In this document: one piece after another, positions 1 through 64,000 of the stretch
How the letters are laid out: every line of letters begins with the position of its first letter
Position numbering within the stretch: position 1 is the stretch's first letter
From: Candidatus Bathyarchaeota archaeon
GTDB lineage: Archaea > Thermoproteota > Bathyarchaeia > Bathyarchaeales > DTEX01
Assembly (NCBI GenBank): GCA_025059045.1
Contig: JANXEA010000002.1
Span: forward strand, 10,798 to 74,797
DNA length: 64,000 nt
Direction of reading: 5' to 3'
The notes under the pieces: generated by a model
The model's input: only the letters and a program-made list of their open reading frames with translations
What the model was told of the DNA's origin: nothing
Databases searched by the model: none
Made by a program: the position numbers and the translations under genes

Positions 1-2
1 GT

Positions 3-1064
3 GATTCCCCGATAGTTTATGGCGAAGACTTGGATGAAGTGGAGAGAATAGAAAGGAAGGCGGCGCTGGCGGGTCTCAAGCTCATAAGACAGAAGATTAG
101 GCACCTGGGAACCGAAAAGTGCGGGGAGATCCTTCAGAGAATACGCCAAGACCTGGACAACCGAGTCGAAGTGAGGATGAGAACAGAGGTTAAGAGCTTA
201 CTAGTCGAAGATAAAAAGGCAAAGGGCGTCGAGACAGCGGATGGAGAAAAGATCTATGGAAGATACGTGGTGGTAGCTCCAGGGAGAAGCGGAGCGGAGT
301 GGCTTAAATGTGAGGCTCAGTCTCTTGGCCTGAAGACATTGAACAATCCTGTCGATGTGGGGGTACGAGTAGAGGTTTTGGCATCCGTCATGGAGGAGCT
401 AACTAATGTCCTCTACGAGCCCAAATTCATCTACTACTCGAGAGCATTCGACGATCAGGTGAGAACATTCTGCGTCAACCCCTACGGAGAAGTTATAACC
501 GAGTCCTATGGCGGGGTAATCAGCGTTAACGGACAGAGCTATGCGGAGAGAAAGACGGAAAACACAAACTTCGCGATACTCGTCAGCACGGCATTCACCT
601 ACCCATTCAGGGAGCCAATTGCGTACGGAGAGTACATTGCCAGGCTTGCTAACCTGCTCAGCGGCTGTGTAATAATCCAGAGACTTGGAGATTTAGAAGC
701 CGGTAGAAGATCGACGGAGGATAGAATCGGGCGGAGCGTCGTTAAACCAACATTAAAGACCGCTACACCTGGAGACCTGAGCTTCGTTCTTCCATACCGT
801 TACCTGGCAGACATAAAAGAGATGCTCCAGGCATTAGACAATGTTGCGCCAGGCATCTACAGCAAACACACGCTCTTATACGGCGTGGAAGTCAAATTCT
901 ACTCCTCTAGACTCGAGCTTAGCGGAAGCTTAGAGACACGCATCCGAAACCTATTCACGATAGGAGATGGCGCTGGTGTAACTAGAAGCCTGATCCAGGC
1001 AAGCGCAAGCGGGGTGATCGTTGCGAGGGAAATAATGAGAAGGGAAGGAAAATTCAACGCATAA
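3..1064 (+). CDS. FAD-dependent oxidoreductase (COG2509-like), 5' end outside the window
   Basis: Frame 3 is open from base 3, with no stop before the TTG at 30, so the gene begins upstream. It carries a VVVAPGRSGAEWL block and the C-terminal flavoprotein signature FTIGDGAGVTRSLIQASASGVIVAREI. Confidence 0.6.
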   Translation, partial: DSPIVYGEDLDEVERIERKAALAGLKLIRQKIRHLGTEKCGEILQRIRQDLDNRVEVRMRTEVKSLLVEDKKAKGVETADGEKIYGRYVVVAPGRSGAEWLKCEAQSLGLKTLNNPVDVGVRVEVLASVMEELTNVLYEPKFIYYSRAFDDQVRTFCVNPYGEVITESYGGVISVNGQSYAERKTENTNFAILVSTAFTYPFREPIAYGEYIARLANLLSGCVIIQRLGDLEAGRRSTEDRIGRSVVKPTLKTATPGDLSFVLPYRYLADIKEMLQALDNVAPGIYSKHTLLYGVEVKFYSSRLELSGSLETRIRNLFTIGDGAGVTRSLIQASASGVIVAREIMRREGKFNA

Positions 1065-1092
1065 TGAAGGGTGAATAGAGATAACATTCCTA

Positions 1093-2292
1093 GTGGGGAT
1101 TGTGGGTAAACCAAACGTCGGAAAATCAACCTTCTTCAGCGCAGCAACACTAGCTACTGTTGAGATTGCCAACTACCCATTCACAACAATAAAACCGAAT
1201 AGGGGTATAGGCTATCTAAGGACGCAATGCGTGTGCAAAGAGTTAAATGTGGTTGACAATCCCGTTAACTCAATCTGCCTTGAAGGAATAAGGCTCATAC
1301 CAGTCGAACTAATAGACTGCGCAGGCCTCGTGCCAGGTGCATGGCAGGGCAGAGGCTTAGGAAACCAGTTCCTAGACGAGATCAGAAAGGCCGATGCATT
1401 AATCCACATAGTAGATGCTGCCGGCTCAACAGACTTAGAAGGCAAAATGGTCAGTCCAGGAGCACATGACCCTATCGAGGACGTGAAATTCCTGGAAAAA
1501 GAGCTGACAATGTGGCTTGCACAGATTTTGAATAAAGACTGGCCTAAGATTTCAAGAACGGTGGAATCAGGATCAGTTGATCTATTCTCCATACTTGAAG
1601 AGAGGCTAAGCGGACTCTCAATTAGAAGAAAGCACATCATCGAAGCGGTTAAAGAGACGGATCTAAACCCGGATAAGCCAGCCAAATGGTCTGAGGAGGA
1701 GTTTCTAAAATTCGTTAATTCGTTACGCAGGATTTCAAAGCCTATGCTCATAGCTGCAAACAAGATCGACATGCCGTCAGCCGAAGAAAATATTATAAGA
1801 CTGAAGGATCTGGGGTATATGGTTATACCGTGCAGTGCCGAGGCGGAACTTGTCCTTCGGAGAGCGGCTGAGAAGGGATTAGTAAAATATAGGCCTGGCG
1901 ACATGGACTTCGAGGTTTTAAAGCCGGAAAGCCTGACAGATAAGCAAAAGAAAGCACTGAGCATCATTAAAGAAAAAGTTTTAAGACAATACTCGACAAC
2001 TGGGGTGCAAGAAGCGATAAATGCGGCCTTCTTTAAGCTCCTGAACATGATAGTCGTATACACCGTGGAGGATCCGGAGAAATTGACCGACCATAACGGC
2101 AGAGTTCTACCCGATGCTAGGCTTGTCCCATATGGAACAAAAGCTAGGGAGCTAGCGTACCTAATACATACTGAGCTGGGTGAGAGTTTCATTCACGCTA
2201 TCGATGCAAGAACAAAAATAAGAAGGGGAGAAGATTATATTCTAAGAGACAGGGACATAATATCCATAATAAGCGCGAAGAAGCGCGGATGA
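1093..2292 (+). CDS. Obg/YchF-type P-loop GTPase with C-terminal TGS-like domain
   Basis: GTG start. G1 motif GIVGKPNVGKST, G3 DCAGLV, G4 NKID. A 399-aa protein with a C-terminal beta-grasp-like region (VVYTVED...RLVPYGTKARELAYLIH). Confidence 0.85.
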   Translation: MGIVGKPNVGKSTFFSAATLATVEIANYPFTTIKPNRGIGYLRTQCVCKELNVVDNPVNSICLEGIRLIPVELIDCAGLVPGAWQGRGLGNQFLDEIRKADALIHIVDAAGSTDLEGKMVSPGAHDPIEDVKFLEKELTMWLAQILNKDWPKISRTVESGSVDLFSILEERLSGLSIRRKHIIEAVKETDLNPDKPAKWSEEEFLKFVNSLRRISKPMLIAANKIDMPSAEENIIRLKDLGYMVIPCSAEAELVLRRAAEKGLVKYRPGDMDFEVLKPESLTDKQKKALSIIKEKVLRQYSTTGVQEAINAAFFKLLNMIVVYTVEDPEKLTDHNGRVLPDARLVPYGTKARELAYLIHTELGESFIHAIDARTKIRRGEDYILRDRDIISIISAKKRG

Positions 2293-2409
2293 GCAGGCAC
2301 CCATCAACCCCCTATATTTCCCCCAGATTAAATCGTAGCTATGCGAGAAGGATGCGAAAGTTTTTTTAATTAATTACGAAATCCATTAAGGAAATGGAAA
2401 AAGTTTCAG

Positions 2410-4701
2410 GTGGCGAATAGATTGGAAGGGGGCTCAGAAAAAATCGAACACCCAAGAAGTGGGCTTACACCTAAGGTTCTAGTGATAGGCATAATACTAT
2501 CGATCTTTGCAGCGTTTTTCAACCAGTCCGAGTATGTAGACTTCTACGAGACCGTTGGGGCGTTGACCCATCTTGATAGCGCCTTCATGCTTTTCCCGGG
2601 AGCGCTACATACGACGGTACTTGGCGGAATCTTTCTAAGCCTAATCACTATTGGTCTTATCCTGCTTATCGACAGGCGGGGGAGATTCTCTAAGCAAGAG
2701 CTAGCAATGATATTCATAATAGGTGTGCTAATCACCTCCATTAACCTTTCAAAAGATGGGTTCATGTCAGGCGAGGATATCCATGAATATATGGCGCCGA
2801 TATGCTGGTATTTCGAAAGCGAGGCGCGCCAAAAGGAATTTTTAGCTCTCTATGCTGGCACTGTCTGGTGTCCAGGACAATTCTCGAATGCAAGCTATGT
2901 GCGAAGCGTACTTAAGGGAAATTTGCTGCAGGGGACGATGATGCCCATAGATTGGGGAGCATGGATGCCTCTTATCGCATACAGAGTGTTATCGCTTACG
3001 GGAATGGCATACCTTGGTGTGGCTATAGCCCTCCTGGTTAGAAGATCATTCATCGAGATCGAGGTGCTTTCCTTCCCATGGGGTGAGATAAATCTCGTCG
3101 CTTTTGAAGAAACCTTAGCTTTCATTAAGGGAGAAGATGCAGCCGGAAGGAAGATTCGAAGACCTCTCATCCTAAGCTTCCTAATCTTCTTCTTCCTCTT
3201 CTTCTCCATGTATGCGCCAAACAACATTCTCTGGCTAGCAGGCGTTAAAGGAGTATCATTCAAAACATGGATGCCATGGTGGACTTATCCGGAAAAGAAC
3301 CCGACTGTTGGAGCGCTCCAATGGTGGACTTCAGACAACATCTTTGAGGTGGACCCCACATTGCTAGGACTATCTTTCCTTCCATGGGTGGCCCTGCTGA
3401 TTCATCTGTGGCCAGTTAACCATGCAGCCTTCTTCATTATGCCTATTGAGGTTCTAATTGGATGCTTTGTAGGTGACATCTTCTTCGAGTGGATATATCC
3501 GATGATACTCTACTCCATAGGACGCCTTCCTACATGGAAAGCCACGGACGCTGTCTATGGGGTAGCTAGAAGCGTTGCTAGCGCTTGGTATGGTGCAGGA
3601 GTATATCTTGGATTAGGTCTATTCATACCATTCGTTATAATTCCACTTTGGAAAAACAGATCGGTCTTCAGTCCAATATTCAAGGCGGCGGCAGGAAGGA
3701 AAGTGAAGAAGGAAATAGATCCCAACGCGCCCACATCATACACTAGTGTATGGATACTTGTCTTGGCCTCCATAATAATGATACTTGCTGGCTTCACGAT
3801 TGTCGGATGGCAGATTACATGGGGTCTACCCATAATACTCTTGTCCTTCGCAGTCGGGATAGGTCAGCTAAGACTAATAGCAGTTGGAGCCGCCTTCATC
3901 TTTGCAACGTACGGATTTGCAAACTTTGACCCCGGACAGTTCCCTGGATCTATGAATGCCTTCCAACGGCACATTACAGCAGCGATATTCGGGCTAGCGG
4001 ATCCTTACAGGGTCATGGATCCGGCAATGTGCACCTTTAGCGCATTCTGGGGTGGAATGACGGGATATGGCGGAACATTCGGCTTCAGAATATGGTGGCT
4101 GATAATGGGAGCCGCCTCGGTGCTCGCAGCCTTCTATATTGCGAATAGAGTGAAACTTGAGGGCAAAGATGTTCTTAAGGCCGCGCTGATATTTATACCG
4201 GTCTCATTGATACTCTTCGATGTCTGGCACATAGCCTCAATATACCTCAACGATGTTCTTTCAGGGCGCTTCTTCAGCATAAGCCTAATCCAGAAAATGG
4301 TGAGAAGGGCTCTCGTAAGGTCTGTTGGCTCTATAGGAATCACGTTGCCAAGCGGAGAAGCAGTCATGGAGATATACACGGTCAGAACAGCATTCGTGGT
4401 CTTAGGAATAGCAATAACCACAACCCTATATATTCTCAGAGATAAATTCGAATGGTTCAGGATCTCGCCTGAAGGCTTCTGGTTCGGTGTCGTTATGGGA
4501 CCGACATGGACTCTATCATTGGCGATGCTGATAATCAAGTATCTGAGTACCAGAGTTGGAGGTGCGACATTCTATGAAAAGATCGCTAAACCGATAGCCA
4601 TAGGCATAATAATAGCCTTCGGTGCTAACATCTTCATACAGCACTGGTTCCAGCTGGCATACAAGTGGCAGACGGCTTTCGGAATAAATTACGCCCCTTG
4701 A
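2410..4701 (+). CDS. Polytopic membrane protein, module A gene 1 (function unknown; one of four paralogs in this window)
   Basis: A 763-aa ORF that is hydrophobic throughout. It shares the motifs GRFSKQELAMIF and IEIEVLSFPWGE with ORFs 4790, 26100 and 28309. A T7 tract follows the stop. Confidence 0.8.
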   Translation: MANRLEGGSEKIEHPRSGLTPKVLVIGIILSIFAAFFNQSEYVDFYETVGALTHLDSAFMLFPGALHTTVLGGIFLSLITIGLILLIDRRGRFSKQELAMIFIIGVLITSINLSKDGFMSGEDIHEYMAPICWYFESEARQKEFLALYAGTVWCPGQFSNASYVRSVLKGNLLQGTMMPIDWGAWMPLIAYRVLSLTGMAYLGVAIALLVRRSFIEIEVLSFPWGEINLVAFEETLAFIKGEDAAGRKIRRPLILSFLIFFFLFFSMYAPNNILWLAGVKGVSFKTWMPWWTYPEKNPTVGALQWWTSDNIFEVDPTLLGLSFLPWVALLIHLWPVNHAAFFIMPIEVLIGCFVGDIFFEWIYPMILYSIGRLPTWKATDAVYGVARSVASAWYGAGVYLGLGLFIPFVIIPLWKNRSVFSPIFKAAAGRKVKKEIDPNAPTSYTSVWILVLASIIMILAGFTIVGWQITWGLPIILLSFAVGIGQLRLIAVGAAFIFATYGFANFDPGQFPGSMNAFQRHITAAIFGLADPYRVMDPAMCTFSAFWGGMTGYGGTFGFRIWWLIMGAASVLAAFYIANRVKLEGKDVLKAALIFIPVSLILFDVWHIASIYLNDVLSGRFFSISLIQKMVRRALVRSVGSIGITLPSGEAVMEIYTVRTAFVVLGIAITTTLYILRDKFEWFRISPEGFWFGVVMGPTWTLSLAMLIIKYLSTRVGGATFYEKIAKPIAIGIIIAFGANIFIQHWFQLAYKWQTAFGINYAP

Positions 4702-4727
4702 TAAGCCCTTAGACAACTACCCCCATA

Positions 4728-4734
4728 TTTTTTT
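4728..4734 (+). terminator. Oligo-T tract (archaeal-type termination signal) after module A gene 1
   Basis: TTTTTTT lies 27 nt after the stop codon at 4701. Confidence 0.35.
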
Positions 4735-4789
4735 AAACTGCAAAAACCTTAAAAAAAATTTATAATCATAATCCAAAAAGAGTCAAAGG

Positions 4790-6733
4790 ATGCCGCATAT
4801 GTACGAAGAGAACGAGTACAGGTCAGGACTGACAAAGTATTCTGTCCTAGCAATTCTGTATGCAATTGTAGTTTTCATACCTTCAGGTATGTACCTAGAC
4901 CTAATGCTGGGTACTGGAGGAGCGGCGAGTAGTCTATTCACACTCATCCTATTTGTCGAGCTTGGAAGGCTTTCAAAAATCGACATCTCAAAGCAGGAAG
5001 CCGCAATAATACTCATGTTTGCTGGAGGGATAGGGTTTAATGCGATGAACCTAGTTTACAGATCATGGTTTGTTAAGAGCGACTTTGCAAAAGCATTCGG
5101 TTTCGAGAAAGAGATACCGTGGTGGTATGCGCCTACATCGGACAGTCTTGCGTATGAATCGCGAAACATCTTTCATAGGGACATGATTGCGCCTTTACTG
5201 ATTTTAATATCGTTGACCTTAATCGGTCTTTTAGTGAGCTGGGGATGGAGTATGCTTGGAAAGGAAATATTCATTGAGAATGAGAACCTTCCCTTCCCAT
5301 TAGCCAAAATGAACGCTGATCTTATCCTCGTAATGACCAGCGAAAGAAGAGAATATCGAGTCAAAATCCTGAGTCTATGCGCCCTGATTGGTCTCTCATA
5401 TGGGATGATGGTTTATGTATGGCCTTTCTTTGTGCAGGTTACCACCGGGATCCCATATGAGAGAGCCTCCCCGCTTCCTTTACCCTGGATCGACCTAACA
5501 CGATATACAGAGATTATGCTGCCAGGGGCAGTAATCGGTATCTCCACAGACATTAGTTCATATCTGCTTGGTTTCATAGTTCCATTCGGGCATATAGTGC
5601 AGATATTTATAGCATCAGTTGCAATATTTATTATTGGAAATTACTTATCTATCAGACTCTCTCCCCCTTTTGGAATAAGGGACTGGTGGTTTCCAGGTTT
5701 CTCCGCTCAGACACTGGCTCAGCGCTCAATCCTCTACATGTGGGCTAGTCTCCAAATTGGTTTCTCACTTGCAGCTGGTCTACTTCCCCTAATTTCACAG
5801 CCAAAAATGCTTAGGAGGACATTCAGTCAACTCTTCACGCTTCGGGCTAGGAGCCAAGACAGGCGAACAGAGCCTATTCCAGGCGGCCTGCTCCTAGGAG
5901 CACTCATTCCAATAACGATAGGCTTCATAGTCCAGTTATGCTGTCTCCTTTATTTTGTTCCAGAATGGGTTGGGCAGAACCCATGGGTTCTAGCAGCGTT
6001 CCCATCACTTCTATTCCTAAACATGCTCACACGTTCTCGTGCCCAGGGTGAAACTGGACTTTCACCCAGTCTAGGTCAAATAGAAAACTTTATATATTAT
6101 GCGACTAATGCTCCCGTGAAGGTTTGGTTCTCGCCGAATCCCGGCTTCTCATATTCTGAGGGGCTCAGTGGAACACCATTCAGCACATGGAGTGGAAATG
6201 TCCATGCGATAAAGATAGCTGAGTTAACCAAGACGAAATCATCCTCTCTTCTGAAGACAACACTTATATTCGCGCCGGTAGCCATAATCCTCTCATTGCT
6301 CTTCACCCAAGCCTTCCTTAGCATAGCTCCCATACCCTCAGGAAGATATCCTGGAACAGTCATATACTGGCCGATATCGGCTACCTATACCTCCATTTGG
6401 GTTGGGGGAAGAGCAGCAGGCCTCTTCAACATTAGCCATGTCGGATTGGCGGTGTTGATAGTTGTGGTTCTTCACTTAACGTCAGTTTTTCTCAGAATTC
6501 CAATATCGGTGATCGCTCTTGCAGTAGGGGTAGGCACATTGCCTCCGAATGCGATAGCCTACCTAATTAGCGGACTGGCTTCTCTTCTAATACGGCGGAT
6601 ACTCGGCGAAAAGTTCTGGCAAGAGTATAGAAACATCATAGCCGCTGGTGTTACTCTCGGCTTAAGCATAGCGGTCTCCATAGCGGTCTCCCTTATGCTT
6701 GTGGACGCTTCAAAGCTCTCTCTTCCATGGTGA
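4790..6733 (+). CDS. Polytopic membrane protein, module A gene 2 (function unknown; paralog family)
   Basis: A 647-aa hydrophobic ORF with motifs SKIDISKQEAAIILMF and FIENENLPFPLAKMNADLI. These match the equivalent positions of ORF 28309 (SNLSRQEVLILYY, YVERLNYPFPYAVVDASI). It ends 6 nt before the next gene. Confidence 0.8.
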   Translation: MPHMYEENEYRSGLTKYSVLAILYAIVVFIPSGMYLDLMLGTGGAASSLFTLILFVELGRLSKIDISKQEAAIILMFAGGIGFNAMNLVYRSWFVKSDFAKAFGFEKEIPWWYAPTSDSLAYESRNIFHRDMIAPLLILISLTLIGLLVSWGWSMLGKEIFIENENLPFPLAKMNADLILVMTSERREYRVKILSLCALIGLSYGMMVYVWPFFVQVTTGIPYERASPLPLPWIDLTRYTEIMLPGAVIGISTDISSYLLGFIVPFGHIVQIFIASVAIFIIGNYLSIRLSPPFGIRDWWFPGFSAQTLAQRSILYMWASLQIGFSLAAGLLPLISQPKMLRRTFSQLFTLRARSQDRRTEPIPGGLLLGALIPITIGFIVQLCCLLYFVPEWVGQNPWVLAAFPSLLFLNMLTRSRAQGETGLSPSLGQIENFIYYATNAPVKVWFSPNPGFSYSEGLSGTPFSTWSGNVHAIKIAELTKTKSSSLLKTTLIFAPVAIILSLLFTQAFLSIAPIPSGRYPGTVIYWPISATYTSIWVGGRAAGLFNISHVGLAVLIVVVLHLTSVFLRIPISVIALAVGVGTLPPNAIAYLISGLASLLIRRILGEKFWQEYRNIIAAGVTLGLSIAVSIAVSLMLVDASKLSLPW

Positions 6734-6739
6734 AATTGG

Positions 6740-9700
6740 ATGAATATAAGTGGAGGAATAATGTCATCTAAAAGGCAAGTATGCAAATGGATCAAGATTT
6801 TATTAATGGCGAGTATAATGCTCATCAGCTTTTTCAACCTAACCCAGATTTACCGCGCAGATCAAATTTTAACAGTCACCTCAACCCCCTCAGAAATGGA
6901 CTATCTTAAACTCGCAAGTATGGTAGACATGGAACTTGTCAAGCATCATCTTTACATGTTGTCAAAAGGGATCTATGAAATATCTGGTGTGCACAGTCGC
7001 GCCACGGGGACTCTGGGAAACGAGCTTGCCGCAAGATACATTTATGAAGAATTTAATAGACTAATGGAGAATGTTTCCATTCAGAGTTTCAGAGTTCCAG
7101 TACCGAAGAGTTACGGCGCCAATATTACGTTTCCTGACGGCAGCGTCATAAAATTATATCCAGTGCTACCTAACCTAGTTTGCCCCTCAACCACGCCGCC
7201 TGAGGGGATAAGTGGCACACTTCAATACGCCCGTGAAGGGTACCTTAAAGACTTCGACGGAATGAGGATTGAAGGGTCAATAGTTATATTGGATTATGAA
7301 TCTGGAAATCGATGGCTTAATGCCATGAAGCTGGGAGCCAAAGCCGTAATTTTCCTGCCGCCCAAAGATCCATTAAACAGTTTCTCCCCATACGGGCATC
7401 ATCACACCCACCCGAAGTATCTTGAGAATTTCCCAGTCTACTTCCCCCGCTTCTATGTGAAGGAGGAAGACTTGAAGAGTCTTTTCATCAATCTAGGCAA
7501 GAATGTTACAATAAAATCAACTGTTAGATGGGAGAATGCTGAATCTTGGAATATAATTGGCTTCATTCGAGGAGAGAACCCGAATGTCATCTTCGGGATC
7601 TCCTCATATTATGACTCATACTCGTTTGCTCCTGATCTTGCGCCAGGAGCCCAGGACGCATGTGGAATTGCAGCACTACTTGCCCTTGCTAAACACTTCA
7701 ACGAACATCGGCCTAAGGCGACGATAATATTCATCGCATTTGGAGGCCACTATCAGACAGTTGCAGGTGCACTTCAATGGGCAGAGAGTAGGGAGTATGC
7801 GGAAATAAGCCAAAAGATCTGGATGATACTTAACCTAGACCTTTCCACTGGGTCAGATGCCCTTCATGTTACAAATGTGGCTCACCTCTGGACCCACGCT
7901 CAGGCTGGCCACACAGAAGCCTATATCGGGATAGGCAGGCATCTTGAGAATATGCGAAAAGCAATATCGGAAGCATATGTTCGGGCAGGCTTAGAACCGC
8001 CTACAGTTTGGACTACATACATTCAAATGAGGACTGGGGGTCCTGGAGACCCGCCTACCAACTATCATGAACCCCATCCGAATAGGGCGTTCCTGACGGA
8101 ATTAGACGCCTTCGACCCTTGGGGAAGCAGAGCGCCTGACTATTGCAACCCAGCCTTCTTCAATATCATTACGGCGAAGGATATTCGTCCATACATCTTC
8201 ACACCATTCGATACATATGACAAGTTGAATTTCGAAAACCTCGAGAAACAACTGCGATATATATATGCGTTAATTCTAACTTTGTATTCGAATGAGGACG
8301 TGCAGTGGCTTATAGAGAACCCGCTAAGATCATGCGCTCCAAGCGGGCGTGTCCAAAGAAATGGAGCATTTGTAGGGCAAACAGCCTTCTGGGACCCCAA
8401 AACGACATGGTATAAACCAGTTCCTAACCTCCTTGTAGTCGCAAGAATGTACTACAGCGTAAATAAGGCTTCAGGTTGGGACGGATGGGGAGGAACAGGC
8501 CCAACATATTACAGGTTCTTCACATACTCAGACGAGAACGGCACCTTTAGGTTCCCATATACTGTCCGAGTATCAACAAAAGCCTGGGTCGGAACAGATG
8601 ATGAAGTATACTTTGAAGCTTATGCCATAGATCCTGAAACAGGCCAGATAGTTGTGGGTCCAGATCTTGGACGGCGAAGCATGATTCCATATCCCTTCGC
8701 TAATACTGTTTGGGAGGGTAAATATGGAGATTGCTTCCTCGGATACCTCACTGTACAAAACGTTACTAGCACAATAATCGTGTCTGACAATTATGCTATT
8801 GGAGAATTTGTAAGTAGAAATCTCTATGATCGTTTTCCTCACCCATCAATCACGGTGAATACGTTCCTCTCGCATGTCCAACCTGAACACTACGCCGTCC
8901 TTTATGACCCTGCAGTCGGTCTCGCGGCGATTCTTCTCTCAACAAACGAGCCTATAGAGGTGATGATCGGGAGGGGAAGAGTGCCTTATGGTCTCATTGT
9001 TAACGCCAGCCGAGAAAATATGCTTGGGACGGGTATAACTTTTGGATATGGACAAACTATCCTAAAGTACCCATATTTAATTTACTGCGAGAATCTGAGA
9101 TGGGTTATCGAAGAAAGATTTAGGTTGGTGGAGCAGTATAAGCCCGTGGATCCCTACATTTATGGTCGCTTCATAAGGGGTGTACAAAGCCTAGAGAAAG
9201 TGTATATCGCATTAAATAATCTATCATACTCGGAAGCCTACGCCTATATGATAGATGCGTGGAGCGACTTATATTGGGCATATGCCAATCAGAGAGGCGA
9301 AATTGAGAACATCGTTTCCATCGCGCCTTATGTCGCCTTCTTTTTGGTGCCCTTCGCCTATTTGACTGAAAGGCTCATACTAAAATCAAGTGGTAGTAAA
9401 CGCATAGCATCGACAATATTAATACTAGTACTCATCTTCTGTATAATTTATACTGTAAACCCGACGTTCAAACTTTCAGGAAACCCGGTTCTAATGGTCA
9501 TAGCTTTTAGTACAGTTATCCTGTCAATCCCGATTCTTTTCATAATACTTAGTAAGGTTGTAGCATTTTTGAATGAGATAAGAATTAAGGTTTTTGGTCG
9601 CCACGAGATCCAGGTAGGCCGAGTAGAACTTGCAATTGCAGCTATTCAGCTGGGAATAGAGAATATGCGAAAGAGGAAGGGGAGGACCGCGCTTGTTCTA

Positions 9701-11356
9701 GTGTCAATAGCGCTCACCATAAGTGCGCTAGTAGCCATGACATGGTTTATTCAAGACGTGCCAGTGATTCCGCAAAGGTTCGTTCCGCCTGAAACCGGCT
9801 ATCAAACGATCCCATACAATGGTATACTTATCCATTACAATGAATGGGGGGGAGAAAGAGAAGGTCACTGGATAGGTGAGCTAGTGGAAAATTATGTGGA
9901 GATCAAGTACTCAAGCTTAGCAATGATAGCGAAGAGGGCGTGGTATTGGCCATGGTACTATGATGACGAAGCCGGAATAGACATCACACATGAAAATAAC
10001 TCAATCAAAGTATATTGCCTCTACGGGTTATCTCCAGAGGATCATCATTTCACAAGTTTCCTACCAAACTTTAACGGAAGATGGTTCCTATCCACAGATA
10101 AATATGCGTGCATACTAATGAGTTCCCACGCCCAATCACTTAAGGCAACAATAAATTCTATAATAGAAATTCAGGGAATGCCCTACAAGGTTATAGGAAT
10201 AATAAGAGATGAAGAGATCTCCTCTGCAGGAGAACTTGACGGGTACAGTGTTCTGCCAGTAGATATTCGAGCATCAAAAACTGTGGACGCGTGGGTAACA
10301 TATTATGAGCCATCTGAGGTTATTTTCATCCCGTACTGGACCGTCATTAACATTTGGGGAGCGCGTACTGGATGTATAAGCCTAAAAATCTCGAACGCAA
10401 GTCTCGCGTGGACCGTCGTGCAAGAGCTCTATGAGAGATTCGGAAGCCTATCCTTCTGGGTTTGTATGGATGGAAAAGTCTACACGCCGACACGCATTTC
10501 GCAAACGCAAGTATTCGGGCTTGAATACATGTTTCCCGCCATCGGAATAAGCATGCTTTCAATATTGAATATGATGCTCGCATCAGTCATGGAACGGAAA
10601 AAAGAAATTTCCGTATATTCAGTGCTTGGTGCCTCGCCATTAAACACCGCGCTTATGTTCCTAACCGAGCATGCAGTCCATGCGGTGATAGGCGGCGTTT
10701 GTGGTTTCATCGGAGGAAACGTGCTCTTATTGCTAATTGCGAGACAGCTAGGAATAAACTACACGTACTCAATAATCCAATTCAATGTCTCTGTGCTAGG
10801 AGCGATGCTGATGGTGATACTTGTGAGCGTATACCCGGCGACGATCATTGCAAAACTCGTCACACCGAGTTTAGAGCGAGCTTGGAAAATGCCAACAAAA
10901 CCAGTCGGCGATAACTGGGATATCCCGATGCCATTCTTCACCTCAGGGGAGGAGGTTGGAGGGGTCCTGGAATTCATGAGAGAATTTTTCTCTGGACATT
11001 ATGATTCGAACGCGCCGGTTTTCTGGGTTGAAAGCATAAAATACGTTGAAGGAGAGGCGGATGGGGTCCCATATATGGGGTATAGCATGCAAGTACACCT
11101 CTTCCCATATGAGACAGGTATCATTCAAGAAGCGAATGTAATCGCAAAGACCGAGGATGCAAGATGGAGGATCTTCCTCCTGACCAAGAGGTTAACGGGC
11201 ATGCGTGATAGGTGGATTCAGCAGAATAGAGGGTTCGCCGACGCTGTTAGAAAACAGTTGTTACTTTGGAGATCACTTAAGCCGGAAGAGAAAATGGAAT
11301 ATATCAAAAAATCAGGGGGTGTGACGTTTAACAAAGGCCATTCTGTATCAGATTAA
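6740..11356 (+). CDS. Giant chimeric envelope protein, module A gene 3: N-terminal anchor, PA/M28-peptidase-like ectodomain, 3 TM, MacB/FtsX-type permease module, conserved C-terminal cytoplasmic domain
   Basis: 1538 aa.
- PA-like: GSIVILDYESGNRWLNAMKLGAKAVIF.
- M28-like: WNIIGFIRGENPNVIFGISSYYDSYSFAPDLAPGAQDACGIAALLALAKHF.
- FtsX N-terminal TM: IENMRKRKGRTALVLVSIALTISALVAM (~nt 9657).
- FtsX core: LNMMLASVMERKKEISVYSVLGASPLNTALMFLTEHAVHAVIGGVCGFIGG (~nt 10560-10730).
- C-terminal domain from VTPSLERAWKMPTKPVGDNW (nt 10859 to the end). Confidence 0.85.
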   Translation: MNISGGIMSSKRQVCKWIKILLMASIMLISFFNLTQIYRADQILTVTSTPSEMDYLKLASMVDMELVKHHLYMLSKGIYEISGVHSRATGTLGNELAARYIYEEFNRLMENVSIQSFRVPVPKSYGANITFPDGSVIKLYPVLPNLVCPSTTPPEGISGTLQYAREGYLKDFDGMRIEGSIVILDYESGNRWLNAMKLGAKAVIFLPPKDPLNSFSPYGHHHTHPKYLENFPVYFPRFYVKEEDLKSLFINLGKNVTIKSTVRWENAESWNIIGFIRGENPNVIFGISSYYDSYSFAPDLAPGAQDACGIAALLALAKHFNEHRPKATIIFIAFGGHYQTVAGALQWAESREYAEISQKIWMILNLDLSTGSDALHVTNVAHLWTHAQAGHTEAYIGIGRHLENMRKAISEAYVRAGLEPPTVWTTYIQMRTGGPGDPPTNYHEPHPNRAFLTELDAFDPWGSRAPDYCNPAFFNIITAKDIRPYIFTPFDTYDKLNFENLEKQLRYIYALILTLYSNEDVQWLIENPLRSCAPSGRVQRNGAFVGQTAFWDPKTTWYKPVPNLLVVARMYYSVNKASGWDGWGGTGPTYYRFFTYSDENGTFRFPYTVRVSTKAWVGTDDEVYFEAYAIDPETGQIVVGPDLGRRSMIPYPFANTVWEGKYGDCFLGYLTVQNVTSTIIVSDNYAIGEFVSRNLYDRFPHPSITVNTFLSHVQPEHYAVLYDPAVGLAAILLSTNEPIEVMIGRGRVPYGLIVNASRENMLGTGITFGYGQTILKYPYLIYCENLRWVIEERFRLVEQYKPVDPYIYGRFIRGVQSLEKVYIALNNLSYSEAYAYMIDAWSDLYWAYANQRGEIENIVSIAPYVAFFLVPFAYLTERLILKSSGSKRIASTILILVLIFCIIYTVNPTFKLSGNPVLMVIAFSTVILSIPILFIILSKVVAFLNEIRIKVFGRHEIQVGRVELAIAAIQLGIENMRKRKGRTALVLVSIALTISALVAMTWFIQDVPVIPQRFVPPETGYQTIPYNGILIHYNEWGGEREGHWIGELVENYVEIKYSSLAMIAKRAWYWPWYYDDEAGIDITHENNSIKVYCLYGLSPEDHHFTSFLPNFNGRWFLSTDKYACILMSSHAQSLKATINSIIEIQGMPYKVIGIIRDEEISSAGELDGYSVLPVDIRASKTVDAWVTYYEPSEVIFIPYWTVINIWGARTGCISLKISNASLAWTVVQELYERFGSLSFWVCMDGKVYTPTRISQTQVFGLEYMFPAIGISMLSILNMMLASVMERKKEISVYSVLGASPLNTALMFLTEHAVHAVIGGVCGFIGGNVLLLLIARQLGINYTYSIIQFNVSVLGAMLMVILVSVYPATIIAKLVTPSLERAWKMPTKPVGDNWDIPMPFFTSGEEVGGVLEFMREFFSGHYDSNAPVFWVESIKYVEGEADGVPYMGYSMQVHLFPYETGIIQEANVIAKTEDARWRIFLLTKRLTGMRDRWIQQNRGFADAVRKQLLLWRSLKPEEKMEYIKKSGGVTFNKGHSVSD

Positions 11357-11377
11357 GAGTCAAGCCTGGCGAGACAT

Positions 11378-13693
11378 TTATGTCTTCCCGAACCAGATCC
11401 TCCAGCTTTTTCTCTCCTCTCCTTTCTGAAACATAATTGTAGCCTTCAAGATCGGTCCCATAATATTAGTGCTCTCTACTCCGCTAAAGCGAACTGGACT
11501 GAACCCTTCGGGTACATAAATGAAGATATTGTGGCTTGTGTCCTCCGGACTAACTGAAATCCCGTCTAGGACCAGCCTGCCCCCCTCCCACCTTAAGTCT
11601 TCAAGTTCTATCCCTCCCTGCGTAATATGCCTATCCGTCGAGATTACTGTAGGAGACTCGCTGAAATCATGTATGGAAAGAATCTTGCAGTCATTAGGCT
11701 GAATCTCGAAAGCAATCTCGCCATGTTGCACTCCAATGAAGTTTCTGTTCCAAAAGTCGAAGACGAGAACTTTTCTGTCGGCTAAACCTATCTTTCCTAG
11801 GTCAAGACGAATGGTCTTTTTCTGAGTGCAGCTCCAGTTAAATAATCCAACGACATGCCATTCGCCAAATGGCTTCTTTACGATCAGATCATAGATTTGT
11901 GGTAAATCATTCTCAAAGAGGTCGACGGGTCTCGCTCGCCCCGGATAAACTGGAAGAATTTTCTTGTATAACTCCACTCTTTCATTGGTTGCGAACTTCT
12001 GCAAATATCCGCCTGCAAACATGTTTAGGCACATGATTCCAAGTAGCGAAATCCATGATCTCGTCCTCTCAAAGGAGTATGGCTTTGGGCGTGGATAGTT
12101 TGCGGGACAGAAAGGTGTCTCCGAAACATCGAAGAATTCCGGATGATTCCAGAAGCACCTTCCATGGAGATGATACATTGCCTTAAGACCTGAAAGGACA
12201 CGGTCGGAAAGATGAGGTCTCCAGTCACGTGAGGTTCTAAATGCATCTGCAAATCCTATGACTGGGCCAAATGGAACACCGCATGCCTCTATGAAGACAT
12301 TTTTTCCAACAGCTTCACGCACTTGGCGGTATCGATCCCTAAATATCTCCATGGCGGTTCGTTCCCATGATAGATTATGTGTAAAGTCGTAATGGAAATC
12401 CAGGATCACATAGTCAATGTCCCAGTCCGCAATCTTTCCATAAATCTCCTTAACTTTTTCTTTCTCGTTGTGTTCTCCTGCCTTAACGTAAAGGAATGCG
12501 CGTGTACTTAGGCAGAGTTTATATCCTCTTCGGTGAACTAGATCCGCGAACGCTTTGATTCCGCTTGGAAAGTATTTCTCAACTCTATACCCTCTGCTGT
12601 TCTCAACCCAAATTGGGAATGAATTCATCTCATACGGATTGAATAGGTTTGGTGAACCGTGAGAAGAAAAGTCCTGCCAGAAATATTTGAGGCCATACTT
12701 TCCCAGCCCTGTATGGTCTAGATAATCCATCCACTCGATGAAGAATGATTCTCGGCCCAGGAGCGTATAAGCATTGTTTTCTTTATCGAAGGAGTATGGC
12801 ATGAATACTCCGGCAACTGGCGTCGGATGAATATTTATATAATTATATTTCATCAACATTTCAGCGTATTGGTCCATGACGCTGAAGATGTCGTCGCCCC
12901 ACATGAGCAAAGTAGCCGACATTCTGAAGGATCTTTCAGGTCTTATCCTTAGCGGTCTCCTCTCTAATGCTGGTCCATTATATTCTTCCCATGACCCGGA
13001 TCCCCATAATGGATCCAAGTAGCAGCCGCCGCTTATAATTAGGTTTAATCCCTGAATTGGTTTTCCAGAAGCCTCTTTTATGAGAACAGCGACTTCGACA
13101 TTAGCAGTTTCTAGGACTCCTGCTACCAAACCGTTTCCCCCCTCCTTGCTTTTTGCCATATGTAGCGTCCACCAACATCTTGCCCAATTTTTCCCGACAA
13201 CTCTGAGTCTCACATTTGAGAACTCAGGCGGCTCGCCTCCGGTTTTCCAGTATGGCATCCCAAAAAAGATCCTTCCAACATACTCTCTGAGACTTCCTTC
13301 TTCTTCCTCAGTTAATGCGAGTGCGTAAACTTCTCTCACATATAGGTCGTTATCCTTATCATTGAAGATTTCAGGCTGGAAAACAATGCAGCGCCCAATA
13401 GAATATACAACCCATCTAAGTTTCGGGAGATTGGCGCTTTCAGCAGTAACCTCTAACCCCTGGGCCTCACCTACTCCTGTCTTCAACGTCTTCCATGCTA
13501 CGGATCGCTTATATGAACTGTCTGTAATCTTTATTAGGTTTCCATCTCCATCGATGAACCCCATAAAACCATTCTTGAAGAGTGTCTTGTTTCGAATGGT
13601 GCAGGTCAGTTTTCCAGTTTCAACATTGAATTCAAGTTTCACATCACTTCTAGTGGACATGGAGCTCACCACTATCAATAGTTCATTCGACAA
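11378..13693 (-). CDS. Putative cytoplasmic glycoside hydrolase (clan GH-D / GH36-like alpha-galactosidase fold)
   Basis: 771 aa with no signal peptide. Blocks DWDIDYVILDFHYD and FIEACGVPFGPVIGFADAFRTSRDW resemble the K-x-D nucleophile and R-x-S-x-D acid/base regions of GH36/GH27 enzymes. Matched by eye only. Confidence 0.45.
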   Translation of the reverse strand: MSNELLIVVSSMSTRSDVKLEFNVETGKLTCTIRNKTLFKNGFMGFIDGDGNLIKITDSSYKRSVAWKTLKTGVGEAQGLEVTAESANLPKLRWVVYSIGRCIVFQPEIFNDKDNDLYVREVYALALTEEEEGSLREYVGRIFFGMPYWKTGGEPPEFSNVRLRVVGKNWARCWWTLHMAKSKEGGNGLVAGVLETANVEVAVLIKEASGKPIQGLNLIISGGCYLDPLWGSGSWEEYNGPALERRPLRIRPERSFRMSATLLMWGDDIFSVMDQYAEMLMKYNYINIHPTPVAGVFMPYSFDKENNAYTLLGRESFFIEWMDYLDHTGLGKYGLKYFWQDFSSHGSPNLFNPYEMNSFPIWVENSRGYRVEKYFPSGIKAFADLVHRRGYKLCLSTRAFLYVKAGEHNEKEKVKEIYGKIADWDIDYVILDFHYDFTHNLSWERTAMEIFRDRYRQVREAVGKNVFIEACGVPFGPVIGFADAFRTSRDWRPHLSDRVLSGLKAMYHLHGRCFWNHPEFFDVSETPFCPANYPRPKPYSFERTRSWISLLGIMCLNMFAGGYLQKFATNERVELYKKILPVYPGRARPVDLFENDLPQIYDLIVKKPFGEWHVVGLFNWSCTQKKTIRLDLGKIGLADRKVLVFDFWNRNFIGVQHGEIAFEIQPNDCKILSIHDFSESPTVISTDRHITQGGIELEDLRWEGGRLVLDGISVSPEDTSHNIFIYVPEGFSPVRFSGVESTNIMGPILKATIMFQKGEERKSWRIWFGKT

Positions 13694-13798
13694 ATCTGCC
13701 TTAACGCTTCGCAGCCTAAATATAAATTTAATGTTTCAAAAAATATTCTCAATTCAATTCGCAAATTTCCATAATTTTATAGTCAGTCAAAGCGTTTT

Positions 13799-15316
13799 CT
13801 AAGCCAAATCTAATATGAGCCCGCTTATCGAGTGTCTAGGGGCAGTGTATGTGAGTGTGTCTCCACTGATTTCCTCATATGAGCTTCTCGGTTTAACCTT
13901 GTATGGAAACTCGAACCCATTATAATCTCTGACATCTGCTGAGCCTAAAATGTATATTTTCGCTGCTTTTATTGTTTTACCTTCAATTACTTTAATTCTT
14001 ACCTCAAAATCTTCGTCCAAACTCTGATTTACAAGTGTTACCACTATCTTTTTTTTCTCTCTATCTAAAGAGGCTGATGCGTCCACCGCTCTTAACGGCT
14101 TAAGGGCTCCGGATGGTGATTTTTCCACCATCTTTTGCGTAGGGTGGCAAATAATGGGTGAATCTACATTGGCATTTAAGGCATAGTTGCCCATGTGCTC
14201 CTTATATATATCAAATAGATGGTATGTTGGGGTCAAAGTGATTTTATGCCCCTCGGTATGAATTAGGCTTTGGAGAACATTCACCGTCTGAGCTAGGTTC
14301 GCCATATCAATAATACTTGAATACCTGTTAAAAAGATTGAGAACTAATCCCGCAAGAATAGCGTCCCTAAGGGTGTTTTGTTGAAAAAGTCCAACCTTAT
14401 GTGTCGCCTGAGGATACCAGGTTCCCCATTCATCTACCACGATACCAATTCTCTTTTCTCCGACAAGATTGATTGCCCTCGATGTCTGTTGAATAAAGAA
14501 TTCCATATTCTGAACATCGAATAGTAGATTGTAGTACTCCTCATCTGTGAATTCTACATCCCCTCCGAAAGGGTTTCGGCGGCCACTAAAATAATAGTGG
14601 ATGGCGACGCCGTCTACAAGGTTCAATCGATCTCTCAAGCATTCCAAAAAAGTAGTCATCCACTGAATGTTTAGGCGGCCGCATGCAATAAGATTGATGG
14701 ATGGATCCGCCACCTTTAGAAAATTGGCGAATCTCTTATACTCCCAAGCATAGTATGTGGGGTCGAATGATCCGCCACATGCCCAACTCTCATTTCCTAC
14801 TGCCCAATATTTCACATTATAAGGTTCTGGATGACCATTTCTAGCCCTTAACTCAGTATAGAATGTTCGACCTGTAAAGTTGCAGTATTCAACCCAGTTA
14901 AACGCTTCCTGTGGGCTTCCAGTCCCGACATTTAGGCAAATATAGGGTTCAGCGCCCACAGACCTGCAGAACATTATGAACTCATCTGTTCCAAACTCAT
15001 TAGACTCCTCGCCTCCCCACCATAAATTGCGTCTTCTAGGTCTATTCTCACGTGGACCAATCCCATCCTCCCAATGATACATGTCTGCGAAGCATCCGCC
15101 AGGCCACCTGAAGACAGGTGCACGTATAGCCCTTAAGGCGTCAATAACATCTTTCCTTATACCATTAATGTTCGGTATGCTGGAATCCTCGCCAACCCAT
15201 ATGCCCGGGTATATGCATCTCCCGAGATGCTCGATGAAGTGACCATAAAGGTTCGGGTTTATGAGGCCCACGTAATCATCCAATCTAATAGAGACATCAA
15301 CAATTTTTTGATTCAT
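13799..15316 (-). CDS. abfA: GH51 alpha-L-arabinofuranosidase
   Basis: 505 aa. N-terminal NPNLYGHFIEHLGRCIYPGIWVG, acid/base motif WAVGNESWACGG and nucleophile motif IVVDEWGTWY are the canonical GH51 signatures. No signal peptide. Confidence 0.85.
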   Translation of the reverse strand: MNQKIVDVSIRLDDYVGLINPNLYGHFIEHLGRCIYPGIWVGEDSSIPNINGIRKDVIDALRAIRAPVFRWPGGCFADMYHWEDGIGPRENRPRRRNLWWGGEESNEFGTDEFIMFCRSVGAEPYICLNVGTGSPQEAFNWVEYCNFTGRTFYTELRARNGHPEPYNVKYWAVGNESWACGGSFDPTYYAWEYKRFANFLKVADPSINLIACGRLNIQWMTTFLECLRDRLNLVDGVAIHYYFSGRRNPFGGDVEFTDEEYYNLLFDVQNMEFFIQQTSRAINLVGEKRIGIVVDEWGTWYPQATHKVGLFQQNTLRDAILAGLVLNLFNRYSSIIDMANLAQTVNVLQSLIHTEGHKITLTPTYHLFDIYKEHMGNYALNANVDSPIICHPTQKMVEKSPSGALKPLRAVDASASLDREKKKIVVTLVNQSLDEDFEVRIKVIEGKTIKAAKIYILGSADVRDYNGFEFPYKVKPRSSYEEISGDTLTYTAPRHSISGLILDLA

Positions 15317-15436
15317 ATTACCATCTCCAACTAGCCTATACAGTTTTGCTGAAGCAGAGCAGGATAAAAAAATATTTTTAAGAAGAGGACATTAGCGCAC
15401 ATAGGGATTCATCAGATTTGCTGATATTACTTTTTC

Positions 15437-16534
15437 TCAATCCCCTACGTCCGGCTCCCTTTCTGTGGCCTGCACTTCCATAAGCCACTCTTCGTTAAAC
15501 CAGCAGTGTTTGATGCTTCTTCGCAAGTATGTATACACTATATGGATAATGCCATCGTCTGTTTGTAGAAGTTGAGGATAAGAGAATTGTCCAAAAGCAT
15601 CTTCCAAAACTCTCTCATATGGCCATGTTTGCCCCTCATCAATGGAGAAAGCAACGTTAAGGGGAGTGCGCCCTATATGAGTGTCATTGAATGCTAGAAC
15701 AAAATGACCATTTTTAAGCCTTATCAGGGAAATGCCGCTGTTAGGATTTGGGAATTGGGTCTCAACTGCTTCACTCCATGTCCTTCCACGGTCATTCGAT
15801 ATGGATTTCCAGATAAATCCCCCAATATTGAGGAGTTCCTTCTTCTCAGCGATCTTTCCTGTTGAGTCTTGGACTGTTCTCCGAACTGTTGCCTTCAAAA
15901 AGCCGTGCAATGGATGGCTTCGAGTCCTCATATACATTAATAGAGAACCATCAGAGAGTTGAACAATGTTTCCCTGAACGCATCCAGTAACACTTGTTAC
16001 TGGGCCGTAGGTGTCCCAGACTTCTCCCATGTCCTCAGATATCATAACATAACAACAATTAGGCTTCGCTTTACTATCATATATTGGGAGGACTATGTCG
16101 CCGTTATCGAGGACTATAGGGTTATTTCTCACCCATAAGCCTCTCCTAGGACGGAAGATTTTATCTTCACTCCAAGTATTCCCGCCGTCAAAACTTTTTT
16201 TGTACATTATTATGCTTGAGGGTCCGCCTTGATCGTGGCTGACATACCAAAGCCACACAACACCATTTGGATCTACGAATAGCACTGGGTTTTGATCTGA
16301 TTTTCCAGGGACGTCTGCCAAAACCTCAGGATCACTCCAAGAATCACCGGAAAACCTTGAGCAGTAAATAGCAACATCACTAGCTCCCTCCCTCGATCCG
16401 GCGAACCACGCTGCAAGCAAATCTCCGCCTGGCAGTTGAGCGATTGTAGGAGCGTGGCAATCAGGGAACCTTCCCTCCTCAAATATGAGCTCTGAACCAA
16501 ATATTTGGGCCATACTCCCACCTAAAGAAGACAA
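15437..16534 (-). CDS. BNR/Asp-box repeat sialidase-like (GH33-like) beta-propeller protein
   Basis: 365 aa with Asp-box repeats SFDGGNTWS, SNDRGRTWS and SIDEGQTWP. No signal peptide. Confidence 0.65.
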   Translation of the reverse strand: MSSLGGSMAQIFGSELIFEEGRFPDCHAPTIAQLPGGDLLAAWFAGSREGASDVAIYCSRFSGDSWSDPEVLADVPGKSDQNPVLFVDPNGVVWLWYVSHDQGGPSSIIMYKKSFDGGNTWSEDKIFRPRRGLWVRNNPIVLDNGDIVLPIYDSKAKPNCCYVMISEDMGEVWDTYGPVTSVTGCVQGNIVQLSDGSLLMYMRTRSHPLHGFLKATVRRTVQDSTGKIAEKKELLNIGGFIWKSISNDRGRTWSEAVETQFPNPNSGISLIRLKNGHFVLAFNDTHIGRTPLNVAFSIDEGQTWPYERVLEDAFGQFSYPQLLQTDDGIIHIVYTYLRRSIKHCWFNEEWLMEVQATEREPDVGD

Positions 16535-16662
16535 AGATTGTTAATGCTATTTATTTTTAATTGCCAATTGCAAAAACAACGTATAGCAATTAAACGTGAT
16601 GAGTAGTAAACAATTTATTATGGATGTTAAGGAGGTAAAGATAGTGTTGGCGGGGATCTTAT

Positions 16663-19600
16663 ATGCATGGGTCCCGGAAGCTCTATGGATGGAAAGAGGC
16701 CGCTACATACATCCTTGCAGTCATACTTTTGGTGAACGCTCAAATTATTTCATCCGCATGTGAGCAGACCCCACGATCGATAGGCCGCATCTACATAAAA
16801 GTTACAGACGCAAACACAGGGGAACCTATCTCAAACGCAACTTTAATAATACTTGACATTACCACAGGGCTTGAGGAGTCAAAGATAAGGTCAACAGGTC
16901 AAAGCGGAGAGTACGTTTATGAGGAAGCGGTCCCTGAAGGGAAATATTGGATATACGCCTATAAGGGGAACTTGACTAGCGGTTATATGGAATATGCGCC
17001 TGCCGGACCATTTTTAATACATTTCTCAATCTTTGACACCGTGAAGAATCTGACGGTCCGGCTTGTTCCATGCGGAACCATCAGGCTTAAAGGTCCAATA
17101 TGGATGGCTGGCATATCTGAGCTACTAGAGAATTTTGCGGTGACGATTATTGACCCAGCCTGTGGAAAGCCTCCTATGTTAAATGGAGACTATATCAGCC
17201 AGTACAATTCTACAACAAGATTTTATCTTGCGGAGAAAGACTTGCTAAATAAGAGTCTCGTCTTCGTTCCTGCAGACGTTAACCTAGATCTGTTGGTGGA
17301 GGCCACATTCTATAGAAGAGAGGTGGGATTTAGATCCTTCTCGTTCAGGATTGAGAATGTCTCAGTCCGCAAGTCAGAGGAAGCCGCCTATGAACTCTCA
17401 TATTACAGTTTACGTGAGAGCATTAAAGATGTGAATAGTGTTGTCCAATCGGTCATGGAGGAGTTATCTTTTCTCCAGAGTATCGGTTTCTACTTTGTGC
17501 AAGAACGGTCAAATCTAGTGGAGCAGATCAGCACGATAAATGATGCGAGGAGAGAATTGGATAGGCGGGACTATTATGAATGTTGGAAGGCCCTTAGCAA
17601 AGCTTACAGTGAAAGTCTAAGTGTTAGAGAAACCCTGCGTTATTATGTTGGGGTGAGTACTCAGAGTGCGGTTTACCTTCCTACATTCCTAGCCGTTTAT
17701 AGCGTAATACTTGCTTTCTTCCTCTTTGAGGATGACCGGAAAAAAGTTGCTGCCAGCCTCATATTTTATATAGTATTTCTCGTGGCCCTATTCCAAATTT
17801 ATCCTGGTACAAGAACCATAATTAACCCAGAGACTGGAAACATTCGTTTATTTTTGTCAGCCTCTATTCTATCCATAGTCTGTGTAATGGTGCTAGTATT
17901 TTTCCTGCAGCGCCGACCGAGGCTTGGAATTGAAGGTTTAACGACGTTCAGGGATGTACTGGCCACGTTCTTCTCAATGGGGAAACGCCAGATAAGAGTA
18001 AGAAGATCTAGAGGGATCCTCACATTATCATCTGTGATCCTTCTGATCCTAGCATTCACCTCACTAACTTCTATGGGATATATTTATGGGCTAACATACG
18101 AGAAGATACCATACACATCGAACGTTGAGGGGATATTGATAAGGTCGACAGGAAATGAAACATTCATTTATGGACAGAATGTTTATAGGCTTTTTATTCC
18201 ATTCGGATCCAGCCTTGTGTACGCTCTTTCTCAAGATCCCGCAGTCGAGCATGTCGCTCCAAAGATAGAATCATATCCCAGCACAGAACCTATTGGAAGG
18301 CTCTTCTCAAATAGATCATCATTATCGATTTACGGTTTGATCGGCATAGTGCCAAGTGATGAGGCGCAATTTACAAGACTGAACAATGCGATCGTGAATG
18401 GCGAATACCTAAAAGACGGAGACCTTGAAGGATTACTCATAAGCAGCGAAGCGGCTTCAGAATTAGGAGTAAACAGTGGTGATAAGGTTATATTCTCGAT
18501 TGGAGGAATTGTCTCAAACTTTACAGTCCGAGGGATTTTCGGCAGCACATCCTACCAGCAGTTAAGGGATATAGATGGGCAGCCGTTTGGACCTAAGAAG
18601 GCTGCATTTTCCAACGGCACCATCTCATACTCATTATGTGAGCCGAAAGAAGTCATAATATTAAACTTTGAAGCGGCGCTGGAACTTCAGGCAAAGATAA
18701 ACGTTCAGAATAAAAGGGCTCCTGAAGAACCAGGCCCCCTCAATCAGCTCTCCAGAATATCAATAAAGCCTAAGCCAGCTGCGGACATAAAAGGTATGGT
18801 CGAGACCATTGTGAAAAGCTTCGGCAAAGACGCTTATGTCTCTAAAGATGGTGCAGTATACCATTATTACATTGGGTTTGCTTATGAGGCAAAGGGAGCT
18901 CTTGAAATCCTTGTTCCACTGGTGATGGCCCTCATAAACGTCGGCGCCGTCATGCTCAACGCAGTTTACGAGAGAAGCAAGGAGATGAAGATTCTGACGA
19001 CAATGGGATCAAATCCCATGCAGCTCGCTTCATTATTCATTGCGGAGGCAATGACGCTTGGAATGGTTGGTGGTGGGCTCGGATACATTTTCGGCCTAGG
19101 ATTCTACCGTATAATGCTCTTGACTGGAACTGGAATCGAAGTTAGAGAAAAAGTGGAATGGTATTGGAGCGCCATATGTCTATGTCTGGCAGTCTTGGCT
19201 TGTGTTCTCTCTACACTAAGACCAGCTCTACTCGCGATAAAGATGTACACACCATCAATGGTTCGGAAGGCGAAGATCTCTGAAGAGGAGAAGGAGACGA
19301 GAATGGAGGAGATTTTCAAAGTATATCAGGAGAGAAGCATGTCCATGCCAGTAAAAGTGAAGGAAGCGGAGATACTCATATTCACGACTTTCATAAAGTC
19401 AAGAATGGAGGAGATGAGATCAGGAATCTACGAGAGGATTGAAGACGTGGTGGATGAACCTGAAGTACAAACGCCCACTGGTAGGGTCGTACGCAAAGTA
19501 AAGTTCAGATACAATTGCCCACAGGAAAACCTAAAGATAAATAATGAATTAGTATGCAGCAAAGACAAAGGAGAAGACAAGTATAGGGTCCATCTAGTAC

Positions 19601-19713
19601 TTAATACTGACCGAATAGAGATATCGGAAAAGTGGATCTACAGAATCACTGATCTAATCCGCGACATTCTAATGGAATGGGTTCAAAACAAGGACAAAAT
19701 ATTAGGCAGATAA
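16663..19713 (+). CDS. CarboxypepD_reg-like ectodomain fused to a MacB/FtsX-type permease and the same class of C-terminal cytoplasmic domain
   Basis: 1016 aa.
- N-terminal anchor, then IYIKVTDANTGEPISNATLIILDITTG (carboxypeptidase-regulatory-like beta-sandwich).
- FtsX N-terminal TM: KRQIRVRRSRGILTLSSVILLILAFTSL.
- FtsX core: LNAVYERSKEMKILTTMGSNPMQLASLFIAEAMTLGMVGGGLGYIFG.
- Tail YTPSMVRKAK...MPVKVKEAE resembles VTPSLER.WK...IPLKVEHFE of the giant proteins. Confidence 0.8.
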   Translation: MHGSRKLYGWKEAATYILAVILLVNAQIISSACEQTPRSIGRIYIKVTDANTGEPISNATLIILDITTGLEESKIRSTGQSGEYVYEEAVPEGKYWIYAYKGNLTSGYMEYAPAGPFLIHFSIFDTVKNLTVRLVPCGTIRLKGPIWMAGISELLENFAVTIIDPACGKPPMLNGDYISQYNSTTRFYLAEKDLLNKSLVFVPADVNLDLLVEATFYRREVGFRSFSFRIENVSVRKSEEAAYELSYYSLRESIKDVNSVVQSVMEELSFLQSIGFYFVQERSNLVEQISTINDARRELDRRDYYECWKALSKAYSESLSVRETLRYYVGVSTQSAVYLPTFLAVYSVILAFFLFEDDRKKVAASLIFYIVFLVALFQIYPGTRTIINPETGNIRLFLSASILSIVCVMVLVFFLQRRPRLGIEGLTTFRDVLATFFSMGKRQIRVRRSRGILTLSSVILLILAFTSLTSMGYIYGLTYEKIPYTSNVEGILIRSTGNETFIYGQNVYRLFIPFGSSLVYALSQDPAVEHVAPKIESYPSTEPIGRLFSNRSSLSIYGLIGIVPSDEAQFTRLNNAIVNGEYLKDGDLEGLLISSEAASELGVNSGDKVIFSIGGIVSNFTVRGIFGSTSYQQLRDIDGQPFGPKKAAFSNGTISYSLCEPKEVIILNFEAALELQAKINVQNKRAPEEPGPLNQLSRISIKPKPAADIKGMVETIVKSFGKDAYVSKDGAVYHYYIGFAYEAKGALEILVPLVMALINVGAVMLNAVYERSKEMKILTTMGSNPMQLASLFIAEAMTLGMVGGGLGYIFGLGFYRIMLLTGTGIEVREKVEWYWSAICLCLAVLACVLSTLRPALLAIKMYTPSMVRKAKISEEEKETRMEEIFKVYQERSMSMPVKVKEAEILIFTTFIKSRMEEMRSGIYERIEDVVDEPEVQTPTGRVVRKVKFRYNCPQENLKINNELVCSKDKGEDKYRVHLVLNTDRIEISEKWIYRITDLIRDILMEWVQNKDKILGR

Positions 19714-19859
19714 GATCATCCGGAACCTGCCTATATAAAATTTTTGTTTTTCTAAACACGTCTAGCTCCGCCTATCCTACTTTGAACAGGAAAGACGAAA
19801 AACTTAATAACACACAACCTATAGTTCAAGATGAATTAAATTAAGCGGAGAGTAAGATA

Positions 19860-22800
19860 ATGAGATACCATGCCTTAATTCTAGCATTATTCATCTTATT
19901 AGCATCATCAATTTCGCATGTAGGAGCTACAGCTGTAAAAGAGAGGGTAATGGGTCAAAGTACGGAGAGAGCTACTCTAGATTGGAGTTACCGGGGATAT
20001 TCCGTTGCAAGCTTACTGGCTGAGCGGGAAGGTTTCGCCAAGGATGTCACTGGCGGGTTAAACGGTAGAGTATACCGTGTGACTTCGCTCTCCCCAGCGA
20101 GTGGTCCTGGAACGTTAAGAGAGGCAGTTTCATTGCCTGAGCCATTATGGATTGTGTTCGATGTGAATGGAACCATAGACCTTGGAAACGAGGAACCTTT
20201 GTACATTAGATCAAATAAGACGATTGATGGAAGAGGCGCAGAAATCGTGATTGCAAGGAAGGGGGTTAGAATAGATTTTCAACAGAACATCATAATAACT
20301 AACATACGCTTCGAGAATGTCGGCGGCGATATTATAGAGATCAGAGGAGAATCCACACTGATCTGGATCCATCACTGCGACTTCATGAATGGGAACGATG
20401 GAGCAATAGACATAGTGAAGACCGCTGGACCAAGTGTAGATGTAACGGTCTCATGGTGTAGATTCTGGTGTCACAAGAAAACTATGCTCATAGGTGGAGA
20501 TGCATGGGAACAAGAGGTGAAGAATGTTCGCTTAACACTTCACCATAACTACTTCTTCATCACCGATCAGCGCAACCCAAGGATCAGATGGGGAAAAGTT
20601 GACGCGTATAACAATTATCTTTATGGCTGGCGCGATTATGGAATGGGCGCAAGCATGTACGGAGAGCTACTTGTTGAGGCAAATGTCTTCGAGGCATTAG
20701 AAAACAAGGAAGCGGTGGTGGCTCCTGTGGGCTCAGGAGGCGAGCTGGACTATCCTGGATATGTGAGGCTGAAGGATAATCTATTCCTTAATGGGGCGAT
20801 AGCTAAAGTTGGCCCGGGATACTCCGGACTTGTCTTTAGACGCGAGGACTATTACACCGCCAAGATAGAACCTGCAACAGAAGGATTAAAACTTAAGATA
20901 ATGGCGCAGGCGGGAACAAATATACCATTCCAGCCGAGAATAATGGTTAACCTCAAATCTGTGGATGATCCATACCCATCAAAACATTACCTAAACAGGA
21001 CAGATATCTATGTCGGAAACACCACGGCAAGGTACTACTGCATCATCGAGCCCTATAGAACCCCCTCAGATAAGATTGTCAGATGTGATTGGGACTTCGG
21101 CGACGGAACAAAACTAACGGTAACAAATGTAGTCCTCTTCCATGATCCATCCGTCACCTACACTTACAAGCAACCAGGAACATACACAATAAAAGTTACA
21201 CTAACGACTGCGGATGGAAGAACAATAACACTAAGTGAAGAGGATGTAATATTGCCTGCAGAGACGGGTGGTGCTGGTGGTACAGGTGGAACTGGTGGGG
21301 CAGGTGGAACTGGTGGTACGGGAGGAACTGGTGGTACAGGTGGAACAGGCGGGGTAGGTGGAATAACCGCGCCCAGCGATGCTCCATGGCCAATGGGACA
21401 GCGTGATCTTTCCCGCTCAGGTTATACGAGCGATCTAGGCCCGGCGACTAATGAGTTATTATGGGTGTTCGATACGGGCACGTATGGCGAGCCTATTAGA
21501 AGCGGCGTCTCAATTGCATATGGAATAGTGTACTTCGGCTCCGACAACGATTGCGTATACGCCGTAAATGCGACTACTGGACAGATGATATGGAGGTTTA
21601 ACGTTACAGAGTTCACAGGCACCGGAAAAGCGGACGTGAGAAGCACACCAGCAATCTCCGATGGTAGAGTATACTTTGGCAGCAGAAACGGCGTCTTCTT
21701 CTGCCTAGACGCCTACACAGGCGCCGTCAAATGGTACTATATTCCAGTCGATGAGGACGGAAAGAATGTCTCTATCTTCCGCAGCTCTCCAGCGGTCGTA
21801 GAGGGCAGAGTTCTCTTCGGAACTAGGGAAAAATCCGGAAAGCTTTACTGCCTAAACGCGACGAATGGTCAAGTGATCTGGAGGTTCGCCGCGGAGAATG
21901 AGATAGACTCAAGCCCAACAGTAGTAAAGGATAGGGTGTACTTTGGCTCCGACGACGACTACGTCTACTGTGTAAACCTGTATACTGGCGAATTAATTTG
22001 GAAGACGAATGTAGGCAGCAATGTGATCAGGGCGCCAGTATACTACAATGGGCTATTATTCGCCGCGTCTCAGGGATTAGAAAGAATATTCGCCCTTAAC
22101 GCAACCACAGGCGAAAACATTAGAAACTACACGATCATGGGGTATCCGAAAGGCGGCGTCGCGGTTGGAAGCGGCAAGCTGGTTATTACAGGGGTAACAA
22201 GCGGAACCGTCTACTGCTTCGACATTGAGACGGGTCAGCGGCTTTGGAGTTACGGAACGGTTGGACTTGAAGCCTACGCAGCCATACCTGTAATCGCACG
22301 GGACATAGTCTACTTAATCGCTCCAGACGCTGCAATTCATGCGGTAGACCTGAACACCGGCCAAATGATATGGAAATATGTTACAGATCCTGCCCAGTAT
22401 TGGAGATGTGATGAGGCTTATGGTGCTATTGCGTATGGCTGCCTGTTCATCGGCGCCGGGGACGGCAAGCTATACTGCTTTGGAAGACCGCCAAACCTTC
22501 CGATGAAATTGACTGCAAAAGTAATATGGGCGAATGGCTCAGCGGTCATAGGTGCAAAAGCCACGATATCAAACGGGACGAACACGTTTACCCAGAACAT
22601 AAGCGCATCAGGGGAAGCAACATTCAGTATCTTCAGGGGCAACTACACGGTGAAAGTAGAATATGGATCCATCCCACTCTATGTGGGCACAATCGATCTT
22701 CAGCGTGACACTACAATAACAGTAACGCAATATCCAGAATTATTACAGTATGCAATCCAACTTCAAAGCCAAATAGCTAGTCTCCAAAATCAGGTCAATA

Positions 22801-22949
22801 ATCTTCAGAGCCAGGTCAATCAATTACAATCTGACAAGTCAAGTCTCCAATCACAAGCATCCAATAGCCTCTACATGGGTCTAGGAGGCGGTGCGGGAGC
22901 CGGCCTAATAATCGGCATAATCATCGCCTACATCTTGAAGAAAAGATGA
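19860..22949 (+). CDS. Secreted multidomain protein: PL1 pectate lyase, PKD-like domain, Gly/Thr linker, PQQ-like beta-propeller, coiled-coil stalk, C-terminal TM anchor
   Basis: 1029 aa with a signal peptide.
- PL1 motifs: SNKTIDGRG, LIWIHHCDFMNGNDGAIDI, RNPRIRWG.
- PKD-like: CDWDFGDGTKLT...YTYKQPGTYTIKVTLT.
- Repeated A-x-D/N-x-x-TG-x-x-x-W blades (VYAVNATTGQMIWRF, LYCLNATNGQVIWRF, VYCFDIETGQRLWSY and others).
- Coiled coil: QLQSQIASLQNQVNNLQSQVNQLQSDKSSLQSQ.
- Tail: LYMGLGGGAGAGLIIGIIIAYILKKR. Confidence 0.85.
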   Translation: MRYHALILALFILLASSISHVGATAVKERVMGQSTERATLDWSYRGYSVASLLAEREGFAKDVTGGLNGRVYRVTSLSPASGPGTLREAVSLPEPLWIVFDVNGTIDLGNEEPLYIRSNKTIDGRGAEIVIARKGVRIDFQQNIIITNIRFENVGGDIIEIRGESTLIWIHHCDFMNGNDGAIDIVKTAGPSVDVTVSWCRFWCHKKTMLIGGDAWEQEVKNVRLTLHHNYFFITDQRNPRIRWGKVDAYNNYLYGWRDYGMGASMYGELLVEANVFEALENKEAVVAPVGSGGELDYPGYVRLKDNLFLNGAIAKVGPGYSGLVFRREDYYTAKIEPATEGLKLKIMAQAGTNIPFQPRIMVNLKSVDDPYPSKHYLNRTDIYVGNTTARYYCIIEPYRTPSDKIVRCDWDFGDGTKLTVTNVVLFHDPSVTYTYKQPGTYTIKVTLTTADGRTITLSEEDVILPAETGGAGGTGGTGGAGGTGGTGGTGGTGGTGGVGGITAPSDAPWPMGQRDLSRSGYTSDLGPATNELLWVFDTGTYGEPIRSGVSIAYGIVYFGSDNDCVYAVNATTGQMIWRFNVTEFTGTGKADVRSTPAISDGRVYFGSRNGVFFCLDAYTGAVKWYYIPVDEDGKNVSIFRSSPAVVEGRVLFGTREKSGKLYCLNATNGQVIWRFAAENEIDSSPTVVKDRVYFGSDDDYVYCVNLYTGELIWKTNVGSNVIRAPVYYNGLLFAASQGLERIFALNATTGENIRNYTIMGYPKGGVAVGSGKLVITGVTSGTVYCFDIETGQRLWSYGTVGLEAYAAIPVIARDIVYLIAPDAAIHAVDLNTGQMIWKYVTDPAQYWRCDEAYGAIAYGCLFIGAGDGKLYCFGRPPNLPMKLTAKVIWANGSAVIGAKATISNGTNTFTQNISASGEATFSIFRGNYTVKVEYGSIPLYVGTIDLQRDTTITVTQYPELLQYAIQLQSQIASLQNQVNNLQSQVNQLQSDKSSLQSQASNSLYMGLGGGAGAGLIIGIIIAYILKKR
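21267..21362 (+). repeat. In-frame tandem 9-bp (GGT GGN ACN) repeat encoding a (GGT/GGA)n linker
   Basis: 96 bp reading ggtggtgct ggtggtaca ggtggaact and so on. It encodes GGAGGTGGTGGAGGTGGTGGTGGTGGTGGVGG between the PKD-like domain and the propeller. Confidence 0.9.
22404..22480 (+). repeat. 77-bp exact DNA repeat, copy 1 (inside the propeller of ORF 19860)
   Basis: agatgtgatgaggcttatggtgctattgcgtatggctgcctgttcatcggcgccggggacggcaagctatactgctt is base-for-base identical to 24223-24299. It encodes RCDEAYGAIAYGCLFIGAGDGKLYCF. Confidence 0.9.
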
Positions 22950-22960
22950 AGAACCCTTTC

Positions 22961-22966
22961 TTTTTT
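22961..22966 (+). terminator. Oligo-T tract after ORF 19860
   Basis: ccctttcTTTTTTatt begins 8 nt after the stop codon. Confidence 0.35.
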
Positions 22967-23064
22967 ATTAAGCGACTCACAAAAAAGGAATCTGGTTTGA
23001 GAAAAAGCTTAAAAGTTAAACCATATTAATTAATAAGGAACTCTTAGTTAGGAGGAGATGAAAT

Positions 23065-24684
23065 TTGAGAGCGAAGCCGAAAACTGGCTTGAGAAAAACA
23101 TCGACTCTAATGATGGCATTCGCCGTCTTTTCAATCATGCTCTCTGCCACACTTCCGATTGTCAGGGCATCAGCAAGCTCCAGTGGCACATATTACGCTT
23201 GGCCTATGGCAGGATATAATCTGCAACGAACCGGATATACGGATGAGGCGGGGCCGAAAACAAATAATACGTTATGGATATTTGACACGGGAAGCGTCGG
23301 TCAAGGAATAAGATGTGGTGTTGCTGTTGCATATGGGATCGTCCTCTTCGGATCAGATGACGATAACATCTACGCTGTTAACGCCTCGACCGGGACGCTG
23401 ATCTGGAAATTTACAGCCACGGGGTCCACGCCAGATATGAGAAGCACTCCGGCTGTGGCTGATGGAAAAGCATACTTCGGCTCAAGAAATGGGACACTAT
23501 TCTGCGTAGATGTCTTTACAGGCGCGCTGATCTGGAAGTTCGTGGTGCCGCCGACACCTGGGACAACATATATTCCCATCATGCGTAGCTCCCCGGCAGT
23601 GGCTGATGGAATGGTTGTAACGGGAGTGAAAGGTAGGGGATTCTACTGCTTAAATGCGACAACCGGGGCCGTCATATGGAACTTCACTACTGGAGATGAG
23701 GCAGACGTCAGTCCAGCCATAGCTGATGGAAAGGTATACTTTGGGTCAGATGATGATCAAGCTTATTGCCTAGACCTGAAAACCGGAGCTCTACTCTGGA
23801 ATAGGACCTTAAATAGTAATGTGCTGCGCATAGTAACCTACTATCGAGGGCTGGTTTTCGCTTCTGTGCAGGCGGCTCCTGGAGTAGCTGACGGCATAGT
23901 TTATGCCCTTAACGCGACAACGGGTGAGGTTGTAAGAAATTACACGTTAATTAATGGTGGGAACTTGAGAGGCGGCGTCGCAGTTGCAGGCGACAAACTC
24001 GTTGTATCCGGGAGCCATAATGGCATAGTATACTGCTTTGACATCGAAACTGGGCGACTGATTTGGAACTACTCCCTGGGCGTAGTAGGGGCCTGGTATA
24101 ATATACCGGCAATAGCCAAAGACACCGTCTATATCATAGGTAGGGACGCGATTATCCATGCGATAGACCTAGGCACTGGACAGGCTATCTGGAAGTATCA
24201 GACAGACGTGTTCCATGCGACCAGATGTGATGAGGCTTATGGTGCTATTGCGTATGGCTGCCTGTTCATCGGCGCCGGGGACGGCAAGCTATACTGCTTC
24301 GGAGCTCCCCGCAACGATATCTACTTAGAGATGCTTAGATACATATCTCAAATCTCGCAACTACAATCCAACATAAGCAGCCTATTGAGTGAGAGAAGTA
24401 CCCTACAAAGCCAGATTAATACTCTACAGGGTCAAGTGTCTAGCCTCCGGAACAGCGTGAATCAGCTGCAAGGACAAGTTACAAATCTTCAGAACCAAGT
24501 TAGTCAGTTACAGTCAGAGAAGGCAAGCCTCCAGAGTCAGGTCGATAAATTGCAGACTGACAAGATCAATCTCCAGAATCAGGCGACAAATAATCTTTAC
24601 ATGGGTTTAGGCGGTGGAGCAGCGGTTGGCTTGGTAATCGGAGTAGCCATACCCTCATTTTTAAGAAGAAATAGATCCAGTTAA
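23065..24684 (+). CDS. Secreted PQQ-like beta-propeller protein with long coiled-coil stalk and C-terminal TM anchor (paralog of the C-terminal half of ORF 19860)
   Basis: 539 aa with a signal peptide (TTG start). It has the same blade repeats (IYAVNASTGTLIWKF, FYCLNATTGAVIWNF, VYCFDIETGRLIWNY, IHAIDLGTGQAIWKY). It also has a ~90-aa Q/L/S heptad region and the tail LYMGLGGGAAVGLVIGVAIPSFLRRNRSS. Confidence 0.85.
   Translation: MRAKPKTGLRKTSTLMMAFAVFSIMLSATLPIVRASASSSGTYYAWPMAGYNLQRTGYTDEAGPKTNNTLWIFDTGSVGQGIRCGVAVAYGIVLFGSDDDNIYAVNASTGTLIWKFTATGSTPDMRSTPAVADGKAYFGSRNGTLFCVDVFTGALIWKFVVPPTPGTTYIPIMRSSPAVADGMVVTGVKGRGFYCLNATTGAVIWNFTTGDEADVSPAIADGKVYFGSDDDQAYCLDLKTGALLWNRTLNSNVLRIVTYYRGLVFASVQAAPGVADGIVYALNATTGEVVRNYTLINGGNLRGGVAVAGDKLVVSGSHNGIVYCFDIETGRLIWNYSLGVVGAWYNIPAIAKDTVYIIGRDAIIHAIDLGTGQAIWKYQTDVFHATRCDEAYGAIAYGCLFIGAGDGKLYCFGAPRNDIYLEMLRYISQISQLQSNISSLLSERSTLQSQINTLQGQVSSLRNSVNQLQGQVTNLQNQVSQLQSEKASLQSQVDKLQTDKINLQNQATNNLYMGLGGGAAVGLVIGVAIPSFLRRNRSS
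24223..24299 (+). repeat. 77-bp exact DNA repeat, copy 2 (inside ORF 23065)
   Basis: Identical to 22404-22480, whereas the flanking paralogous sequence is clearly diverged. Confidence 0.9.
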
Positions 24685-24701
24685 GCCTTCTTAGATCCCC
24701 A

Positions 24702-24708
24702 ATTTTTT
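24702..24708 (+). terminator. Oligo-T tract after ORF 23065
   Basis: ccccaaTTTTTTTc lies 18 nt after the stop codon. Confidence 0.35.
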
Positions 24709-24736
24709 TCTATATACCATCAATTTATTTTCGGCT

Positions 24737-25957
24737 ATGCTGTTGTTGGAGAAAAGAATAATGAGATCGCTCTGTATAAAAACGATGGCTGGTCTAGTAT
24801 ATATCTGCATTCTTTTTACGGTTTCCAATACACTAACATTGAATTCGATGGCATTGGTCTCCGACGCTACATTTTTTCACGTTTTCACAAACCCTGATTG
24901 TGAAGGCTGTATGAATGCGATTCAGCCGCTTTTAAATATTTTTCCTAGGGAAACGATAATATATGACATTAAGGACAGCAAAAATCTAGAGGTCCTAATA
25001 GGCATTCTTGAACAGACAGGTATGGAAAGCCCCATCCTTCCGCTTATACTAATTCTCAAAAATGATACTTTATTCGCTGTCGTAGAATTCCGAAGGGTCA
25101 TATTCTCGCAGGATGACTGGATCGTCGTAACCGAGACTAAATACGACAGAGTGCCAGTATATTTCGGTAAAGATGGATATGGAGTGGTTAAGCCGGAAAC
25201 ATTCCTAGAAGATATAGTTTGTCAGCGAATAGCCAAGCTGCTTACTGATAAGAGCGTTGACGAATTAGCGACTGGACTTGATTTCCAAATGTTCATACCT
25301 GCAATTGTGGCAGCGGCGTTAGCAGATGCAATCAACCCATGCGAGTTCCACGTTCTAATAATATTTCTCACACTCGTAATCTTCAATATGGGAAAGAAAG
25401 CGGTCCTAAGAGCCGGGCTAACTTACTCAGCAGCCATCTTCACTATATACTTCGCTCTTGGTTCGGGAATGAATGTTTTGCTGAGATACTCTCATCCGCT
25501 TAAGCCTATTATGGCTATGATTGTTGGAGTTGCCTCGATAATATTAGGTTTGCGGGAGATGGTTGCAGTAACGCTGGGAAAAAATATTTCACGAGTACCG
25601 ACGTCAATATCCGATAAGTTGTCCTCTCTTCTGCAAAAAAACTTTGCTACCTCCTTAGGTTCCTTCATTGTTGGAGCGGTTGCTGGAATACTACTTCTCC
25701 CTTGCACATCCGCCCCCTACTTCGTTGCTCTTTCTCTGATTTCACGAACAGAGACCATTATTCAAGGCGTAATTTTGCTCTTCATATACAACATCATTAT
25801 CATAGTGCCCTTCCTGTTGATCACATTGATGACTTACACTTTTGACCTTAAGACCAGTCAGCTTAAAAGATGGTTCAAGAAGACTGAGAGATCCACGGGT
25901 ATGACGCTTGGGCTAATTTATCTTGCGCTAGGTCTCTTATTGTTTTCCTTCATGTAG
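24737..25957 (+). CDS. Thioredoxin-like CxxC domain fused to a DsbD/CcdA-type thiol-disulfide transfer membrane domain
   Basis: 406 aa with an N-terminal anchor and an ectodomain carrying NPDCEGCMNA (CxxC). The membrane domain has the two DsbD/CcdA cysteine motifs ADAINPCEFHVLI and LLLPCTSAPYF. Confidence 0.7.
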   Translation: MLLLEKRIMRSLCIKTMAGLVYICILFTVSNTLTLNSMALVSDATFFHVFTNPDCEGCMNAIQPLLNIFPRETIIYDIKDSKNLEVLIGILEQTGMESPILPLILILKNDTLFAVVEFRRVIFSQDDWIVVTETKYDRVPVYFGKDGYGVVKPETFLEDIVCQRIAKLLTDKSVDELATGLDFQMFIPAIVAAALADAINPCEFHVLIIFLTLVIFNMGKKAVLRAGLTYSAAIFTIYFALGSGMNVLLRYSHPLKPIMAMIVGVASIILGLREMVAVTLGKNISRVPTSISDKLSSLLQKNFATSLGSFIVGAVAGILLLPCTSAPYFVALSLISRTETIIQGVILLFIYNIIIIVPFLLITLMTYTFDLKTSQLKRWFKKTERSTGMTLGLIYLALGLLLFSFM

Positions 25958-26099
25958 ATTTGGTGACCAACTGGTCTGAGCATTTGGCGAGTTTTCTCAT
26001 ATACTATAGTCCTGTTCCTACGAAGCGGTCGATTGCCAATAAAAAAGGTTCATCGCAAGTCTTTTATTCGCATTAAATAAAATTAACACTCGACCCTAA

Positions 26100-28163
26100 A
26101 TGAGCGAGGAAAGAATACATGCAAGGGTTTCCCCGATAGAGATCTTGGTGCTCATACTTCTGGCGTGGGTCTTCTTTTCTGTAGGCTACATTACAAGAAC
26201 TTTCTCACCAGCTAAATACTGGGTTGTAGACGGGATGTTCGTGCCATACATCTATGTGCTGCTCATCCTTGGGTTGATCGGTAAGCGTGGAATAAGAGGC
26301 AGAGGTGTTAGTAAAGAATTCGCGGTCTCCTTAGTCTTTGTATTAGCCATATTGACCGGAAAGTTTTTCTTCTTCGCGGGGTCGCCGGATGCCAATTTCA
26401 TAGACGTGATTGCTGGAACATACAGCAGCTGCATTGTAGCCCCCATCTTTCCATCAGGCGCTGCAGACTATGTTCGGCAACTACTGCCAGCGTGGCTGGC
26501 CCCACATTACGCAGAAGATGTCGCTAGCTACTATCGAGGAGGCGGCGGGCAGAACTGGTCTGTTCTGATAGGCCCAATAATCTCTTGGACGCTTCTGCTA
26601 ATCTCCGTCGTGCTAGTAACATGGCCCATGCTATTCCTAATACTTGGTCCATATTGGCATGACACGGAGAGGATACAGTTTCCTATGGCGCTGCCAGCGG
26701 TGTACCTCACTAATAACACATTTCCAGTTTCGGAGCATGATAATGCTGAATGGCTGTCAATCTTCAATCTTGCCAGTGCAAGAAACAAGGCTTTCTGGGC
26801 GGCTTTCTTAATCGGGTTGGTCCTTAATGTACCGTTCATAATCTCACAGGTTGCGCCACAGGTTCCACTCGGAGCGGTGGTCGGCGGAGGATACGGAACA
26901 TATCCAATCAACCTTGGCCCATACTTTAGCGGTATGCTTCCATCAGCTCATCTTTCGGGCCAGATCGTCGTATACCTAATTCTCCTATACGCTATCCTAC
27001 CATTAGACATTTCAGCTTCAATAGCTATCGTGGGAATGTTCTTCAGTCTAATCTACAGACCTCTCGTTGTAAGTTCAGGAATAGTCAGAGGCACGGATCC
27101 CGGTCAAGTCTGGCCCATTCCACATCTGGAGTTTAGGGTGGGCTCTTACATTGGTCTTGGGCTAATAGCATTCTGGGCTACTAGAGACAGATGGATAAAG
27201 GCTTTCAAGTCACTTAGCAGGGACTTCCAAGTCGACGGCGTCTCAATGAGGGCGGGAATGCTACTAATGTTTGCAGGCGTAATTATGATGCTGGGGATAC
27301 TGACAGCGGCGGGAGGAAATCTCTTCATGCAGATAATATGGTTCCTCCTCTTCACCCTTATAAACGTCGGATGCGCATACATATGGGCCAACTCGATATG
27401 GCTTGGTGGGGACTGCCATGGATACATGAGCTGGAGACTTGGACATTACATTGGCTCGAGCATCGGCGTATGGTCTGCTTCGGCGCCCCAAATGAACCAG
27501 GCTCTGGCGGTCTACAGTCTCTCATGCTCAAGCATGGGCCACTGCACCGGCGCATACCAGTCGAATAGCCCAATAGCCCCGCCCTTCATGGCAATAGCAT
27601 ACGGATATGCACGTGGCACTAACGCAAACATTAGGAAAGTCTTCCTCTACACAATAGTGCCCGTCATAGCGCTGGTTCCATTCGCATTGGTATTCAATAC
27701 ATATGTTAACAGCCACGCTGGAATAAGTAACCTTGGAGAATACAGCGGCAGCATTAGCTGGCTGGGAACGATTAGGGCTGTCCTCGACTGGGGCAACAGA
27801 AGCCTATCCTACGCGACAGGCGTAATGCCGTTCAGTCAATATTGGATAGCAACAATCATAGCGGCCGTGATAGTAATAGTGGTCGCAGCGCTCCGCTCAT
27901 TCCTTCCATGGTTCTTCCTACATCCAGTTGGCTTTGCAATCGGCTTCGCTGGGTTAGGAGGCTGGAACTTCTGGCTCAACGCCGTTGTAGGCATAGCCTT
28001 AAGGATTTCGCTAAGCAAGATTCTAGGTCCAAAGAGAACGATGGAATATCTAGTCCCGATTTTAGCTGGTCTGGCAATAGGCTTAGGTGCATTATACCTG
28101 ATCGTCGGCATCTATGTCCTCTGCACAAGTTCAATCCCGAATCTGTTGACGCTTTGGAAGTGA
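26100..28163 (+). CDS. Polytopic membrane protein, module B gene 1 (paralog of ORF 2410)
   Basis: A 687-aa hydrophobic ORF with motifs RGVSKEFAVSLVF and HDTERIQFPMALPAV at positions equivalent to ORF 2410. A T7 tract follows the stop. Confidence 0.8.
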   Translation: MSEERIHARVSPIEILVLILLAWVFFSVGYITRTFSPAKYWVVDGMFVPYIYVLLILGLIGKRGIRGRGVSKEFAVSLVFVLAILTGKFFFFAGSPDANFIDVIAGTYSSCIVAPIFPSGAADYVRQLLPAWLAPHYAEDVASYYRGGGGQNWSVLIGPIISWTLLLISVVLVTWPMLFLILGPYWHDTERIQFPMALPAVYLTNNTFPVSEHDNAEWLSIFNLASARNKAFWAAFLIGLVLNVPFIISQVAPQVPLGAVVGGGYGTYPINLGPYFSGMLPSAHLSGQIVVYLILLYAILPLDISASIAIVGMFFSLIYRPLVVSSGIVRGTDPGQVWPIPHLEFRVGSYIGLGLIAFWATRDRWIKAFKSLSRDFQVDGVSMRAGMLLMFAGVIMMLGILTAAGGNLFMQIIWFLLFTLINVGCAYIWANSIWLGGDCHGYMSWRLGHYIGSSIGVWSASAPQMNQALAVYSLSCSSMGHCTGAYQSNSPIAPPFMAIAYGYARGTNANIRKVFLYTIVPVIALVPFALVFNTYVNSHAGISNLGEYSGSISWLGTIRAVLDWGNRSLSYATGVMPFSQYWIATIIAAVIVIVVAALRSFLPWFFLHPVGFAIGFAGLGGWNFWLNAVVGIALRISLSKILGPKRTMEYLVPILAGLAIGLGALYLIVGIYVLCTSSIPNLLTLWK

Positions 28164-28183
28164 TCAATCGCTTCCACCCATTA

Positions 28184-28190
28184 TTTTTTT
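28184..28190 (+). terminator. Oligo-T tract after module B gene 1
   Basis: ccattaTTTTTTTaat lies 21 nt after the stop. It mirrors the T7 tract after module A gene 1. Confidence 0.35.
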
Positions 28191-28308
28191 AATGCCTCAA
28201 CCGTTTGAGGGTGTCCAATGAAGTTGAATAGCAAAATTCTTAAGATCCTGCAAATGATTATACCGAAGGAAGCCGCCTAGTTCCAACATACGGCTAGAGA
28301 GTGGATGA

Positions 28309-30210
28309 ATGAAGCCGAAGACGGGGCTAAGTTGGCGGATCATTCTGGCGATGGTAACATCGATCTTCCTCTTCATTCCAGTCAACATCTACTCATACTT
28401 TATTACTGGTGTTGTTCAAGGGTCCGTGGCGGTCTTCTTCATAACGCTGGTATTCTCGGAGATTGTCAGGCTTACTGGCTCAAATCTTTCAAGACAGGAG
28501 GTTCTCATACTATACTACGCAGCAGCTTGGGGAGGCACCGCGATGCCAATATACTACAACATAATTTATAGAACATTTTTTGTTAACTCGCCGCTTATCA
28601 GCTCCTACTCCATCTCCGGGAGACCGCTTATCGAGTATATTCCCACATGGCTTGTTCCTCTTCCCGGATCATACTCTGCCCGCACATTCTTTCAACCAGC
28701 TTTCTTAACGCCGCTTATCGTATGGTTCGTTTGGAGCGTCCTAATGCTGGCCATTACAATCTTCCTCTCAATAATGGCCTCCCACATCTACGTTGAGAGA
28801 CTGAATTATCCATTCCCATACGCTGTTGTAGATGCTTCGATAGCGACCTTTCTAGGCGAGAGACCGAGAGAATATGTGAAGTACTTTATTCCCGCGTTCA
28901 CCGTCGGCGTCATTTTCGGTTCGATAGCCTATCTGCCCCTTTCATTCGGCGGCGTGCTCATACCAATACCATATCTTGACCTAACAGGCATTATAGAGGA
29001 GATGCTTCCTGGAGCCCTCTTAGGGCTAGTCACCGTCTTATCATCATATTTTGGGGGGCTAATTGTACCAGTTAACCAGACAATCCCAATGCTCATCTCC
29101 TCCATCTTAATATGGATTATCATGAATTCGCTCTTCATAACAACCTTTCCTGGGGCAGCTCCAGAATGGGTTAGAGAATACTCGAAGGGAATGGGGCTTA
29201 TTGCCGTCCAGAACCGATCATATCTTCGGATATGGTTTGCACCGCAGATAGGCTTCACAATCGCCGCCTCAGCCTTCCTCATTCTCTTCGAGGCTAGGAA
29301 GCCGATAGTTGAAGCCCTAAAGGAGATGTTCCATGCAGGGGGCTCCGAGCAGCCTGGAGTAATGGTTGGGCTACCATCGCTTAGAGTGTCATTTCTTTTA
29401 TGGTTGTTATTTGGCTGCTTATCTGTAGTCTATTTCCACATTCTTGTACCCGAAGTCAGTCTCCTAATACCCATCCTCTACGTGTTCCTTTTCGGTTTCT
29501 TCATAGCAATGGTTGTAACCGCGTTTAGAGGTGAGACGGGTTTTTCTGTTCCTGGGCTTCCAGGATGGACTTGGCACACACTAATATACTTCTCACCATA
29601 TCAAGGATACGCCGGCTTCATATTAGAGCCTCCGGCAATAGACTCTGGCGGGCCAGCGTACTTTTCCCAGCAGGTTAAGGCATCGTCAAACGTGGGTGCA
29701 AGGCCCAGAGACCTTCTCATAGTATGGGTGCTTGGATACTTCCTTTCCCAGTTATCCGGTCTCATCTCGCTGGATTTCTTCTGGAGAATAGCGCCAATCC
29801 CGTCATCTGCATACCCCTTCACAGTCTACAGCGCGCTTAGCTCCGCATATAACGATGCGATGATTGTGTCTAGACAATTGAAAATAACCTTAGAGAGCAT
29901 AGGATTGCCGGCGCTAGCCCTGTTCGTGGCCTTGATAATCGGGGATCAGATCTCAAGGGTAATAGGCCTTTCTTTTCCGATTGTGGGCTTAGTTATGGGT
30001 TTATACCTTCCTCCCCACTCCGTTATCCCACTCTTCATCGGATCCCTGGTCAGCCGATACCTAGCCCCTAAACTTTTCGGCGGGGCGGAAAGATGGCGGT
30101 GTATAATGGGCTATATTGTTGCAGGAGAGCTTTCAGGAGAAGGTTTAATGCTTATGCTTAACGTTGTCCTAGCTCTCATGTATAAGTCGGCGTGGATGTG
30201 GCCATGGTGA
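28309..30210 (+). CDS. Polytopic membrane protein, module B gene 2 (paralog of ORF 4790)
   Basis: 633 aa. It aligns with ORF 4790 along its length (SRQEVLILYYAAAWGG, ERLNYPFPYAVVDASIATF, PGALLGLVTVLSSYFGGLIVP versus PGAVIGISTDISSYLLGFIVP). Its 3' end overlaps the next gene by 19 nt. Confidence 0.8.
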   Translation: MKPKTGLSWRIILAMVTSIFLFIPVNIYSYFITGVVQGSVAVFFITLVFSEIVRLTGSNLSRQEVLILYYAAAWGGTAMPIYYNIIYRTFFVNSPLISSYSISGRPLIEYIPTWLVPLPGSYSARTFFQPAFLTPLIVWFVWSVLMLAITIFLSIMASHIYVERLNYPFPYAVVDASIATFLGERPREYVKYFIPAFTVGVIFGSIAYLPLSFGGVLIPIPYLDLTGIIEEMLPGALLGLVTVLSSYFGGLIVPVNQTIPMLISSILIWIIMNSLFITTFPGAAPEWVREYSKGMGLIAVQNRSYLRIWFAPQIGFTIAASAFLILFEARKPIVEALKEMFHAGGSEQPGVMVGLPSLRVSFLLWLLFGCLSVVYFHILVPEVSLLIPILYVFLFGFFIAMVVTAFRGETGFSVPGLPGWTWHTLIYFSPYQGYAGFILEPPAIDSGGPAYFSQQVKASSNVGARPRDLLIVWVLGYFLSQLSGLISLDFFWRIAPIPSSAYPFTVYSALSSAYNDAMIVSRQLKITLESIGLPALALFVALIIGDQISRVIGLSFPIVGLVMGLYLPPHSVIPLFIGSLVSRYLAPKLFGGAERWRCIMGYIVAGELSGEGLMLMLNVVLALMYKSAWMWPW

Positions 30211-33200
30211 AGCATGCTCTAGATTGTGGAAAGATCTCGGCGTTGGCACTAGCGGTAACCTTCATTCTCTCCTGGAGCCCGGTTTGTTGCGGAGCAATCG
30301 AGGCGGGATCACGCATAGGCGGTGGTGCAGCATGGGTAATCGTCGATGACATAAGCCTTGATAATATTAAGTCGCATGTCAAATTCTTCTCTTCTCTGGG
30401 GACAAGGGTTACAGGTTATGAGGGATGCAGGCTTGCATCTGAGTATATAGAGTTGTTTTTCAGAGATCTAGGGCTCCAAGTGCTGGTTCACGATTACTGG
30501 ACGCCGATCCCAAAAGATGAGGGCTCATACATCATTGTTAATGATGGTGCTAATGCAGGTTCAAATTTCACTGCATACTCTCTCTGGCCTAACGGTGGGC
30601 TCTCATGCATCTCAGGAGGGTTCAAGGGTAAGATAATTTATTGTGGAGAAGGTACGCTCGAAGAGATGAGCGGCCTAGACGTCAATGGCTCTATAATATT
30701 ACTCGACTTTAACTCTGGAAGAAACTGGATCAATGCTGCTAAGCTGGGAGCGAAAGCAGTAATCTTCATTGAGCCTTCATTCACCACGAAATATGAGGCG
30801 CTTGCTAAGGGTTCACTTTCTCCACTTGAGTTTCCGCGACTATATGTTAAAAGGGATGTGGGGCTGAAACTTAAGGAGGTGGCTGACAGCAATGGCACGG
30901 TCACAGTACATGTAAGAATGCGATGGGTGAATGCTGAGGCAAGAAATATTGTCGGAATCCTGGAGGGTGACAGCAAAGAAGACGTTGTAATTTTCTCTGC
31001 CCATTATGACTCATGGAGCATAGTACCTGCTATTTCGCCATCATCTGAAGACTCCATAGGCATCTCCATCCTCCTTGAGATGGCAAGATACTTCAAGATG
31101 CACAAGCCCAGGGCAACAATATGGTTTGTTGCCTATTCAGGCCACTGGGAAGGAACCGTCGGAGCTGTAAAGTTCGTGGAGGATACTCTCTTGAGCTCCA
31201 ATAAGAGAATTTGGATCCAGCTGGGTCTAGATATTTCAAGCGAATCGCCAAAAATGGATTGTCTATATGTAAGTTCAGTCTACGGATCAATGGAGCCTAG
31301 CTATGCTTGGGGGGCTGGTGAAAGAAACACGATCTTCGCCCTAACGCAAACTTATGTGCAGAGATTTTACCCGCTAAGATCCTGGTTCCAGAGATTACTC
31401 GACGTGTCGATTAGAGACCTAAGATTAGAAAATTATGTTCCGGAAGATGTTAAGAAACTGGTTAATCTTGTCAATTTCGGCCTTACATATGAATCCAGAT
31501 TCGGCACCCAAGACGATTTCTACATGCTTGACACGGAACCAGCATTGTCGGCCTCGATGATGTCGGTTACATTAAAGACTCAGTATGGTAGGAGGATCTC
31601 TTGGCTCAGCCCACTTGACCAAGGTATAGACTGGACAAAGATTTGGCCACAGGTCATAACTGCCACGACACTGGCTCAAGGAATTGCTAACAGAAACTTT
31701 GATGTTGATCCTCCTTACGCCTACAGCGACGTCTCGCCTAAAAGATGGTCTCAGCTCCAATTTGGGCTGGCATCTATGGGTTATAGTACACTTTCGGGTA
31801 AGACTGTTGAATTCAGCAATTACACTGGCTGGTATGAGCCAGTGCCATGCTCCCTCGTTAGGCTGCAGATATATGAGAGCCAAGCCCTGAATGCATGGCC
31901 ATTCGCATACAGGTACACGATCAGCGGAGAGGATGGAGGATTCGTTTTTCATGGGCTGGTGCCCCTAGTCTCATGGCAGATCGATGCGTGGAAGTTTAAC
32001 CCTATAAGTGGGTCTGTCGAGTATGCTGTTGATCAGGGATTTTATGGCACCGCGCAGCAGGTTGCAGGCGGGCTCCGAACAACCGTGTTTCCTATCACGC
32101 CAAATGTAAGCGCGCTTGTTCCACTGTTCAAATGTAAGCATGTTACACTCTTCGATATGATTGACTATTTCGGCCTTACGGAGTTAATTGTGAGAGATTA
32201 TAGAAACCCAAACCACAGCTACCTGAACATGTACATATCTTCGGCGACGAGATTTGCCGCGCTTTCAGGAGGTATAGGCGTCTATGGTTTTGGATTAGGC
32301 ATCTACGCTACAGACTCAAAATCTTCACCAATCTTTTATGGCGCATTTATGGGGGCTGATGGGATAGCCAACATATACGTGAAGGAAGGAGAGAAGATAA
32401 CCGTCGCCTTTAACCCTAACTCAGATGCATACTCCTGGCCCACCATGCTAATGTCAAATAGCACGGCAGACAATCCCGAAGGAAATGGAATCACGGTCTC
32501 AGAGAATGTTGTGGTCACATTGACGGTTTACCGTGCTGCGTTGGATATGTACCGAATAGCCAAGAGCAGATATGAGAGCTTCGCCAAGTTCAATATTCGG
32601 GTAGCCTTTGCCGAGCAGATGCTTGAAAAAGCCCTCAAATATATAATTATGGCGAACAACTCATATTCGGCAAAGGATTATGAGGGCATATACGCCAATT
32701 CATACCGAGCCCTACAATACTCCTATAATGCCTACGCAAACGCCGCCATGCCCCTATACCATGAGGCTGCAAACTCTCTAATCTTCTTCTCCCTACTAAT
32801 CCTCCCATACTCCGTGCTTCTCGAAAAGATGATTATCCAGTTAAGATCATCTAAGAGGTTTATAGGGATCCTCGGCTTTGCACTCCTGACCTTCGGCATC
32901 TACTCAGCGGTTCACCCAGCGTTCTCAGTCATGACGAATTCACTGATGACCGTGATAAGCGTCGGCGTATTCATCCTGCTGGCTGCGATACTCGTTATAT
33001 TCCTAACCGAGCTGAAAGATCTGGTTGAAGCGGTCAGCGTGAGCCTCCTAGGTGAGCATATCTTCAAGACAGGTCGAGTATCAACGATAATGCATACTAT
33101 CACATACTCTGTTGAGAGTATGCGAAAAAGAAAGATGCTGTCAGCATTGGCCATGATAACCATAACATTTGTTACGGCTGCTATGACAGCTTTCACCTCA

Positions 33201-34784
33201 GCATCGCAGGGATATGCAACAGTTAAGGGGCAGAGCATCCTAAGCGCGCCGTATGATGGCGTGTTACTCAAGGTCATGTATGGGTTTCCGCCGGAGGAGA
33301 GAGGAAAAATATTTGACATAAACACGGTCAACTATTTGAAGTGGATCGCAGGCGACGACTATGAAATTTCGCCTAGGGTCTGGCTTTACCCACAAACCCA
33401 AAGCCCCGAGCTGATGCCAGTAGCGGAGATCGAAGCCTCTGGAAAAGGAGCAGTCCGGTCGCAACTCGTATTCCTAGGGCTGTCATCAAAAGAGCTGCAG
33501 CTAATATTCGGGGGATACATAAGCGGTAGCAGCATCTTTATAGGGAGATACGATTGTATAATGCCAAAGAGTCTAGCTGACCACTTAAAGATCAACGTTA
33601 AGGACTCTGTAACCATTAGGGGGCTGGACGCAAAGTTTACAGTGGTCGGGATAATGGATGTTCAGGGACAGGTGCTAGATTTTGATGGAAACCCCATCTT
33701 TCCAATAGACCCGGGCTTCTCAACCGATCTTTCCCTATCATCCACCCTATATCCGCAGACGATTCTTCCCTCACCAGTTTCGCCTGATCAGGTAGTTATA
33801 ATACCTTGGGAGACGGCATTGGAGCTAGGCGGCTTCATCTCGAGCATAGCGTTAACGCCGAAAACTGAGAGGTCTCTCCATGAACTTGAAGAGATAGCGG
33901 CCGATATTACCACCTGCACGAATCTATCCACCTATGTTGGCTATAATGGAGAATCATATGGCTTGCAGAGATTATTTGTCTTCCACTTTGCTGGATGGGA
34001 TGCAACTATAACTGTTCTTCTGGCATTGGCTCTGCTTTCACTGGTGAATTTTATGCTGGGAACATTGATCACAAGAAAAAGAGATGTTCATGTTTATTCG
34101 ACTATCGGACTGTCGCCGGGAGGGGTTATAGTTGTATTCATGACTGAAGGTGTCACATTAGCCTTCAGCGGAATACTTGCGGGTTACCTGATCGGCTATG
34201 CAATGAACACGGTCTTCATAAACATGAATCTGCTTCCTCCGGACTACACATTCAATTTCATGTCAATATCCGTGATGTTATCGATGATACTGATTATAGC
34301 GACTGTCCTATTGGCGTCGCTGTATCCCGCGCTTTTAGCATCCAAGATAGTTACGCCTTCGCTGGAGAGGAGATGGAAGATTGCTACAAAGCCTATGGGG
34401 GACGTATGGGAGGTTCCGATACCATTAAAGGTGGAGCATTTTGAGGCGTTGGGTGTACTAAGGTACCTGAGGGAGTACTATGAAGGAGCCGGAAGCGAAA
34501 AGACAGGCTTCCTCGTGCTCTCCGTCTCCGACATTAACATAAATGACCTGGAATTATCGGTCGACGTGATACTTAGTCCAGTCGAACAAGATATTACTCA
34601 GACGGCTGTCTTTAAAGCTAAGAAGGAGGAGGACAAGTATCAGTTTTTCATTATTTTGAGGCGGAAGACAGGAGATCCTAAAATGTGGCTTAATAGGACT
34701 AGGACATTCCTAGATGATGCCAGAAAACAGTTCCTGTTATGGAAAGGCCTCTTACCTGAGCAGAGAAGGAAATATGTATCATAG
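30192..34784 (+). CDS. Giant chimeric envelope protein, module B gene 3 (paralog of ORF 6740): PA/M28-like ectodomain, 3 TM, MacB/FtsX permease module, conserved C-terminal domain
   Basis: 1530 aa.
- GSIILLDFNSGRNWINAAKLGAKAVIF.
- RNIVGILEGDSKEDVVIFSAHYDSWSIVPAISPSSEDSIGISILLEMARYF.
- VESMRKRKMLSALAMITITFVTAAMTAF (~nt 33111).
- TRKRDVHVYSTIGLSPGGVIVVFMTEGVTLAFSGILAGYLIG.
- C-terminal domain VTPSLERRWKIATKPMGDVWEVPIPL (nt 34350 to the end). Confidence 0.85.
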   Translation: MDVAMVKHALDCGKISALALAVTFILSWSPVCCGAIEAGSRIGGGAAWVIVDDISLDNIKSHVKFFSSLGTRVTGYEGCRLASEYIELFFRDLGLQVLVHDYWTPIPKDEGSYIIVNDGANAGSNFTAYSLWPNGGLSCISGGFKGKIIYCGEGTLEEMSGLDVNGSIILLDFNSGRNWINAAKLGAKAVIFIEPSFTTKYEALAKGSLSPLEFPRLYVKRDVGLKLKEVADSNGTVTVHVRMRWVNAEARNIVGILEGDSKEDVVIFSAHYDSWSIVPAISPSSEDSIGISILLEMARYFKMHKPRATIWFVAYSGHWEGTVGAVKFVEDTLLSSNKRIWIQLGLDISSESPKMDCLYVSSVYGSMEPSYAWGAGERNTIFALTQTYVQRFYPLRSWFQRLLDVSIRDLRLENYVPEDVKKLVNLVNFGLTYESRFGTQDDFYMLDTEPALSASMMSVTLKTQYGRRISWLSPLDQGIDWTKIWPQVITATTLAQGIANRNFDVDPPYAYSDVSPKRWSQLQFGLASMGYSTLSGKTVEFSNYTGWYEPVPCSLVRLQIYESQALNAWPFAYRYTISGEDGGFVFHGLVPLVSWQIDAWKFNPISGSVEYAVDQGFYGTAQQVAGGLRTTVFPITPNVSALVPLFKCKHVTLFDMIDYFGLTELIVRDYRNPNHSYLNMYISSATRFAALSGGIGVYGFGLGIYATDSKSSPIFYGAFMGADGIANIYVKEGEKITVAFNPNSDAYSWPTMLMSNSTADNPEGNGITVSENVVVTLTVYRAALDMYRIAKSRYESFAKFNIRVAFAEQMLEKALKYIIMANNSYSAKDYEGIYANSYRALQYSYNAYANAAMPLYHEAANSLIFFSLLILPYSVLLEKMIIQLRSSKRFIGILGFALLTFGIYSAVHPAFSVMTNSLMTVISVGVFILLAAILVIFLTELKDLVEAVSVSLLGEHIFKTGRVSTIMHTITYSVESMRKRKMLSALAMITITFVTAAMTAFTSASQGYATVKGQSILSAPYDGVLLKVMYGFPPEERGKIFDINTVNYLKWIAGDDYEISPRVWLYPQTQSPELMPVAEIEASGKGAVRSQLVFLGLSSKELQLIFGGYISGSSIFIGRYDCIMPKSLADHLKINVKDSVTIRGLDAKFTVVGIMDVQGQVLDFDGNPIFPIDPGFSTDLSLSSTLYPQTILPSPVSPDQVVIIPWETALELGGFISSIALTPKTERSLHELEEIAADITTCTNLSTYVGYNGESYGLQRLFVFHFAGWDATITVLLALALLSLVNFMLGTLITRKRDVHVYSTIGLSPGGVIVVFMTEGVTLAFSGILAGYLIGYAMNTVFINMNLLPPDYTFNFMSISVMLSMILIIATVLLASLYPALLASKIVTPSLERRWKIATKPMGDVWEVPIPLKVEHFEALGVLRYLREYYEGAGSEKTGFLVLSVSDININDLELSVDVILSPVEQDITQTAVFKAKKEEDKYQFFIILRRKTGDPKMWLNRTRTFLDDARKQFLLWKGLLPEQRRKYVS

Positions 34785-34808
34785 ACCTACGCTTAGGGTG
34801 ATGTAAAA

Positions 34809-35591
34809 CTATTTTCCAAACCTTCTCTTGCGCTTCTGAAATGTTCTTATCGCTCTTAGAAGATCTATCTTTCTGAACTCAGGCCAGTATACGTCTAGGA
34901 AGCATAGCTCGCTGTATGCGGACTGGTAGAGCAGGAAGCCGCTCAATCTTTCTTCGCCTGATGTTCTGATTATTAGGTCTGGATCCTGTTTTGGAAGATG
35001 CGCTGTGTAAAGGTATTTCTCGAAGAGGTTTTCGTTTATTTCATCTACTGTAAGCCTATTCTCCTTCGCTTCCATCGCGATCTTCTTTGCGGCGTCGACG
35101 ATTTCCGCCCTGCCGCCGTAGGCCATTGCAATGTTCAAGAAGTGTTCGTTATAGTCCTTAGTCATCTCTTCAACCTTTCTGACTAGCTCCTGAATCTGCG
35201 GGGGAAGCATATTCAGTCTTCCTATAGCTTTGACCTTTACCCTGTGCCTATGTATGTCCTCATTCCTTAATGTCTGCTCAAGCCTCTCCTTAAAGATCCT
35301 CATTAGCTCTTCAACCTCATCCTTAGGTCGACTGAAGTTTTCGGTGGAGAAGGCGTAAAGGGTGACGGTCTTAACGCCTAGCTCTAAGCACCACCTCAGT
35401 AGATCTTCCGTCTTGTCCGCTCCGTAATGGTGGCCTATGCTAGGGTTTAGGGAATGGTTTACAGCCCATCTCCTGTTTCCATCGAGGATTATGGCTATGT
35501 GCTCAGGCATCTGCGCATCCTTTATCTGATGCCAGAGCCACCGCTCATATAGGCGGTAGACGCCAAGGATTGAGAGGAGGGTCTTAAGCAT
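34809..35591 (-). CDS. uppS: cis-prenyltransferase (undecaprenyl/polyprenyl diphosphate synthase)
   Basis: 260 aa with PEHIAIILDGNRRWA and RTSGEERLSGFLLYQSAYSELCFLDVYWPEF, the canonical UppS motifs. Confidence 0.9.
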   Translation of the reverse strand: MLKTLLSILGVYRLYERWLWHQIKDAQMPEHIAIILDGNRRWAVNHSLNPSIGHHYGADKTEDLLRWCLELGVKTVTLYAFSTENFSRPKDEVEELMRIFKERLEQTLRNEDIHRHRVKVKAIGRLNMLPPQIQELVRKVEEMTKDYNEHFLNIAMAYGGRAEIVDAAKKIAMEAKENRLTVDEINENLFEKYLYTAHLPKQDPDLIIRTSGEERLSGFLLYQSAYSELCFLDVYWPEFRKIDLLRAIRTFQKRKRRFGK

Positions 35592-35597
35592 TTCCTG

Positions 35598-36392
35598 TTA
35601 ACCTACCTTGGATCCACTTAAAGCCTCTGAGCAGAGACAGTTCCTAACATCTGAGATTCGAGATATAGCGCCTTCTATAACCTTTCTGATCTGAGGCATC
35701 ACAGATTTTGAAGCCTCTAAAACTTCATTCGAAGTAAGCCTCTCAGATATCCCCGCAGCCATATTTGAAACGAAACATAATGATGCGTAACATATCCCGA
35801 GTTCACGGGCGAGAGCCGCCTCGGGCGCCACGGTCATGCCAACCACATCGCAGCCTAGGATCCGGAGCATCCGTATCTCGGCCGGGGTCTCGAAGCGTGG
35901 GCCCTCAGTGCAGGCATAGACAGCCATGTCCCAGACTCTGGAGCCAGTTTTCTTCGCCTCTTCCGCTAGGATTCCGCGTAGATAGGGGCAGAAAGGCTCT
36001 GAAAAATCTATGTGCACAGCTGAATCATCGAAGAACGTTGATGGTCTTTGCCTTGTGAAGTCGATTAGGTCGTGAGGTATCACTAGGTCTGTAGGTTTAA
36101 GGTCTAAGTTGATTGCGCCGACAGCATTTGTTGCTATTATCCTCTTTACGCCGAGCGTATGGAGCGCGTAGATGTTGGCTCGGTAATTCACCCGATGCGG
36201 AGGGGCTGAATGTTCATGGCCGTGGCGTGGAAGAAAAATGACGCTTCTGCCTTGGGTCTCCCCTACCGATATTGGAGGCGGAAGCCCATATGGTGTTCCT
36301 ACACGTATTGTGTGGGGGGTTTTCAGTAGAGATTCTAGCCCAGTTCCACCGATTATGGCGACCCTAATCCCTCCTTTCTCACTGGGGGACAT
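35598..36392 (-). CDS. mtnP: S-methyl-5'-thioadenosine phosphorylase
   Basis: 264 aa with IIGGTGL, FLPRHGHEHSAPPHRVNYRANIYALHTLGVKRIIATNAVG and CTEGPRFETPAE. Confidence 0.85.
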   Translation of the reverse strand: MSPSEKGGIRVAIIGGTGLESLLKTPHTIRVGTPYGLPPPISVGETQGRSVIFLPRHGHEHSAPPHRVNYRANIYALHTLGVKRIIATNAVGAINLDLKPTDLVIPHDLIDFTRQRPSTFFDDSAVHIDFSEPFCPYLRGILAEEAKKTGSRVWDMAVYACTEGPRFETPAEIRMLRILGCDVVGMTVAPEAALARELGICYASLCFVSNMAAGISERLTSNEVLEASKSVMPQIRKVIEGAISRISDVRNCLCSEALSGSKVG

Positions 36393-37590
36393 TGTATTGC
36401 TTTTCCTCCGTTTTTTCGCTTCTCTCCCTAAATATATCCTTATAAATTCTTCCGAGGAAGTGGGAGATGAGCCCTGATGCCACTATAACTATTATTCCTA
36501 TGATCACTGACATGATCAGCCCCTCAGCCGGCAGGACGGGGTTAATGATTATCAGGGATACTTGGTGGAGTATCGTCCATGACCATGCGAAGATGGCGAC
36601 CAAGGCTGAGGTCCGCCAGAACCTTGAGTCCCGCTCCAGAAGATATCCGACCGATCGGCCTATGAGTATAATGCATACGCCGACTATCGCCATATCAATC
36701 GACTTGTTAATGAACCATCCGATGAGCTGAGGTAAGATCTCAAGGAGTTTTCCAACCTCAATTGGAAACTGGAATCTAAGATCAAAATTGGCGTTTATGT
36801 ACGATCCTGCCTGATATATACCTGTGACGATCAGGAGGATGCCCGTGATAAGCGAGAACCCTGAGACGAGACCTGATATCGAGTAGTGATAGATCCTTGA
36901 GAAGAAGGCAACGATCTTCTTGTCTAGGCCATAGCCTTTTCCTAGGAGGGAGCTTCCAAGGATCAGGAGGAGGACGATCCACGTCCACAGGTAAATATCA
37001 AACTGTAGGAATATGCCGAGGAGGGTCAAAACCCCCAGCGAGAGTAGAAGCAGGCCAGGCAGCCCAAGAGCGATCCTAGAGTAGCGCGGGTCCTCTACAA
37101 GCATTCTCAAATATTTGGAGAAGACTGCGGCCGTCTCCTCAACGGATTCGCTGTGTTTAACGATTACTCTGCGTAAAGATGTTACTGGAACCCTTGACTG
37201 TATTAGGGGCATGATCTCCTTATCTGAGAATCCGTCTGTGACGAGTATAAGTCCATCCGTCCTGAACTTCTCTAGTACGCTTGATAATTCGGAGACGAGC
37301 TTACGGTCGGCGGCTAACCCGCCTAACTCGGAGCCCGCTATAACAGCAACCTCGTATAGGCCGGACGTATTCTTGTCAGTCCTTAGGGAGTCATAGATTC
37401 TGATGGCTTCGAACATAGCGTTCGCGTCAGCTTCCTCTGGATCTGCAAGGACCAGTTTCAGTGCTGAATCCAAGACGTTGTCTCTTCCGATAACAGGTGT
37501 CCTTATGCCTGTCTTTCTTCCAACATCATTATCCCTATCAACGCATAAAACTAGAAGATGTTCCAAGCTTTTTTCTTGCTTCTCCGCCAT
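36379..37590 (-). CDS. DUF373-family archaeal membrane protein
   Basis: 403 aa. The N-terminal soluble domain (LLVLCVDRDNDVGRKTGIRTPVIGRDN...ADPEEADANAMFEAIRIYD) is followed by about 6 TM segments. Family recalled from memory. It overlaps mtnP by 14 nt. Confidence 0.6.
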   Translation of the reverse strand: MAEKQEKSLEHLLVLCVDRDNDVGRKTGIRTPVIGRDNVLDSALKLVLADPEEADANAMFEAIRIYDSLRTDKNTSGLYEVAVIAGSELGGLAADRKLVSELSSVLEKFRTDGLILVTDGFSDKEIMPLIQSRVPVTSLRRVIVKHSESVEETAAVFSKYLRMLVEDPRYSRIALGLPGLLLLSLGVLTLLGIFLQFDIYLWTWIVLLLILGSSLLGKGYGLDKKIVAFFSRIYHYSISGLVSGFSLITGILLIVTGIYQAGSYINANFDLRFQFPIEVGKLLEILPQLIGWFINKSIDMAIVGVCIILIGRSVGYLLERDSRFWRTSALVAIFAWSWTILHQVSLIIINPVLPAEGLIMSVIIGIIVIVASGLISHFLGRIYKDIFRERSEKTEEKQYNVPQ

Positions 37591-37648
37591 TACCCTTCTC
37601 CAAACAACCTGTTCTAAAAGTAAATTTGGGTTCTTCCCAATAAATCTT

Positions 37649-38530
37649 TTAGATCAAACCTCTCTCTGCGAGGAGTTTGAACTCTTCGAAGGATATCTTT
37701 TCCCCCCGCTTCAGCTTCTCCAATGCCTCCTGCTCAACTTTACTCCGCATCTCCATCTCCTTTCTAGCCCTCTCTGCCTCCTCACTCTCATGGATCCTCA
37801 TTTTGAGGGCTTTGATCTTTCCCTGAATCTCCCTGAATCTCTCTTCAATGAGCTGGGCTTCTTTCTTCACCTCTAGGTACCTTCTATGCATCTCATCAGC
37901 CTTACTTCGGTTCTCGTTGAGCAGTGAGGTTTTCTCCGCCAGTTCCCTCAAAATTTTTTTGCTACTCTCAAGAATCCGGGAAATACTGTCATTATAAGTG
38001 GCTATCTCATCCTTGAGCATGTCAGCCTCTTTTTGGAGGGAGGCAATCTTTTCCTTTATGCCATCTATCCTCCTATAAGATTCTATCTGCTTCTCCAGAT
38101 CTTTAACCTTCTCAATCAGCTTCCTTTCCTCATCAATTGCGTGCGGAACTGTTTGGATCCTCCATTCTATCTCTTCTATCTCTTTCCGCAAAGAATCTCT
38201 GCTTCGGGTAGGTCTGGCAGCAAGCTCCATTCTCAGTTTTTGTCTCAATGTTTTAAGATCGTCTATGATCTTCGCACGTCTATTTTTCGCCTCATCTCTG
38301 AGTGACCTCAGCTTTTGGATCTCCCCCCTCGCCTCGCCTATTCTGACCCTCAAGGCTCTGACCTCATCCCGAAGTCTCCGCGTTTCTGCGTTGAGTTCAT
38401 CGCGGATTTTGGCTATCCTCTTCAGCTCTTCTCTACGCATATCCCTGTCTGCCCTAATGGTGTTAAGTTCCCGAGCAAGATTATTTTCGAGGGAGAGGAG
38501 ATCTTCTTGAGGCATTCCAGCTTCTTCCAT
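37649..38530 (-). CDS. Archaeal coiled-coil protein (COG1340-like); start moved to the internal ATG
   Basis: Highly charged heptad-rich sequence throughout. The track start at 38629 lies inside tRNA-Tyr intron 4 and codons 3-8 overlap exon 5. The first downstream ATG (Met34, 38530-38528; TTG at 38533) gives ~293 aa. Confidence 0.65.
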   Translation of the reverse strand: MEEAGMPQEDLLSLENNLARELNTIRADRDMRREELKRIAKIRDELNAETRRLRDEVRALRVRIGEARGEIQKLRSLRDEAKNRRAKIIDDLKTLRQKLRMELAARPTRSRDSLRKEIEEIEWRIQTVPHAIDEERKLIEKVKDLEKQIESYRRIDGIKEKIASLQKEADMLKDEIATYNDSISRILESSKKILRELAEKTSLLNENRSKADEMHRRYLEVKKEAQLIEERFREIQGKIKALKMRIHESEEAERARKEMEMRSKVEQEALEKLKRGEKISFEEFKLLAERGLI

Positions 38531-38605
38531 CAACTCTCTCAGGCGGACAGATAGATTGGTAGAGGGGATTTTTAATTTTTCCTCCTCAATGTGCTTGAAG
38601 AAGAT

Positions 38606-38822
38606 TGGTCGGGCGGGCAGGATTCTCATAGGAGGCCGTTGACAGCCATCCTACTTTGAATTCGCCGAACCGCAGATCATCTGCGGCTCTCCTGCGACAA
38701 TCCGGTTTCTGTACGCTTGGCAGGCTGAGATCGCCTACCACGCTGGTAGACGACTACAGCATCTCCGCCAGCCCGCATAAAAGGGCTAGCTCGGAAGCTC
38801 TGCCAAGCTGAGCTACCGCCCG
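38606..38822 (-). tRNA. tRNA-Tyr(GUA) with four introns; encoded CCA
   Basis: Exons 38822-38792, 38760-38754, 38706-38691, 38660-38655 and 38622-38609, plus CCA at 38608-38606. They splice to CGGGCGGTAGCTCAGCTTGGCAGAGCTTCCGGCTGTAGACCGGATTGTCGCAGGTTCAAATCCTGCCCGCCCGA.
- Acceptor: 7 bp, CGGGCGG/CCGCCCG.
- D arm: GCTC/GAGC.
- Anticodon arm: TCCGG-CTGTAGA-CCGGA.
- T arm: GCAGG-TTCAAAT-CCTGC.
- C1-G72 and A73 match archaeal Tyr identity.
Each of the four junction pairs sits in 3-nt bulges 4 bp apart. Confidence 0.85.
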
Positions 38823-38849
38823 ACAATCATTCACAAAAGAAAATAGGAC

Positions 38850-38861
38850 ATATATCCTTTT
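38850..38861 (-). promoter_or_regulatory. BRE/TATA promoter of tRNA-Tyr
   Basis: The minus strand reads AAAAGG-ATATAT at -39 to -28 relative to the mature 5' end. tRNA-Arg has the same geometry. Confidence 0.55.
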
Positions 38862-39068
38862 CGTCTATCAATCCCGCTCATAAGATCTTGTCGGGAAACC
38901 TTAATTATATTCTTGTTAAAAATTCGTAAGCTGCTACATTCCACAAGAGGTAAGGAACCATATGTGAAGAGTACTATACGTAAAACGCGAAACGCTATAA
39001 GCAAAATTTCAATAACGCGGAAAACATTAATTTAAGATCTAAATGAAGACAAGCTAAAAATAGTGAAT

Positions 39069-39143
39069 GGGCCGGTAGTTCAGTCTGGTATGAATGCCGC
39101 CCTCGCACGGCGGAGGCCGCGGGTTCGAATCCCGCCCGGTCCA
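39069..39143 (+). tRNA. tRNA-Ala(CGC)
   Basis: GGGCCGG-TA-GTTC...GAAT-G-CCGCC-CTCGCAC-GGCGG-AGGCC-GCGGG-TTCGAAT-CCCGC-CCGGTCC-A. It has the G3-U70 Ala identity pair, no intron and no encoded CCA. Confidence 0.95.
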
Positions 39144-39595
39144 CTCTTTATATACTCTTGGATGAACCAGGAACACATAATTTTCTCTTCCTAAAGAACT
39201 TAAGCCCATCTTGCTCATAGATATATTCGAAGCCGCTTTCGATCAGCTGTTCTATCCACTCACGTTTTTTTCTTATTGACCCATTAATGGTTGAAGGTGA
39301 TGATCAGCATGCTAGTTAATTTAGGCACACCGCTAGAAATAATTCGGCATCCTCTATTTGAGGCGAGAATCTCCAACAGTTGCTTGCGAACCCTCAAGTT
39401 AACAAAGAGGTTATTTCGGATCTGAGCGATCTTTAAGCGGCCAATATGAAAGGATTAGTGAAAGGCTAACTTTATAATATGGGCCAATTCCTAAACACAT
39501 TGTAATTTACGGCATTTTGGGCTCACTTAATAGTCGGTTCTAATTGTTGTATTTGGGTAAAACTATATATACTTGGATGGATTATCCATCCAAGT

Positions 39596-40156
39596 ATGCG
39601 AATGGTGTCTAACAAGACAACAAAAATTGCGTTCATCAGTGTTCTTTCGGTCTTATGTCTGTCTCTTCAATTGTCACCTAGGCCTCCAAATGTGGAGTTC
39701 ACCTCGCTTCTGACATTTTTCAGTGGTTTCATTTTCGGCTCTCTTGTTGGTGGCTTGTTTGGTGGTTTCGTGATGTTTATTAATGGTTTTCTTTCGCCAT
39801 GGGGTTTCGCTGGTTTGAATATGCCCTTTCAAATGGTGGGCATGGGTCTTGTAGGTTTAGTCGGCGGACTTTATAGGAGGTTTGTGTCTAACCATTTTTC
39901 TGCTGGTTTTTGTGTTGAAGTTGCCGTACTGGGGGCCCTTCTGACCTTGATTTACGATTTGATAACTAATTTAGGGTATGCGGTCTACCAAACTTTAAGT
40001 GATATACCCTTCAATTTAGCCTTAATGATTGCTCTGGCTTATGGTACACCATTTTCCATAATTCATGTCGCTTCAAACGCGGCTCTGTTCGGAGTTGCAC
40101 TTTATCCTTTAATTAAAGTTACCAACACGATATTGGAGGTGAATAGGAGTGGTTGA
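39596..40156 (+). CDS. Small 5-6 TM membrane protein (possibly ECF-transporter S-component-like)
   Basis: 186 aa, hydrophobic and Gly-rich (FGSLVGGLFGGFVMFINGF). It overlaps the downstream DUF4430-like gene by 8 nt. The family assignment is a guess from architecture. Confidence 0.4.
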   Translation: MRMVSNKTTKIAFISVLSVLCLSLQLSPRPPNVEFTSLLTFFSGFIFGSLVGGLFGGFVMFINGFLSPWGFAGLNMPFQMVGMGLVGLVGGLYRRFVSNHFSAGFCVEVAVLGALLTLIYDLITNLGYAVYQTLSDIPFNLALMIALAYGTPFSIIHVASNAALFGVALYPLIKVTNTILEVNRSG

Positions 40157-40964
40157 GAAGAGAACTATAACCGTATTGGCTTTAGCGGCGCTTGTTTGGG
40201 CGCTGAGCACTTCAGGCCTTGCAGCATACTATCATGTGGAGATGAGCAGATTTCAGAGGTTGTCAGATGAGAGACTGCTAACGATTTCAGGGATTTCTAG
40301 AGGATACAAGAGGGCATTAGAGCAGCAGGACCTCCTCATGAGAGACTACAATGTATTACTCGGAGAATACTACATGTTCATGGAAGATGATTATTCAATG
40401 CTTGCCAGAAAATATGCCCAATTGCTCTATAATCTTGGCGGCAACTATACTGGAACGATTAACGACCTTCTAGGATTACAGGAGACATACAGAAGCCTGT
40501 TAGATGCAACTCTAAAACTTGCAGGGCGGAAAAATGTCACACGGGAAGAATTCGAATCAGTACTCAGGGAGTTCGACGAATTATTGGCAAATATTATGAC
40601 AAAGAGTCTTGAAAGCCTGCTGGGCGAAGTGACTACGATAAGGGTGAACCTCTGCATCGACTATGGAAACGGCACAAAGACATGGCATAATGTGACTGCA
40701 AGACTAGGCTGGTCACTTTTTGACTTAACCCGGCAGGTGGCCCGAATAGAATACGAGTACTACCCATCTATGGAACCCGGCCACATCTTCATGAAAACTA
40801 TTAACGGCGTTGCCCCTTCTCCCTCCGAATGGAAGTACTGGTTCTGGTATTACTGGGACGACACCACAAATAAGTGGATATCGGGTCAAGTGGGATGCGA
40901 TTCATGGACGCTATATGACAACGGAACCTATAGATGGATATACAAGACGTGGGGGGATCTCTAA
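40149..40964 (+). CDS. Membrane-anchored protein with C-terminal DUF4430-like domain
   Basis: 271 aa with an N-terminal TM and a helical region. The C-terminal pattern IFMKTINGV...WKYWFWYYWDDTTNKWISGQVGCDSWTLYDNGTYRWIY matches the remembered DUF4430 pattern (x-ING...W-x-Y...L-x-DGD-x-I-x-W-x-Y). Confidence 0.5.
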   Translation: MVEKRTITVLALAALVWALSTSGLAAYYHVEMSRFQRLSDERLLTISGISRGYKRALEQQDLLMRDYNVLLGEYYMFMEDDYSMLARKYAQLLYNLGGNYTGTINDLLGLQETYRSLLDATLKLAGRKNVTREEFESVLREFDELLANIMTKSLESLLGEVTTIRVNLCIDYGNGTKTWHNVTARLGWSLFDLTRQVARIEYEYYPSMEPGHIFMKTINGVAPSPSEWKYWFWYYWDDTTNKWISGQVGCDSWTLYDNGTYRWIYKTWGDL

Positions 40965-41203
40965 AGTGTCAAATGCCAATATTTTGGAAAAACAGAAACT
41001 CTCTTGAGAGATTAAGACAATCTGCGGTGTCTTCAAACTCCCTAAGCTTATCGGCTGTCCCAGTAATACTAGCATATGTTTATTCGACAATCAATATATG
41101 CTTAGTCGAATCTTCATAGAATTTTTTGAGGGACTAAAAAATGAGGTTGACTGGATTTTATTTTAATATTAGATTTTGCATATTATGGCTGTGTTGACCA
41201 GAA

Positions 41204-42075
41204 ATGTTGAGTGATGATGTTAAGAGAATGCTGATAGCCGCCCAAAGAAATGAGATCACAGAGCATCTCGTTTACGATAGGCTTTCCCAACTTATAAAGG
41301 ATCCTATAATAAAGAGACTTTGAAACGCATTTCATATGATGAATGGAAACATTACGGGTTTTGGAGGGAATATGCTGGCAAAGATGTGCAGCCAGACAGG
41401 CTTAAGGTATGGATTTTTCTCATGATTTCAAGAATTTTTGGAGTAACATTTGGCATAAAGCTGATGGAGAGCGGTGAGGAGGCTGCACAAGTCACCTACG
41501 AAAAAATATCGGCGTGTATCCCTCTCGCCAGAAGCATTATAGAAGATGAAGATAAGCGTGAGAAATAGCTGCTAGAGCTGATCGACGAAGAGAGGTTGAA
41601 ATATGTGGGCTCAATGGTTCTTGGCCTGAATGATGCGCTTGTAGAATTGACCGGGGCTCTTGTAGGGTTTACATTCGCTCTTCAAGACACACTTCTAGTT
41701 GCGATGGCTGGTTTGATTACTGGGGTTGCCGCGTCCCTATCTATGGCCACTTCAGAGTACCTTTCAACAAAGTCTGAGGGGAGTGGAAAGGTCCCAATTA
41801 AAGCAGCAGGGTATACAGGCGTGGCTTATATTCTGACGGTTCTGGTCCTTATATTTCCATATCTAATCCTTCCAGACTTGTACATGTGTCTGGTGCTCAC
41901 GATGATTGATGCGATAATCATCATCTTCGTCTTCACCTTCTATGTCTCTGTTGCGAAGAGTCTTCCATTCAAAAAGAGGTTTCTCGAGATGGTTTTTATA
42001 AGTCTCGGAATAGCATCACTAACATTTGCTTTAAGCTTCTTGATAAGAGCGTTCATGGGAGTCGAGATAGACTAA
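41204..42075 (+). pseudogene. VIT1/CCC1-family iron/manganese transporter with N-terminal ferritin-like domain, disrupted by a frameshift and an in-frame TAG
   Basis: Three collinear pieces.
- 41204-41323: MLSDDVKRMLIAAQRNEITEHLVYDRLSQLIKDP...
- 41320-41568 in another frame: ...NKETLKRISYDEWKHYGFW...
- After TAG at 41566-41568, the same frame continues LLELIDEERLKYVGSMVLGLNDALVELTGALVGF..., the VIT1 TM domain. Confidence 0.7.
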
Positions 42076-42183
42076 TAGAGTTTTTATCTTTTATGATCGT
42101 TATAGCCGGAACTTGAATGGTGGATTTATGGAGCATAATATTTAATCCCTTGATAATCATTTACGACTTTTGGAGGAAGGTCG

Positions 42184-43032
42184 ATGCAAACCGCTGGTAA
42201 GGTATTTCTCGTGATGCTTATCGCGCTTTGCCTTAGCTTCTCAGTAAACATTTTCCTTTATTGGCGGGTAGTTGAGTATGCTGAATGGTTACAGAGCCTT
42301 CAAGATAGGATCAACGAACTGAGCATTGAAAATCTTTCACTTAGGGAAAGTTTGGAGATTCTCAATCGCACCCTCGAATACCATCCGACCAACGCCTCTG
42401 TTACGGGAAACAATTGGATATACATGGTGGGTGTAACTACAACCAGCACGGGAGCCTATGAGGGAGAGATTCTAAGGATATACGCTAAGCTCATAGATGG
42501 GTCGGGAAACGTCTTTATTGCTACAAATCCGAAAATTGGGATCGAGCTCCAAAGGTCAGCTGAGACAGCGTTCACAGTAGCTTGCCAGATCACGAACGCC
42601 AGCGTAGCTAGCATAGATTGTATGCTCATAGTTACCGCGAACAAATCGATAGATGTTGTGGATGGCCCCTCAGCAGGCGCAGCAATAACCGTACTCCTAT
42701 CCCTGATGCTAAAGGGTAAAGAGCCTAGAAGGGATGTGGTTATAACTGGCGAGATATACAGCGATGGGACAATAGGAAGGGTTGGAGGGATAATCGAGAA
42801 GGCCATGGCGGCCGCGATGAACGGTGCAACATTATTCCTCGTTCCAGAAGGTCAATCAGTTGCGACAATCTACATACAAGAGGTTATCCAGAGGGGGCCA
42901 ATCAGAATTATACGCTACATTCCTCAGACTGTAAATGTCCAAGAATATCTTAGAGAGAAAGGATACAATATAAAGGTAGTCGAAGTCTCGAATATTATGG
43001 CTGCTCTACAATATTTCGAGGCGAAAGTTTAA
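42184..43032 (+). CDS. Membrane-anchored S16 (Lon C-terminal-like) serine protease
   Basis: 282 aa with an N-terminal TM. The catalytic Ser is in VDGPSAGAAITVLL and the catalytic Lys in GGIIEKAMAAAMNGA. Confidence 0.75.
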   Translation: MQTAGKVFLVMLIALCLSFSVNIFLYWRVVEYAEWLQSLQDRINELSIENLSLRESLEILNRTLEYHPTNASVTGNNWIYMVGVTTTSTGAYEGEILRIYAKLIDGSGNVFIATNPKIGIELQRSAETAFTVACQITNASVASIDCMLIVTANKSIDVVDGPSAGAAITVLLSLMLKGKEPRRDVVITGEIYSDGTIGRVGGIIEKAMAAAMNGATLFLVPEGQSVATIYIQEVIQRGPIRIIRYIPQTVNVQEYLREKGYNIKVVEVSNIMAALQYFEAKV

Positions 43033-43052
43033 GATTCTCAATGTTTTATGGG

Positions 43053-44309
43053 TCATCTACGCCTGCGACGTAGGATCATGGACGCGGCGGACAATGCTGC
43101 GGCTGCAAGTAATGCTGCGACGCCTATTGGTTCCTCATACCATTCACGGCTCTGCTCCATTATTATTAGGCTGAGGAACACTGTTCTAATTGTATCTCCG
43201 CATTTGCCCGTAATAGTCAAATTGTATAATCCAAACGGCGCCGTGCGACTTATCAGTATAAGTAATGTTGATGTGTAGGGGGGAGTATTTGACTGAACGC
43301 TTAAAGATATGGAAACCCCTGGAGGAAGGTCTGTAACTGAGAGCGTGACCGCTCTAGGCCAGTCAACAATCTTGCCGACACTGATAAGGGCTGTTCCATT
43401 CCCGCCTTTATTGACGCTTATGTTACTTGGATTAACGGATAAAGTGAAGTCGAAAACCTGCCTCTGCTCAACTTCGATGTAGAGGGTGTATAAAACATCC
43501 GCTACATAGTTTACGGCCTGATTCAACAATTCTCCTACACGACCCACAAACGTGGGGTTGCTCCAGTTATAGTTCCTGTCCATCCAAAGGCATGTTAATC
43601 CTCTACCGAGACGGTCAAATGTGGTGTCATAGGCAAGTTTAACGGCCGCCTCATAAGCCGATATAATTTTTAACTCTCCATCAAAGTATAGGGCTGCGCT
43701 AAACTCGGAATCGTAGCTTCCTGTTCTTGCATTCACGTAATCCTCGAAGTCGCTGTGATGAGTCTCTTCACCCCAAACTGTATTCTTCCCCATAATATGG
43801 CCGAAGACAGCCATGTCGGCAATATAATGTGTCATGGCACCTGCGTATTTCGCCGCAGCAGAAAAGTTTCCTAAGAGTAGATGGTTTAATGCCTGTTGGT
43901 ATGTTTCATTCGCCCTTCTGGCTGCAGAATCATCAATTAAGGTGCCGTTTAGACTATAGTATATGTGATGTTTTAAGGTGTCTCCTATCCCATCTGGGGC
44001 CTGACCGTTATCCGGGAGTTCAGTGCCATAGAGATATAGGTTCCTGTTTTCAGTTATCCACCATTTAGCGTAGTCTGGAAGCCAATCTAAAGCATGCTCG
44101 GCGATCCAATCATGCGTCCCATACTTTGGGCTGTGCGGATTTGAGCTGTAGCCTCCGTTGCTCCAAGCGTAAGATGGTGCGGCAACGTAGGAGAGTGCTA
44201 AGAGGCAGAAGACCGCCTCGACAAGGATGGTTTTTCTGTACCTTAAGACGTTGAATCCGCCTGAATTTATTCCAGCTTTATTTGATTCCCATCTTTCCAA
44301 TCCATTCAA
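43053..44309 (-). CDS. Secreted zinc-dependent phospholipase C / P1-nuclease-superfamily protein with Ig-like domain and C-terminal TM anchor
   Basis: 418 aa with a signal peptide (...VAAPSYAWSNGG). His-rich metal motifs are GTHDWIAEHALDWL, KHHIYYS, HYIADMAVFGH and ETHHSDFEDYV. A C-terminal beta-rich domain is followed by the tail PIGVAALLAAAALSAASMILRRRRR. Confidence 0.55.
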   Translation of the reverse strand: MNGLERWESNKAGINSGGFNVLRYRKTILVEAVFCLLALSYVAAPSYAWSNGGYSSNPHSPKYGTHDWIAEHALDWLPDYAKWWITENRNLYLYGTELPDNGQAPDGIGDTLKHHIYYSLNGTLIDDSAARRANETYQQALNHLLLGNFSAAAKYAGAMTHYIADMAVFGHIMGKNTVWGEETHHSDFEDYVNARTGSYDSEFSAALYFDGELKIISAYEAAVKLAYDTTFDRLGRGLTCLWMDRNYNWSNPTFVGRVGELLNQAVNYVADVLYTLYIEVEQRQVFDFTLSVNPSNISVNKGGNGTALISVGKIVDWPRAVTLSVTDLPPGVSISLSVQSNTPPYTSTLLILISRTAPFGLYNLTITGKCGDTIRTVFLSLIIMEQSREWYEEPIGVAALLAAAALSAASMILRRRRR

Positions 44310-44374
44310 AAATAATTGTTAATCCGCTTAAAATCCATATTGGCTTTTCACGCTGACTGTTGCTTAACAAGTTT

Positions 44375-45778
44375 TTATTGGTGCCAGTAGACCTCTATGC
44401 CCAAATAATTAGAAAGGGCTTCATAAATAGCTCTTGCCGTGTGTGACCTGTTTATGGCGACATGATGTTCAAAGCCATTTCTGCAGACATAACTTAATAG
44501 GGCTTGTAAATTTTTAACCTTAACCACCCCGAATGCGCCGAATGTTTCTGCTGGATCCGAGGTTATCTCGCCCTCGCCGATGTAGGCCTTTAACTTCCCG
44601 TTTACATCATCGGTTGTTAGTCTCGCAAATGTCATCGGGCCTTCCCGAACCCTTCCTATACACACCCCAAAAGCGTTTTCTATGCCTACAACTTTTCCAA
44701 TTATTTCTCCAAAGCCTATACTTTCTATTTGTAGCACGGATTTCGGCATGTTGCCGCAGTGGAAAATAATGCATCTGTCTTCTTCTTGCTCATAATTGTT
44801 ATTCCAGTCTACGATTGCGGAGGGTGTACCCGATGCCAGCTGTAGAATAAGCATTGATAATGTCCCCGTGATATCAACTTCACATGCTGCTGGGATCATC
44901 TTTTCACTCAGCATGCTCATCACTACACATGGCATAACCCCTAGGTTACGCTCCAGAGATGTCCAGCATTGAATGGCTACTGCTCTAATATCGTTCTTTC
45001 TTATCCATTCCTCGATGATCAAGTAGATCTTTGCAAGTGTATTCAGCTTAGATTCAGAGCAATGACTTAACTTTGCATAAGACTTAATCTCCTCAGCTTT
45101 TGCCTTGACTTTAGTGTCGGATGAGGGCAATTTGCCTACTCCTTCTATAATCTCTGATAAATCCAATGTTTCTACAGAAATTCCTAAGGACTCAAGAATT
45201 TTTTCTGAGAATCTCATAGTGTTGAAGGCAGAGGGCCTCGCCCCTATCGCTCCTAATCTAATATTTCGCAATCCCTTAACTACCTTACATACCATGGCGA
45301 ACCATTTTAGATCCTCTCTGAAAGTCTTTTCCTCGGGATCTACTGTATGCAGAGATGTCAGAGAGAACGGAATCTTGTACTGGACTAGGTTATTGCAAAC
45401 TGAGATCTTGCCGCAGAAGCTGTCCCCCCTTGAAGAAGGGTCAAGCGATGTTAATCTGTCTCTGAAAGCCTGAACCAGTATCGGGACTCTTAGCCCACTA
45501 AGCCTTATCGTATTAACTATTGCCTTTTCATCTCCGAAATTTGGTAACGAAACTATTATGCCATCAATCCTTTCCTCATTCTTCTTAAATATCTCGGCAC
45601 ATCTCTTTGCATCTTCCCATGAACCTACTACTCCAAGCCTGGTCTCATCTGGGGATGGGCAGACAACATCAAAACCCTCCTCTGCTAAAACCTTTATCAT
45701 CCTTTCCCTTCCCTGAGCTGCTAACTCCTCTGAGAAGAATTCTCTATGACCTACTATCAAACCGAAAGTTGTACTCAT
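44375..45778 (-). CDS. L-fucose/L-arabinose isomerase-family sugar isomerase (COG2407-like)
   Basis: 467 aa. Size and N-terminal layout (FGLIVGHREFFSEELAAQGRERMIKVLAEEGFDVVCP) match this family as remembered. It is the last gene of the kinase/transketolase operon. Confidence 0.45.
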   Translation of the reverse strand: MSTTFGLIVGHREFFSEELAAQGRERMIKVLAEEGFDVVCPSPDETRLGVVGSWEDAKRCAEIFKKNEERIDGIIVSLPNFGDEKAIVNTIRLSGLRVPILVQAFRDRLTSLDPSSRGDSFCGKISVCNNLVQYKIPFSLTSLHTVDPEEKTFREDLKWFAMVCKVVKGLRNIRLGAIGARPSAFNTMRFSEKILESLGISVETLDLSEIIEGVGKLPSSDTKVKAKAEEIKSYAKLSHCSESKLNTLAKIYLIIEEWIRKNDIRAVAIQCWTSLERNLGVMPCVVMSMLSEKMIPAACEVDITGTLSMLILQLASGTPSAIVDWNNNYEQEEDRCIIFHCGNMPKSVLQIESIGFGEIIGKVVGIENAFGVCIGRVREGPMTFARLTTDDVNGKLKAYIGEGEITSDPAETFGAFGVVKVKNLQALLSYVCRNGFEHHVAINRSHTARAIYEALSNYLGIEVYWHQ

Positions 45779-45816
45779 CCCGCTCCCTCCACTTCTTCAA
45801 AAATTCCTTAATGCGC

Positions 45817-47289
45817 TTATATTAGTATCCTTTGGACTATTTCCTTCCATTCTTTATAGAGTTTCTCCCTCTCCTCTAAGCGCATTTTGGGCATGAATAC
45901 ATCCGGTTCTTTCTCCTTGATTATGGATCTCACTTCTTCAAGATTTTTCCAGATTCCAAATCCAAGTCCACCCATTAAGAATGATCCTAAAGCAGAGATC
46001 TCTTCTATACGGGCACGTAGAACTGGTATGCCTAGTATGTCGGCCTGGAACTGCATGAGGAAACTGTTTCTGGTAGCTCCACCGTCAGCTCTCATCTCTC
46101 CAATCTTTACCCCTGCATGCTTCATAAGCACTTCTAAGACGTCTCTAATCTGGTAGGCTATCGCCTCCACCGCAGCTCTGACAATATGCTCTTTTCGGGT
46201 CTTAAATGTTAGACCATATATCATGCCTCTGGCGTCGGCCTTCCAGTATGGTGCACCTAGCCCGCTAAGCGCAGGAACAAAGTATACGCCCTCATTGTTG
46301 TTTAATGCAAGGCACATCTTCTCAATTTCGTCGGTCGTTTCCAAGATCTCTAAATTCTCAAGAAGCCACTTTAACGTCGCACCGGTCGCGTGTACATTTC
46401 CCTCATAAATATATGAGACTTCATTATTTACTGCCCATCCTACCGATGTAACAATGCCGTTTGGAGGCGGGAGATATTCCCCGCCTATATTCATGGCGAT
46501 GGATGATCCGGTTCCATATGTTACCTTCGTCATTCCCTTCTCAAAGCATCCTTCGCCGAAGAGCGCGGCTTGGGAGTCTCCCATAACCCCGCTTATCGGT
46601 ACTTCCCTCTTTAATAGTCCGTCGCAATCTGTATATCCAAATATGCCGTTGCATGGCATAACGTTGGGCATCATTGAAGCAGGGATGCCGAAGACTCTGA
46701 GCAATTCATCATCCCATGATAGGGTTTTTATGTTAAGAAGCATTGTCCTCGAAGCATTAGAAGGATCTGTTGCGTGGGCCGCTCCTCGAGTGAGTTTCCA
46801 AATGAGCCAGCTGTCCATCGTACCGGCTAAAGTTTTTCCTTCAGGCGGCTTCACGTTTTCCATAATCCATTTCAATTTGCTTGCTGAGAAGTAGGGATCC
46901 AGTAATAGTCCCGTTCTCTCACGCACTATGCCCTCATATCCTAATTTCCTATACTCTTCGCAGAGTTCAGCCCCTCTAAGGCACTGCCACACAATAGCGT
47001 TATACACGGGCTTACCAGACCTCTTATCCCAGACAACTATCGTCTCTCTCTGGTTTGTTATGCAGATTCCAAGGACGTCCTGTTCTTCTAGATGGCAGGT
47101 CTTAAGGAGGGAAGATATGACCCTTAAGACATTCATGTAGATTTCCTCAGGATCATGCTCCACCCATCCAGGTTTAGGGTAATACTGTGCATGAGGGTAT
47201 GAGACTTCAGAAATCTTCTCGCCTTTCAAGTTGAATAATATACCTTTGGTTGCAGATGTGCTCTGATCAATTGATACGACGTACCCCAT
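45817..47289 (-). CDS. FGGY-family carbohydrate kinase (glycerol-kinase-like)
   Basis: 490 aa. YVVSIDQSTSATKGILF...YPKPGWVEHDPEEIY and GATRNSFLMQFQADILGIPV are typical GlpK/FGGY blocks. Confidence 0.75.
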   Translation of the reverse strand: MGYVVSIDQSTSATKGILFNLKGEKISEVSYPHAQYYPKPGWVEHDPEEIYMNVLRVISSLLKTCHLEEQDVLGICITNQRETIVVWDKRSGKPVYNAIVWQCLRGAELCEEYRKLGYEGIVRERTGLLLDPYFSASKLKWIMENVKPPEGKTLAGTMDSWLIWKLTRGAAHATDPSNASRTMLLNIKTLSWDDELLRVFGIPASMMPNVMPCNGIFGYTDCDGLLKREVPISGVMGDSQAALFGEGCFEKGMTKVTYGTGSSIAMNIGGEYLPPPNGIVTSVGWAVNNEVSYIYEGNVHATGATLKWLLENLEILETTDEIEKMCLALNNNEGVYFVPALSGLGAPYWKADARGMIYGLTFKTRKEHIVRAAVEAIAYQIRDVLEVLMKHAGVKIGEMRADGGATRNSFLMQFQADILGIPVLRARIEEISALGSFLMGGLGFGIWKNLEEVRSIIKEKEPDVFMPKMRLEEREKLYKEWKEIVQRILI

Positions 47290-47300
47290 TTCTGAATCAC

Positions 47301-48242
47301 CTAATTTCTGAATCTTTCTAAAAAGTCAAGGGTTTTTTGAACTATCTTTTCACATGTGAGGCCATAATATTCGAATATTTGGGGCTGGCTCCCAGAGATT
47401 GGGAACTCGTCTGGAAGCGAGATGAATTTCACTGGAACCGGATTATTCTGTATTAGAAACTCGGCTATTGCGCTTCCTAGTCCACCGTGAATCGTATGTT
47501 CCTCTACAACGATTACTCTGCCATTCTTCTTCGATGTTTTCAGAAGAGTCTTCTCATCCAGTGGTTTAATGGTTGACATATCGATAACCTCTGCGCTTAT
47601 ACCGTGCTTTTTCAATTTTTTTCCTGCTTCAAGACAATGGTATGTTGTTTCACCCGTGCCTATAATAGTGACGTCGCTGCCATCCATCAGTATGTTCGCT
47701 TTTCCAACTTCAAAATTGGCTTCACCCTCATATACTATTGGCACCGGGTTTCTTCCCATCCTAATGTATGCGGGTCCCTCATATTCAACCATCTTTTCCG
47801 CTATCGCTTTTGTCTGGCTTGGATCCGCTGGCAGAATTACTGTCATACCTGGAAATGTTCTCATTATCGCAATATCGTTTACTGCATGGTGTGTATAGCC
47901 TAATGGGCCGTAGCTAACGCCTCCGCTTACACCTATCAACTTAACGTTGGCCTTCGAGTAGACTACGTCAACCTTTATCTGGTCGACGCATCTAGCGGTT
48001 AGAAAGCAGGCTGGCATAAAGACGAAGGGCTTTTTTCCAGCCTTAGATAGTCCAGCAGCTATTCCAATAGCGTTCTGTTCAGCTATACCCACATCAATAA
48101 ACTGTTGTGGTAATTTTTCCGCAAAATTATCCACGGCAGCTGAGAACCTGGCATCAGTCGTCAGAACTATTATTGATGGATCCGTTTTCGCCTTTACGAA
48201 TAAAGTATCGGAAAAAGTTTTTCTGCATGGCAAATCGTTCAT
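47301..48242 (-). CDS. Transketolase, C-terminal (pyrimidine-binding) subunit
   Basis: 313 aa with FIDVGIAEQNAIGIAAGLS and a HTIHGGLGSAIAE block. Its start abuts the stop of the N-terminal subunit gene. Confidence 0.85.
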   Translation of the reverse strand: MNDLPCRKTFSDTLFVKAKTDPSIIVLTTDARFSAAVDNFAEKLPQQFIDVGIAEQNAIGIAAGLSKAGKKPFVFMPACFLTARCVDQIKVDVVYSKANVKLIGVSGGVSYGPLGYTHHAVNDIAIMRTFPGMTVILPADPSQTKAIAEKMVEYEGPAYIRMGRNPVPIVYEGEANFEVGKANILMDGSDVTIIGTGETTYHCLEAGKKLKKHGISAEVIDMSTIKPLDEKTLLKTSKKNGRVIVVEEHTIHGGLGSAIAEFLIQNNPVPVKFISLPDEFPISGSQPQIFEYYGLTCEKIVQKTLDFLERFRN

Positions 48243-49043
48243 CTATTCCTCCTCCACTGGTTCACGGCTAAGTTCTTCAACTGCCTTTTGGTATTCTTCG
48301 TCGCTTAATCTGCCATGATGCCACCTAAAGTTGTTCTCGATGAAGCTGACCCCCTTCCCTTTGACGGTCTTCGCTATGACAAGATGAGGCTTCATATTGA
48401 ATGAAAGCGAGCCGATGGTCTCTATTAGCTGCTCGATGTTATGACCGTCTGTTTCCTTCACCTCCCATCCGAAAGATCTCCACCTCTCATCCAGAGGCTC
48501 AAGTTTCACAATTGCTTCTGTGCATCCTCCGATTTGAAGCATATTTCGATCTACAATCGCGACTAAATTGTCAAGGCTATGGGTAGCGGCGAACATCGCG
48601 GCTTCCCAGACTGATCCTTCCTGCAACTCTCCATCGCCCATTAGAACATAAACCCTATTAGTCTTCCCATCTGCTTTGAAAGCCCACGCCAACCCGCAGG
48701 CGATGGATAAGCCATGTCCAAGGGAGCCTGTGGCAACCTCAATGCCTGGCACGTCGATGGAAGGATGCCCGATTAGTTCCGATCCGAATTGACAGTAATC
48801 TCTCAATCTCTCTTTTGGGAAAAATCCGAGATCCGCTAATATAGAGTAATAAGTCTCAGTGCTATGCCCCTTGCTAAGGATGAATTTGTCCCCCTTTTTC
48901 ATAATAGCGTAGAATATTGCCACGAGGATATCCGTTTCTGACAGAGAGCCTCCTATATGCCCAGTCTTAGCCCGGTAGATCATCTCGATTACTTGTCTTC
49001 TTATCTCCCTACTTTTTCTTGTTAAATATCGTATGTCCAACAC
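48243..49043 (-). CDS. Transketolase, N-terminal (TPP-binding) subunit
   Basis: GHIGGSLS and GDGELQEGSVWEA motifs. The track start at 49121 adds about 26 non-conserved residues. A GTG at 49043 or TTG at 49040, just before LDIRYLTRKSREIRRQVIEMIY, fits the usual N-terminus better, but the start remains uncertain. Confidence 0.8.
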   Translation of the reverse strand: MLDIRYLTRKSREIRRQVIEMIYRAKTGHIGGSLSETDILVAIFYAIMKKGDKFILSKGHSTETYYSILADLGFFPKERLRDYCQFGSELIGHPSIDVPGIEVATGSLGHGLSIACGLAWAFKADGKTNRVYVLMGDGELQEGSVWEAAMFAATHSLDNLVAIVDRNMLQIGGCTEAIVKLEPLDERWRSFGWEVKETDGHNIEQLIETIGSLSFNMKPHLVIAKTVKGKGVSFIENNFRWHHGRLSDEEYQKAVEELSREPVEEE

Positions 49044-49319
49044 TTGCCATACCACGCCTCGAGAGTGAATCGATGCAATAATCAGATCTGGATTTCCATG
49101 GATATAGATAATAATTTTCACCTCTTAACAGGGAATTTTCAAAGTGTAAAGAGAAGCGTTGATGGATAATGTTGTGGATGCATAATAAGTTTATCTCTCC
49201 TGATGGCACACTATAACAAGAATATCATGCACCATGACGTAGGAGAATAGAAGGCTGAAAATGATAGTGTTAACCGAGAATTTAGGCCGAGGGATGGTTT
49301 AGTAAAATTTTTGGTTAGA

Positions 49320-50135
49320 TTAGAAGGGTAGGATCAATCTTATCCCCATGAGGAAAGCGGCTGAGCAAATTATCATTTTAAGAGTTTTTCCTTTTAGGCG
49401 TCTGGCGAGGCTTGAACCTACCTGGGCGCCTAGGATGGTCCCGATGGTTATGGGGAGGGCGTACTCAACCATAATGTTGCTTAACATGACATGCATGAGT
49501 ACCCCAACACCGTTGGTAAGAGCCATCGCAAATGCTGAAGATGCAACCGCGATGTGTGGTGGTACCCCTAGCAGGATCATTGTCGTCGTGTCGGTTATTC
49601 CGCCTCCTAGACCAGCCAGTCCAGTCACTAATCCGCTTGCGAGGCTACTTAATAGCGCCAGCTCGGGTCTTCTAATGACATATTCGAAGGTCTTTCCTGA
49701 GAAGTCAATCTTACTCCTTTTCCATCCTCTACCATTTTGCGTGCCACAAACTCTTGGGGTCGAATTGGATTCTTTGCGGACTATGAGTAGGATGGATATT
49801 GACATGATGAATAAGCCTACGATTGTCCTCAGCAGATTGGAGGGCAGAAGCGTGGTTAGGTAGGCGCCGATGGTAACTCCTGGCAGGTCGAGTACATCGT
49901 AGAGTAGGCCAAGCTTATAGTCAATTCTTCTCTGTTTAGCATAGGCAATTGTGGCTGAGAGTGTTGTGCCTAACATTGCCGCGACGCTGATTGCGACGGC
50001 TTTTTGGGATGACAGCTGGTGGACGAGAATGAGGATTGGAACTATTAGGAATCCCCCTCCAAGTCCAGCCATTGATGAGGGTACGGCTGCAAAGAAGCCT
50101 AATGAGAAGAGCGTCAAGATTTCAGTTATACTCAT
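49320..50135 (-). CDS. TauE/SafE (TSUP) family anion exporter
   Basis: 271 aa, about 8 TM, with duplicated GLGGGFLIVPIL and GLGGGITDTTTMILLG motifs. Confidence 0.7.
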   Translation of the reverse strand: MSITEILTLFSLGFFAAVPSSMAGLGGGFLIVPILILVHQLSSQKAVAISVAAMLGTTLSATIAYAKQRRIDYKLGLLYDVLDLPGVTIGAYLTTLLPSNLLRTIVGLFIMSISILLIVRKESNSTPRVCGTQNGRGWKRSKIDFSGKTFEYVIRRPELALLSSLASGLVTGLAGLGGGITDTTTMILLGVPPHIAVASSAFAMALTNGVGVLMHVMLSNIMVEYALPITIGTILGAQVGSSLARRLKGKTLKMIICSAAFLMGIRLILPF

Positions 50136-50210
50136 ATGTTTGAAGAGTAGATGACCCCTCTCTATTAAACATTATATGCGCGGGATCTGGTGGGCTCCTC
50201 AATTTCTTAA

Positions 50211-51152
50211 CTATTCCATAACTTCTGCATTCTTGAAGGCGTACCATGATGCTGCTAGTAGTGCTATGATGTATGCTGAGGCAACTAGGATCGATCTTGC
50301 TAAGACTATGGAGATGGGCTCAGAATAAAGAAGCTGCGGATACTGTCCCCTCAACGACATCTTATAGAACTTTACTTCTGCCGATGGGTAAAGGGCATAG
50401 TTAACCAGATTTGCAGCGATGTTGTCTGTTCCTGTGGATATAGCCAATCCAGGCGTGAAGGTTGTCTGGCCGGCTGCGCCTAGTATGTATCCGGTGACCC
50501 CGTTTCCTGGAATATAGTTAAGGATCCATGCTTGGTCTGAGAATAGTAGGATTATTGGGTGGCTTATGGATAGTGCCATGAAGATGCCGAAGGTTCCTAG
50601 GGCGGAAATTAGTGAGCTTTTAGAGATGGAGCCTATTGCGAGCACGATAGCGATCCAGACGAATGTGCTTAGGGTTGTTCCAAGCAGGGATAATGGTAGG
50701 AGATGGAGATTGTTCTGCGGACCATATATGATTATGCCGCCTATAGTCTGGTAAGCGAAGAGGACAGTGTATGCTGATAGTAGTGTTATGAACGCTGCGA
50801 AGAGCTTAGCTAGAAATATCATTGTTCTTGACACTGGCTTTGTCAACAGTGGGACTATTGATCCGCTTTCGAATTCTCCTGATATACTGTTCATGGCGAT
50901 GGCGACGGCGAAGAGGAACATGCCTAAACCTCCTATGCCCGCTCCTGTGTTTATTACGTGGTCGGGGTTCTGTTGGAGCTGCTGCCCGATAATGTTGTAG
51001 AGGATGACGGGTAGGATTAGGGAGAGGGTGGTGAGAGCGAAGGCGATGGCGACGACGCCTATAAACTTCTTCTTCCTAATGTTCCAAAGTAGCTCGTATT
51101 CGACTATTGCCCAGAAGCGGGTCATCCAGTTTCTTCTAAATCCGTTTTCCAT
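50211..51152 (-). CDS. ABC-2-type transporter permease
   Basis: 313 aa, 6 TM, immediately downstream of the ABC ATPase (3-nt gap). Confidence 0.7.
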   Translation of the reverse strand: MENGFRRNWMTRFWAIVEYELLWNIRKKKFIGVVAIAFALTTLSLILPVILYNIIGQQLQQNPDHVINTGAGIGGLGMFLFAVAIAMNSISGEFESGSIVPLLTKPVSRTMIFLAKLFAAFITLLSAYTVLFAYQTIGGIIIYGPQNNLHLLPLSLLGTTLSTFVWIAIVLAIGSISKSSLISALGTFGIFMALSISHPIILLFSDQAWILNYIPGNGVTGYILGAAGQTTFTPGLAISTGTDNIAANLVNYALYPSAEVKFYKMSLRGQYPQLLYSEPISIVLARSILVASAYIIALLAASWYAFKNAEVME

Positions 51153-51154
51153 CT

Positions 51155-52102
51155 TCAGCCTCTCTGCCCCCGCTCTGCTATAAGTTGCATGAAATACTCT
51201 TCTAGGGTCTGGCCCTTCAAACTCATTGAAACGATGACGCCTCCGGCCTTTGTGATCTGCTGCGAGACCTCCGATCTAACATCGTCTCTAGTCTTCAGCT
51301 TGATCGTCAGCATGTTTCCATCCTTTTCCACGCTTGAGATGAATGGTAGATTTTTTAGGGATTCTACAACCTCTTCTGAAGGCTTTGCAAGCTCAACCTC
51401 TAGGATCGGGTGGCCTGAAAGATTGCCTACGATGTTTTGGAGAGTGCTTGAGGCTAAGGCTACACCCTTATGGATTATTGTTACATGTGTGCAGACCTGT
51501 TCAACTTCGAATAGTAAATGCGATGACAGGAATATCGTTCTTCCCTCTTTCGCCATATTCTTAACGAGCTCTCTGACTTCAACCATGCCAACGGGGTCTA
51601 GGCCTAGGCTCGGCTCATCTAAGATCACAAGTTCTGGGTCGCCTATCATTGCTTGTGCAATGCCCAGCCGCTGCTGCATACCCTTACTATATTTGCCGAT
51701 GAGGTCCCTTTCTCTTCCCTTAAGACCAACCATCTCCAAAAGTCTCGAAATCTGCTCCTTACGCTGCTGTTCAGTCATGCCGTACATTCTCGCATAAAGA
51801 TCTAGGAGCTCCCAGCCCTTCAGATGCTTCGGGAATTTCGGGAGCTCAGGCATATAGCCCATCCTCATCCGGGTCTCAGGCATATCGCCGTGTACCTCCT
51901 GACCGAGAACTCTGACCAACCCCTCATCAGCTCTCAACAATCCCACCAGGATCTTTATCGTAGTAGTCTTCCCAGCTCCATTAGGCCCTAAAAACCCGTG
52001 TATAGCGTTCCTCTCAACTTCTAGATTAAGATTGTTAACAGCGATGATGGGGCCATACCTCTTCGTTAAGCCCACGGTCTCTATCGCCAGCTCCAAACCC
52101 AA
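51155..52102 (-). CDS. ABC transporter ATP-binding protein (ABC-2 / drug-exporter type)
   Basis: Walker A GPNGAGKTTT, signature YSKGMQQRL, Walker B VILDEPSLGLD. Confidence 0.9.
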   Translation of the reverse strand: MGLELAIETVGLTKRYGPIIAVNNLNLEVERNAIHGFLGPNGAGKTTTIKILVGLLRADEGLVRVLGQEVHGDMPETRMRMGYMPELPKFPKHLKGWELLDLYARMYGMTEQQRKEQISRLLEMVGLKGRERDLIGKYSKGMQQRLGIAQAMIGDPELVILDEPSLGLDPVGMVEVRELVKNMAKEGRTIFLSSHLLFEVEQVCTHVTIIHKGVALASSTLQNIVGNLSGHPILEVELAKPSEEVVESLKNLPFISSVEKDGNMLTIKLKTRDDVRSEVSQQITKAGGVIVSMSLKGQTLEEYFMQLIAERGQRG

Positions 52103-52598
52103 GAACTTCCCATCAAATTATCACTTGCTTCTCGTAATAATCATTCAGGGCTATTTAAGCATATTTTATAGGCCCGGTACACGGCATAATAACTTCCCAT
52201 CCGGTAGGTTAAAGATGGCTAAATATGCATTTACGAAGCATTATGAGAGCCTGCTTCTTAGCTTAACTTCCCTGACGAATTTCGCTGAGAAAGACGCCAC
52301 ATACTGCTGCATCAGCAAGCAAAAACGAAGAAGCAACAAGGATAACACCTAGGCCGTCGACAAAAGATCATTAAGCATTTTCCACATCCATACGATAAAA
52401 ATCCTCACTGAAAATATATTCTTATGTAGGAAACATGCATCGAGCCCGGTTCAGCAAACAACCTTAAATGCTAAAAACTCGCTTTACGCTCAGAAATACT
52501 TAGAAGAATTCTATTAATCGCTGTTAATTGAACTATTCAGATTGGAGAGAAGCAAAATGTTATTAGGGTGAGTTTGTACTCGTTTATTTTGGGTGTTT

Positions 52599-52945
52599 TT
52601 GAGTGAAACGGTTTTAGAGAAGGTTGAGGAAATAGGCAGGAATCTTGACGAGTTAAAGGCCTTTCTTGAAGATTTTTTCCTAACCGTTGAAAAGAGTATT
52701 TGTTGCTAAAACAGGTTGATAAGATAATCAAGAAAAGCGCTTTAACGAGTTGAAATCCCTCGATGAAGTTTAGGGTTCTTCTCCATAAAAAGGCATATGA
52801 ATTTTTAAAGAAAATCAGTCTTGAAGACAGGCAGCGCATAGTCGACAAGCTGAAACAACTGGAGAATTTTCCAGCGGTTAAATTAGACATGAGCTCAGGA
52901 ACTTGTTCTTTTTTAACACCCTTGGGAGCAAAAACCAGCGGCTAG
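52599..52945 (+). pseudogene. Decayed RelB/RelE-like type II toxin-antitoxin locus
   Basis: A short antitoxin-like frame, (L)SETVLEKVEEIGRNLDELKAFLEDFFLTVEK, ends at 52709. Further antitoxin-like text (KRFNELKSLDEV*) sits in a different frame. The toxin-like ORF at 52763, MKFRVLLHKKAYEFLKKISLEDRQRIVDKLKQLENFP, then loses the conserved RelE C-terminus (60 aa). Confidence 0.4.
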
Positions 52946-52997
52946 CGCAATCAACTTTGAAGTTGGCGAGGTCCTTTGGTTCACTTAAAATTTTAAG

Positions 52998-53071
52998 TGG
53001 GCCGGGCCGGATTTGAACCGGCGACCTTCGCCGCGTGAGGGCGACGTCCTAGCCGACTAGACTACCGGCCC
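52998..53071 (-). tRNA. tRNA-Val(CAC)
   Basis: The minus strand reads GGGCCGG-TA-GTCT-AGTCGGCTA-GGAC-G-TCGCC-CTCACGC-GGCGA-AGGTC-GCCGG-TTCAAAT-CCGGC-CCGGCCC-A. No intron. Confidence 0.95.
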
Positions 53072-53176
53072 AGTTGTGTCTACCTTGATTTAGGTTTGGT
53101 ATGCCTTTATGTTTTTCGCAGTTCGTTGAGGATGTGGATTGCGGCTATGGCTTAATTGATCTAAGTTGATGCGGAT

Positions 53177-53189
53177 AAAAGGTTTTTAA
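53177..53189 (+). promoter_or_regulatory. BRE/TATA promoter of tRNA-Arg
   Basis: AAAAGG-TTTTTAA lies at -39 to -27 relative to the mature 5' end. Confidence 0.55.
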
Positions 53190-53215
53190 TCCGTGAAGGT
53201 TTTCTTACATTTGGT

Positions 53216-53293
53216 GGGCCCGTGGCCTAGTAAGGATAGGGCGTCGGCCTCCTAAGCCGATGGTCCTGGGTTCAAATCCCAGCGGGCCCGCCA
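53216..53293 (+). tRNA. tRNA-Arg(CCU), CCA encoded
   Basis: GGGCCCG-TG-GCCT-AGTAAGGATA-GGGC-G-TCGGC-CTCCTAA-GCCGA-TGGTC-CTGGG-TTCAAAT-CCCAG-CGGGCCC-G-CCA. Confidence 0.95.
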
Positions 53294-53441
53294 GATTATA
53301 TTTTCCTCAGATTTGGCTTTTTCGCAAATTGATGGATTGGCCTGTTTGGTGAGTAATGTTTATTTAGATGTATGCTGGATCCCATTGATTTCATAGTAGT
53401 CTTTGGCGTTGATTTCCTACTAGGTGGCGGGTGCGTAATCA

Positions 53442-54782
53442 TTGTCTATTCATGGGATCGTTGCAATGCTTGCTTTTATTGTTTCAATCATCTTGACTCT
53501 TAGGCAGCCGAGTGTGAATTTTCCCTTCTTTTCGAGGAGGGTGCGGATCGATTATGGATCGGCGCCTCTTCTATGCGCTTTAGTTCTGCTTGCAATTCCC
53601 GGGATGCCTGCCTCAACCTTGTTGGCAAGCGGGCTTTTTGGCTGCTCATATATTAAGCCGTACTCTGTGATAATTTTCATCCTGTCCCTTTCTTATATCT
53701 GTATTTCATTGGATTGTACAGGCTTCTTTGAGCATGTCTCTCTAAGAGTTGTGGAGGTTGGTAGGGCTTCTGGCATTAAGCTATTCGCATATCTCTTCTT
53801 GATGACGTCGTTTCTGACAATGTTCACGAGCAACGACGTTGTGATATTGACGGTTACATACGTCATTCTTTATATGGCTGTACATGCGAAGATCGATCCT
53901 GTTCCCTTCTTGGTGGCGCAATTCTTCGCCGCAAATGTGCTTAGCATGGGGCTCTATGTTGGGAATCCGACAAACATTGTGATTGCGGATGCCTTCGGCA
54001 TAGAATTCATCGAATTTGCAAGGTGGATGCTTATTCCCTCAATCGCGGCCACCTTCACATGCCTATTTTTGCTGATGCTAATCTTTAGGAGGAGGATTCC
54101 TGGAAGGTTGGAATTGGCGGTTAATGGTTCAGCCGCACTTAAGGATAGGAGGGGCGCAATATTCGGCCTGCTTGTGCTGGGAGCAATGTTATTTGTGATA
54201 AGTCTGCCCGGAGACTATATAGATGCCCAACCATGGACTATTGCACTATCCTTCGCAACGATTATGGCACTGTACAACCTTGCATTCAATAGGTCTAGGG
54301 CGAAGACTGTTATTTTTAGGATGCCTTGGAAGATAGCGCCGTTCTTGGTAGGCTTATTCATAATTGTCGAGGCGCTAGCGGTTTCTGGGTGGACAGGCTT
54401 ATTCGCCCCAGCAATTTTGAAGATAATTTCAGAAGATGCGCTCATAACCGTGCCCAGCTTGAGCTTCCTCTCAGCACTTGCCGCAGGCCTAATGAATAAC
54501 CATCCCATGACCGTTTTCTTTGTTAAGATGATTAAGGAGAATCTTTCATCTCATCTGTCCGGTATGACCGAGATCGGCGTCATGTCGGCATTGGTCATTG
54601 GAAGCAATCTGGGCGCAAACTATATGCTGACAGGGGCGCTTGCTGGGCTCATGTGGAACAAAATATTATCGGAAAAGGGAGTAAAAATATCGTTTTCACA
54701 ATTCTCTAAGTATGGTTTCTTGGTGATGCCATTATTGACTCTGGCGACAAGTCTATCGTTTGTTGCGATGTCAACGCTTTAA
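53442..54782 (+). CDS. ArsB/NhaD-superfamily permease (arsenite-efflux-like)
   Basis: 446 aa, about 11-12 TM. FTSNDVVILTVTYVIL and VGNPTNIVIADAFG resemble the conserved ArsB blocks. TTG start. Confidence 0.65.
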   Translation: MSIHGIVAMLAFIVSIILTLRQPSVNFPFFSRRVRIDYGSAPLLCALVLLAIPGMPASTLLASGLFGCSYIKPYSVIIFILSLSYICISLDCTGFFEHVSLRVVEVGRASGIKLFAYLFLMTSFLTMFTSNDVVILTVTYVILYMAVHAKIDPVPFLVAQFFAANVLSMGLYVGNPTNIVIADAFGIEFIEFARWMLIPSIAATFTCLFLLMLIFRRRIPGRLELAVNGSAALKDRRGAIFGLLVLGAMLFVISLPGDYIDAQPWTIALSFATIMALYNLAFNRSRAKTVIFRMPWKIAPFLVGLFIIVEALAVSGWTGLFAPAILKIISEDALITVPSLSFLSALAAGLMNNHPMTVFFVKMIKENLSSHLSGMTEIGVMSALVIGSNLGANYMLTGALAGLMWNKILSEKGVKISFSQFSKYGFLVMPLLTLATSLSFVAMSTL

Positions 54783-54807
54783 CCTGGCCGCTGAACAGTC
54801 CGCCAAA

Positions 54808-56931
54808 TTAGGTTTCTAACTTGAATCTTTTCGGATTCTTTAGGAATGTTTCTTCGCAGAATTCTGAGCAGAAGTAGACTGTAACGCCTTCATACTCAAT
54901 TCTGCTGTATGCTGTTTGTGGATCTATCCTCATCCCGCAGACTGGATCCGTAACCAAGAGTCTCTTTCCCGCCCCCTCAGGCTCATATCTTCTGAGGGTT
55001 TGGCTGTTGATTGCTACTAGAACTGTGCTCAGCGACATTATTAATGCGCCTAATGAGGCTGGGAGATTTACACCTAACCATGAAAGAACGCCAGCAGCTA
55101 CTGGTATCGTAACAATATTGTAGCCGGCTGCCCACCATAGATTCTGGGCCATTTTCGAATAAGTTTTACGGGAAATCTCAATCAGCCTTGCCACGTCTCT
55201 AGGGTCATTCTTTACTAAGATTATATCTGCGCATTCTATCGTAACGTCTGTTCCAGCACCTATGGCTATACCTACATCTGCTGTGAGGAGGGATGGTGCA
55301 TCATTTACGCCGTCCCCAACCATAGCAACCATTAGGCCCTTCTCTTTAAGGAGCTTTATCCTCTCCGCCTTCTCATGTGGAAGAACCCTTGCAAAGTATG
55401 CGTCTACACCCAGTTCCTTTGCAACCCATCCTGCAACCTCCTCAGAATCCCCTGTAATCATGTAGACCTTCAAACCCATCCCCTTAAGATCTTTGATCGC
55501 CTCATATGATTCGGATCGAATGGTGTCGGTTAACGCGAAGGCTCCGGCGATTCTTCCGTCCACGACTGTGAAGACAACGGTTTCGCCGTGGCCGCTCATT
55601 CTCGTCAACTCGTTATCCTCAAGACTTATACCTAGTTCCTTAAGCAGGTTCATACTTCCAACGTAAACCTCTCTTTGCCCGACGATTCCATATGCGCCTC
55701 GTCCTGGAAAGGCCTTAAAGCCTGTGGCTTGAGGGATGCTTAAGCCCCTGCTTCTCGCATACTCGATGATAGCCCTTGCGATTACATGCTCAGAGTTCAG
55801 CTCGACGCTTGCCGTCAACTTTAAGAGTTCATCTTCAGGGATTAGGGAGATTACTTCACTCACACTGAATCTGCCAGTTGTTAATGTGCCTGTTTTATCG
55901 AAGACAACTGCATCAACATCCTTAATCATTTCAAAGGCGCGTCTATCACGTATGAGAACCCCGCTTCTCGCAGCGATGGATGTTGAGATGGCTATGACTA
56001 ATGGTATTGCCAAGCCGAGGGCATGCGGGCAGGCGATTACAAGGACTGTAACCGCTCTTTCAAGAGCGGTGTCAACGGATCCGATAAGCGACCAGGCTGT
56101 GAACGATATGGCTCCAACAGCAACCGCGACATAGAATAGAAAGGCAGCTGCCCTGTTCGCCAAGTCTTGAGTACGCGACCTGCTTTCCTGAGCCTGCCTG
56201 ACAATCTTAATCACTTGGGATAGGTAGGTCTCATCACCCGTCTTCTCCACTCTAACCTTCAAAATTCCTTCACCGTTTATGGCGCCGCCCACAACCTTGT
56301 CCCCAACTTTCTTGTATACTGGTTTTGATTCACCTGTCAATAGGGCCTCGCTGACAGACGATTCACCCTCTATAATGACCCCATCAGCCGGAATCTTCTC
56401 TCCGGGGCGAACAAGAACGATATCATATCTGCTCAGCTGCGAGGCAGGGATATCCGCAATTTCACCGTTCCTAACAACGTGGGCTATACTCGGCATTATG
56501 TGAACCAGCTCCTCCAGAGCCATGGAGGCGCCTAGAACGCTTTTAGCTTCGATCCAGTGTCCCAGAAGCATCACGTCGATGAGGGTTGCAATCTCCCAGA
56601 AAAAATCTTTCCCATCCGCCGCGGAAGCTGTTAGAGAGTAGAACATGGCCGCTGAGATCGCTGTGCCTACAAGAGTCATCATACCCGGCTGTTTATTCCT
56701 AACCTCCTGAAGTAGCCCATTAAGGAAGGGCCATCCGCCGTAAACGTAAATGATAATCGAGAAGATGGATAAAATCATTTTTTGGAAGGGAACTTGGATC
56801 CACTCAAGCCCAAACCACATCTGAACCATTCTTGATAGGAGCAGTATTGGGACGGTCAGAAAGAGCGAAACCCGGAATCTCCTCTTAAACTCTGCCAAGT
56901 GACGCACATCATGATGGCTGTGATTGTGCAA
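54808..56931 (-). CDS. copB: CopB-type (CPH) heavy-metal P1B-ATPase with His-rich N-terminus and C-terminal YHS/TRASH-like metal-binding domain
   Basis: 707 aa with [38 protein letters not shown] and [11 protein letters not shown]. The C-terminal [42 protein letters not shown] is YHS-like. Confidence 0.9.
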
Positions 56932-57132
56932 TCTCTCACCTGCTAACTCCTAGAAATTATTTTCCTGTTTAAATGATTCTTAGATTATAGCGCGGTTTTC
57001 CTTGCCTTTACACACCTAGTATTTAATGAAGTAGATGGTCGGTCTCTATGGGATAGGAAATTACGGATGATGCTGTAAGGGCAGGGCGAACCTTGAGAAA
57101 ATTGAGAACCATAGTTTTTCTTGATGTGCAAA

Positions 57133-57474
57133 CTAAATCAGAGCGTAGATATCTCCATTCTCCTCAATCTTCAGCTCTATCTTTCTTAAGGGATGTTTGG
57201 GCATTCCAAGCTGAGGTTTGCCTGTTTTAGGGTCATAGATGCCGTCATGTAGTGTGCACCAGATTTTTCCCGTGTAGCGGTTCCACTCAACCTCGGCTTG
57301 AAGATGTGTGCATAAGGCATCATAAGCCACAAATCCTTCCTCTAGATGGATTAGTATGCCAGGCCTCTCGGTTCCCTTTTCATCACCAACGGGGTATGAG
57401 AACTTTTTTGCCTCGCCAACAGGTATCCTTTTAGAGTTACCAATATATACCATTCTAACGATTTTCTCGGCCAT
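57133..57474 (-). CDS. Small Rieske [2Fe-2S] domain protein
   Basis: 113 aa with CTH...(16 aa)...CTLHDG, the C-x-H / C-x-x-H ligand pattern. Confidence 0.7.
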   Translation of the reverse strand: MAEKIVRMVYIGNSKRIPVGEAKKFSYPVGDEKGTERPGILIHLEEGFVAYDALCTHLQAEVEWNRYTGKIWCTLHDGIYDPKTGKPQLGMPKHPLRKIELKIEENGDIYALI

Positions 57475-57613
57475 TCATATCCCCACAATTCTTTGGGGCT
57501 TGAAGTATATTAACCTTGACGTGGTTGCCTGCGATTAAAGGTATTCTATGCCAGAATGCGGCATATGTGAGGAGGCAATGAAAACTTAAATCTCCATTCT
57601 CAGATACTAAGAA

Positions 57614-58000
57614 ATGGGTGCGTTCATGTCTAATGTATTGGATGTTAATGCTGAAGACTGGGAGATGGAGGTTCTAGCATCTAGCATCCTGACGGTCGTT
57701 GACTTCTGGCATGAGAGGTGCCCGTGGTGTATTAGGTTGAATCCAATCTTTGAGGAGGTTGCAGAAAAGTACGGGGACAGGGTAAAGTTTGTGAGGTTCA
57801 ATGTTCTTAAGAATCCTAATAATAGAGAGGTTGCGATAAGAAACGGCGTCTTAGGTACGCCTACGATCGCTTTTTACTGCGATGGGAAATATCTGGGTTC
57901 GGTGGTCGGCTTTTTATCAAAGACCGATCTTGAACATGCTGTCGAGGATTTTATGAGACGTTACAGAGAATGTGTCAAGCAGAGTACAGGGCTTAAGTGA
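57614..58000 (+). CDS. trxA: Thioredoxin
   Basis: 128 aa with the VVDFWHERCPWCIRLNP (CPWC) active site. Its 3' end overlaps trxB convergently by 8 nt. Confidence 0.8.
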   Translation: MGAFMSNVLDVNAEDWEMEVLASSILTVVDFWHERCPWCIRLNPIFEEVAEKYGDRVKFVRFNVLKNPNNREVAIRNGVLGTPTIAFYCDGKYLGSVVGFLSKTDLEHAVEDFMRRYRECVKQSTGLK

Positions 58001-58940
58001 TAAGAGGCCTCGACGAATCTTTCATCTTAGAAGAGATGAGGTACCGGTATGCTGAGAGCGCTGCTTTGCAGCCCTCGCCAGCCGCTATAATTATCTGCTT
58101 TTCTGGAACGCTTGTCACGTCTCCTGCTGCGAAGAGTCCAGGGTAGCTTGTTTCACATGCACAGTTTACGATTATTTCTCCCCACTTGTTCTTCTCGACG
58201 AAATCAATCATTCCAGAGTTGGGCGCGGATCCGATCTCGATGAAGACTCCTTGAACTGGTAAAATGGATGTTACTCCTCCTCTTTCAACTTTAATCCCAT
58301 TTACCGTTCTATCGCCTGTGATCTCAAGAACTCTCGTACCAAGCCAAACCTCAACCTTCCCCGTTGCTAGGGCCCTTTCAACTAGTATGGGATCGGCTTT
58401 GAGTTGAGGCATAACCTCGATTAGGTATATCTTACTTGCGATCCTTGTCAGTTGTAGGGTTGCTTCTAGGCCAGAGTTTCCTCCGCCGACTACGGCTACG
58501 TCCATATTCTCGAAGAGCGGCGCGTCACACGTTGCACAGTATGTTACCCCCCTATTTCTAAGCTCCCTCTCCCCCGGGACATTGAGCTCCCTTGGTCTCC
58601 TACCAGTTGCAACGATAACTGTTCTGCTCCTATACTCGGAACGGTCCGTCTTGACAAGGAACATGCCGTTCAGAGGCTTGACCGATTTAACTTCCTCCAT
58701 CTTCAGTTCGAAGCTGTAACGGTTCAGATGCTCGTAGAACTTTGCCGCAAGTTCCTCCCCGGTTATGTATTGGAAGCCAGTGTAGTTCTCAACCCCGGAT
58801 GAATAGGTGACCTGACCGCCAACATTCAGGGTTAGCACAACGAAGTTCATCCTCTTCCTGGCTGCGTATATGGCTGCGGTTATCCCTGCTGGGCCTGCGC
58901 CAACAATCACGAGATCATAGACTCCGTTAGAACCGCTCAT
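57993..58940 (-). CDS. trxB: Thioredoxin-disulfide reductase
   Basis: 315 aa with YDLVIVGAGPAGITAAIYAARK, redox-active CATCD, VVGGGNSGLEA and FAAGDV. Confidence 0.9.
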   Translation of the reverse strand: MSGSNGVYDLVIVGAGPAGITAAIYAARKRMNFVVLTLNVGGQVTYSSGVENYTGFQYITGEELAAKFYEHLNRYSFELKMEEVKSVKPLNGMFLVKTDRSEYRSRTVIVATGRRPRELNVPGERELRNRGVTYCATCDAPLFENMDVAVVGGGNSGLEATLQLTRIASKIYLIEVMPQLKADPILVERALATGKVEVWLGTRVLEITGDRTVNGIKVERGGVTSILPVQGVFIEIGSAPNSGMIDFVEKNKWGEIIVNCACETSYPGLFAAGDVTSVPEKQIIIAAGEGCKAALSAYRYLISSKMKDSSRPLIT

Positions 58941-58957
58941 ACTGCTTCACCCACATC

Positions 58958-59374
58958 TTATAGCATATTTTGCTTAAGCCTTTTTATAAGATCTATGACC
59001 CTCTGTTTTATTTCGTCCCTTATCTTCCTAGCCTCTCCAAGCGTCATCCTCGCAGGGTCAGGGATATTCCACTCCTCGATGTGCTTAGCATAGACTATCG
59101 GGCATAGAGCGCCACTACAAACTATGACAGCAACATCAGCATTTTCTTGGAGTTTTCTTGTAATGAGCTTCGGCTTCTTGCGGCTTATATTTATCCCATC
59201 CTCAAGCATAAGCTTAACCGCATTGGGATGAACTTTATCCGCTGGTTGAATACCTGCGCTTACAGCTCTCCAGCCTTCAGGCGCATACTTATTGAAGTAG
59301 GCTTCAGCGATCTGGCTCCTGAAACTGTTCTCTACGCAGACAAATAAGACGGTTTTCAACCAACTCAACCTCAT
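58958..59374 (-). CDS. arsC: LMW-PTP-type (thioredoxin-coupled) arsenate reductase
   Basis: 138 aa with the CX5R(S) P-loop VLFVCVENSFRSQIAEAYF and downstream Cys residues (VIVCSGALCP). Confidence 0.75.
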   Translation of the reverse strand: MRLSWLKTVLFVCVENSFRSQIAEAYFNKYAPEGWRAVSAGIQPADKVHPNAVKLMLEDGINISRKKPKLITRKLQENADVAVIVCSGALCPIVYAKHIEEWNIPDPARMTLGEARKIRDEIKQRVIDLIKRLKQNML

Positions 59375-59603
59375 AAGATAAGGTCCTTTAATTATTTTGA
59401 ACTCTGAATAAAATAAGGATTGATTATATAGTTTTTATAGGTTTATTTGGTAGGTGTGGCTAAGCCGCCGCACTGAGATTTGAGATGGTCGCGTATTTTT
59501 CCTTAAGATGTAGAGGATGAGGCTGCTGACCGCGTTTTCTTGAAAACTGGTAACGCGAGGGAAATGCTTATTAAAAAAGGTTTATTGAGAATGCTGATCT
59601 AAG

Positions 59604-60578
59604 ATGTTCGAGTGGTTGGGGCCATTTGGAAATGCGCTGATCCTATTAGTAACGCTCTTTATTCTTGATCGTTCAAGCGACTTAGCCGTTGAAAACGCCG
59701 TCAGGGTTGCAGATATTACTGGTCTGGGAAAAACTGTTGTAGGTTTTATCTTGGTTGCTATGACTACGACGCTGCCTGAACTAAGCGTGTCAGTTCTTGT
59801 TGCGGTTGGGTTGGAGGATGTTGGTGTAGCTGTTGGGAATGCTCTAGGCTCGAATATAGTTAACATATGCCTTATTTTAGGCTTGACTTTTCTAATAGTC
59901 TCCCTGATAAGGAAAAGAGGGGCACATTTAGAGGTTAAAGAGGAGGTGGAAACCCTTTACTTCGGGCTTTTCATGGCCTCAATGGTTCCTCTAATCCTGA
60001 TCTACGTGGGGTATGTGAGCAGGATAGTAGGCTGTTCTCTCATAGCGCTCTTCATATATAACCTATACAGGGTCTCAAGGAAGAGGAGAATCGAGAACGC
60101 GGATGCTCAGGATGGAAGGGATGATAAACTTGCTCGCCACGTCCTCTTAACCATAATTGGTGTGTTTATTCTAATTGTAAGCGCATCCATATTTGTGAAT
60201 TCAGCCTCATACATTGCAGAGTATATGGGGATCCCAAAAGTGGTTATTGGCGCCACAATAGTTGCCTTTGGAACAAGCCTGCCAGAGTTTGCAAACAGTT
60301 TAAAATCGTCTCTTAAGGGGCATGCGGAGCTGGCTTTAGGAAATATTGTCGGGTCATGCTTCATGAACGTAACCCTCATCTTGGGAACGGCTTTGATAGG
60401 CCAGAATTTCAGGGTAAATATGGCTGCCTTCACTGGCTTAGCTGTTTATGCGCTTATATCCTGCTTATTACTATGGTATTTCATCTCGAGTAAAAGAATA
60501 AGCTGGAAGGAGGGGGCGATCCTCCTCTCCTTATACCTGATCTTCTTGGTCGAGATCCTTGGAGGATACAGAGAATAA
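59604..60578 (+). CDS. CaCA-family sodium/calcium exchanger (YrbG-like)
   Basis: 324 aa, 10 TM, with alpha-repeats TTLPELSVSV...GNALGSNIVNI and TSLPEFANSL...GNIVGSCFMNV. Confidence 0.8.
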   Translation: MFEWLGPFGNALILLVTLFILDRSSDLAVENAVRVADITGLGKTVVGFILVAMTTTLPELSVSVLVAVGLEDVGVAVGNALGSNIVNICLILGLTFLIVSLIRKRGAHLEVKEEVETLYFGLFMASMVPLILIYVGYVSRIVGCSLIALFIYNLYRVSRKRRIENADAQDGRDDKLARHVLLTIIGVFILIVSASIFVNSASYIAEYMGIPKVVIGATIVAFGTSLPEFANSLKSSLKGHAELALGNIVGSCFMNVTLILGTALIGQNFRVNMAAFTGLAVYALISCLLLWYFISSKRISWKEGAILLSLYLIFLVEILGGYRE

Positions 60579-60779
60579 GATTGATGACAATAGAACCTAT
60601 CGTATATCATGCGCTTAAAGGTTGCCAACCTTTTGGCAAGATGTTTGTTGAAGCCAGTATTAGTGACTAAGCTTCTTAAATTGTTCTCCGTAAATGTGAG
60701 ATAGGATTGTTCAATTTCCCCTGAGATGCTTAAACATCACTTCCACGGAGCTGATGATAGTGTTATTTGCGCCTAATGA

Positions 60780-62024
60780 TCATCCTTCCCAGTCTAAAAG
60801 TCTCTTTTCGCCCTCTATCCTCTTTATATCCTTGGTTACTTCCATTGTTCCCAGATATCCGTCGTCCTTATCCCTGACTGCAAAATATCTTATATGTATT
60901 AGGCGACCGTGAGATTGGATCCATAATTCCGCAACATCCTTCTCGCCCTTTTTGAAGGCTTCCAATATCCTGTTGACTATGTGGATGCTTTTTTGTGGGT
61001 GGCAAAGCTGCACCCTTCTGCCGATGATTGATTTTGTTCTCACTAATATACGTTTGTCAGCTTTGTTAAAGTATTGTACAGCATCATCCTTATCAACAAA
61101 AGTTATGTCGAATGGTAAAGTGTTCAGGATGGCATCAATCTCCTCTTCCGTCAACGATCCAGTCTCAAACTGTAGCAGGTCTTCCCTTCCAGTCTGCCTC
61201 TCAACAACTACTCTCGGGGTGGGCGCCGCAGTCTTAGATATTAAATGCTTTGGAGTGAAGCAGCAGTAACCGATTTCATCGAAGTCAGCCATCATAGTAG
61301 ACCATTCCTGCTCATTTGTAATGACACGTAGGGCCGTGGGAAAAAGAATAGTATTCTCCTTGAATATGTGGCTTTCGAGCAAATTGCTTATGGTACTAGC
61401 CAGTTCCATGAGCCGCTTCTTAAATTCTGGAAAACTAATGCTTTCAGAGTTTTCAACAAGTTCCTTAAGCCGCCTCTTCTTCTCCCTAAGCTGATTGTGC
61501 TCTATCCACATTATCGCGGGCGGTTCGTTTACTCCATGCCTCTCTAAAGCTGGGAAAAGGGAGTTCTCCTCTCTTAAATAGTGTTTTTCAGCGTCTAAAA
61601 GATCTTCTATAATTTGTCCCAGTTGTGTTAACTCTTCTCTAGCGGCTTCAAAGTTTTCAAGGACTTACAACATCTCAGCCGATGATTTGAGATTTCTTGT
61701 AATTTTCTGAAGCATCATATGTTCCTCAATGAGTATGCCGATGGGACTTTCTGGAATAGCATCAAGCTTCTGCTTTTCCAATTGCTCCCTAAAGACTTCT
61801 AAATGCAGATCGCAAAGCTTCTGTATATCCTCCCTAGATAAACCCTCGCTTACAATCTCCTGCTCTATTTTAGCAATCTCGAGTGGACTAACACTCTCAA
61901 GAAATTGCATAAACCTATCCTTAACTTGGTTTGGGGGCACTCCGGCATGTATTAGCCCAATAATCTCTTTAAGAGCCTTTTTACGGTCTTCCTCAGTTAA
62001 TCTTCCCCTCATTATTCCTACCAT
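60780..62024 (-). pseudogene. DUF438 / hemerythrin-like / PAS-domain protein interrupted by one in-frame TAA
   Basis: ORFs 61665-62024 and 60780-61511 are in the same frame. Translating across the TAA at 61667-61665 gives ...KSSAEML*VLENFEAAREELTQLGQIIEDLLDAEKHYLREENSLFPALERHGVNEPPAIMWIEHNQLR..., which is continuous conserved-looking sequence (~414 codons). Confidence 0.7.
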
Positions 62025-62215
62025 TAAATCCCGAACGTCTGGAATCTTTCCTTCATCAACCGATTATTGATCGCTAAAGAATTTAATGGGCTGCCAATTA
62101 ATTTGGTTTTTTCTTATTATGCCTGAACCCATACCGTAGAATTCGAGAAATTGCAAAGTTTCGTTGCAATTTTGGGTTAATTGCTTTCTAACCATGGCAG
62201 GTTTGGATGCTTTAA

Positions 62216-63274
62216 CTATGCTGTAATTATTTGGTTGATGTTAAGGTTTAGGACTATCTCTGCTATGTCGCTTGCGTACTCAGCAGTTCTCCGTATACTC
62301 TCCATTATCATCCTCATGTTAGAAATATCGGTCTGCTTGACCTTGGATTGGGCCTCCCTTATTATTTTACTCTCTATTAGCGATATTGTTTTTGCTTTAG
62401 AGATTACTTGGTCGGCCATGAAATAGTCTCTCTTAAAGAGTGATTTTATCGCGTCCTCGAAAACCGTTTTTGCGAAGATGCTTACTTCCATAATTTTCTG
62501 GAAGATCTCTTCATTTGGTTCTTCCTCGAGGAGTAATACATTTCCAGCTATACTTGCTGCATGATCCGCGATTCTTTCAACCGATTTTACTATAACTCTG
62601 TAGCCGAGGCAGTCCCGCGGGCTGGAGAGTCCGATATCCCTGAGGATCTTCTCGTCTTGAGCAGCTGCCTTCAATTGTCGTATCACGTAAAGGTTAAACC
62701 TGTCTACTTCGTCGTCTAGCTGGACGACTTCTTGTGCAAGATTTCTATCCAAGCTCCTTAACGCCTTTATTGCGTCTTCATGCATGGATGCGGCTATCAG
62801 GCACATGCGTCTCAAAGCGCTTTCAACAGAGATCTCTGGATAGCCTATCAGTATTTGCATTTTAATTTCGTTCGGGGTCTCCGAAATTATTTCTGTGCCA
62901 ACTAATTTTTTACGAACTAAATCCTTTATTGCGTTTCTTTGCGCTGCGCTTATCCGTTCATCCTTGGCCAGCACCCTTATCGAGCTATATCCGACTAGGT
63001 ATAATGATATGATCTGCCTTGTTATTATGTCTGGGTCATCACTCTCCGAGATCTTTAGGGTTGCCTCAAAATTCTTTGTCTCGGTCTTCGCCACTTCTTT
63101 AGGTGTTAAGATTAGTGAGCCATTTTTTTGTGAGACGATTATCTGGCTTCCGGCGTTTAATCCATGCGAAGTTACCCATTTCTTTGGAAGGGAAATAATG
63201 TACGTGGATTTTCCAGTAAATTGTATTTTTCTTATCTCTTCAGCTGATTGATCCATCATATTTAATGATCCCAT
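62216..63274 (-). CDS. phoU: PhoU-family phosphate regulator with N-terminal AbrB/SpoVT DNA-binding domain
   Basis: 352 aa. KSTYIISLPKKWVTSHGLNAGSQIIV is AbrB-like and is followed by two PhoU-type helical repeats. Divergent from pstS. Confidence 0.75.
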   Translation of the reverse strand: MGSLNMMDQSAEEIRKIQFTGKSTYIISLPKKWVTSHGLNAGSQIIVSQKNGSLILTPKEVAKTETKNFEATLKISESDDPDIITRQIISLYLVGYSSIRVLAKDERISAAQRNAIKDLVRKKLVGTEIISETPNEIKMQILIGYPEISVESALRRMCLIAASMHEDAIKALRSLDRNLAQEVVQLDDEVDRFNLYVIRQLKAAAQDEKILRDIGLSSPRDCLGYRVIVKSVERIADHAASIAGNVLLLEEEPNEEIFQKIMEVSIFAKTVFEDAIKSLFKRDYFMADQVISKAKTISLIESKIIREAQSKVKQTDISNMRMIMESIRRTAEYASDIAEIVLNLNINQIITA

Positions 63275-63360
63275 CTATATAGTCAATCTATCACTATATT
63301 ATCTAATCAGGAAACCTATAAGTTTTTTCTGACATAAATATAGTGCCCGAGGTGAAATAA

Positions 63361-64000
63361 ATGAGCAAGGGTAAGTATAGAGGTGTTTCCAATGTTGTTT
63401 CAATAGGCGCGATGATTATATTTTTGATAGTCGGGCTAATCGCTGGATACTATATAGGCGCCAGTACAACGGCCACGCCGCAAGAACTTCTGGAGGATAG
63501 TGCTTGGCGGACATCCAAAATAACTCTCTCAGGGTCAACCACAGTTCTACCAATAGCCAATGCCTGCGCAATAGTGTTCATGAACAAGTATAACGCTACC
63601 ACGATCACTGTGCAAGGCGGAGGAAGTGGAGTCGGCTATAGCAATGTTATAGACGGGGTTGTGGATATAGGAATGGCTTCAAGGGAGCCGAAGAAAACAG
63701 AGATAGACAATGCCAGAAACAAGAGTGTTGACCTCTGGTTGCATCCCATAGCATTAGACGCCGTCTGCGTTGTCGTTCACCCCTCAGTTAGCAGTTCTCT
63801 GAATCTGACATTGCAGGAGGTGGGCAAAATATTCGCGGGCATATACACCTATTGGGACGAAGTTAGACCTGGACTGCCCCACAAAGAAATAGTCGTTGTC
63901 GTCAGGGAACCCGGTTCAGGCACAAGAGGCACTTTTGAGGAATATACAATGCAGCCATGGAAATATAATGTGACGGCAAAGGCAAGTGTGCAGCCAAGCA
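63361..64000 (+). CDS. pstS: Phosphate ABC transporter substrate-binding protein, 3' end outside the window
   Basis: ATG at 63361 preceded by GGTGA. N-terminal anchor, then ITLSGSTTVLPIANA and VQGGGSGVGY motifs. The frame is open to the window edge and is absent from the ORF track because it has no stop. Confidence 0.8.
   Translation, partial: MSKGKYRGVSNVVSIGAMIIFLIVGLIAGYYIGASTTATPQELLEDSAWRTSKITLSGSTTVLPIANACAIVFMNKYNATTITVQGGGSGVGYSNVIDGVVDIGMASREPKKTEIDNARNKSVDLWLHPIALDAVCVVVHPSVSSSLNLTLQEVGKIFAGIYTYWDEVRPGLPHKEIVVVVREPGSGTRGTFEEYTMQPWKYNVTAKASVQPS

Follow-up and report, generated by a model that had tools for sequence, protein, structure and literature searches.

Here, we show that three neighbouring genes in a 64,000-nt stretch of DNA from a Candidatus Bathyarchaeota archaeon (the window) constitute a conserved membrane module, hereafter the triad, for which we found no description in the literature. 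Genes 1 and 2 encode polytopic proteins that are divergent relatives of the oligopeptide transporter (OPT) family, and gene 3 encodes one polypeptide in which a peptidase-fold outer domain is joined to a MacB-type permease module. We propose a modular Type VII ABC machine for oligomer import in which the triad would face the substrate and the motor would act in trans, a reading whose chances we judge to be about even. Organic polymers are degraded by the abundant and mostly uncultured Bathyarchaeia, Brockarchaeota and Thermofilaceae, in which the capture and import of breakdown products are poorly understood. The module is widespread, occurs in multiple copies, is also found in Armatimonadota and PVC bacteria, and may help abundant sediment archaea import such products. 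A preliminary description of this DNA had been unable to place the combination in any characterised system, and the literature on DUF6785/DUF6784, on FtsX combined with OPT and M28, and on Type VII ABC systems in archaea likewise yielded no description of it; gene 1 maps to DUF6785/DUF6784. The guess of Thermoproteota in the preliminary description is borne out, the source being a metagenome-assembled genome of Bathyarchaeia.

The window holds two copies of the triad, both on the forward strand. In copy A, gene 1 (g1A, 2410-4701; 763 aa, GTG start) is separated by an 88-nt intergenic region (4702-4789, forward strand) from gene 2 (g2A, 4790-6733; 647 aa), which is followed after a gap of 6 nt by gene 3 (g3A, 6740-11356; 1538 aa), a fusion protein with eight predicted transmembrane (TM) segments and both termini inside. 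In NCBI, gene 3 of copy A starts seven codons downstream (1531 aa) and is named 'M28 family peptidase'. As read from the sequence, the intergenic region carries a T7 tract (4728-4734), an A-rich stretch and TTTATAA at about 4759-4765, some 25 nt 5' of the gene-2 ATG, which, given their resemblance to archaeal signals, we take to be a putative oligo-T terminator and, behind it, a putative promoter of the BRE/TATA type. Promoter and terminator models of bacterial origin gave matches not above those in shuffled sequence, which is expected because the host is an archaeon. Copy B comprises gene 1 (g1B, 26100-28163; 687 aa), gene 2 (g2B, 28309-30210; 633 aa) and gene 3 (g3B, 30192-34784; 1,530 aa), the last overlapping gene 2B by 19 nt and having the architecture of g3A. 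The reading frames, both gaps and the T7 tract had been given in the preliminary description, along with a recurrence of the whole arrangement at 26100-34784, and all of these are borne out. Identity between the copies is 26-34% for g3A/g3B and 27% over the full length of g2A/g2B; g1A and g1B gave no BLAST match to each other, and the copies have no DNA similarity. Copies A and B are thus ancient paralogues and do not stem from a recent duplication.

Genes 1 and 2 show 15 and 11 TM-like segments, respectively, by hydropathy. In Pfam, g2A hits OPT (PF03169) with E = 1.4e-8 and 34.4 bits (cut-off, 25.8), and the match takes in almost the full profile, from position 105 to 616 of 623; OPT was individually matched by 17 of the 40 gene-2 family members (best E = 7e-18), which matched no other family. 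Neither g2B nor g1A matched OPT individually; g2B scores 526.6 bits against the gene-2 family HMM. g1A alone has no Pfam match, but a gene-1 family HMM from which it was left out gives it 250.6 bits (E = 1e-77). For g1B, both DUF6785 (PF20581; 4.6e-20, 72.1 bits) and DUF6784 (PF20580; 3.7e-6, 27.5 bits) are found above their cut-offs and in that order, and the same two domains occur in gene-3 neighbours at five other loci (L001, L002, L004, L007 and L153). The gene-1 and gene-2 family profiles align with an hhalign probability of 100% (E = 3.7e-43, 597 columns), whereas pairwise BLAST between the two genes is marginal. Gene 1 is thus a remote full-length homologue of gene 2; the earlier claim that the two are paralogous stands at the profile level only. 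Taken together, the profiles identify both genes as divergent, anciently separated members of the OPT superfamily (TC 2.A.67; transporters of oligopeptides and metal chelates), a placement that the preliminary description had not made. Neither single-sequence searches nor a 40-sequence profile found a solved structure with sequence similarity to genes 1 and 2. Unlike known OPT proteins, these very divergent sequences form an obligate paralogue pair beside an ABC-type permease, an arrangement undescribed for the family.

Hydropathy divides g3A into an anchor, an ectodomain of about 820 aa, three TM segments, a second unit of one TM, a ~260-aa ectodomain and three TM, and a tail of about 165 aa. 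This domain order had been proposed from the letters, and hydropathy, Pfam, AlphaFold and Foldseek agree with it. Residues ~778-937 (9071-9550, forward strand) form a helical stalk and the 3-TM block that precedes the FtsX module, and are shared with a 1016-aa protein encoded at 16663-19713 (g3s). Residues ~960-1372 (9617-10855, forward strand) hold an entire permease module of the MacB/LolC type (Type VII ABC), in the order TM1, ~260-aa extracytoplasmic domain, TM2, coupling helix, TM3 and TM4. Pfam FtsX is matched above its cut-off by both copies (g3A 9.2e-14, g3B 4.7e-11), and MacB_PCD in g3A falls below the curated cut-off (4e-5, 24.4 against 27 bits). The module matches MacB (5lil), LolF and YtrF by sequence, and its AlphaFold model (pLDDT 88) matches MacB (5gko, 1e-11), LolCDE, HrtBA, YbbAP, YtrEF and BceAB in Foldseek, with E-values of 1e-11 to 1e-5 for MacB, LolCDE, HrtBA and YbbAP. 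As modelled, gene 3 thus carries a genuine Type VII permease module of the MacB/LolC type. It shares the fold and topology of MacB, LolCDE, FtsEX and YbbAP (TM1, a Porter/Sabre-type domain, three TM and a coupling helix); unlike them, it adds the N-terminal anchor, the ~820-aa ectodomain, the 3-TM block and a unique tail. The idea of an internally duplicated FtsX permease, as in ADOP, BceB or YbbP, in which the N-terminal anchor and 3-TM block would be a degenerate first module, is not supported by sequence, hhalign giving the two 3-TM blocks a probability of 0.2%, no higher than in controls with gene 2; the topology (one TM, ectodomain and three TM, twice over) is still compatible with such a duplication.

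The coupling helix (g3A 1284-1312) is the most conserved segment of archaeal gene 3 (0.65 vs 0.37-0.55 elsewhere; 0.67 in bacteria). It retains the 'ER..EI...G' motif of MacB, the gene-3 motif ERKKEISVYSVLGA aligning with ERTKEIGVRMAIGA in MacB. Residues 1373-1538 (10856-11353, forward strand) form a family-specific cytoplasmic alpha+beta tail (beta-alpha-beta4-alpha2), which is modelled confidently by AlphaFold and conserved in archaeal and bacterial homologues; it was found in 1,197 representative clusters (50% identity), at the C-terminus in every one. Local Foldseek matches to PsbP and DcrB probably correspond to this tail.

The outer domain of gene 3 consists of an extracellular PA and M28-fold part (g3A residues ~55-525; 6902-8314, forward strand) and an extracellular beta-rich region (residues ~540-775; 8357-9064, forward strand). 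The latter has no Pfam match, is mostly beta strands of mixed confidence in the AlphaFold model and is the least conserved region (0.37). Pfam Peptidase_M28 is matched by g3A at 6.7e-11, covering only the N-terminal half of the profile; g3B matches M28, PA, MacB_PCD and FtsX, the PA match being weak and confined to copy B. The AlphaFold model (pLDDT 82 for PA/M28) shows the alpha/beta fold of M28 peptidases, into which a PA domain is inserted. In Foldseek, this ectodomain matches BSAP/YwaD (6hc6, E = 1e-23), 2ek8, PaAP, GCPII and the transferrin receptor (E = 8e-20), and phmmer also recovers 6hc6 and 2ek8. The PA/M28-like ectodomain of the preliminary description therefore stands as a fold, while its catalytic residues are gone. 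Not one of 42 family members has the general-base Glu (the first of the 'EE' motif), the position being Gly in 34, g3A and g3B included, and Ala in six. Of the co-catalytic zinc ligands (His, Asp, Glu, Asp, His), the second His (that of 'YHTP') is likewise missing from all 42, the first His has become Tyr in 23 of them, g3A included, and the Glu has become His in 31. These substitutions identify the M28 part as a predicted catalytically dead pseudo-peptidase, in which a modified metal site is conceivable.

The same residues bear on the reading that the database name suggests, in which gene 3 would encode an active aminopeptidase of family M28, anchored in the membrane, that feeds peptides to the OPT transporters. 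Its Pfam match, its M28 fold, its NCBI name and its OPT neighbours would suit such a role, but neither the catalytic Glu nor the second His ligand occurs in any of the 42 members, the Pfam match is limited to half of the profile, and among the PDB matches are GCPII and PaAP entries with Glu changed to Ala, the GCPII one being titled 'inactive mutant'; we therefore give this reading almost no weight. Another likeness is offered by the transferrin receptor, a top structural match, and nicastrin, anchored PA plus M28-like ectodomains that have lost their catalytic residues and recognise a ligand or substrate, and one gene-3 homologue (P0107) carries the Pfam Nicastrin domain. Unlike gene 3, these proteins are eukaryotic, single-pass and not fused to an ABC permease, and at 14-18% identity the likeness is at the level of fold only. 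The view that the partner of the FtsX module is fused on, taken in the preliminary description, fits this structure.

The preliminary description would have been undermined had the three genes not been neighbours in related genomes; the triad is kept. Of the archaeal gene-3 loci, 25 are well flanked, having 5 kb or more to either side; 24 of these contain gene 2 and 21 contain gene 1, and gene 2 directly adjoins gene 3 in 38 of the 42 archaeal loci. The order of the genes varies (1-2-3 or 1-3-2), suggesting a functional link beyond mere operon inheritance. Using a 16-sequence archaeal alignment as query, the full 42-sequence alignment being too divergent, a genome scan found 225 gene-3 relatives in species-representative genomes, with up to four paralogues per genome; full-length homologues fall into about 90 clusters. 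The genome of the window itself holds at least three triads and g3s.

The surroundings of the triads are far more varied. Their flanks contain 140 different Pfam families, the most frequent of which, URO-D, reaches 6 of 111; glycan-degrading enzymes recur beside triads as a loose association, and secreted pectate-lyase/PQQ-propeller/PKD proteins are found next to them in the window (19860-24684), at L004 and in the flank census. These proteins invite a comparison with FtsEX-EnvC (and FtsEX-PcsB, -RipC and -CwlO), where a Type VII module controls an extracytoplasmic partner of peptidase fold and where the LytM domain of EnvC is also dead. Just as FtsEX moves that LytM domain to activate amidases, ATP-driven movement of the dead peptidase could switch on or position secreted or anchored polymer-degrading enzymes encoded nearby (pectate lyases, PQQ-propeller proteins and glycosidases), the OPT-like proteins merely importing the products. 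FtsEX-EnvC, FtsEX-RipC and FtsEX-CwlO are Type VII precedents in which a degenerate peptidase domain serves as an activator under mechanical control, and the recurrence of the secreted proteins agrees with such a role. However, no enzyme family is consistently adjacent among the 140, and the tight 1:1:1 linkage is to the OPT-like proteins, not to a hydrolase, so that we regard a regulator of this kind as quite unlikely. The parallel with FtsEX-EnvC also has limits in that the gene-3 pseudo-peptidase is of the M28/PA and not the M23/LytM type and is fused rather than separate, and in that triad-bearing archaea have no peptidoglycan and the triad context is catabolic, not one of cell division.

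A motor is rarely encoded beside the archaeal triad. No ABC ATPase lies beside copy A or copy B within the window, and a MacB-type ATPase or a small FtsX was found near none of the 25 well-flanked archaeal loci. The only ABC_tran gene of the window (51155-52102, reverse strand) was considered as the motor and rejected, because it is of the DrrA type and has an ABC-2 permease of its own. On the 165-kb sister contig, the 10 kb that precede the window contain ABC-2 and ZnuABC systems only, and none of the best 120 ATPase homologues could be tied to assembly GCA_033581255.1, taken as that of the window organism. In bacteria, by contrast, a bare 4-TM FtsX protein without ectodomain (small FtsX) accompanies genes 3 and 2 in 7 of 8 loci and an ABC ATPase in 6 of 8. 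The bacterial relatives of gene 3 hence resemble MacB, LolCDE, FtsEX and YbbAP in having a MacB-type ATPase in the operon, and differ from them, as does the archaeal triad, in the bare 4-TM FtsX as partner, the obligate OPT-like linkage and, in archaea, an ATPase that is not nearby. The full bacterial string, small FtsX, ABC, DUF6785/DUF6784 and gene 3, is seen at L153, and an equivalent set at L007. L153 was weighed as a second archaeal linkage of motor and triad and rejected, because its neighbours, CsgG and an LpoB-like gene, are bacterial. Operon composition is not fixed, since most Armatimonadota operons are without gene 1.

The archaeal counterpart of this motor is nevertheless present. 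At one Bathyarchaeota locus (L084), an ATPase gene lies directly upstream of gene 1, linked to genes 1 and 3, and its product is 66% identical to the Armatimonadota partner ATPase. The orthogroup of this ATPase is 81-95% conserved across Bathyarchaeia, Thermofilaceae and Thermoprotei, as against 25-35% identity among gene-3 paralogues. ATPase orthologues (66-97% identical) and small FtsX are common in Bathyarchaeia and Thermofilaceae, unlinked from triads, and the archaeal ATPase is almost always paired with small FtsX (e.g., contigs L109 and L148). The ATPase reported as missing in the preliminary description is thus missing locally and not from these lineages, where the orthologous pair is abundant, and the ATP motor of the triad is probably encoded elsewhere in the genome.

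These observations also bear on a reading that takes the preliminary description literally, in which archaea have dispensed with the ATPase and the triad works independently of ATP, gene 3 being a static, anchored receptor or scaffold for two proton-driven OPT-like importers, and the FtsX module and tail serving as an anchor or dimerisation element. OPT proteins are secondary transporters that require no ATPase. The absence of a nearby motor at the 25 loci is consistent with this, as is the presence of gene 1 in archaeal triads where most bacterial operons carry small FtsX and ABC genes, and input of another kind could come from the conserved cytoplasmic tail. Against it, the coupling helix is the conservation peak of archaeal gene 3, equal to that in ATPase-bearing bacteria; orthologues of the motor pair abound in those lineages; L084 joins the ATPase to genes 1 and 3 in a Bathyarchaeota genome; and the tail is no replacement for an ATPase because it is equally present in ATPase-bearing bacteria. 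On balance, we consider an ATP-independent triad unlikely. The small FtsX and ATPase pair could also be an independent transporter whose linkage to the triad is coincidental.

Under the ATP-driven import that we favour, gene 3 would be the ectodomain-bearing permease subunit, its MacB-like module retaining the helix that couples to an ATPase, and its dead PA/M28 domain, outside the cell, would be no protease but a receptor or effector fused to the permease. The motor would consist of the bare 4-TM small FtsX and the MacB-type ABC ATPase, encoded in the same operon in the bacterial relatives and elsewhere in the genome in Bathyarchaeia and other Thermoproteota, where one motor probably serves several paralogous triads and g3s in trans. 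ATP binding and hydrolysis on the motor would act, by way of the FtsX helices, on the extracellular domains of gene 3, which might capture, process or hand over an extracellular oligomer; genes 1 and 2 most likely form the translocation pathway cooperating with gene 3, the OPT-like pair importing the oligomer. The hand-over step is without precedent because, to our knowledge, no Type VII ABC system has been described as working with an OPT-type protein. Peptides, glycopeptides or oligosaccharides freed by the neighbouring secreted hydrolases are possible cargoes, and the clues conflict: the OPT relationship, the PA/M28 scaffold and PqqD-like genes point to peptides, whereas the hydrolases encoded nearby suggest glycans. 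That the parts associate physically and are energised in trans is what we infer, as we do the direction of transport and the substrate.

The direction of transport is where a further reading departs from import. Like LolCDE, HrtBA or YbbAP, the system might extract or export, pulling a lipid-linked or hydrophobic molecule (e.g., a lipid-linked glycan or a surface-layer precursor) from the membrane, with the OPT-like proteins as flippases or exporters. As far as is known, all characterised Type VII systems act on outer-leaflet or periplasmic substrates and none imports across the membrane, and a cis-prenyltransferase gene (34809-35591) adjoins copy B. This gene lies on the opposite strand, however, and its position beside a triad is not conserved. 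The OPT proteins that have been characterised work as importers. The presence in one genome of several divergent paralogues, beside catabolic genes, suits nutrient acquisition better than envelope biogenesis, and we hold extraction or export to be very improbable.

The proposed logic of oligomer import resembles that of group II ECF transporters, in which scattered, divergent substrate modules draw on one highly conserved motor encoded elsewhere; there is no homology between the two, ECF systems being built of EcfT, EcfA/A' and small S components, and the putative sharing of a motor in our case is suggested indirectly by the several triads per genome, the strong conservation of the ATPase and the unlinked motor pairs. 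With the SusC/SusD polysaccharide utilisation loci of Bacteroidota, the triads share the presence of several paralogous uptake-type sets per genome amid different polymer-degrading enzymes, but the proteins and membrane architecture are unrelated and the link between triads and glycan enzymes is recurrent but loose. A more speculative and rather doubtful extension is that the triads represent a previously unrecognised class of hybrid transport machines, in which a shared Type VII motor acting in trans serves interchangeable modules, each made of a dead-peptidase-FtsX protein and a heteromeric OPT-fold channel, and in which mechanotransmission drives import through a secondary-transporter fold. 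Such machines would be the archaeal (and Armatimonadota/PVC) counterpart of bacterial polysaccharide and peptide utilisation loci and a main route by which Bathyarchaeia take up polymer fragments in sediments.

If the proposal holds, archaea and nutrient uptake would both come within the reach of Type VII ABC mechanotransmission, a functional partnership between an ABC-type motor and an OPT fold would be recognised for the first time, and shared energising modules would gain a second example after ECF transporters. The current database names ('M28 family peptidase', 'FtsX-like permease' and DUF6785/6784) are uninformative on function, the first being misleading, and their revision would correct a systematic mis-annotation that inflates the counts of extracellular peptidases predicted in sediment metagenomes.

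A related gene of the window, g3s (16663-19713, forward strand), was absent from the preliminary description. Its 1,016-aa product comprises an anchor, three TM, an FtsX module and the tail, with an ectodomain of the CarboxypepD_reg type, and matches Pfam FtsX and CarboxypepD_reg. It is 23% identical to g3A residues 788-1384, and its tail aligns with that of gene 3 at an hhalign E-value of 2.4e-16. Orthologues of g3s lie directly 3' of gene 2 at four loci (L046, L047, L071 and L086) and adjoin the small FtsX and ATPase pair at six others (L118, L120, L125, L130, L133 and L148), making g3s a probable fourth component of the system.

The preliminary description had placed three co-directional genes in the window, and open reading frames are indeed present on the forward strand at 2410-4701 (gene 1, 763 aa), 4790-6733 (gene 2, 647 aa) and 6740-11356 (gene 3, 1,538 aa). 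The second set that it reported, copy B, was found as well, with genes 1, 2 and 3 at 26100-28163, 28309-30210 and 30192-34784 (+). Hydropathy predicts ~15 transmembrane (TM) segments in gene 1, ~11 in gene 2 and 8 in gene 3, the last in a 1 + 3 + 1 + 3 pattern. Copies A and B share 26-34% identity in gene 3 and 27% in gene 2; BLAST detected no similarity between the two gene-1 proteins, nor was there any DNA similarity between the copies, which, judged from their sequences, are old paralogues. A 165-kb contig of assembly GCA_033581255.1 bears the same gene string, and that assembly additionally carries a third triad (locus L004), only 30% identical to this one. Within copy A, 88 nt separate genes 1 and 2, and 6 nt separate genes 2 and 3. 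The longer spacer holds, at 4728-4766, a T7 tract (4728-4734), then an A-run and TTTATAA ~25 nt 5' of the gene-2 ATG, a putative archaeal oligo-T terminator plus TATA-type promoter. Genes 2-3 may have a transcript separate from that of gene 1. Upstream of gene 1 (~2352-2372) there is a similar T7 + TAATTAATTA element.

Scanning one genome per species returned 225 gene-3 relatives, hosted by Bathyarchaeia, Brockarchaeota, Thermofilaceae, other Thermoproteota, Armatimonadota and one Firmicutes MAG, with up to four gene-3 paralogues in some genomes. Full-length gene 3 forms ~90 clusters, chiefly from Bathyarchaeia, and more distant relatives come from Victivallales, Planctomycetota, Phycisphaerae and Lentisphaerae. 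To count neighbours, ORFs were called in all fetched loci and classified with phmmer, and loci with at least 5 kb either side of gene 3 were treated as well-flanked (25 archaeal, 8 bacterial). Gene 2 was present in 24/25 and gene 1 in 21/25 of the well-flanked archaeal loci, and gene 2 was the immediate neighbour of gene 3 in 38/42 archaeal loci. Gene order is variable, 1-3-2 being commonest and the window showing 1-2-3.

Genes 1 and 2 had been described as two paralogous polytopic proteins, which is correct: homology between the two families extends over their whole length (hhalign probability 100%, E 3.7e-43, 597 columns), and cross-HMM matches were obtained too. Gene 2 of copy A exceeds the Pfam threshold for the oligopeptide transporter (OPT) family over nearly the whole profile, and OPT is the sole Pfam match in 17/40 gene-2 family members. 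Gene 1 of copy B matches DUF6785 and DUF6784; its copy A counterpart has no Pfam match and scored 251 bits against a family HMM built without it. Both genes thus belong to the OPT superfamily. Sequence searches for solved structures related to genes 1 and 2 detected none.

An NCBI protein 100% identical to gene 3, from a Candidatus Bathyarchaeota MAG, is named 'M28 family peptidase'; an active peptidase is one of the rival readings. Pfam recovers Peptidase_M28 (restricted to the N-terminal half of its profile), FtsX, a sub-threshold MacB_PCD and a weak PA match. We built two AlphaFold models, both confident and each from 45-sequence alignments, covering residues 1-1000 (pLDDT 82, pTM 0.81) and 780-1538 (pLDDT 88, pTM 0.72). 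The ectodomain model best matches PA-containing M28 aminopeptidases (BSAP/YwaD, E 1e-23; AM-1; PaAP), followed by GCPII and then the catalytically dead transferrin receptor. In a 42-sequence alignment of the gene-3 family, the catalytic Glu is found in 0/42 members (Gly in 34, Ala in 6), as is the second His ligand (0/42), while the first His ligand is Tyr in 23/42 and the Glu ligand is His in 31/42. Because the catalytic Glu and second His ligand are missing in 42/42, the ectodomain is, as far as its sequence tells, a pseudo-peptidase family-wide, and its name in the database misleads. D292, E/D306, H337 and D367 may form a remodelled metal site. Extra ectodomain modules occur in some gene-3 homologues (P0058, P0103, P0107): F5/8 type C (a discoidin module of sugar-binding type), CHRD, and a match to Nicastrin in Pfam; nicastrin is a dead M28-like substrate receptor.

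The membrane-core model matched solely Type VII (MacB/FtsX-type) ABC permeases: MacB, LolCDE, HrtBA, Spr0694, YbbAP, YtrEF and BceAB. Behind this core, the C-terminal tail (~165 aa) is modelled by AlphaFold as a compact beta-alpha-beta4-alpha2 domain, kept from archaea through PVC bacteria. Among 1.84 billion representative proteins scanned, it occurs in 1,197 clusters, where it invariably forms the very C-terminus of gene-3-type proteins, and is a signature domain of the gene-3 chassis (3 TM, FtsX and tail). The tail region of the gene-3 model probably accounts for the local Foldseek matches to PsbP and DcrB.

The preliminary description had called the ATPase missing. This stands for the locus, as a MacB-type ATPase was found near gene 3 in 0/25 well-flanked archaeal loci. 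It probably does not stand for the system: orthologous motor pairs (a small FtsX plus an ABC ATPase) occur on archaeal contigs. One rival reading makes the triad an ATP-independent receptor/transporter. Well-flanked bacterial loci hold gene 2 in 7/8, small FtsX in 7/8, an ABC ATPase in 6/8 and gene 1 in 1/8. In two bacterial loci (L007:7475-19821, L153:8127-12918), small FtsX, ABC ATPase, DUF6785/6784 and gene 3 form one string, which in L007 also includes gene 2. Armatimonadota operons read gene 3, gene 2, a 325-aa protein, a PqqD-like protein, small FtsX (209 aa) and ATPase. The one linked archaeal case is locus L084 (Bathyarchaeota B63), where an ABC ATPase lies immediately upstream of genes 1 and 3, with an archaeal Nre gene upstream; along its whole length this ATPase shares 66% identity with the partner ATPase of Armatimonadota. 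Searching with the L084 ATPase, we fetched 80 metagenomic loci with ATPases 67-97% identical, which nearly always adjoin an FtsX protein of ~205-250 aa; the pair stands alone, beside genes 3 and 2, or beside a ~1,000-aa gene-3 relative (g3s). Pairs on L109, a 1.47-Mb contig with PolD small subunit, eRF1/Pelota and a CdvC-like MIT-AAA ATPase, and on L148, which bears aEF1-alpha, are archaeal. Across Bathyarchaeia, Thermofilaceae and Thermoprotei, conservation of the motor ATPase orthogroup stands at 81-95%; gene-3 paralogues are 25-35% identical. Small FtsX is a bare 4-TM module that has the coupling motif and lacks an ectodomain. In archaeal gene 3, the coupling helix is the most conserved segment (0.65 vs 0.37-0.55 elsewhere), matching the bacterial value of 0.67, and the MacB motif is kept. 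The ATPase is thus absent from the locus, yet probably not from the system.

The Armatimonadota insert between gene 2 and small FtsX (L036:16628-18023, also L023:17737-19065) comprises a ~300-325-aa protein without Pfam match and a 138-aa PqqD-like protein (peptide-binding RRE-type). PqqD is also fused to one remote gene-3 homologue (P0108); these genes and the fusion hint at peptide substrates. The sole ABC ATPase of the window, a DrrA-type protein with an ABC-2 permease (50211-52102, -), is unrelated to the triads. At 39596-40964 (+), an ECF-transporter S component of 186 aa stands alone, with neither EcfT nor EcfA nearby, and a 271-aa ORF without Pfam match overlaps it; this component is a same-genome example of a module relying on a motor encoded elsewhere.

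Between the two triads, at 16663-19713 (+), the window encodes g3s itself (1,016 aa), a probable fourth component, which has the same 3-TM + FtsX chassis as gene 3, a tail equivalent to the gene-3 tail (hhalign 98.7%, E 2.4e-16) and a CarboxypepD_reg-type ectodomain. Its orthologues immediately follow gene 2 in four loci (L046, L047, L071, L086), and in six loci they adjoin the motor pair of small FtsX and ATPase; g3s ties the triads to the motor genomically.

The best-supported reading is that the triad belongs to a Type VII ABC machine of modular build. In it, gene 3 and g3s would each join an FtsX module to an external receptor or effector, the small FtsX and MacB-type ATPase would act as motor (in cis in bacteria, in trans in archaea), and the OPT-like pair of genes 1 and 2 would provide the translocation path. 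We infer the physical association, trans-energisation, direction and substrate of this machine. As is established for Type VII systems (FtsEX-EnvC, LolCDE, MacAB, YbbAP-TesA; e.g. PMC12646458 and PMC7668044), ATP-driven movement of the FtsX helices is passed to extracytoplasmic domains, and the substrate does not pass through the permease. The dead LytM domain of EnvC in FtsEX-EnvC parallels the dead peptidase fused in gene 3, as do transferrin receptor and nicastrin. All parts come from known superfamilies; what appears new is the fusion in gene 3, together with its obligate OPT-like partners, signature tail and bare FtsX partner, and the apparent in-trans motor. Full-text searches found no description of the triad system or of DUF6785/6784. 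The system, which is mis-annotated, is spread widely among uncultured archaea of ecological importance, and its function is still one that we infer.

Two further rivals make the system a regulator of extracellular enzymes or an extractor/exporter. Directly downstream of copy A (11378-16534, -) lie three genes, encoding a 771-aa weakly melibiase-like protein, a 505-aa alpha-L-arabinofuranosidase and a 365-aa BNR-repeat sialidase-like protein. Upstream of copy B (19860-24684, +), two large, apparently secreted proteins combine pectate lyase, PKD and a PQQ beta-propeller (1,029 aa) or consist of a PQQ propeller (539 aa), both ending in a coiled-coil, DivIC-like segment; the pectate-lyase/PQQ-propeller combination also flanks the third triad (L004). 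Other archaeal triad loci contain fucosidase, GH43, GH172, GH66, GH15, tannase and pectate lyase, and bacterial loci sulfatases, GH106 and GH42. When 111 ORFs flanking the triads of 24 archaeal loci were assigned to Pfam families, the picture was heterogeneous (140 families), with URO-D on top (6/111 ORFs); recurrent polysaccharide-related entries were sulfatase (3), pectate lyase (3), carrageenase-like propeller (3), fucosidase (2) and GHL6 (2). A link of the triads to polymer degradation is suggestive only. Directly upstream of copy B, a 406-aa DsbD_TM/SfLAP-like membrane protein is encoded at 24737-25957 (+), and the window carries tRNA genes for Ala-CGC (39069-39144), Val-CAC (52997-53071) and Arg-CCT (53216-53293).

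Follow-up and report, generated by a model that had tools for sequence, protein, structure and literature searches.

Gene content of the window

The window, the whole 64,000-nucleotide stretch of a Candidatus Bathyarchaeota contig that was analysed, contains two modules, A and B, each with two genes for large membrane proteins and one for a giant surface protein. The four membrane protein ORFs named by an earlier, sequence-only reading (A1, A2, B1 and B2) were all present at their coordinates, and each of the peptides it quoted occurs once in its own protein. The DUF6785-type genes (A1, B1) are designated D, the OPT-type genes (A2, B2) O and the giant surface protein genes M.

2410..4701, + strand: A1, ORF of 763 aa, predicted D-type (DUF6785/DUF6784 family) OPT-superfamily transporter
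4790..6733, + strand: A2, 647 aa, predicted O-type divergent OPT (PF03169) transporter
6740..11356, + strand: MA, 1538 aa, M28-like ectodomain, MacB periplasmic-core and FtsX permease domains (Pfam), beginning 6 bp past A2
24737..25957, + strand: DsbD_TM-like membrane protein (Pfam), 406 aa, directly upstream of B1
26100..28163, + strand: B1, 687 aa, predicted D-type transporter (Pfam DUF6785 and DUF6784)
28309..30210, + strand: B2, 633 aa, predicted O-type transporter from its identity to A2
30192..34784, + strand: MB, 1530 aa, M28-like, PA, MacB_PCD and FtsX domains (Pfam), 19-bp overlap with the B2 stop

At NCBI, A1 is named 'DUF6784 domain-containing protein', the name of B1 is likewise taken from DUF6785/DUF6784 and B2 is annotated as 'hypothetical protein'. 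B1 scored over the respective Pfam cutoffs for DUF6785 (E 4.6e-20) and DUF6784 (E 3.7e-6), and a homolog 66% identical to A1 carries PF20580 and PF20581. A2 matched Pfam OPT (PF03169) over aa 136-629 with 34.4 bits (cutoff 25.8), while A1, B1 and B2 were each below the OPT threshold when searched singly. With BLASTP, the only clear pair was A2-B2 (27% identity over the full length, E 6e-39); A1-B1 and A1-A2 gave marginal matches and B1-B2 no detectable match. The Pfam entries PF20581 (DUF6785) and PF20580 (DUF6784) give no function, and a literature search for the two found no paper naming either.

Homology of the D and O proteins

Family sets of 66 D members (relatives of A1 and B1) and 19 O members were compared. 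DUF6785 was found in 57 and DUF6784 in 53 of the 66 D members; PF03169 matched eight of the 19 O-family members and four of the 66 in the D family. Aligned with hhalign, the D and O profiles matched over 589 columns with a probability of 99.96% (E 5e-39), and the two motifs described below were in register. The reversed-profile control failed (probability 1.2%, 16 columns), so the match is not due to chance or composition. Identity between D and O is only about 18%, and about 35 conserved columns coincide, spread over the full length. The D-family HMM matched the O proteins with E-values between 5e-15 and 4e-29, and the O-family HMM matched 26 of the 66 D members. Upon comparison by halves, N-terminal aligned with N-terminal (E 2.4e-27) and C-terminal with C-terminal (E 3.9e-19); no match was found between the N-half and C-half of D and O.

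The hhalign score and the cross-matching HMMs bear out the earlier proposal that the four proteins form one family and, together with the half-by-half alignment, that the two in each module are distant paralogs. The OPT likeness, which had been called faint, is real and stronger than was thought, given the A2 score over the Pfam gathering threshold, the YS1 fold and the shared motifs. A1, A2, B1 and B2 are very divergent members of the OPT/yellow-stripe superfamily (TC 2.A.67), A1 and B1 belonging to a branch filed by Pfam as DUF6785 plus DUF6784 and A2 and B2 to a fringe branch of PF03169. DUF6785 and DUF6784 are the N- and C-terminal parts of one OPT-fold transporter, a relation newly established here.

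The sequence-only reading had set a confident HMM hit to a well-characterised family against its proposal. The family is OPT, although no protein of its prokaryotic branches (TC 2.A.67, clusters 4 and 5; archaeal and bacterial proteins of ~520-690 aa) had been characterised biochemically by the time of the 2011 survey (Gomolplitinant & Saier 2011, PMC3061005). Their functions were guessed from gene neighbours, a xylanase in the case of subcluster 4C and peptidases in others (PMC3061005). Subcluster 4F is made up of two paralogs of a single methanogenic archaeon (553 and 552 aa; PMC3061005); gi numbers only 2 apart suggest that their genes are neighbours. Divergence is far greater in the window proteins than in the members of clusters 4 and 5, with A2 alone over the Pfam OPT threshold, and the survey (PMC3061005) does not describe a fixed linkage to a giant M28-like/FtsX protein. 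With the fungal and plant PT clade (yeast Opt1/Hgt1, AtOPTs), known to transport tetra- and pentapeptides, glutathione and folate, they have the superfamily in common, but of the clade's signatures NPG occurs once, incidentally, in A2 and KIPPR in none of the four.

Predicted fold and comparison with HvYS1

The AF2 models of A1 and A2 both reached a pLDDT of 82, with a pTM of 0.90 and 0.85 respectively. HvYS1 (barley Yellow Stripe 1) was the sole real fold match of A1 in the PDB (7wst/7wsr, E 6e-11, TMt 0.64) and the only one returned by Foldseek for A2 (E 1.4e-9, TM 0.63-0.70). Over both models the HvYS1 matches ranged from TM 0.52 to 0.70, against about 0.1 for the next-best PDB entries. Inspection of AlphaFold models, recommended by the sequence-only reading, thus revealed the complete YS1 fold in A1 and A2, and as judged from these models each D or O protein represents a complete YS1-fold protomer. 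Searching the PDB by sequence or by profile did not recover HvYS1, and its fragments scored ~0 bits against the D and O family HMMs; what connects the two families to characterised OPTs is therefore the Pfam hit, the predicted fold and the motifs.

HvYS1, a transporter of Fe(III)-phytosiderophore, is a homodimer of the elevator type with proton coupling. Its protomer has its own internal inverted repeats and consists of a mobile core domain and a scaffold domain, with dimer contacts made by the scaffold together with a C-terminal strand. HvYS1 and the plant YSLs are similar to the window proteins in length and number of helices, but identity to HvYS1 in the structural alignment is only 13-14%, and its proton-site Asp residues and Cys250-Cys671 disulfide could not be mapped onto them. 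HvYS1 is a homodimer, whereas each module in the window has two divergent paralogs.

Conserved motifs

Three motifs were located in the window proteins:

2686..2700, + strand: A1 motif 1, F-S-K-Q-E (aa 93-97), counterpart of HvYS1 F110-T-R-Q-E114
3055..3078, + strand: A1 motif 2, E-I-E-V-L-S-F-P (aa 216-223); E218 and P223 conserved at 97% in the D family
4985..4999, + strand: A2 motif 1, I-S-K-Q-E (aa 66-70)
5276..5299, + strand: A2 motif 2, E-N-E-N-L-P-F-P (aa 163-170); P-F-P in 19/19 O-family members
6038..6058, + strand: A2 third shared motif, R-A-Q-G-E-T-G (aa 417-423), absent from the sequence-only reading
26307..26321, + strand: B1 degenerate motif 1, V-S-K-E-F (aa 70-74)
26661..26684, + strand: B1 motif 2, D-T-E-R-I-Q-F-P (aa 188-195)
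28486..28500, + strand: B2 motif 1, L-S-R-Q-E (aa 60-64)
28795..28818, + strand: B2 motif 2, E-R-L-N-Y-P-F-P (aa 163-170)

The acidic-x-x-L/I-x-FP motif reported earlier was confirmed: F-P (F222/P223 of A1) is invariant in a MAFFT alignment of the four proteins, and the motif is nearly invariant across the D family (E 64/66, L 51/66, F 51/66, P 64/66) and the O family (E 17/19, L 18/19). The other reported motif, [ST]-[KR]-[QE]-E/F, stood in part. A1, A2 and B2 carry its canonical form ([ST]-[KR]-Q-E), which is conserved in both families (Q and E each 18/19 in O; Q 36/66 and E 51/66 in D), but B1 and its 65%-identical ortholog have a degenerate S-K-E-F, which in B1 was not in register with the other copies in the four-sequence alignment.

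The corresponding stretches of HvYS1 are FTRQEN (110-115) and LVYPSG (195-200), and in HvYS1 and plant YSLs [FLI]-[ST]-[RK]-Q-E and L-x-[FY]-P lie at matching positions; the S-G-T-A-T-A that follows Y-P in YSLs is missing from the window proteins. Motifs 1 and 2 are thus the canonical OPT/YSL motifs, hallmarks of the superfamily. Motif 1 occupies the loop-to-helix junction following the first helix pair, and E-x-L-P-F-P forms the break from a long membrane helix to the short one that comes next.

The third motif (R-x-x-[AG]-E-x-G) is common to D and O. Its Glu is present in A2 and B2 and replaced by Val in A1 and Asn in B1, which also lacks the Arg. Among nine triads, it was found in D only in two, in O only in three, in both in three and in neither in one. 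The best match of this region of A2 is the G-T-G-L-T-D446 segment of HvYS1, a weak match of approximate placement. The extreme C-terminal tail of the O family, S-[IL]-W-x-L-P-[YFW], is strictly conserved yet disordered in the A2 monomer model, which fits an interface strand like S1 of HvYS1.

A three-gene unit with a giant partner

Ten distinct triads of adjacent D, O and M genes were found, namely the window modules A and B and eight related loci (L001, L004, L005, L007, L008, L012, L013 and L015). Four gene orders occur (D-O-M, D-M-O, O-D-M and D-x-M-O), and one genome contains three paralogous triads. Successive genes of the two window modules are separated by 88, 6, 145 and -19 bp. Identity matrices computed for D, O and M correlate with one another (r 0.91-0.94; 0.82-0.86 once the closest pair is left out; Mantel p <= 0.002). 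D, O and M form a conserved, co-diverging three-gene unit in this archaeal lineage, of which the window has two ancient copies. The DsbD_TM-like gene also precedes the orthologous module in L001-L003 and is a possible fourth member of B-type modules.

D-O adjacency and co-divergence are also compatible with simple co-regulation.

The M protein shares M28 and PA domains with the transferrin receptor and Nicalin, both catalytically inactive M28 folds, and MacB_PCD and FtsX domains with the MacB/FtsX type VII ABC permeases; Nicalin and glutamate carboxypeptidase II were among its PDB sequence matches. Unlike either group, it fuses all domains in one archaeal protein of ~1,500 aa, and it differs from the permeases in its linkage to OPT-fold transporters and in having no MacB-type ATPase gene adjoining it. 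The M28 catalytic Glu-Glu is His-Tyr in MA, where the first His ligand is Tyr as well, and His-Trp in MB.

A simple scheme of an active M peptidase supplying a peptide importer finds no support, since the Glu-Glu is gone in all nine M orthologs examined.

Proposed function and alternatives

We consider it probable that D and O, as OPT/YS1-fold protomers encoded in a D-O-M unit, form a heterodimer for proton-coupled import in cooperation with the surface protein. By analogy to HvYS1, each would be a cation (proton)-coupled elevator-type importer, and the two would pair through their scaffold domains as the counterpart of the HvYS1 homodimer. A heteromer composed of two complete protomers is plausible in view of the conserved linkage. 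The giant protein may capture or present the substrate at the cell surface. This substrate would be a small carboxylate-bearing oligomer, such as peptides or peptide-like compounds, possibly acidic oligosaccharides or glycopeptides.

D and O could instead act independently as homodimers with different substrates, neighbours only through co-regulation with the giant protein. Either protein is a complete protomer, HvYS1 itself is homodimeric and at ~18% identity specificities could differ, which makes this a possibility to be taken seriously, albeit an unlikely one. Arguing against it are the strict one-D-one-O stoichiometry, kept in all four gene orders and in each of the three paralogous triads of a single genome, and the tightly correlated divergence; the presence of the third-motif Glu in one partner only, in five of nine triads, hints at a division of labour.

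Somewhat less likely is a glycan-utilisation importer, analogous to a PUL, in which M has no peptidase activity and serves to bind glycan fragments at the surface and the pair imports acidic oligosaccharides or glycopeptides. By raw neighbour count, glycan-degrading enzymes, not peptidases, surround five of ten triads (module A and four of the eight related loci). Neighbours in the window are a GH51 arabinofuranosidase, a BNR sialidase-like protein and a pectate lyase; at the related loci they are GH38, GH130, GHL10 and a TrmB regulator at one, GH172 and a GlcNAc 2-epimerase at another, two heparinase II/III, a pectate lyase and GH88 at a third, and a tannase, fucosidase, GH43 and GH172 at a fourth. 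The lost M28 dyad agrees with this, as does the uptake of xylan-oligosaccharides proposed from genome context for bacterial subcluster 4C (PMC3061005). However, no OPT has been shown to carry sugars, the characterised substrates being tetra- and pentapeptides, glutathione, folate and amino-acid-derived chelates, and some triads adjoin peptidases (L007: M24, M20/M28) or unrelated genes.

One partner, here D-type A1/B1, might be a degenerate, non-transporting scaffold, regulator or sensor. The third-motif replacements and degenerate motif 1 noted above point that way, as does the generally higher motif conservation in O than in D. We regard this as distinctly unlikely, because the Glu pattern is reversed or missing in other triads, the Glu matches the HvYS1 proton-site region only approximately and all four window proteins keep an intact motif 2.

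That the pair are no transporters but membrane partners which anchor or assemble the giant FtsX-type protein, for instance in cell-envelope remodelling, is very improbable: bacterial FtsX-type proteins regulate extracellular hydrolases and the giant proteins have no ATPase gene beside them, but transporter hallmarks, core-domain motifs included, are conserved in both families and the models retain a complete elevator fold. Least credible is the earlier suggestion of two half-units per module forming one pseudo-symmetric transporter, which has adjacent distant paralogs in its favour, typical of some heteromeric transporters, but is already contradicted by the end-to-end collinearity of D and O and by their alignment to the whole HvYS1 protomer, both inverted repeats included.

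For the heterodimeric importer that we favour, the kind of transporter, OPT, is a known one; the three-gene arrangement is new and previously undescribed.

Two modules of co-directional genes

The window holds two gene trios, each co-directional and tightly packed, with gaps of 88 and 6 bp in module A and of 145 and -19 bp in module B. In each trio, a DUF6785/DUF6784-type transporter gene (D; A1 and B1) and an OPT-type transporter gene (O; A2 and B2) are followed by the gene of a giant surface protein (M; MA and MB). The modules lie among archaeal genes (DUF373, DUF7121 and a YGR210-type GTPase), and the NCBI entries for A1, B1, B2 and MA are labelled 'Nitrososphaerota / Candidatus Bathyarchaeota archaeon' MAG proteins, encoded on a contig of 165 kb.

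Genes of modules A and B and of the region between them (position, strand, product)
2410-4701, +, A1, D-type membrane protein of module A, 763 aa
4790-6733, +, A2, O-type membrane protein of module A, 647 aa
6740-11356, +, MA, giant protein of module A, 1538 aa
11378-13693, -, ORF convergent with module A, 771 aa, without a Pfam match at E <= 0.001
16663-19713, +, second FtsX-domain protein, with a CarboxypepD_reg domain, ~1,000 aa
19860-22949, +, PQQ-like beta-propeller protein between modules A and B
23065-24684, +, PQQ-like beta-propeller protein between modules A and B
24737-25957, +, DsbD_TM-like membrane protein with a CxxC motif (C-E-G-C), 406 aa, directly upstream of B1
26100-28163, +, B1, D-type membrane protein of module B, 687 aa
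28309-30210, +, B2, O-type membrane protein of module B, 633 aa
30192-34784, +, MB, giant protein of module B, 1530 aa

Several neighbours recur or carry features of their own. The gene of the DsbD_TM-like protein also precedes the orthologs of this module in further Bathyarchaeia contigs (L001-L003, 8651-9877), and it is a candidate for a fourth gene in B-type modules. The FtsX protein with the CarboxypepD_reg domain lies near such trios in three loci, namely the window, L004 (12506-15529) and L008 (11440-14379). Both PQQ-like proteins end in coiled-coil and hydrophobic C-terminal tails and probably reside at the cell surface; in one of the two, a pectate lyase and a PKD domain are fused to the beta-propeller protein. 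No MacB/FtsE-type ABC ATPase gene was found beside any of the three FtsX-domain proteins in the window (1-64000), where the sole ABC ATPase (51155-52102, - strand) is paired with an ABC-2 permease.

Four membrane proteins of one superfamily

The sequence-only reading had proposed that A1, A2, B1 and B2 form one family, on account of a [ST]-[KR]-[QE]-E/F motif after an early pair of membrane helices (motif 1) and an acidic-x-x-L/I-x-F-P motif about 200 residues in (motif 2). The peptides quoted for these motifs are real, each occurring exactly once in its own protein. By BLASTP, A2 and B2 were the only clear pair of the four (27% identity over the full length, E 6e-39); A1-B1 (E 0.003) and A1-A2 (E 4e-4, 48 residues) were marginal and similarity of B1 and B2 was undetectable, so family profiles were built for the other pairs. 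An exhaustive HMMER search with A1 among 1.84 billion representatives gave 90 relatives; 64 of these, together with A1 and B1, made up the aligned D family (n=66). The O family alignment comprised A2, B2 and 17 relatives (n=19).

The D and O profiles matched each other with hhalign over 589 columns, spanning both proteins (probability 99.96%, E 5e-39), with fS.QE opposite lskQE and E.LpFP opposite E.LPFP. In the reversed-sequence control only 16 columns were aligned, at a probability of 1.2%. The match is therefore not due to membrane-protein composition, and the proposed kinship of the four proteins is upheld. The D HMM matched the O proteins at E 5e-15 to 4e-29, and 26 of the 66 D members were matched by the O HMM.

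Relation to the OPT transporters

A faint resemblance to OPT-family transporters, suspected by eye, proved to be real. A2 scored 34.4 bits against the Pfam OPT profile PF03169 (gathering score 25.8), with residues 136-629 on profile positions 105-616. A1, B1 and B2 did not match this profile individually; among the relatives it was matched at E <= 0.01 by eight of 19 in the O family and four of 66 in the D family. B1 matched PF20581 (DUF6785; 72.1 bits, cutoff 25) and PF20580 (DUF6784; 27.5 bits, cutoff 26.4), domains present in 57 and 53 of the 66 D-family members respectively. In the Pfam copy searched, A1 and B2 had no individual match; P0002, a protein 66% identical to A1, has both DUF6785 and DUF6784, and A1 itself is called a DUF6784 protein by NCBI. 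No NCBIfam model matched any of the four.

AlphaFold2 models of A1 and A2, from which the membrane helices were also taken, were made without templates and were of good confidence (A1, pLDDT 82 and pTM 0.90; A2, pLDDT 82 and pTM 0.85). In Foldseek searches of the PDB, both models matched only HvYS1, barley Yellow Stripe 1 (7wst/7wsr), A1 at E 6.3e-11 (TM 0.52 by query, 0.64 by target) and A2 at E 1.4e-9 (TM 0.63-0.70), all other matches having a TM of 0.15 or less. For B1 and B2 we infer a YS1-type fold from their place in the two families. When PDB chains were searched by sequence and profile, neither A2 nor the O or D profile retrieved anything relevant. The PT clade of OPT proteins is marked by the motifs NPG and KIPPR (Koh et al. 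2002, cited in PMC3061005); KIPPR or [KR]xPPR was absent from A1, A2, B1 and B2, and the single NPG among them, at residue 450 of A2, is probably incidental. The four proteins belong to the OPT superfamily, which explains their common OPT-like motifs. Polytopic proteins with such motifs in this superfamily are of a known kind and not in themselves surprising.

HvYS1 is a proton-coupled elevator-type transporter whose core domain, with its helical hairpins and discontinuous helix, moves relative to a scaffold domain. Its dimer forms through this scaffold and a C-terminal strand. Each module had been thought to supply two distant paralogs to one pseudo-symmetric unit, as half-subunits. Comparison of the D and O halves was collinear (N-N, E 2.4e-27; C-C, E 3.9e-19), without any match of an N-half to a C-half between the families. 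Since the A1 and A2 models each span the whole HvYS1 protomer, each protein is predicted to be a complete transporter and not a half-unit, and the half-subunit arrangement is not supported. An internal repeat of N-half and C-half was not detectable by sequence in either family; the inverted repeat known from the structure of HvYS1 was not confirmed at this level.

Conserved motifs

When the four sequences were aligned with MAFFT, motif 2 had an invariant F-P and motif 1 was aligned in A1, A2 and B2, but motif 1 of B1 fell out of register. Motif 1 reads FSKQE in A1, ISKQE in A2, LSRQE in B2 and a degenerate VSKEF in B1, whose ortholog has the S-K-E-F as well. Its Q and E are present in 36 and 51 of the 66 D members and each in 18 of the 19 O members. 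In motif 2, L/I-x-F-P occurs in all four proteins and hardly varies within either family (E 64/66, L 51/66, F 51/66 and P 64/66 among D members; E 17/19, L 18/19 and P-F-P 19/19 among O members). The residues that follow its proline are W-G, L-A, M-A and Y-A; the S-G of the HvYS1 type is not conserved.

The HvYS1 PDB sequence contains P-F-T-R-Q-E-N at 109-115 and L-V-Y-P-S-G at 195-200, and for this reason motifs 1 and 2 are read as the canonical OPT/YSL hallmarks, at positions corresponding to those of HvYS1. Against the D and O HMMs, fragments of HvYS1 reached about 0 bits, a non-significant result in which motif 1 and a third motif fell in the expected place and motif 2 was not placed in register. 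Motif 2 is accordingly equated with L-x-[YF]-P-S-G by position and by the A2 match to Pfam OPT over the region, and not by formal alignment. In the A2 model, motif 1 starts a short helix after the first helix pair, and motif 2 is the point where a long helix (130-164) gives way to the next, short one (170-183). By analogy with HvYS1, the motifs would be situated in the N-half of the core and at the core exit toward the arm helix.

Column comparison of the D and O families revealed the third motif, R-x-x-[AG]-E-x-G, common to both.

Position of the third motif in the four genes
3868-3891, +, A1
6038-6058, +, A2 (aa 417-423)
27378-27395, +, B1
29521-29541, +, B2

It lies roughly at G-T-G-L-T-D446 of HvYS1, the segment with the proposed proton site, the match being only approximate. 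In the window its Glu is kept by the O partners only (A2 and B2). Across nine trios it is kept by D only in two, by O only in three, by both in three and by neither in one, which may reflect an asymmetry between the partners.

A three-gene unit across loci

In the small set of loci surveyed, D, O and M, the last coding for a protein of ~1,500 aa with M28, MacB_PCD and FtsX domains, were adjacent in eight related loci (L001, L004, L005, L007, L008, L012, L013 and L015), the near-identical copies L002, L003, L006 and L014 being left out of the count. With modules A and B this makes ten distinct triads, in the gene orders D-O-M, D-M-O, O-D-M and D-x-M-O. A search based on a narrower alignment retrieved only three loci, all from Bathyarchaeota, and in two of these the sequence was too short for neighbours to be seen.

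The pairwise identity matrices of D, O and M from nine triads (without L015) correlated with r 0.91-0.94, or 0.82-0.86 after removal of the closest pair (Mantel p <= 0.002), which argues that the three genes diverged as a unit. Modules A and B are ancient paralogs and share about 16% identity in D, 25% in O and 25% in M. One MAG appears to have three paralogous triads, because B2 and the O-type protein of L004 (GCA_033581255.1, JAVQTO010000005.1) carry the same locus-tag prefix, RMJ07_.

The giant partner and the substrate

Compared with solved M28 enzymes, the catalytic/ligand Glu-Glu is His-Tyr in MA and His-Trp in MB, and the first His ligand of MA is Tyr. Glu-Glu is missing in all nine M orthologs compared (MA, MB and those of L001, L004, L005, L007, L008, L012 and L013), the site reading G-H-[HWYD] or G-W-G, and the first His ligand is lost to Tyr in six of them. 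The simple reading of M as an M28 aminopeptidase that releases peptides for the OPT pair was rejected because of the missing Glu-Glu. Judged by these residues, the M proteins resemble pseudo-peptidases joined to MacB_PCD and FtsX domains, with an M28-like domain that is probably a binding module or has an altered chemistry.

Glycan-degrading enzymes surround five of the ten triads (module A of the window, L005, L008, L012 and L015), and include a GH51 arabinofuranosidase, a BNR sialidase-like protein, pectate lyase, GH38, GH130, GH172, heparinase II/III, GH88, a fucosidase and GH43; M24 and M20 peptidases adjoin the triad in one locus. The glycan-enzyme neighbourhood of the window extends over 11378-22949. 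OPT proteins with characterised transport carry peptides, glutathione, folate or metal chelates. Uptake of xylan oligosaccharides has been proposed from genome context for one bacterial OPT subcluster, and prokaryotic OPTs were without biochemical characterisation as of a 2011 survey (PMC3061005). Given the lost Glu-Glu, these neighbours and the known OPT substrates, we suggest no more than that the D-O pair would import a small oligomer, probably with carboxylate groups, after its capture at the cell surface. By default this would be a peptide, with fragments of acidic glycans as a serious alternative.

A possible D-O heterodimer

One D and one O are kept in the triads through the shuffling of gene order. 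At the extreme C-terminus of the O proteins lies a tail, S-[IL]-W-x-L-P-[YFW], that is strictly conserved in the O alignment, A2 and B2 included. This tail is disordered in the A2 monomer model and may be an interface strand. The retained pairing, and a tail that is conserved yet disordered in the monomer, suggest a D-O heterodimer as the counterpart of the HvYS1 homodimer.

In a wider scheme, two anciently diverged OPT-fold elevator transporters would form this heterodimer and be coupled physically to a MacB/FtsX-type mechanotransmission protein, whose M28/PA ectodomain would have turned from peptidase into receptor. The triad would then be a PUL-like uptake route in Bathyarchaeia for acidic oligosaccharides or glycopeptides. 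Such a capture-and-import machine, taken as a whole, is an improbable reading that we put forward as speculation. To our knowledge, acidic oligosaccharides or glycopeptides have never been demonstrated as substrates of the OPT fold.

Significance of the triad

DUF6785 and DUF6784 were not mentioned in the literature searched, the D-O-M triad was not described in any paper found, and the NCBI names of these proteins are taken from the DUFs or are 'hypothetical'. Absent from both annotation and the searched literature are thus the identification of DUF6785/DUF6784 as an OPT-fold transporter, its pairing with a second, divergent OPT, and the locking of this pair to a giant pseudo-peptidase/FtsX protein in Bathyarchaeia. 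For the function-less DUF6785/DUF6784 and several 'hypothetical' archaeal proteins, the results supply a fold and, as the probable mechanism, that of the OPT/YS1 elevator. They also add a conserved three-gene unit to the Bathyarchaeia. This lineage is abundant in sediments and poorly cultivated, and the ways in which it takes up organic matter have so far been largely inferred. If the D-O heterodimer is true, it would be the first heteromeric OPT, and a glycan-derived substrate would widen the known chemistry of the OPT fold.

Follow-up and report, generated by a model that had tools for sequence, protein, structure and literature searches.

Protein A, encoded in a 64-kb stretch of Bathyarchaeota DNA (hereafter the window), is a member of a large, unnamed family of giant membrane proteins that represent a new variant of the type VII ABC systems. 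We read these proteins, with a probability of roughly 0.55, as ~1,500-residue chains that incorporate a type VII module and close with a family-specific cytoplasmic α/β tail, in which the tail would be accessory and the ATPase of the Thermoproteota systems would be supplied in trans. The parts of protein A are as follows.

6740-11356, + strand: protein A, 1,538 residues (open reading frame and translation; Pfam Peptidase_M28, MacB_PCD and FtsX; hydropathy map of the transmembrane (TM) helices)
6950-7843, + strand: PA and M28-like aminopeptidase-fold domain, approximately residues 71-368 (phmmer alignment to B. subtilis YwaD, 6hc6, E 3e-9)
9302-9547, + strand: three extra TM helices, residues ~855-936 (maxima of the hydropathy profile at 855-873, 889-907 and 918-936; helix 2-22 of the AF2 module model)
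9620-9754, + strand: amphipathic elbow helix (residues 961-978) and FtsX TM1 (residues 980-1005) (AF2 DSSP helices 31-48 and 50-75)
9755-10513, + strand: extracytoplasmic MacB-like core domain between TM1 and TM2 (Pfam MacB_PCD; Foldseek to MacB, LolC/E and HrtB)
10514-10861, + strand: TM2, coupling helix, TM3 and TM4 (Pfam FtsX; AF2 helices 329-355, 357-365, 370-407 and 415-444)
10859-11353, + strand: cytoplasmic tail, residues 1374-1538 (AF2 pLDDT 88.4, pTM 0.83)

From the N- to the C-terminus, protein A comprises a signal anchor, the PA/M28-like ectodomain, the three extra TM helices, which bring the chain back to the cytoplasm, a MacB-type FtsX module and the cytoplasmic tail. Positions 9635-11356 (residues 966-1538) contain, in sequence, the elbow helix, TM1, the core domain, TM2-4 and the tail. 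The membrane module is a type VII (MacB/LolCE/FtsX-type) ABC transmembrane domain, because it matches Pfam FtsX (PF02687, residues 1267-1372, E 9e-14) and MacB_PCD (E 4e-5, slightly under the gathering score), its AF2 model has a pLDDT of 88, and Foldseek relates this model to MacB (the best matches, 5gko and 5lil, E 4e-15 to 5e-14), LolC/E, HrtB, YtrF, YbbP, BceB and FtsX, the last being the weakest match among type VII proteins (E ~3e-4). It shares with MacB and other type VII members the four-TM FtsX fold, the elbow helix before TM1, the core domain between TM1 and TM2 and the coupling helix between TM2 and TM3. The elbow helix/TM1 segment carries a conserved NMRRRxLRT motif. The coupling helix (residues 1287-1295) lies inside ERKKEISVYSVLGASP, a conserved loop of the form ERxREIxxYSxxGLSP that is equally well kept in archaeal and bacterial members; it lacks the canonical glycine of ERxxEIG, which is retained in the small FtsX proteins described below. 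Compared to MacB of the MacAB-TolC system, the giant protein has no fused nucleotide-binding domain (NBD), and it possesses ~850 extra extracellular residues and the three extra TM helices on its N-terminal side. It also has a ~150-residue cytoplasmic domain after TM4 that is found in no solved homologue (aligned length at most ~500 columns), and its partners are OPT-like permeases instead of MacA/TolC.

The ectodomain of protein A aligns with the PA-M28 aminopeptidase YwaD over ~300 residues, including both the PA insert and the M28 core. Unlike in YwaD, however, the histidine of the AHYDS motif is replaced by tyrosine, the catalytic EE by GH, and the last histidine by phenylalanine; the family consensus reads YYDS and SGH at the matching positions. 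Since the catalytic and zinc-binding residues are replaced in this alignment, the domain is probably a pseudo-peptidase.

The tail is a genuine domain, cytoplasmic and conserved, and is not confined to the source genome. It starts with a conserved linker, VTPSLERxWKxPTKPxGDxW, followed by a β-α-β4-α-α domain that closes with an RKQLLLWRSL helix; in the AF2 model, a five-stranded sheet packs against the helices. Searches against Pfam and PDB sequences gave no match, and Foldseek found no significant structural neighbour (best E ~1e-3), in agreement with the preliminary description, which had called the tail novel and proposed these structural analyses. We found the tail in 1,512 clusters at 50% identity (398 of them at E <= 1e-30), nearly always at the C-terminus of proteins of 1,450-1,570 residues with the same architecture. 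Tail-bearing genes occur at 79 genomic loci across archaea and bacteria, and the arrangement of M28-like domain, PCD, FtsX and tail recurs in orthologues from Kiritimatiellia, Verrucomicrobia, Planctomycetes, Desulfobacterota and Asgard archaea.

The window encodes two further FtsX/MacB-type proteins with a cytoplasmic tail.

30192-34784, + strand: protein B, 1,530 residues, a paralogue of A with identical architecture and a GTG start; FtsX module and tail from ~32985, tail at 34350-34781
16663-19713, + strand: protein C, 1,016 residues, with a smaller ectodomain, three TM helices, an FtsX module (FtsX at residues 752-861) and a divergent 155-residue tail at 19246-19710

As the preliminary description had stated, open reading frames start at 6740, 16663 and 30192, the FtsX part of each ends in a (V/Y)TPS(L/M) motif (KLVTPSLERAW in A, KIVTPSLERRW in B and KMYTPSMVRKA in C), and a soluble domain follows the last TM helix, with tails of 144-165 residues against the 140-170 given. 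The motif is the family's form of the C-terminal PxEALR segment of canonical FtsX, which corresponds to the minor coupling helix of MacB (PMC5985334). The claim that all three proteins share the tail stands firmly for A and B, whose tails are 39% identical (tail HMM on B, E 1e-55). For C, it is only probable, as its tail is a remote relative that is missed by the A/B-type HMM and shows 22% identity, with an hhalign probability of 95% (E 2e-8) over the first 45-55 residues only. C-like proteins are also encoded near giant genes at loci L006, L016, L040 and L041, and other MAGs likewise have two or three paralogous FtsX-tail proteins.

The genes of the giant tail-bearing proteins belong to a conserved cassette that also encodes two DUF6785/OPT-like membrane proteins, which are paralogues of each other. 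Thermoproteota and Asgard archaea possess this cassette, as do Desulfobacterota and the Planctomycetes-Verrucomicrobia group (PVC). In the window, the genes of these partners precede A and B.

2410-4701, + strand: membrane protein resembling DUF6785, the probable second partner of A (phmmer relates it weakly to neighbours of the DUF6785 family at other loci; OPT-like/DUF6785 BLAST cluster)
4790-6733, + strand: OPT-like polytopic membrane protein, conserved partner of A (Pfam OPT, E 1e-8)
26100-28163, + strand: DUF6785/DUF6784 membrane protein, partner of B (Pfam PF20581, E 5e-20, and PF20580)
28309-30210, + strand: OPT-like membrane protein, partner of B (phmmer against the product of 4790-6733, E 1e-34; many orthologues adjoin giant genes); its last 19 nt overlap the beginning of B, at the GTG start

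The two partner types, matching either Pfam OPT or DUF6785/DUF6784, are homologous to each other (hhalign 99.9%, E 2e-32, for the 26100-28163 product against the OPT-like partner). In 64 of 78 cases, an OPT-like homologue is encoded no more than 5 kb from the giant gene (42/51 archaeal, 20/25 bacterial and 2/2 Asgard). Clustering of all neighbouring open reading frames yielded only three widely conserved families, namely DUF6785/OPT-like proteins, extra FtsX proteins and ABC ATPases, and the only elements common to the cassettes of all lineages are the giant protein and the DUF6785/OPT-like proteins. Most bacterial and Asgard cassettes also encode a minimal, tail-less four-TM FtsX, which stops exactly at the matching PxEAxRxE motif. 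To our knowledge, no OPT-family protein is known to share a cassette with both FtsX proteins and ABC ATPases, and a literature search found no description of one.

The cassettes differ in their ATPases. Proteins A, B and C contain neither a Walker A nor an ABC signature motif, and phmmer with LolD-like queries found no LolD/FtsE-type ATPase in the window, whose sole ABC ATPase belongs to an unrelated pair. The preliminary description had seen no Walker motifs by eye and had named the same single ABC ATPase with its ABC-2 permease.

51155-52102, - strand: DrrA-type ABC ATPase, coupled to its own ABC-2 permease at 50211-51152, - strand (Pfam; unrelated to A-C)

Among the 51 Thermoproteota or other archaeal homologues (42 with an informative flank; ~720 kb of flanks), none has a LolD-type ATPase or a minimal tail-less FtsX (~200-500 residues) within 5 kb. 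By contrast, the tail-bearing gene has an ATPase gene within 5 kb in 19 of 25 bacterial and both Asgard cases. These cassettes encode one or two LolD-type ATPases, which score best against LolD, MacB, FtsE and DevA models, and in PVC and Desulfobacterota one ATPase gene lies directly upstream of the giant gene and overlaps it; many of the ATPase genes overlap the start of the giant gene. Whether or not an ATPase gene lies nearby, the tail motifs are just as well conserved in archaeal as in bacterial members. The preliminary description had tied the tail to the missing ATPase, as a new energising or regulatory partner or an NBD-recruiting adaptor. This link is not supported: bacterial and Asgard cassettes hold both the tail and a dedicated ATPase, and the tail therefore cannot be a replacement energiser. 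A co-varying FtsE-like ATPase, which it had named as the contrary outcome, thus exists in bacteria and Asgard archaea, whereas the Thermoproteota flanks show none.

The ATPase of the Thermoproteota systems is either encoded elsewhere or lost. We lean slightly towards a candidate trans-encoded ATPase common to A, B and C over true loss; a shared ATPase is plausible because the window alone encodes three paralogous FtsX-tail proteins, and other MAGs two or three. The total lack of linkage is nevertheless unexpected for a dedicated partner and counts against this reading. In the mechanism we propose, an ATPase dimer would dock on the coupling helix, and ATP binding would be mechanically transmitted via TM1 and TM2 to the core domain on the extracellular side and to the fused pseudo-peptidase ectodomain, which might capture or present a substrate from outside the cell for the two OPT-like permeases; both the substrate and its hand-off are speculation. 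In MacB, the helix after TM4 (the minor coupling helix) touches the NBD (PMC5985334). Because the tail begins directly after this position, chain connectivity suggests that it lies beside the ATPase-docking face, where it may have a regulatory or NBD-associated adaptor role, most likely by serving as an accessory platform for stabilising or regulating the complex, and not as an energy source.

Alternatively, the ATPase might have been lost from Thermoproteota together with the small FtsX, leaving the FtsX-plus-tail protein as a nucleotide-independent static anchor or organiser for the ectodomain and the OPT-like permeases; the tail, perhaps dimeric, would then replace the ATPase dimer as a cytoplasmic clamp, and the permeases would be driven by the proton-motive force. 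The contrast in ATPase linkage between archaeal and bacterial or Asgard loci fits this proposal, as do the joint absence of the minimal FtsX, by which the whole sub-module is gone, the lack of any other conserved candidate energiser among the neighbours, and the restriction of the universal cassette parts to the giant protein and its partners. We nonetheless consider it doubtful: identical tail motifs occur alongside ATPases, so that the tail did not evolve as a replacement, the coupling loop and elbow helix are still among the most conserved archaeal segments, and a gene missing from a 10-kb flank may still be encoded elsewhere in the genome. Moreover, as far as we know, every type VII transmembrane domain characterised to date depends on an NBD.

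It is rather unlikely that the tail docks the cytoplasmic loops of the DUF6785/OPT-like partners and couples the FtsX module to them, with or without an ATPase. Such docking would suit the universal co-occurrence of these proteins, the independence of tail conservation from ATPase linkage, and the tail-less small FtsX, which shows that a tail is dispensable for a canonical ATPase partner; however, C-like FtsX proteins with a tail-like domain often lack an adjoining OPT-like gene, as at 16663-19713, and DUF6784 is membrane-embedded and thus offers no obvious soluble partner domain. Improbable is a small-molecule or lipid sensor of the helix-grip fold that gates the transporter from the cytoplasmic side: many weak Foldseek matches are of the Bet v1/START type (SRPBCC; Ara h 8, TTHA0849, ZhuI, Hyp-1 and Lam4 StART) and a strand and helix, four strands and a long C-terminal helix resemble a shortened version, but no match reaches E <= 1e-3, TM-scores are 0.2-0.43, PsbP- and DcrB-type folds score as well, and the five strands fall below the seven usual for Bet v1/START folds.

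Returning to the type VII module with an accessory tail, the bacterial and Asgard cassettes resemble LolCDE in pairing two different FtsX-type proteins, giant and small, with separate ATPases that score best as LolD. Unlike in LolCDE, the small FtsX lacks a periplasmic domain, the giant protein carries the pseudo-peptidase ectodomain and the tail, the cassette shows no sign of lipoprotein handling, and Thermoproteota cassettes contain neither the small FtsX nor the ATPase. FtsEX (with EnvC, PcsB or RipC) and YbbAP-TesA likewise couple a hydrolase-fold domain outside the cytoplasm to a type VII transmembrane domain and act by mechanotransmission and not by transmembrane transport (PMC5985334; PMC12646458; PMC10694151). 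In the giant protein, by contrast, the hydrolase-fold domain is fused to the permease with its catalytic residues replaced, and a tail is present that these systems lack. A peptidoglycan role for protein A is unlikely, because the window seems archaeal by its gene content.

Three FtsX-type permease proteins, termed A, B and C, are encoded in the window, and the two giants among them, A and B (~1,500 residues), are each preceded by two polytopic membrane partners of ~650-760 residues.

2410-4701 and 4790-6733: membrane partners of protein A
6740-11356, forward strand: protein A, 1,538 residues
16663-19713, forward strand: protein C, 1,016 residues
26100-28163 and 28309-30210: membrane partners of protein B
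30192-34784, forward strand: protein B, 1,530 residues
51155-52102, reverse strand: DrrA-type ABC ATPase, coupled to an ABC-2 permease

The three proteins share one hydropathy profile: a signal anchor, an ectodomain, three transmembrane (TM) helices, FtsX TM1, an extracytoplasmic domain, TM2-4 and a C-terminal tail. Pfam places a Peptidase_M28-like domain near the N-terminus of A and B, followed by a MacB-like core domain and the FtsX domain, which spans residues 1267-1372 of A, 1273-1386 of B and 752-861 of C; the stretch 9635-11356 encodes residues 966-1538 of A, namely the FtsX module and the sequence beyond it. ORFs, Pfam matches and hydropathy agree with the preliminary description that a soluble tail follows TM4 in each protein, and the (V/Y)TPS(L/M) motif that it placed at the end of the last TM helix is seen in all three sequences (KLVTPSLERAW in A, KIVTPSLERRW in B and KMYTPSMVRKA in C). 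Beyond this segment lie 165, 144 and 155 residues in A, B and C, respectively, which are cytoplasmic according to the standard FtsX topology. B has a GTG start and shares its first 19 nt with the end of the OPT-like gene before it (30192-30210), and 6 nt separate A from the end of its OPT-like neighbor, which suggests co-translation of permease and giant. Directly downstream of A, a 771-residue ORF on the reverse strand (11378-13693) has neither a Pfam match nor a homolog among the 80 fetched loci.

A, B and C all carry an FtsX-type four-helix transmembrane domain of the type VII ABC kind. PF02687 (FtsX) scores above the gathering threshold in each (E-values of 9e-14, 5e-11 and 1e-10 for A, B and C), and A and B also have the extracytoplasmic domain of MacB_PCD, Porter/Sabre type between TM1 and TM2 that characterizes type VII transmembrane domains. 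PF12704 (MacB_PCD) gave 24.4 bits for A and 26.9 bits for B, both slightly under the cut-off of 27 bits, and ~250 residues of α/β structure are modeled by AlphaFold2 (AF2) at this position in A. The AF2 model of A residues 931-1538, computed from an alignment of 71 sequences (pLDDT 88), most closely matches MacB in a Foldseek search (E-value 4e-15), with further matches to Spr0694-0695, LolC/E, HrtB, YtrF, YbbP, BceB and FtsX. The alignments to MacB and LolC cover ~450-500 columns, no match is aligned over more than ~500, and separate weak PsbP/DcrB matches fall on the tail; together these model-based comparisons suggest that solved type VII structures lack a comparable C-terminal domain. A short helix, the candidate coupling helix, is predicted between TM2 and TM3 at residues 1287-1295 of A. 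The loop between these helices is conserved in the giants as ERxREIxxYSxxGLSP, but lacks the glycine of the ERxxEIG motif, which is kept in the minimal, tail-less FtsX proteins (small FtsX) of other genomes.

The tails of A and B are 39% identical, whereas that of C shares only 22% identity and aligns with the A/B type over the first 45-55 residues alone (hhalign probability 95%, E-value 2e-8); the tail proposed to be common to all three is therefore shared by A and B and probably, as a remote relative, by C. It found no match in Pfam at E ≤ 10, in NCBIfam, or in the PDB by phmmer or by a seven-sequence profile, and Foldseek against the PDB returned weak and mixed matches only, yet AF2 folds it confidently from a seven-sequence alignment (pLDDT 88.4, pTM 0.83), in keeping with its earlier designation as a novel domain. 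The model starts with an extended conserved linker (tail residues 1-18); one strand and one helix come next, then four strands, and two helices close the domain, the first of 24 residues and the second shorter. Two motifs are conserved, VTPSLERxWKxPTKPxGDxW and, on the long helix, RKQLLLWRSL. The significant superposition and the seven-stranded sheet around a long C-terminal helix that define an SRPBCC/Bet v1-START helix-grip fold were not found. Neither the tails nor the remainder of A, B and C contain a Walker A or ABC signature motif, in line with an earlier inspection by eye, and the tail has no Pfam ABC_tran match; with P-loop motifs absent and a different fold, it is not a cryptic nucleotide-binding domain (NBD).

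Alignment with small FtsX proteins showed that (V/Y)TPS(L/M) corresponds to the canonical C-terminal PxEALR segment of FtsX domains and is thus not a novel feature. The counterpart of this segment in MacB, the minor coupling helix, touches the NBD (PMC5985334). The tail would therefore be attached where the transmembrane domain faces the ATPase, a position that, judged from chain connectivity, fits an accessory, regulatory or stabilizing role.

When 1.84 billion cluster representatives were searched exhaustively with a profile of the tail, 1,512 tail-bearing proteins scored at E ≤ 1e-3, of which 398 reached E ≤ 1e-30; the match almost always lies at the extreme C-terminus of a protein of 1,450-1,570 residues. 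A word-indexed homolog search with the tail alone returned five fragments, so that the family is visible only to the exhaustive profile search. NCBI labels its members merely as "ABC transporter permease", and the tail merits definition as a domain family, which would cover ~1,500 clusters that now bear this label or none. Scanning one genome per species gave 79 tail-bearing loci, distributed over Thermoproteota (Bathyarchaeia, Brockarchaeota, Thermofilaceae and Korarchaeota-like genomes), Asgard archaea (Hodarchaeota and Promethearchaeota) and bacteria (Kiritimatiellia, Lentisphaerae, Verrucomicrobia, Planctomycetes and Desulfobacterota). The bacterial and Asgard members retain the same architecture of M28-like, MacB-like core, FtsX and tail domains. 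A Thermofilaceae MAG has the coding sequence of the tail broken into two short ORFs of 81 and 88 residues (L034:9932-10471), upstream of which no intact FtsX gene was detected; this is probably a decayed copy.

ORFs were called in all loci and labeled by phmmer and Pfam; when all those lying up to 7 kb from a giant gene were clustered, three neighbor families proved to be widely conserved.

Conserved neighbor families of the giant genes
DUF6785/OPT-like membrane proteins (~650 residues): 120 members in 66 loci, all lineages
Additional FtsX proteins: 26 members in 24 loci, mixed lineages
ABC ATPases: 28 members in 19 loci (17 bacterial, 2 Asgard, 0 Thermoproteota)

The OPT-like partner is homologous to the DUF6785/DUF6784 protein (hhalign 99.9%, E-value 2e-32, ~590 columns), and each cassette thus holds two paralogous permease-like proteins, a pairing kept across archaea and bacteria. 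Planctomycetes-Verrucomicrobia group (PVC) cassettes follow the order DUF6785 protein, small FtsX (496 residues), ATPase, giant, OPT-like protein and ATPase; those of Desulfobacterota follow the order small FtsX (232 residues), ATPase, giant, DUF6785 and OPT-like protein; and the Asgard ones form a divergent operon with small FtsX and, in L065, two ATPases (L046 is cut within the first). The cassette ATPases score best against LolD, MacB, FtsE and DevA models, and the upstream ATPase gene often overlaps the start of the giant (in L048, the giant begins at 5372, ahead of the ATPase end at 5379). The small FtsX proteins of the bacterial and Asgard cassettes (200-500 residues; L048:3116-4606, L071:4150-4848, L065:3181-3789 and L046:543-1193) have the canonical ERxxEIGxxKxLGA loop and end exactly at the PxEAxRxE motif, without a tail. 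The 232-residue form has almost no extracytoplasmic loop, and a minimal four-TM FtsX devoid of a periplasmic domain is unusual in itself; this form is highly abundant in Desulfobacterales, whose sequences dominate the matches to small FtsX, and is present in the cultured Desulfonema ishimotonii. Minor neighbor families, each in few loci, are URO-D-like (uroporphyrinogen decarboxylase family), B12-radical-SAM, aminotransferase and metallo-beta-lactamase proteins; the URO-D-like gene recurs near the giant in eight loci, seven of them archaeal (for example, L017:4620-5786). Among the papers searched, none mentions DUF6785 and none describes the combination of FtsX, M28 and OPT.

Searching the window bore out that no FtsE/LolD/MacB-type ATPase adjoins A, B or C, and that its sole ABC ATPase, of the DrrA type, is paired with its own ABC-2 permease. 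In other lineages, a LolD-like ATPase is encoded no more than 5 kb from the tail-bearing gene in 19 of 25 bacterial and both Asgard cases, as opposed to none of 51 from Thermoproteota and other archaea, 42 of which are flanked by 3 kb or more of sequence on one side or both. The Thermoproteota cassettes, including both in the window, lack the ATPase and the small FtsX alike. The dedicated, co-varying FtsE-like ATPase that was to speak against the original proposal is accordingly found in bacteria and Asgard archaea, and is missing from the Thermoproteota neighborhoods.

For Thermoproteota, we favor an ATPase encoded elsewhere in the genome, perhaps shared by several paralogous systems, with a probability of roughly 55-60%. 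The predicted coupling loop and the elbow helix stay among the best-conserved segments of the archaeal giants, and no type VII transmembrane domain is known to us that works in the absence of an NBD, both of which argue for this reading over loss. Several paralogous systems do occur per genome, as with A, B and the related C in the window, and C-like proteins likewise lie near giant genes in four other loci (L006, L016, L040 and L041); against it, it is striking that linkage is lacking in every one of the 51 cases. The other reading still standing is that the ATPase and small FtsX sub-module were lost and that the FtsX-tail protein works without nucleotide. A specific version, in which the tail of an NBD-free module would act as a cytoplasmic clamp and two proton-driven OPT-like permeases would power the conformational work, appears unlikely to us; if it is true, no earlier case is known to us of an ABC mechanotransmission machine giving rise to an ATPase-independent descendant. 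No conserved candidate for a hidden alternative energizer emerged among the clustered neighbors of the Thermoproteota cassettes. The earlier suggestion that the tail is itself a new energizing partner is contradicted by the operon-encoded type VII ATPases beside it in bacteria and Asgard archaea: since the tail coexists with dedicated ATPases and keeps the same motifs with or without them nearby, it did not arise as a substitute.

The ectodomain aligns with PA-M28 aminopeptidases such as Bacillus subtilis YwaD (6hc6; E-value 3e-9). Compared with YwaD, A has the first zinc-binding His replaced by Tyr, the catalytic Glu-Glu by Gly-His and the last His by Phe (window 6950-7843); B retains the first His and has Gly-His as in A, and the family consensus, with YYDS and SGH, points the same way. 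The M28 set of two-zinc ligands (His, Asp, Glu, Asp and His) and catalytic Glu is thus incomplete, the fold being kept around a non-canonical active site, and from these replacements the ectodomain of A and B is probably a pseudo-peptidase that serves as a binding domain rather than an enzyme. FtsEX-EnvC and YbbAP-TesA are type VII systems described as controlling extracytoplasmic hydrolase-fold partners (PMC5985334; PMC12646458; PMC10694151). By analogy with these, the FtsX module would probably move or gate the pseudo-peptidase ectodomain. Since two OPT-like permeases are the constant companions of the giants, an extracellular substrate may be captured or presented for uptake through them.

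Altogether, the system is of the type VII ABC kind, its cytoplasmic domain and its cassette both undescribed so far. To our knowledge, the characterized type VII systems (MacB, LolCDE, FtsEX, BceAB, HrtBA and YbbAP) are bacterial without exception; the present family carries the fold into a widespread, uncharacterized cassette of Thermoproteota, Asgard archaea, PVC bacteria and Desulfobacterota, which adds a pair of OPT-like permeases, a probable pseudo-peptidase ectodomain fused to the FtsX module and a cytoplasmic domain without known relatives. ATPases present in the cassette of one lineage and absent from that of another amount to a natural experiment, which can reveal the role of the tail and whether a MacB-type module works without a dedicated ATPase; the ATPase-less Thermoproteota branch is where a surprise could lie.

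Elsewhere in the window, an ECF-transporter S-component gene (39596-40156), beside which no ECF ATPase or T component was recognized, is a second transporter component without a nearby ATPase; it is overlapped by a 271-residue ORF (40149-40964) lacking a Pfam match. Polysaccharide-related genes lie between the cassettes (13799-16534, reverse strand, and 19860-24684, forward strand), and the genes between and beside the two cassettes include an α-L-arabinofuranosidase, a BNR/sialidase-like protein and a pectate-lyase/β-propeller protein. They fit a polymer-scavenging lifestyle, without identifying the substrate of the cassette. The last of these proteins, of 1,029 residues with pectate-lyase, PKD and PQQ β-propeller domains, and a β-propeller protein of 539 residues that is likewise encoded between the cassettes each end in a coiled-coil/DivIC-like segment.
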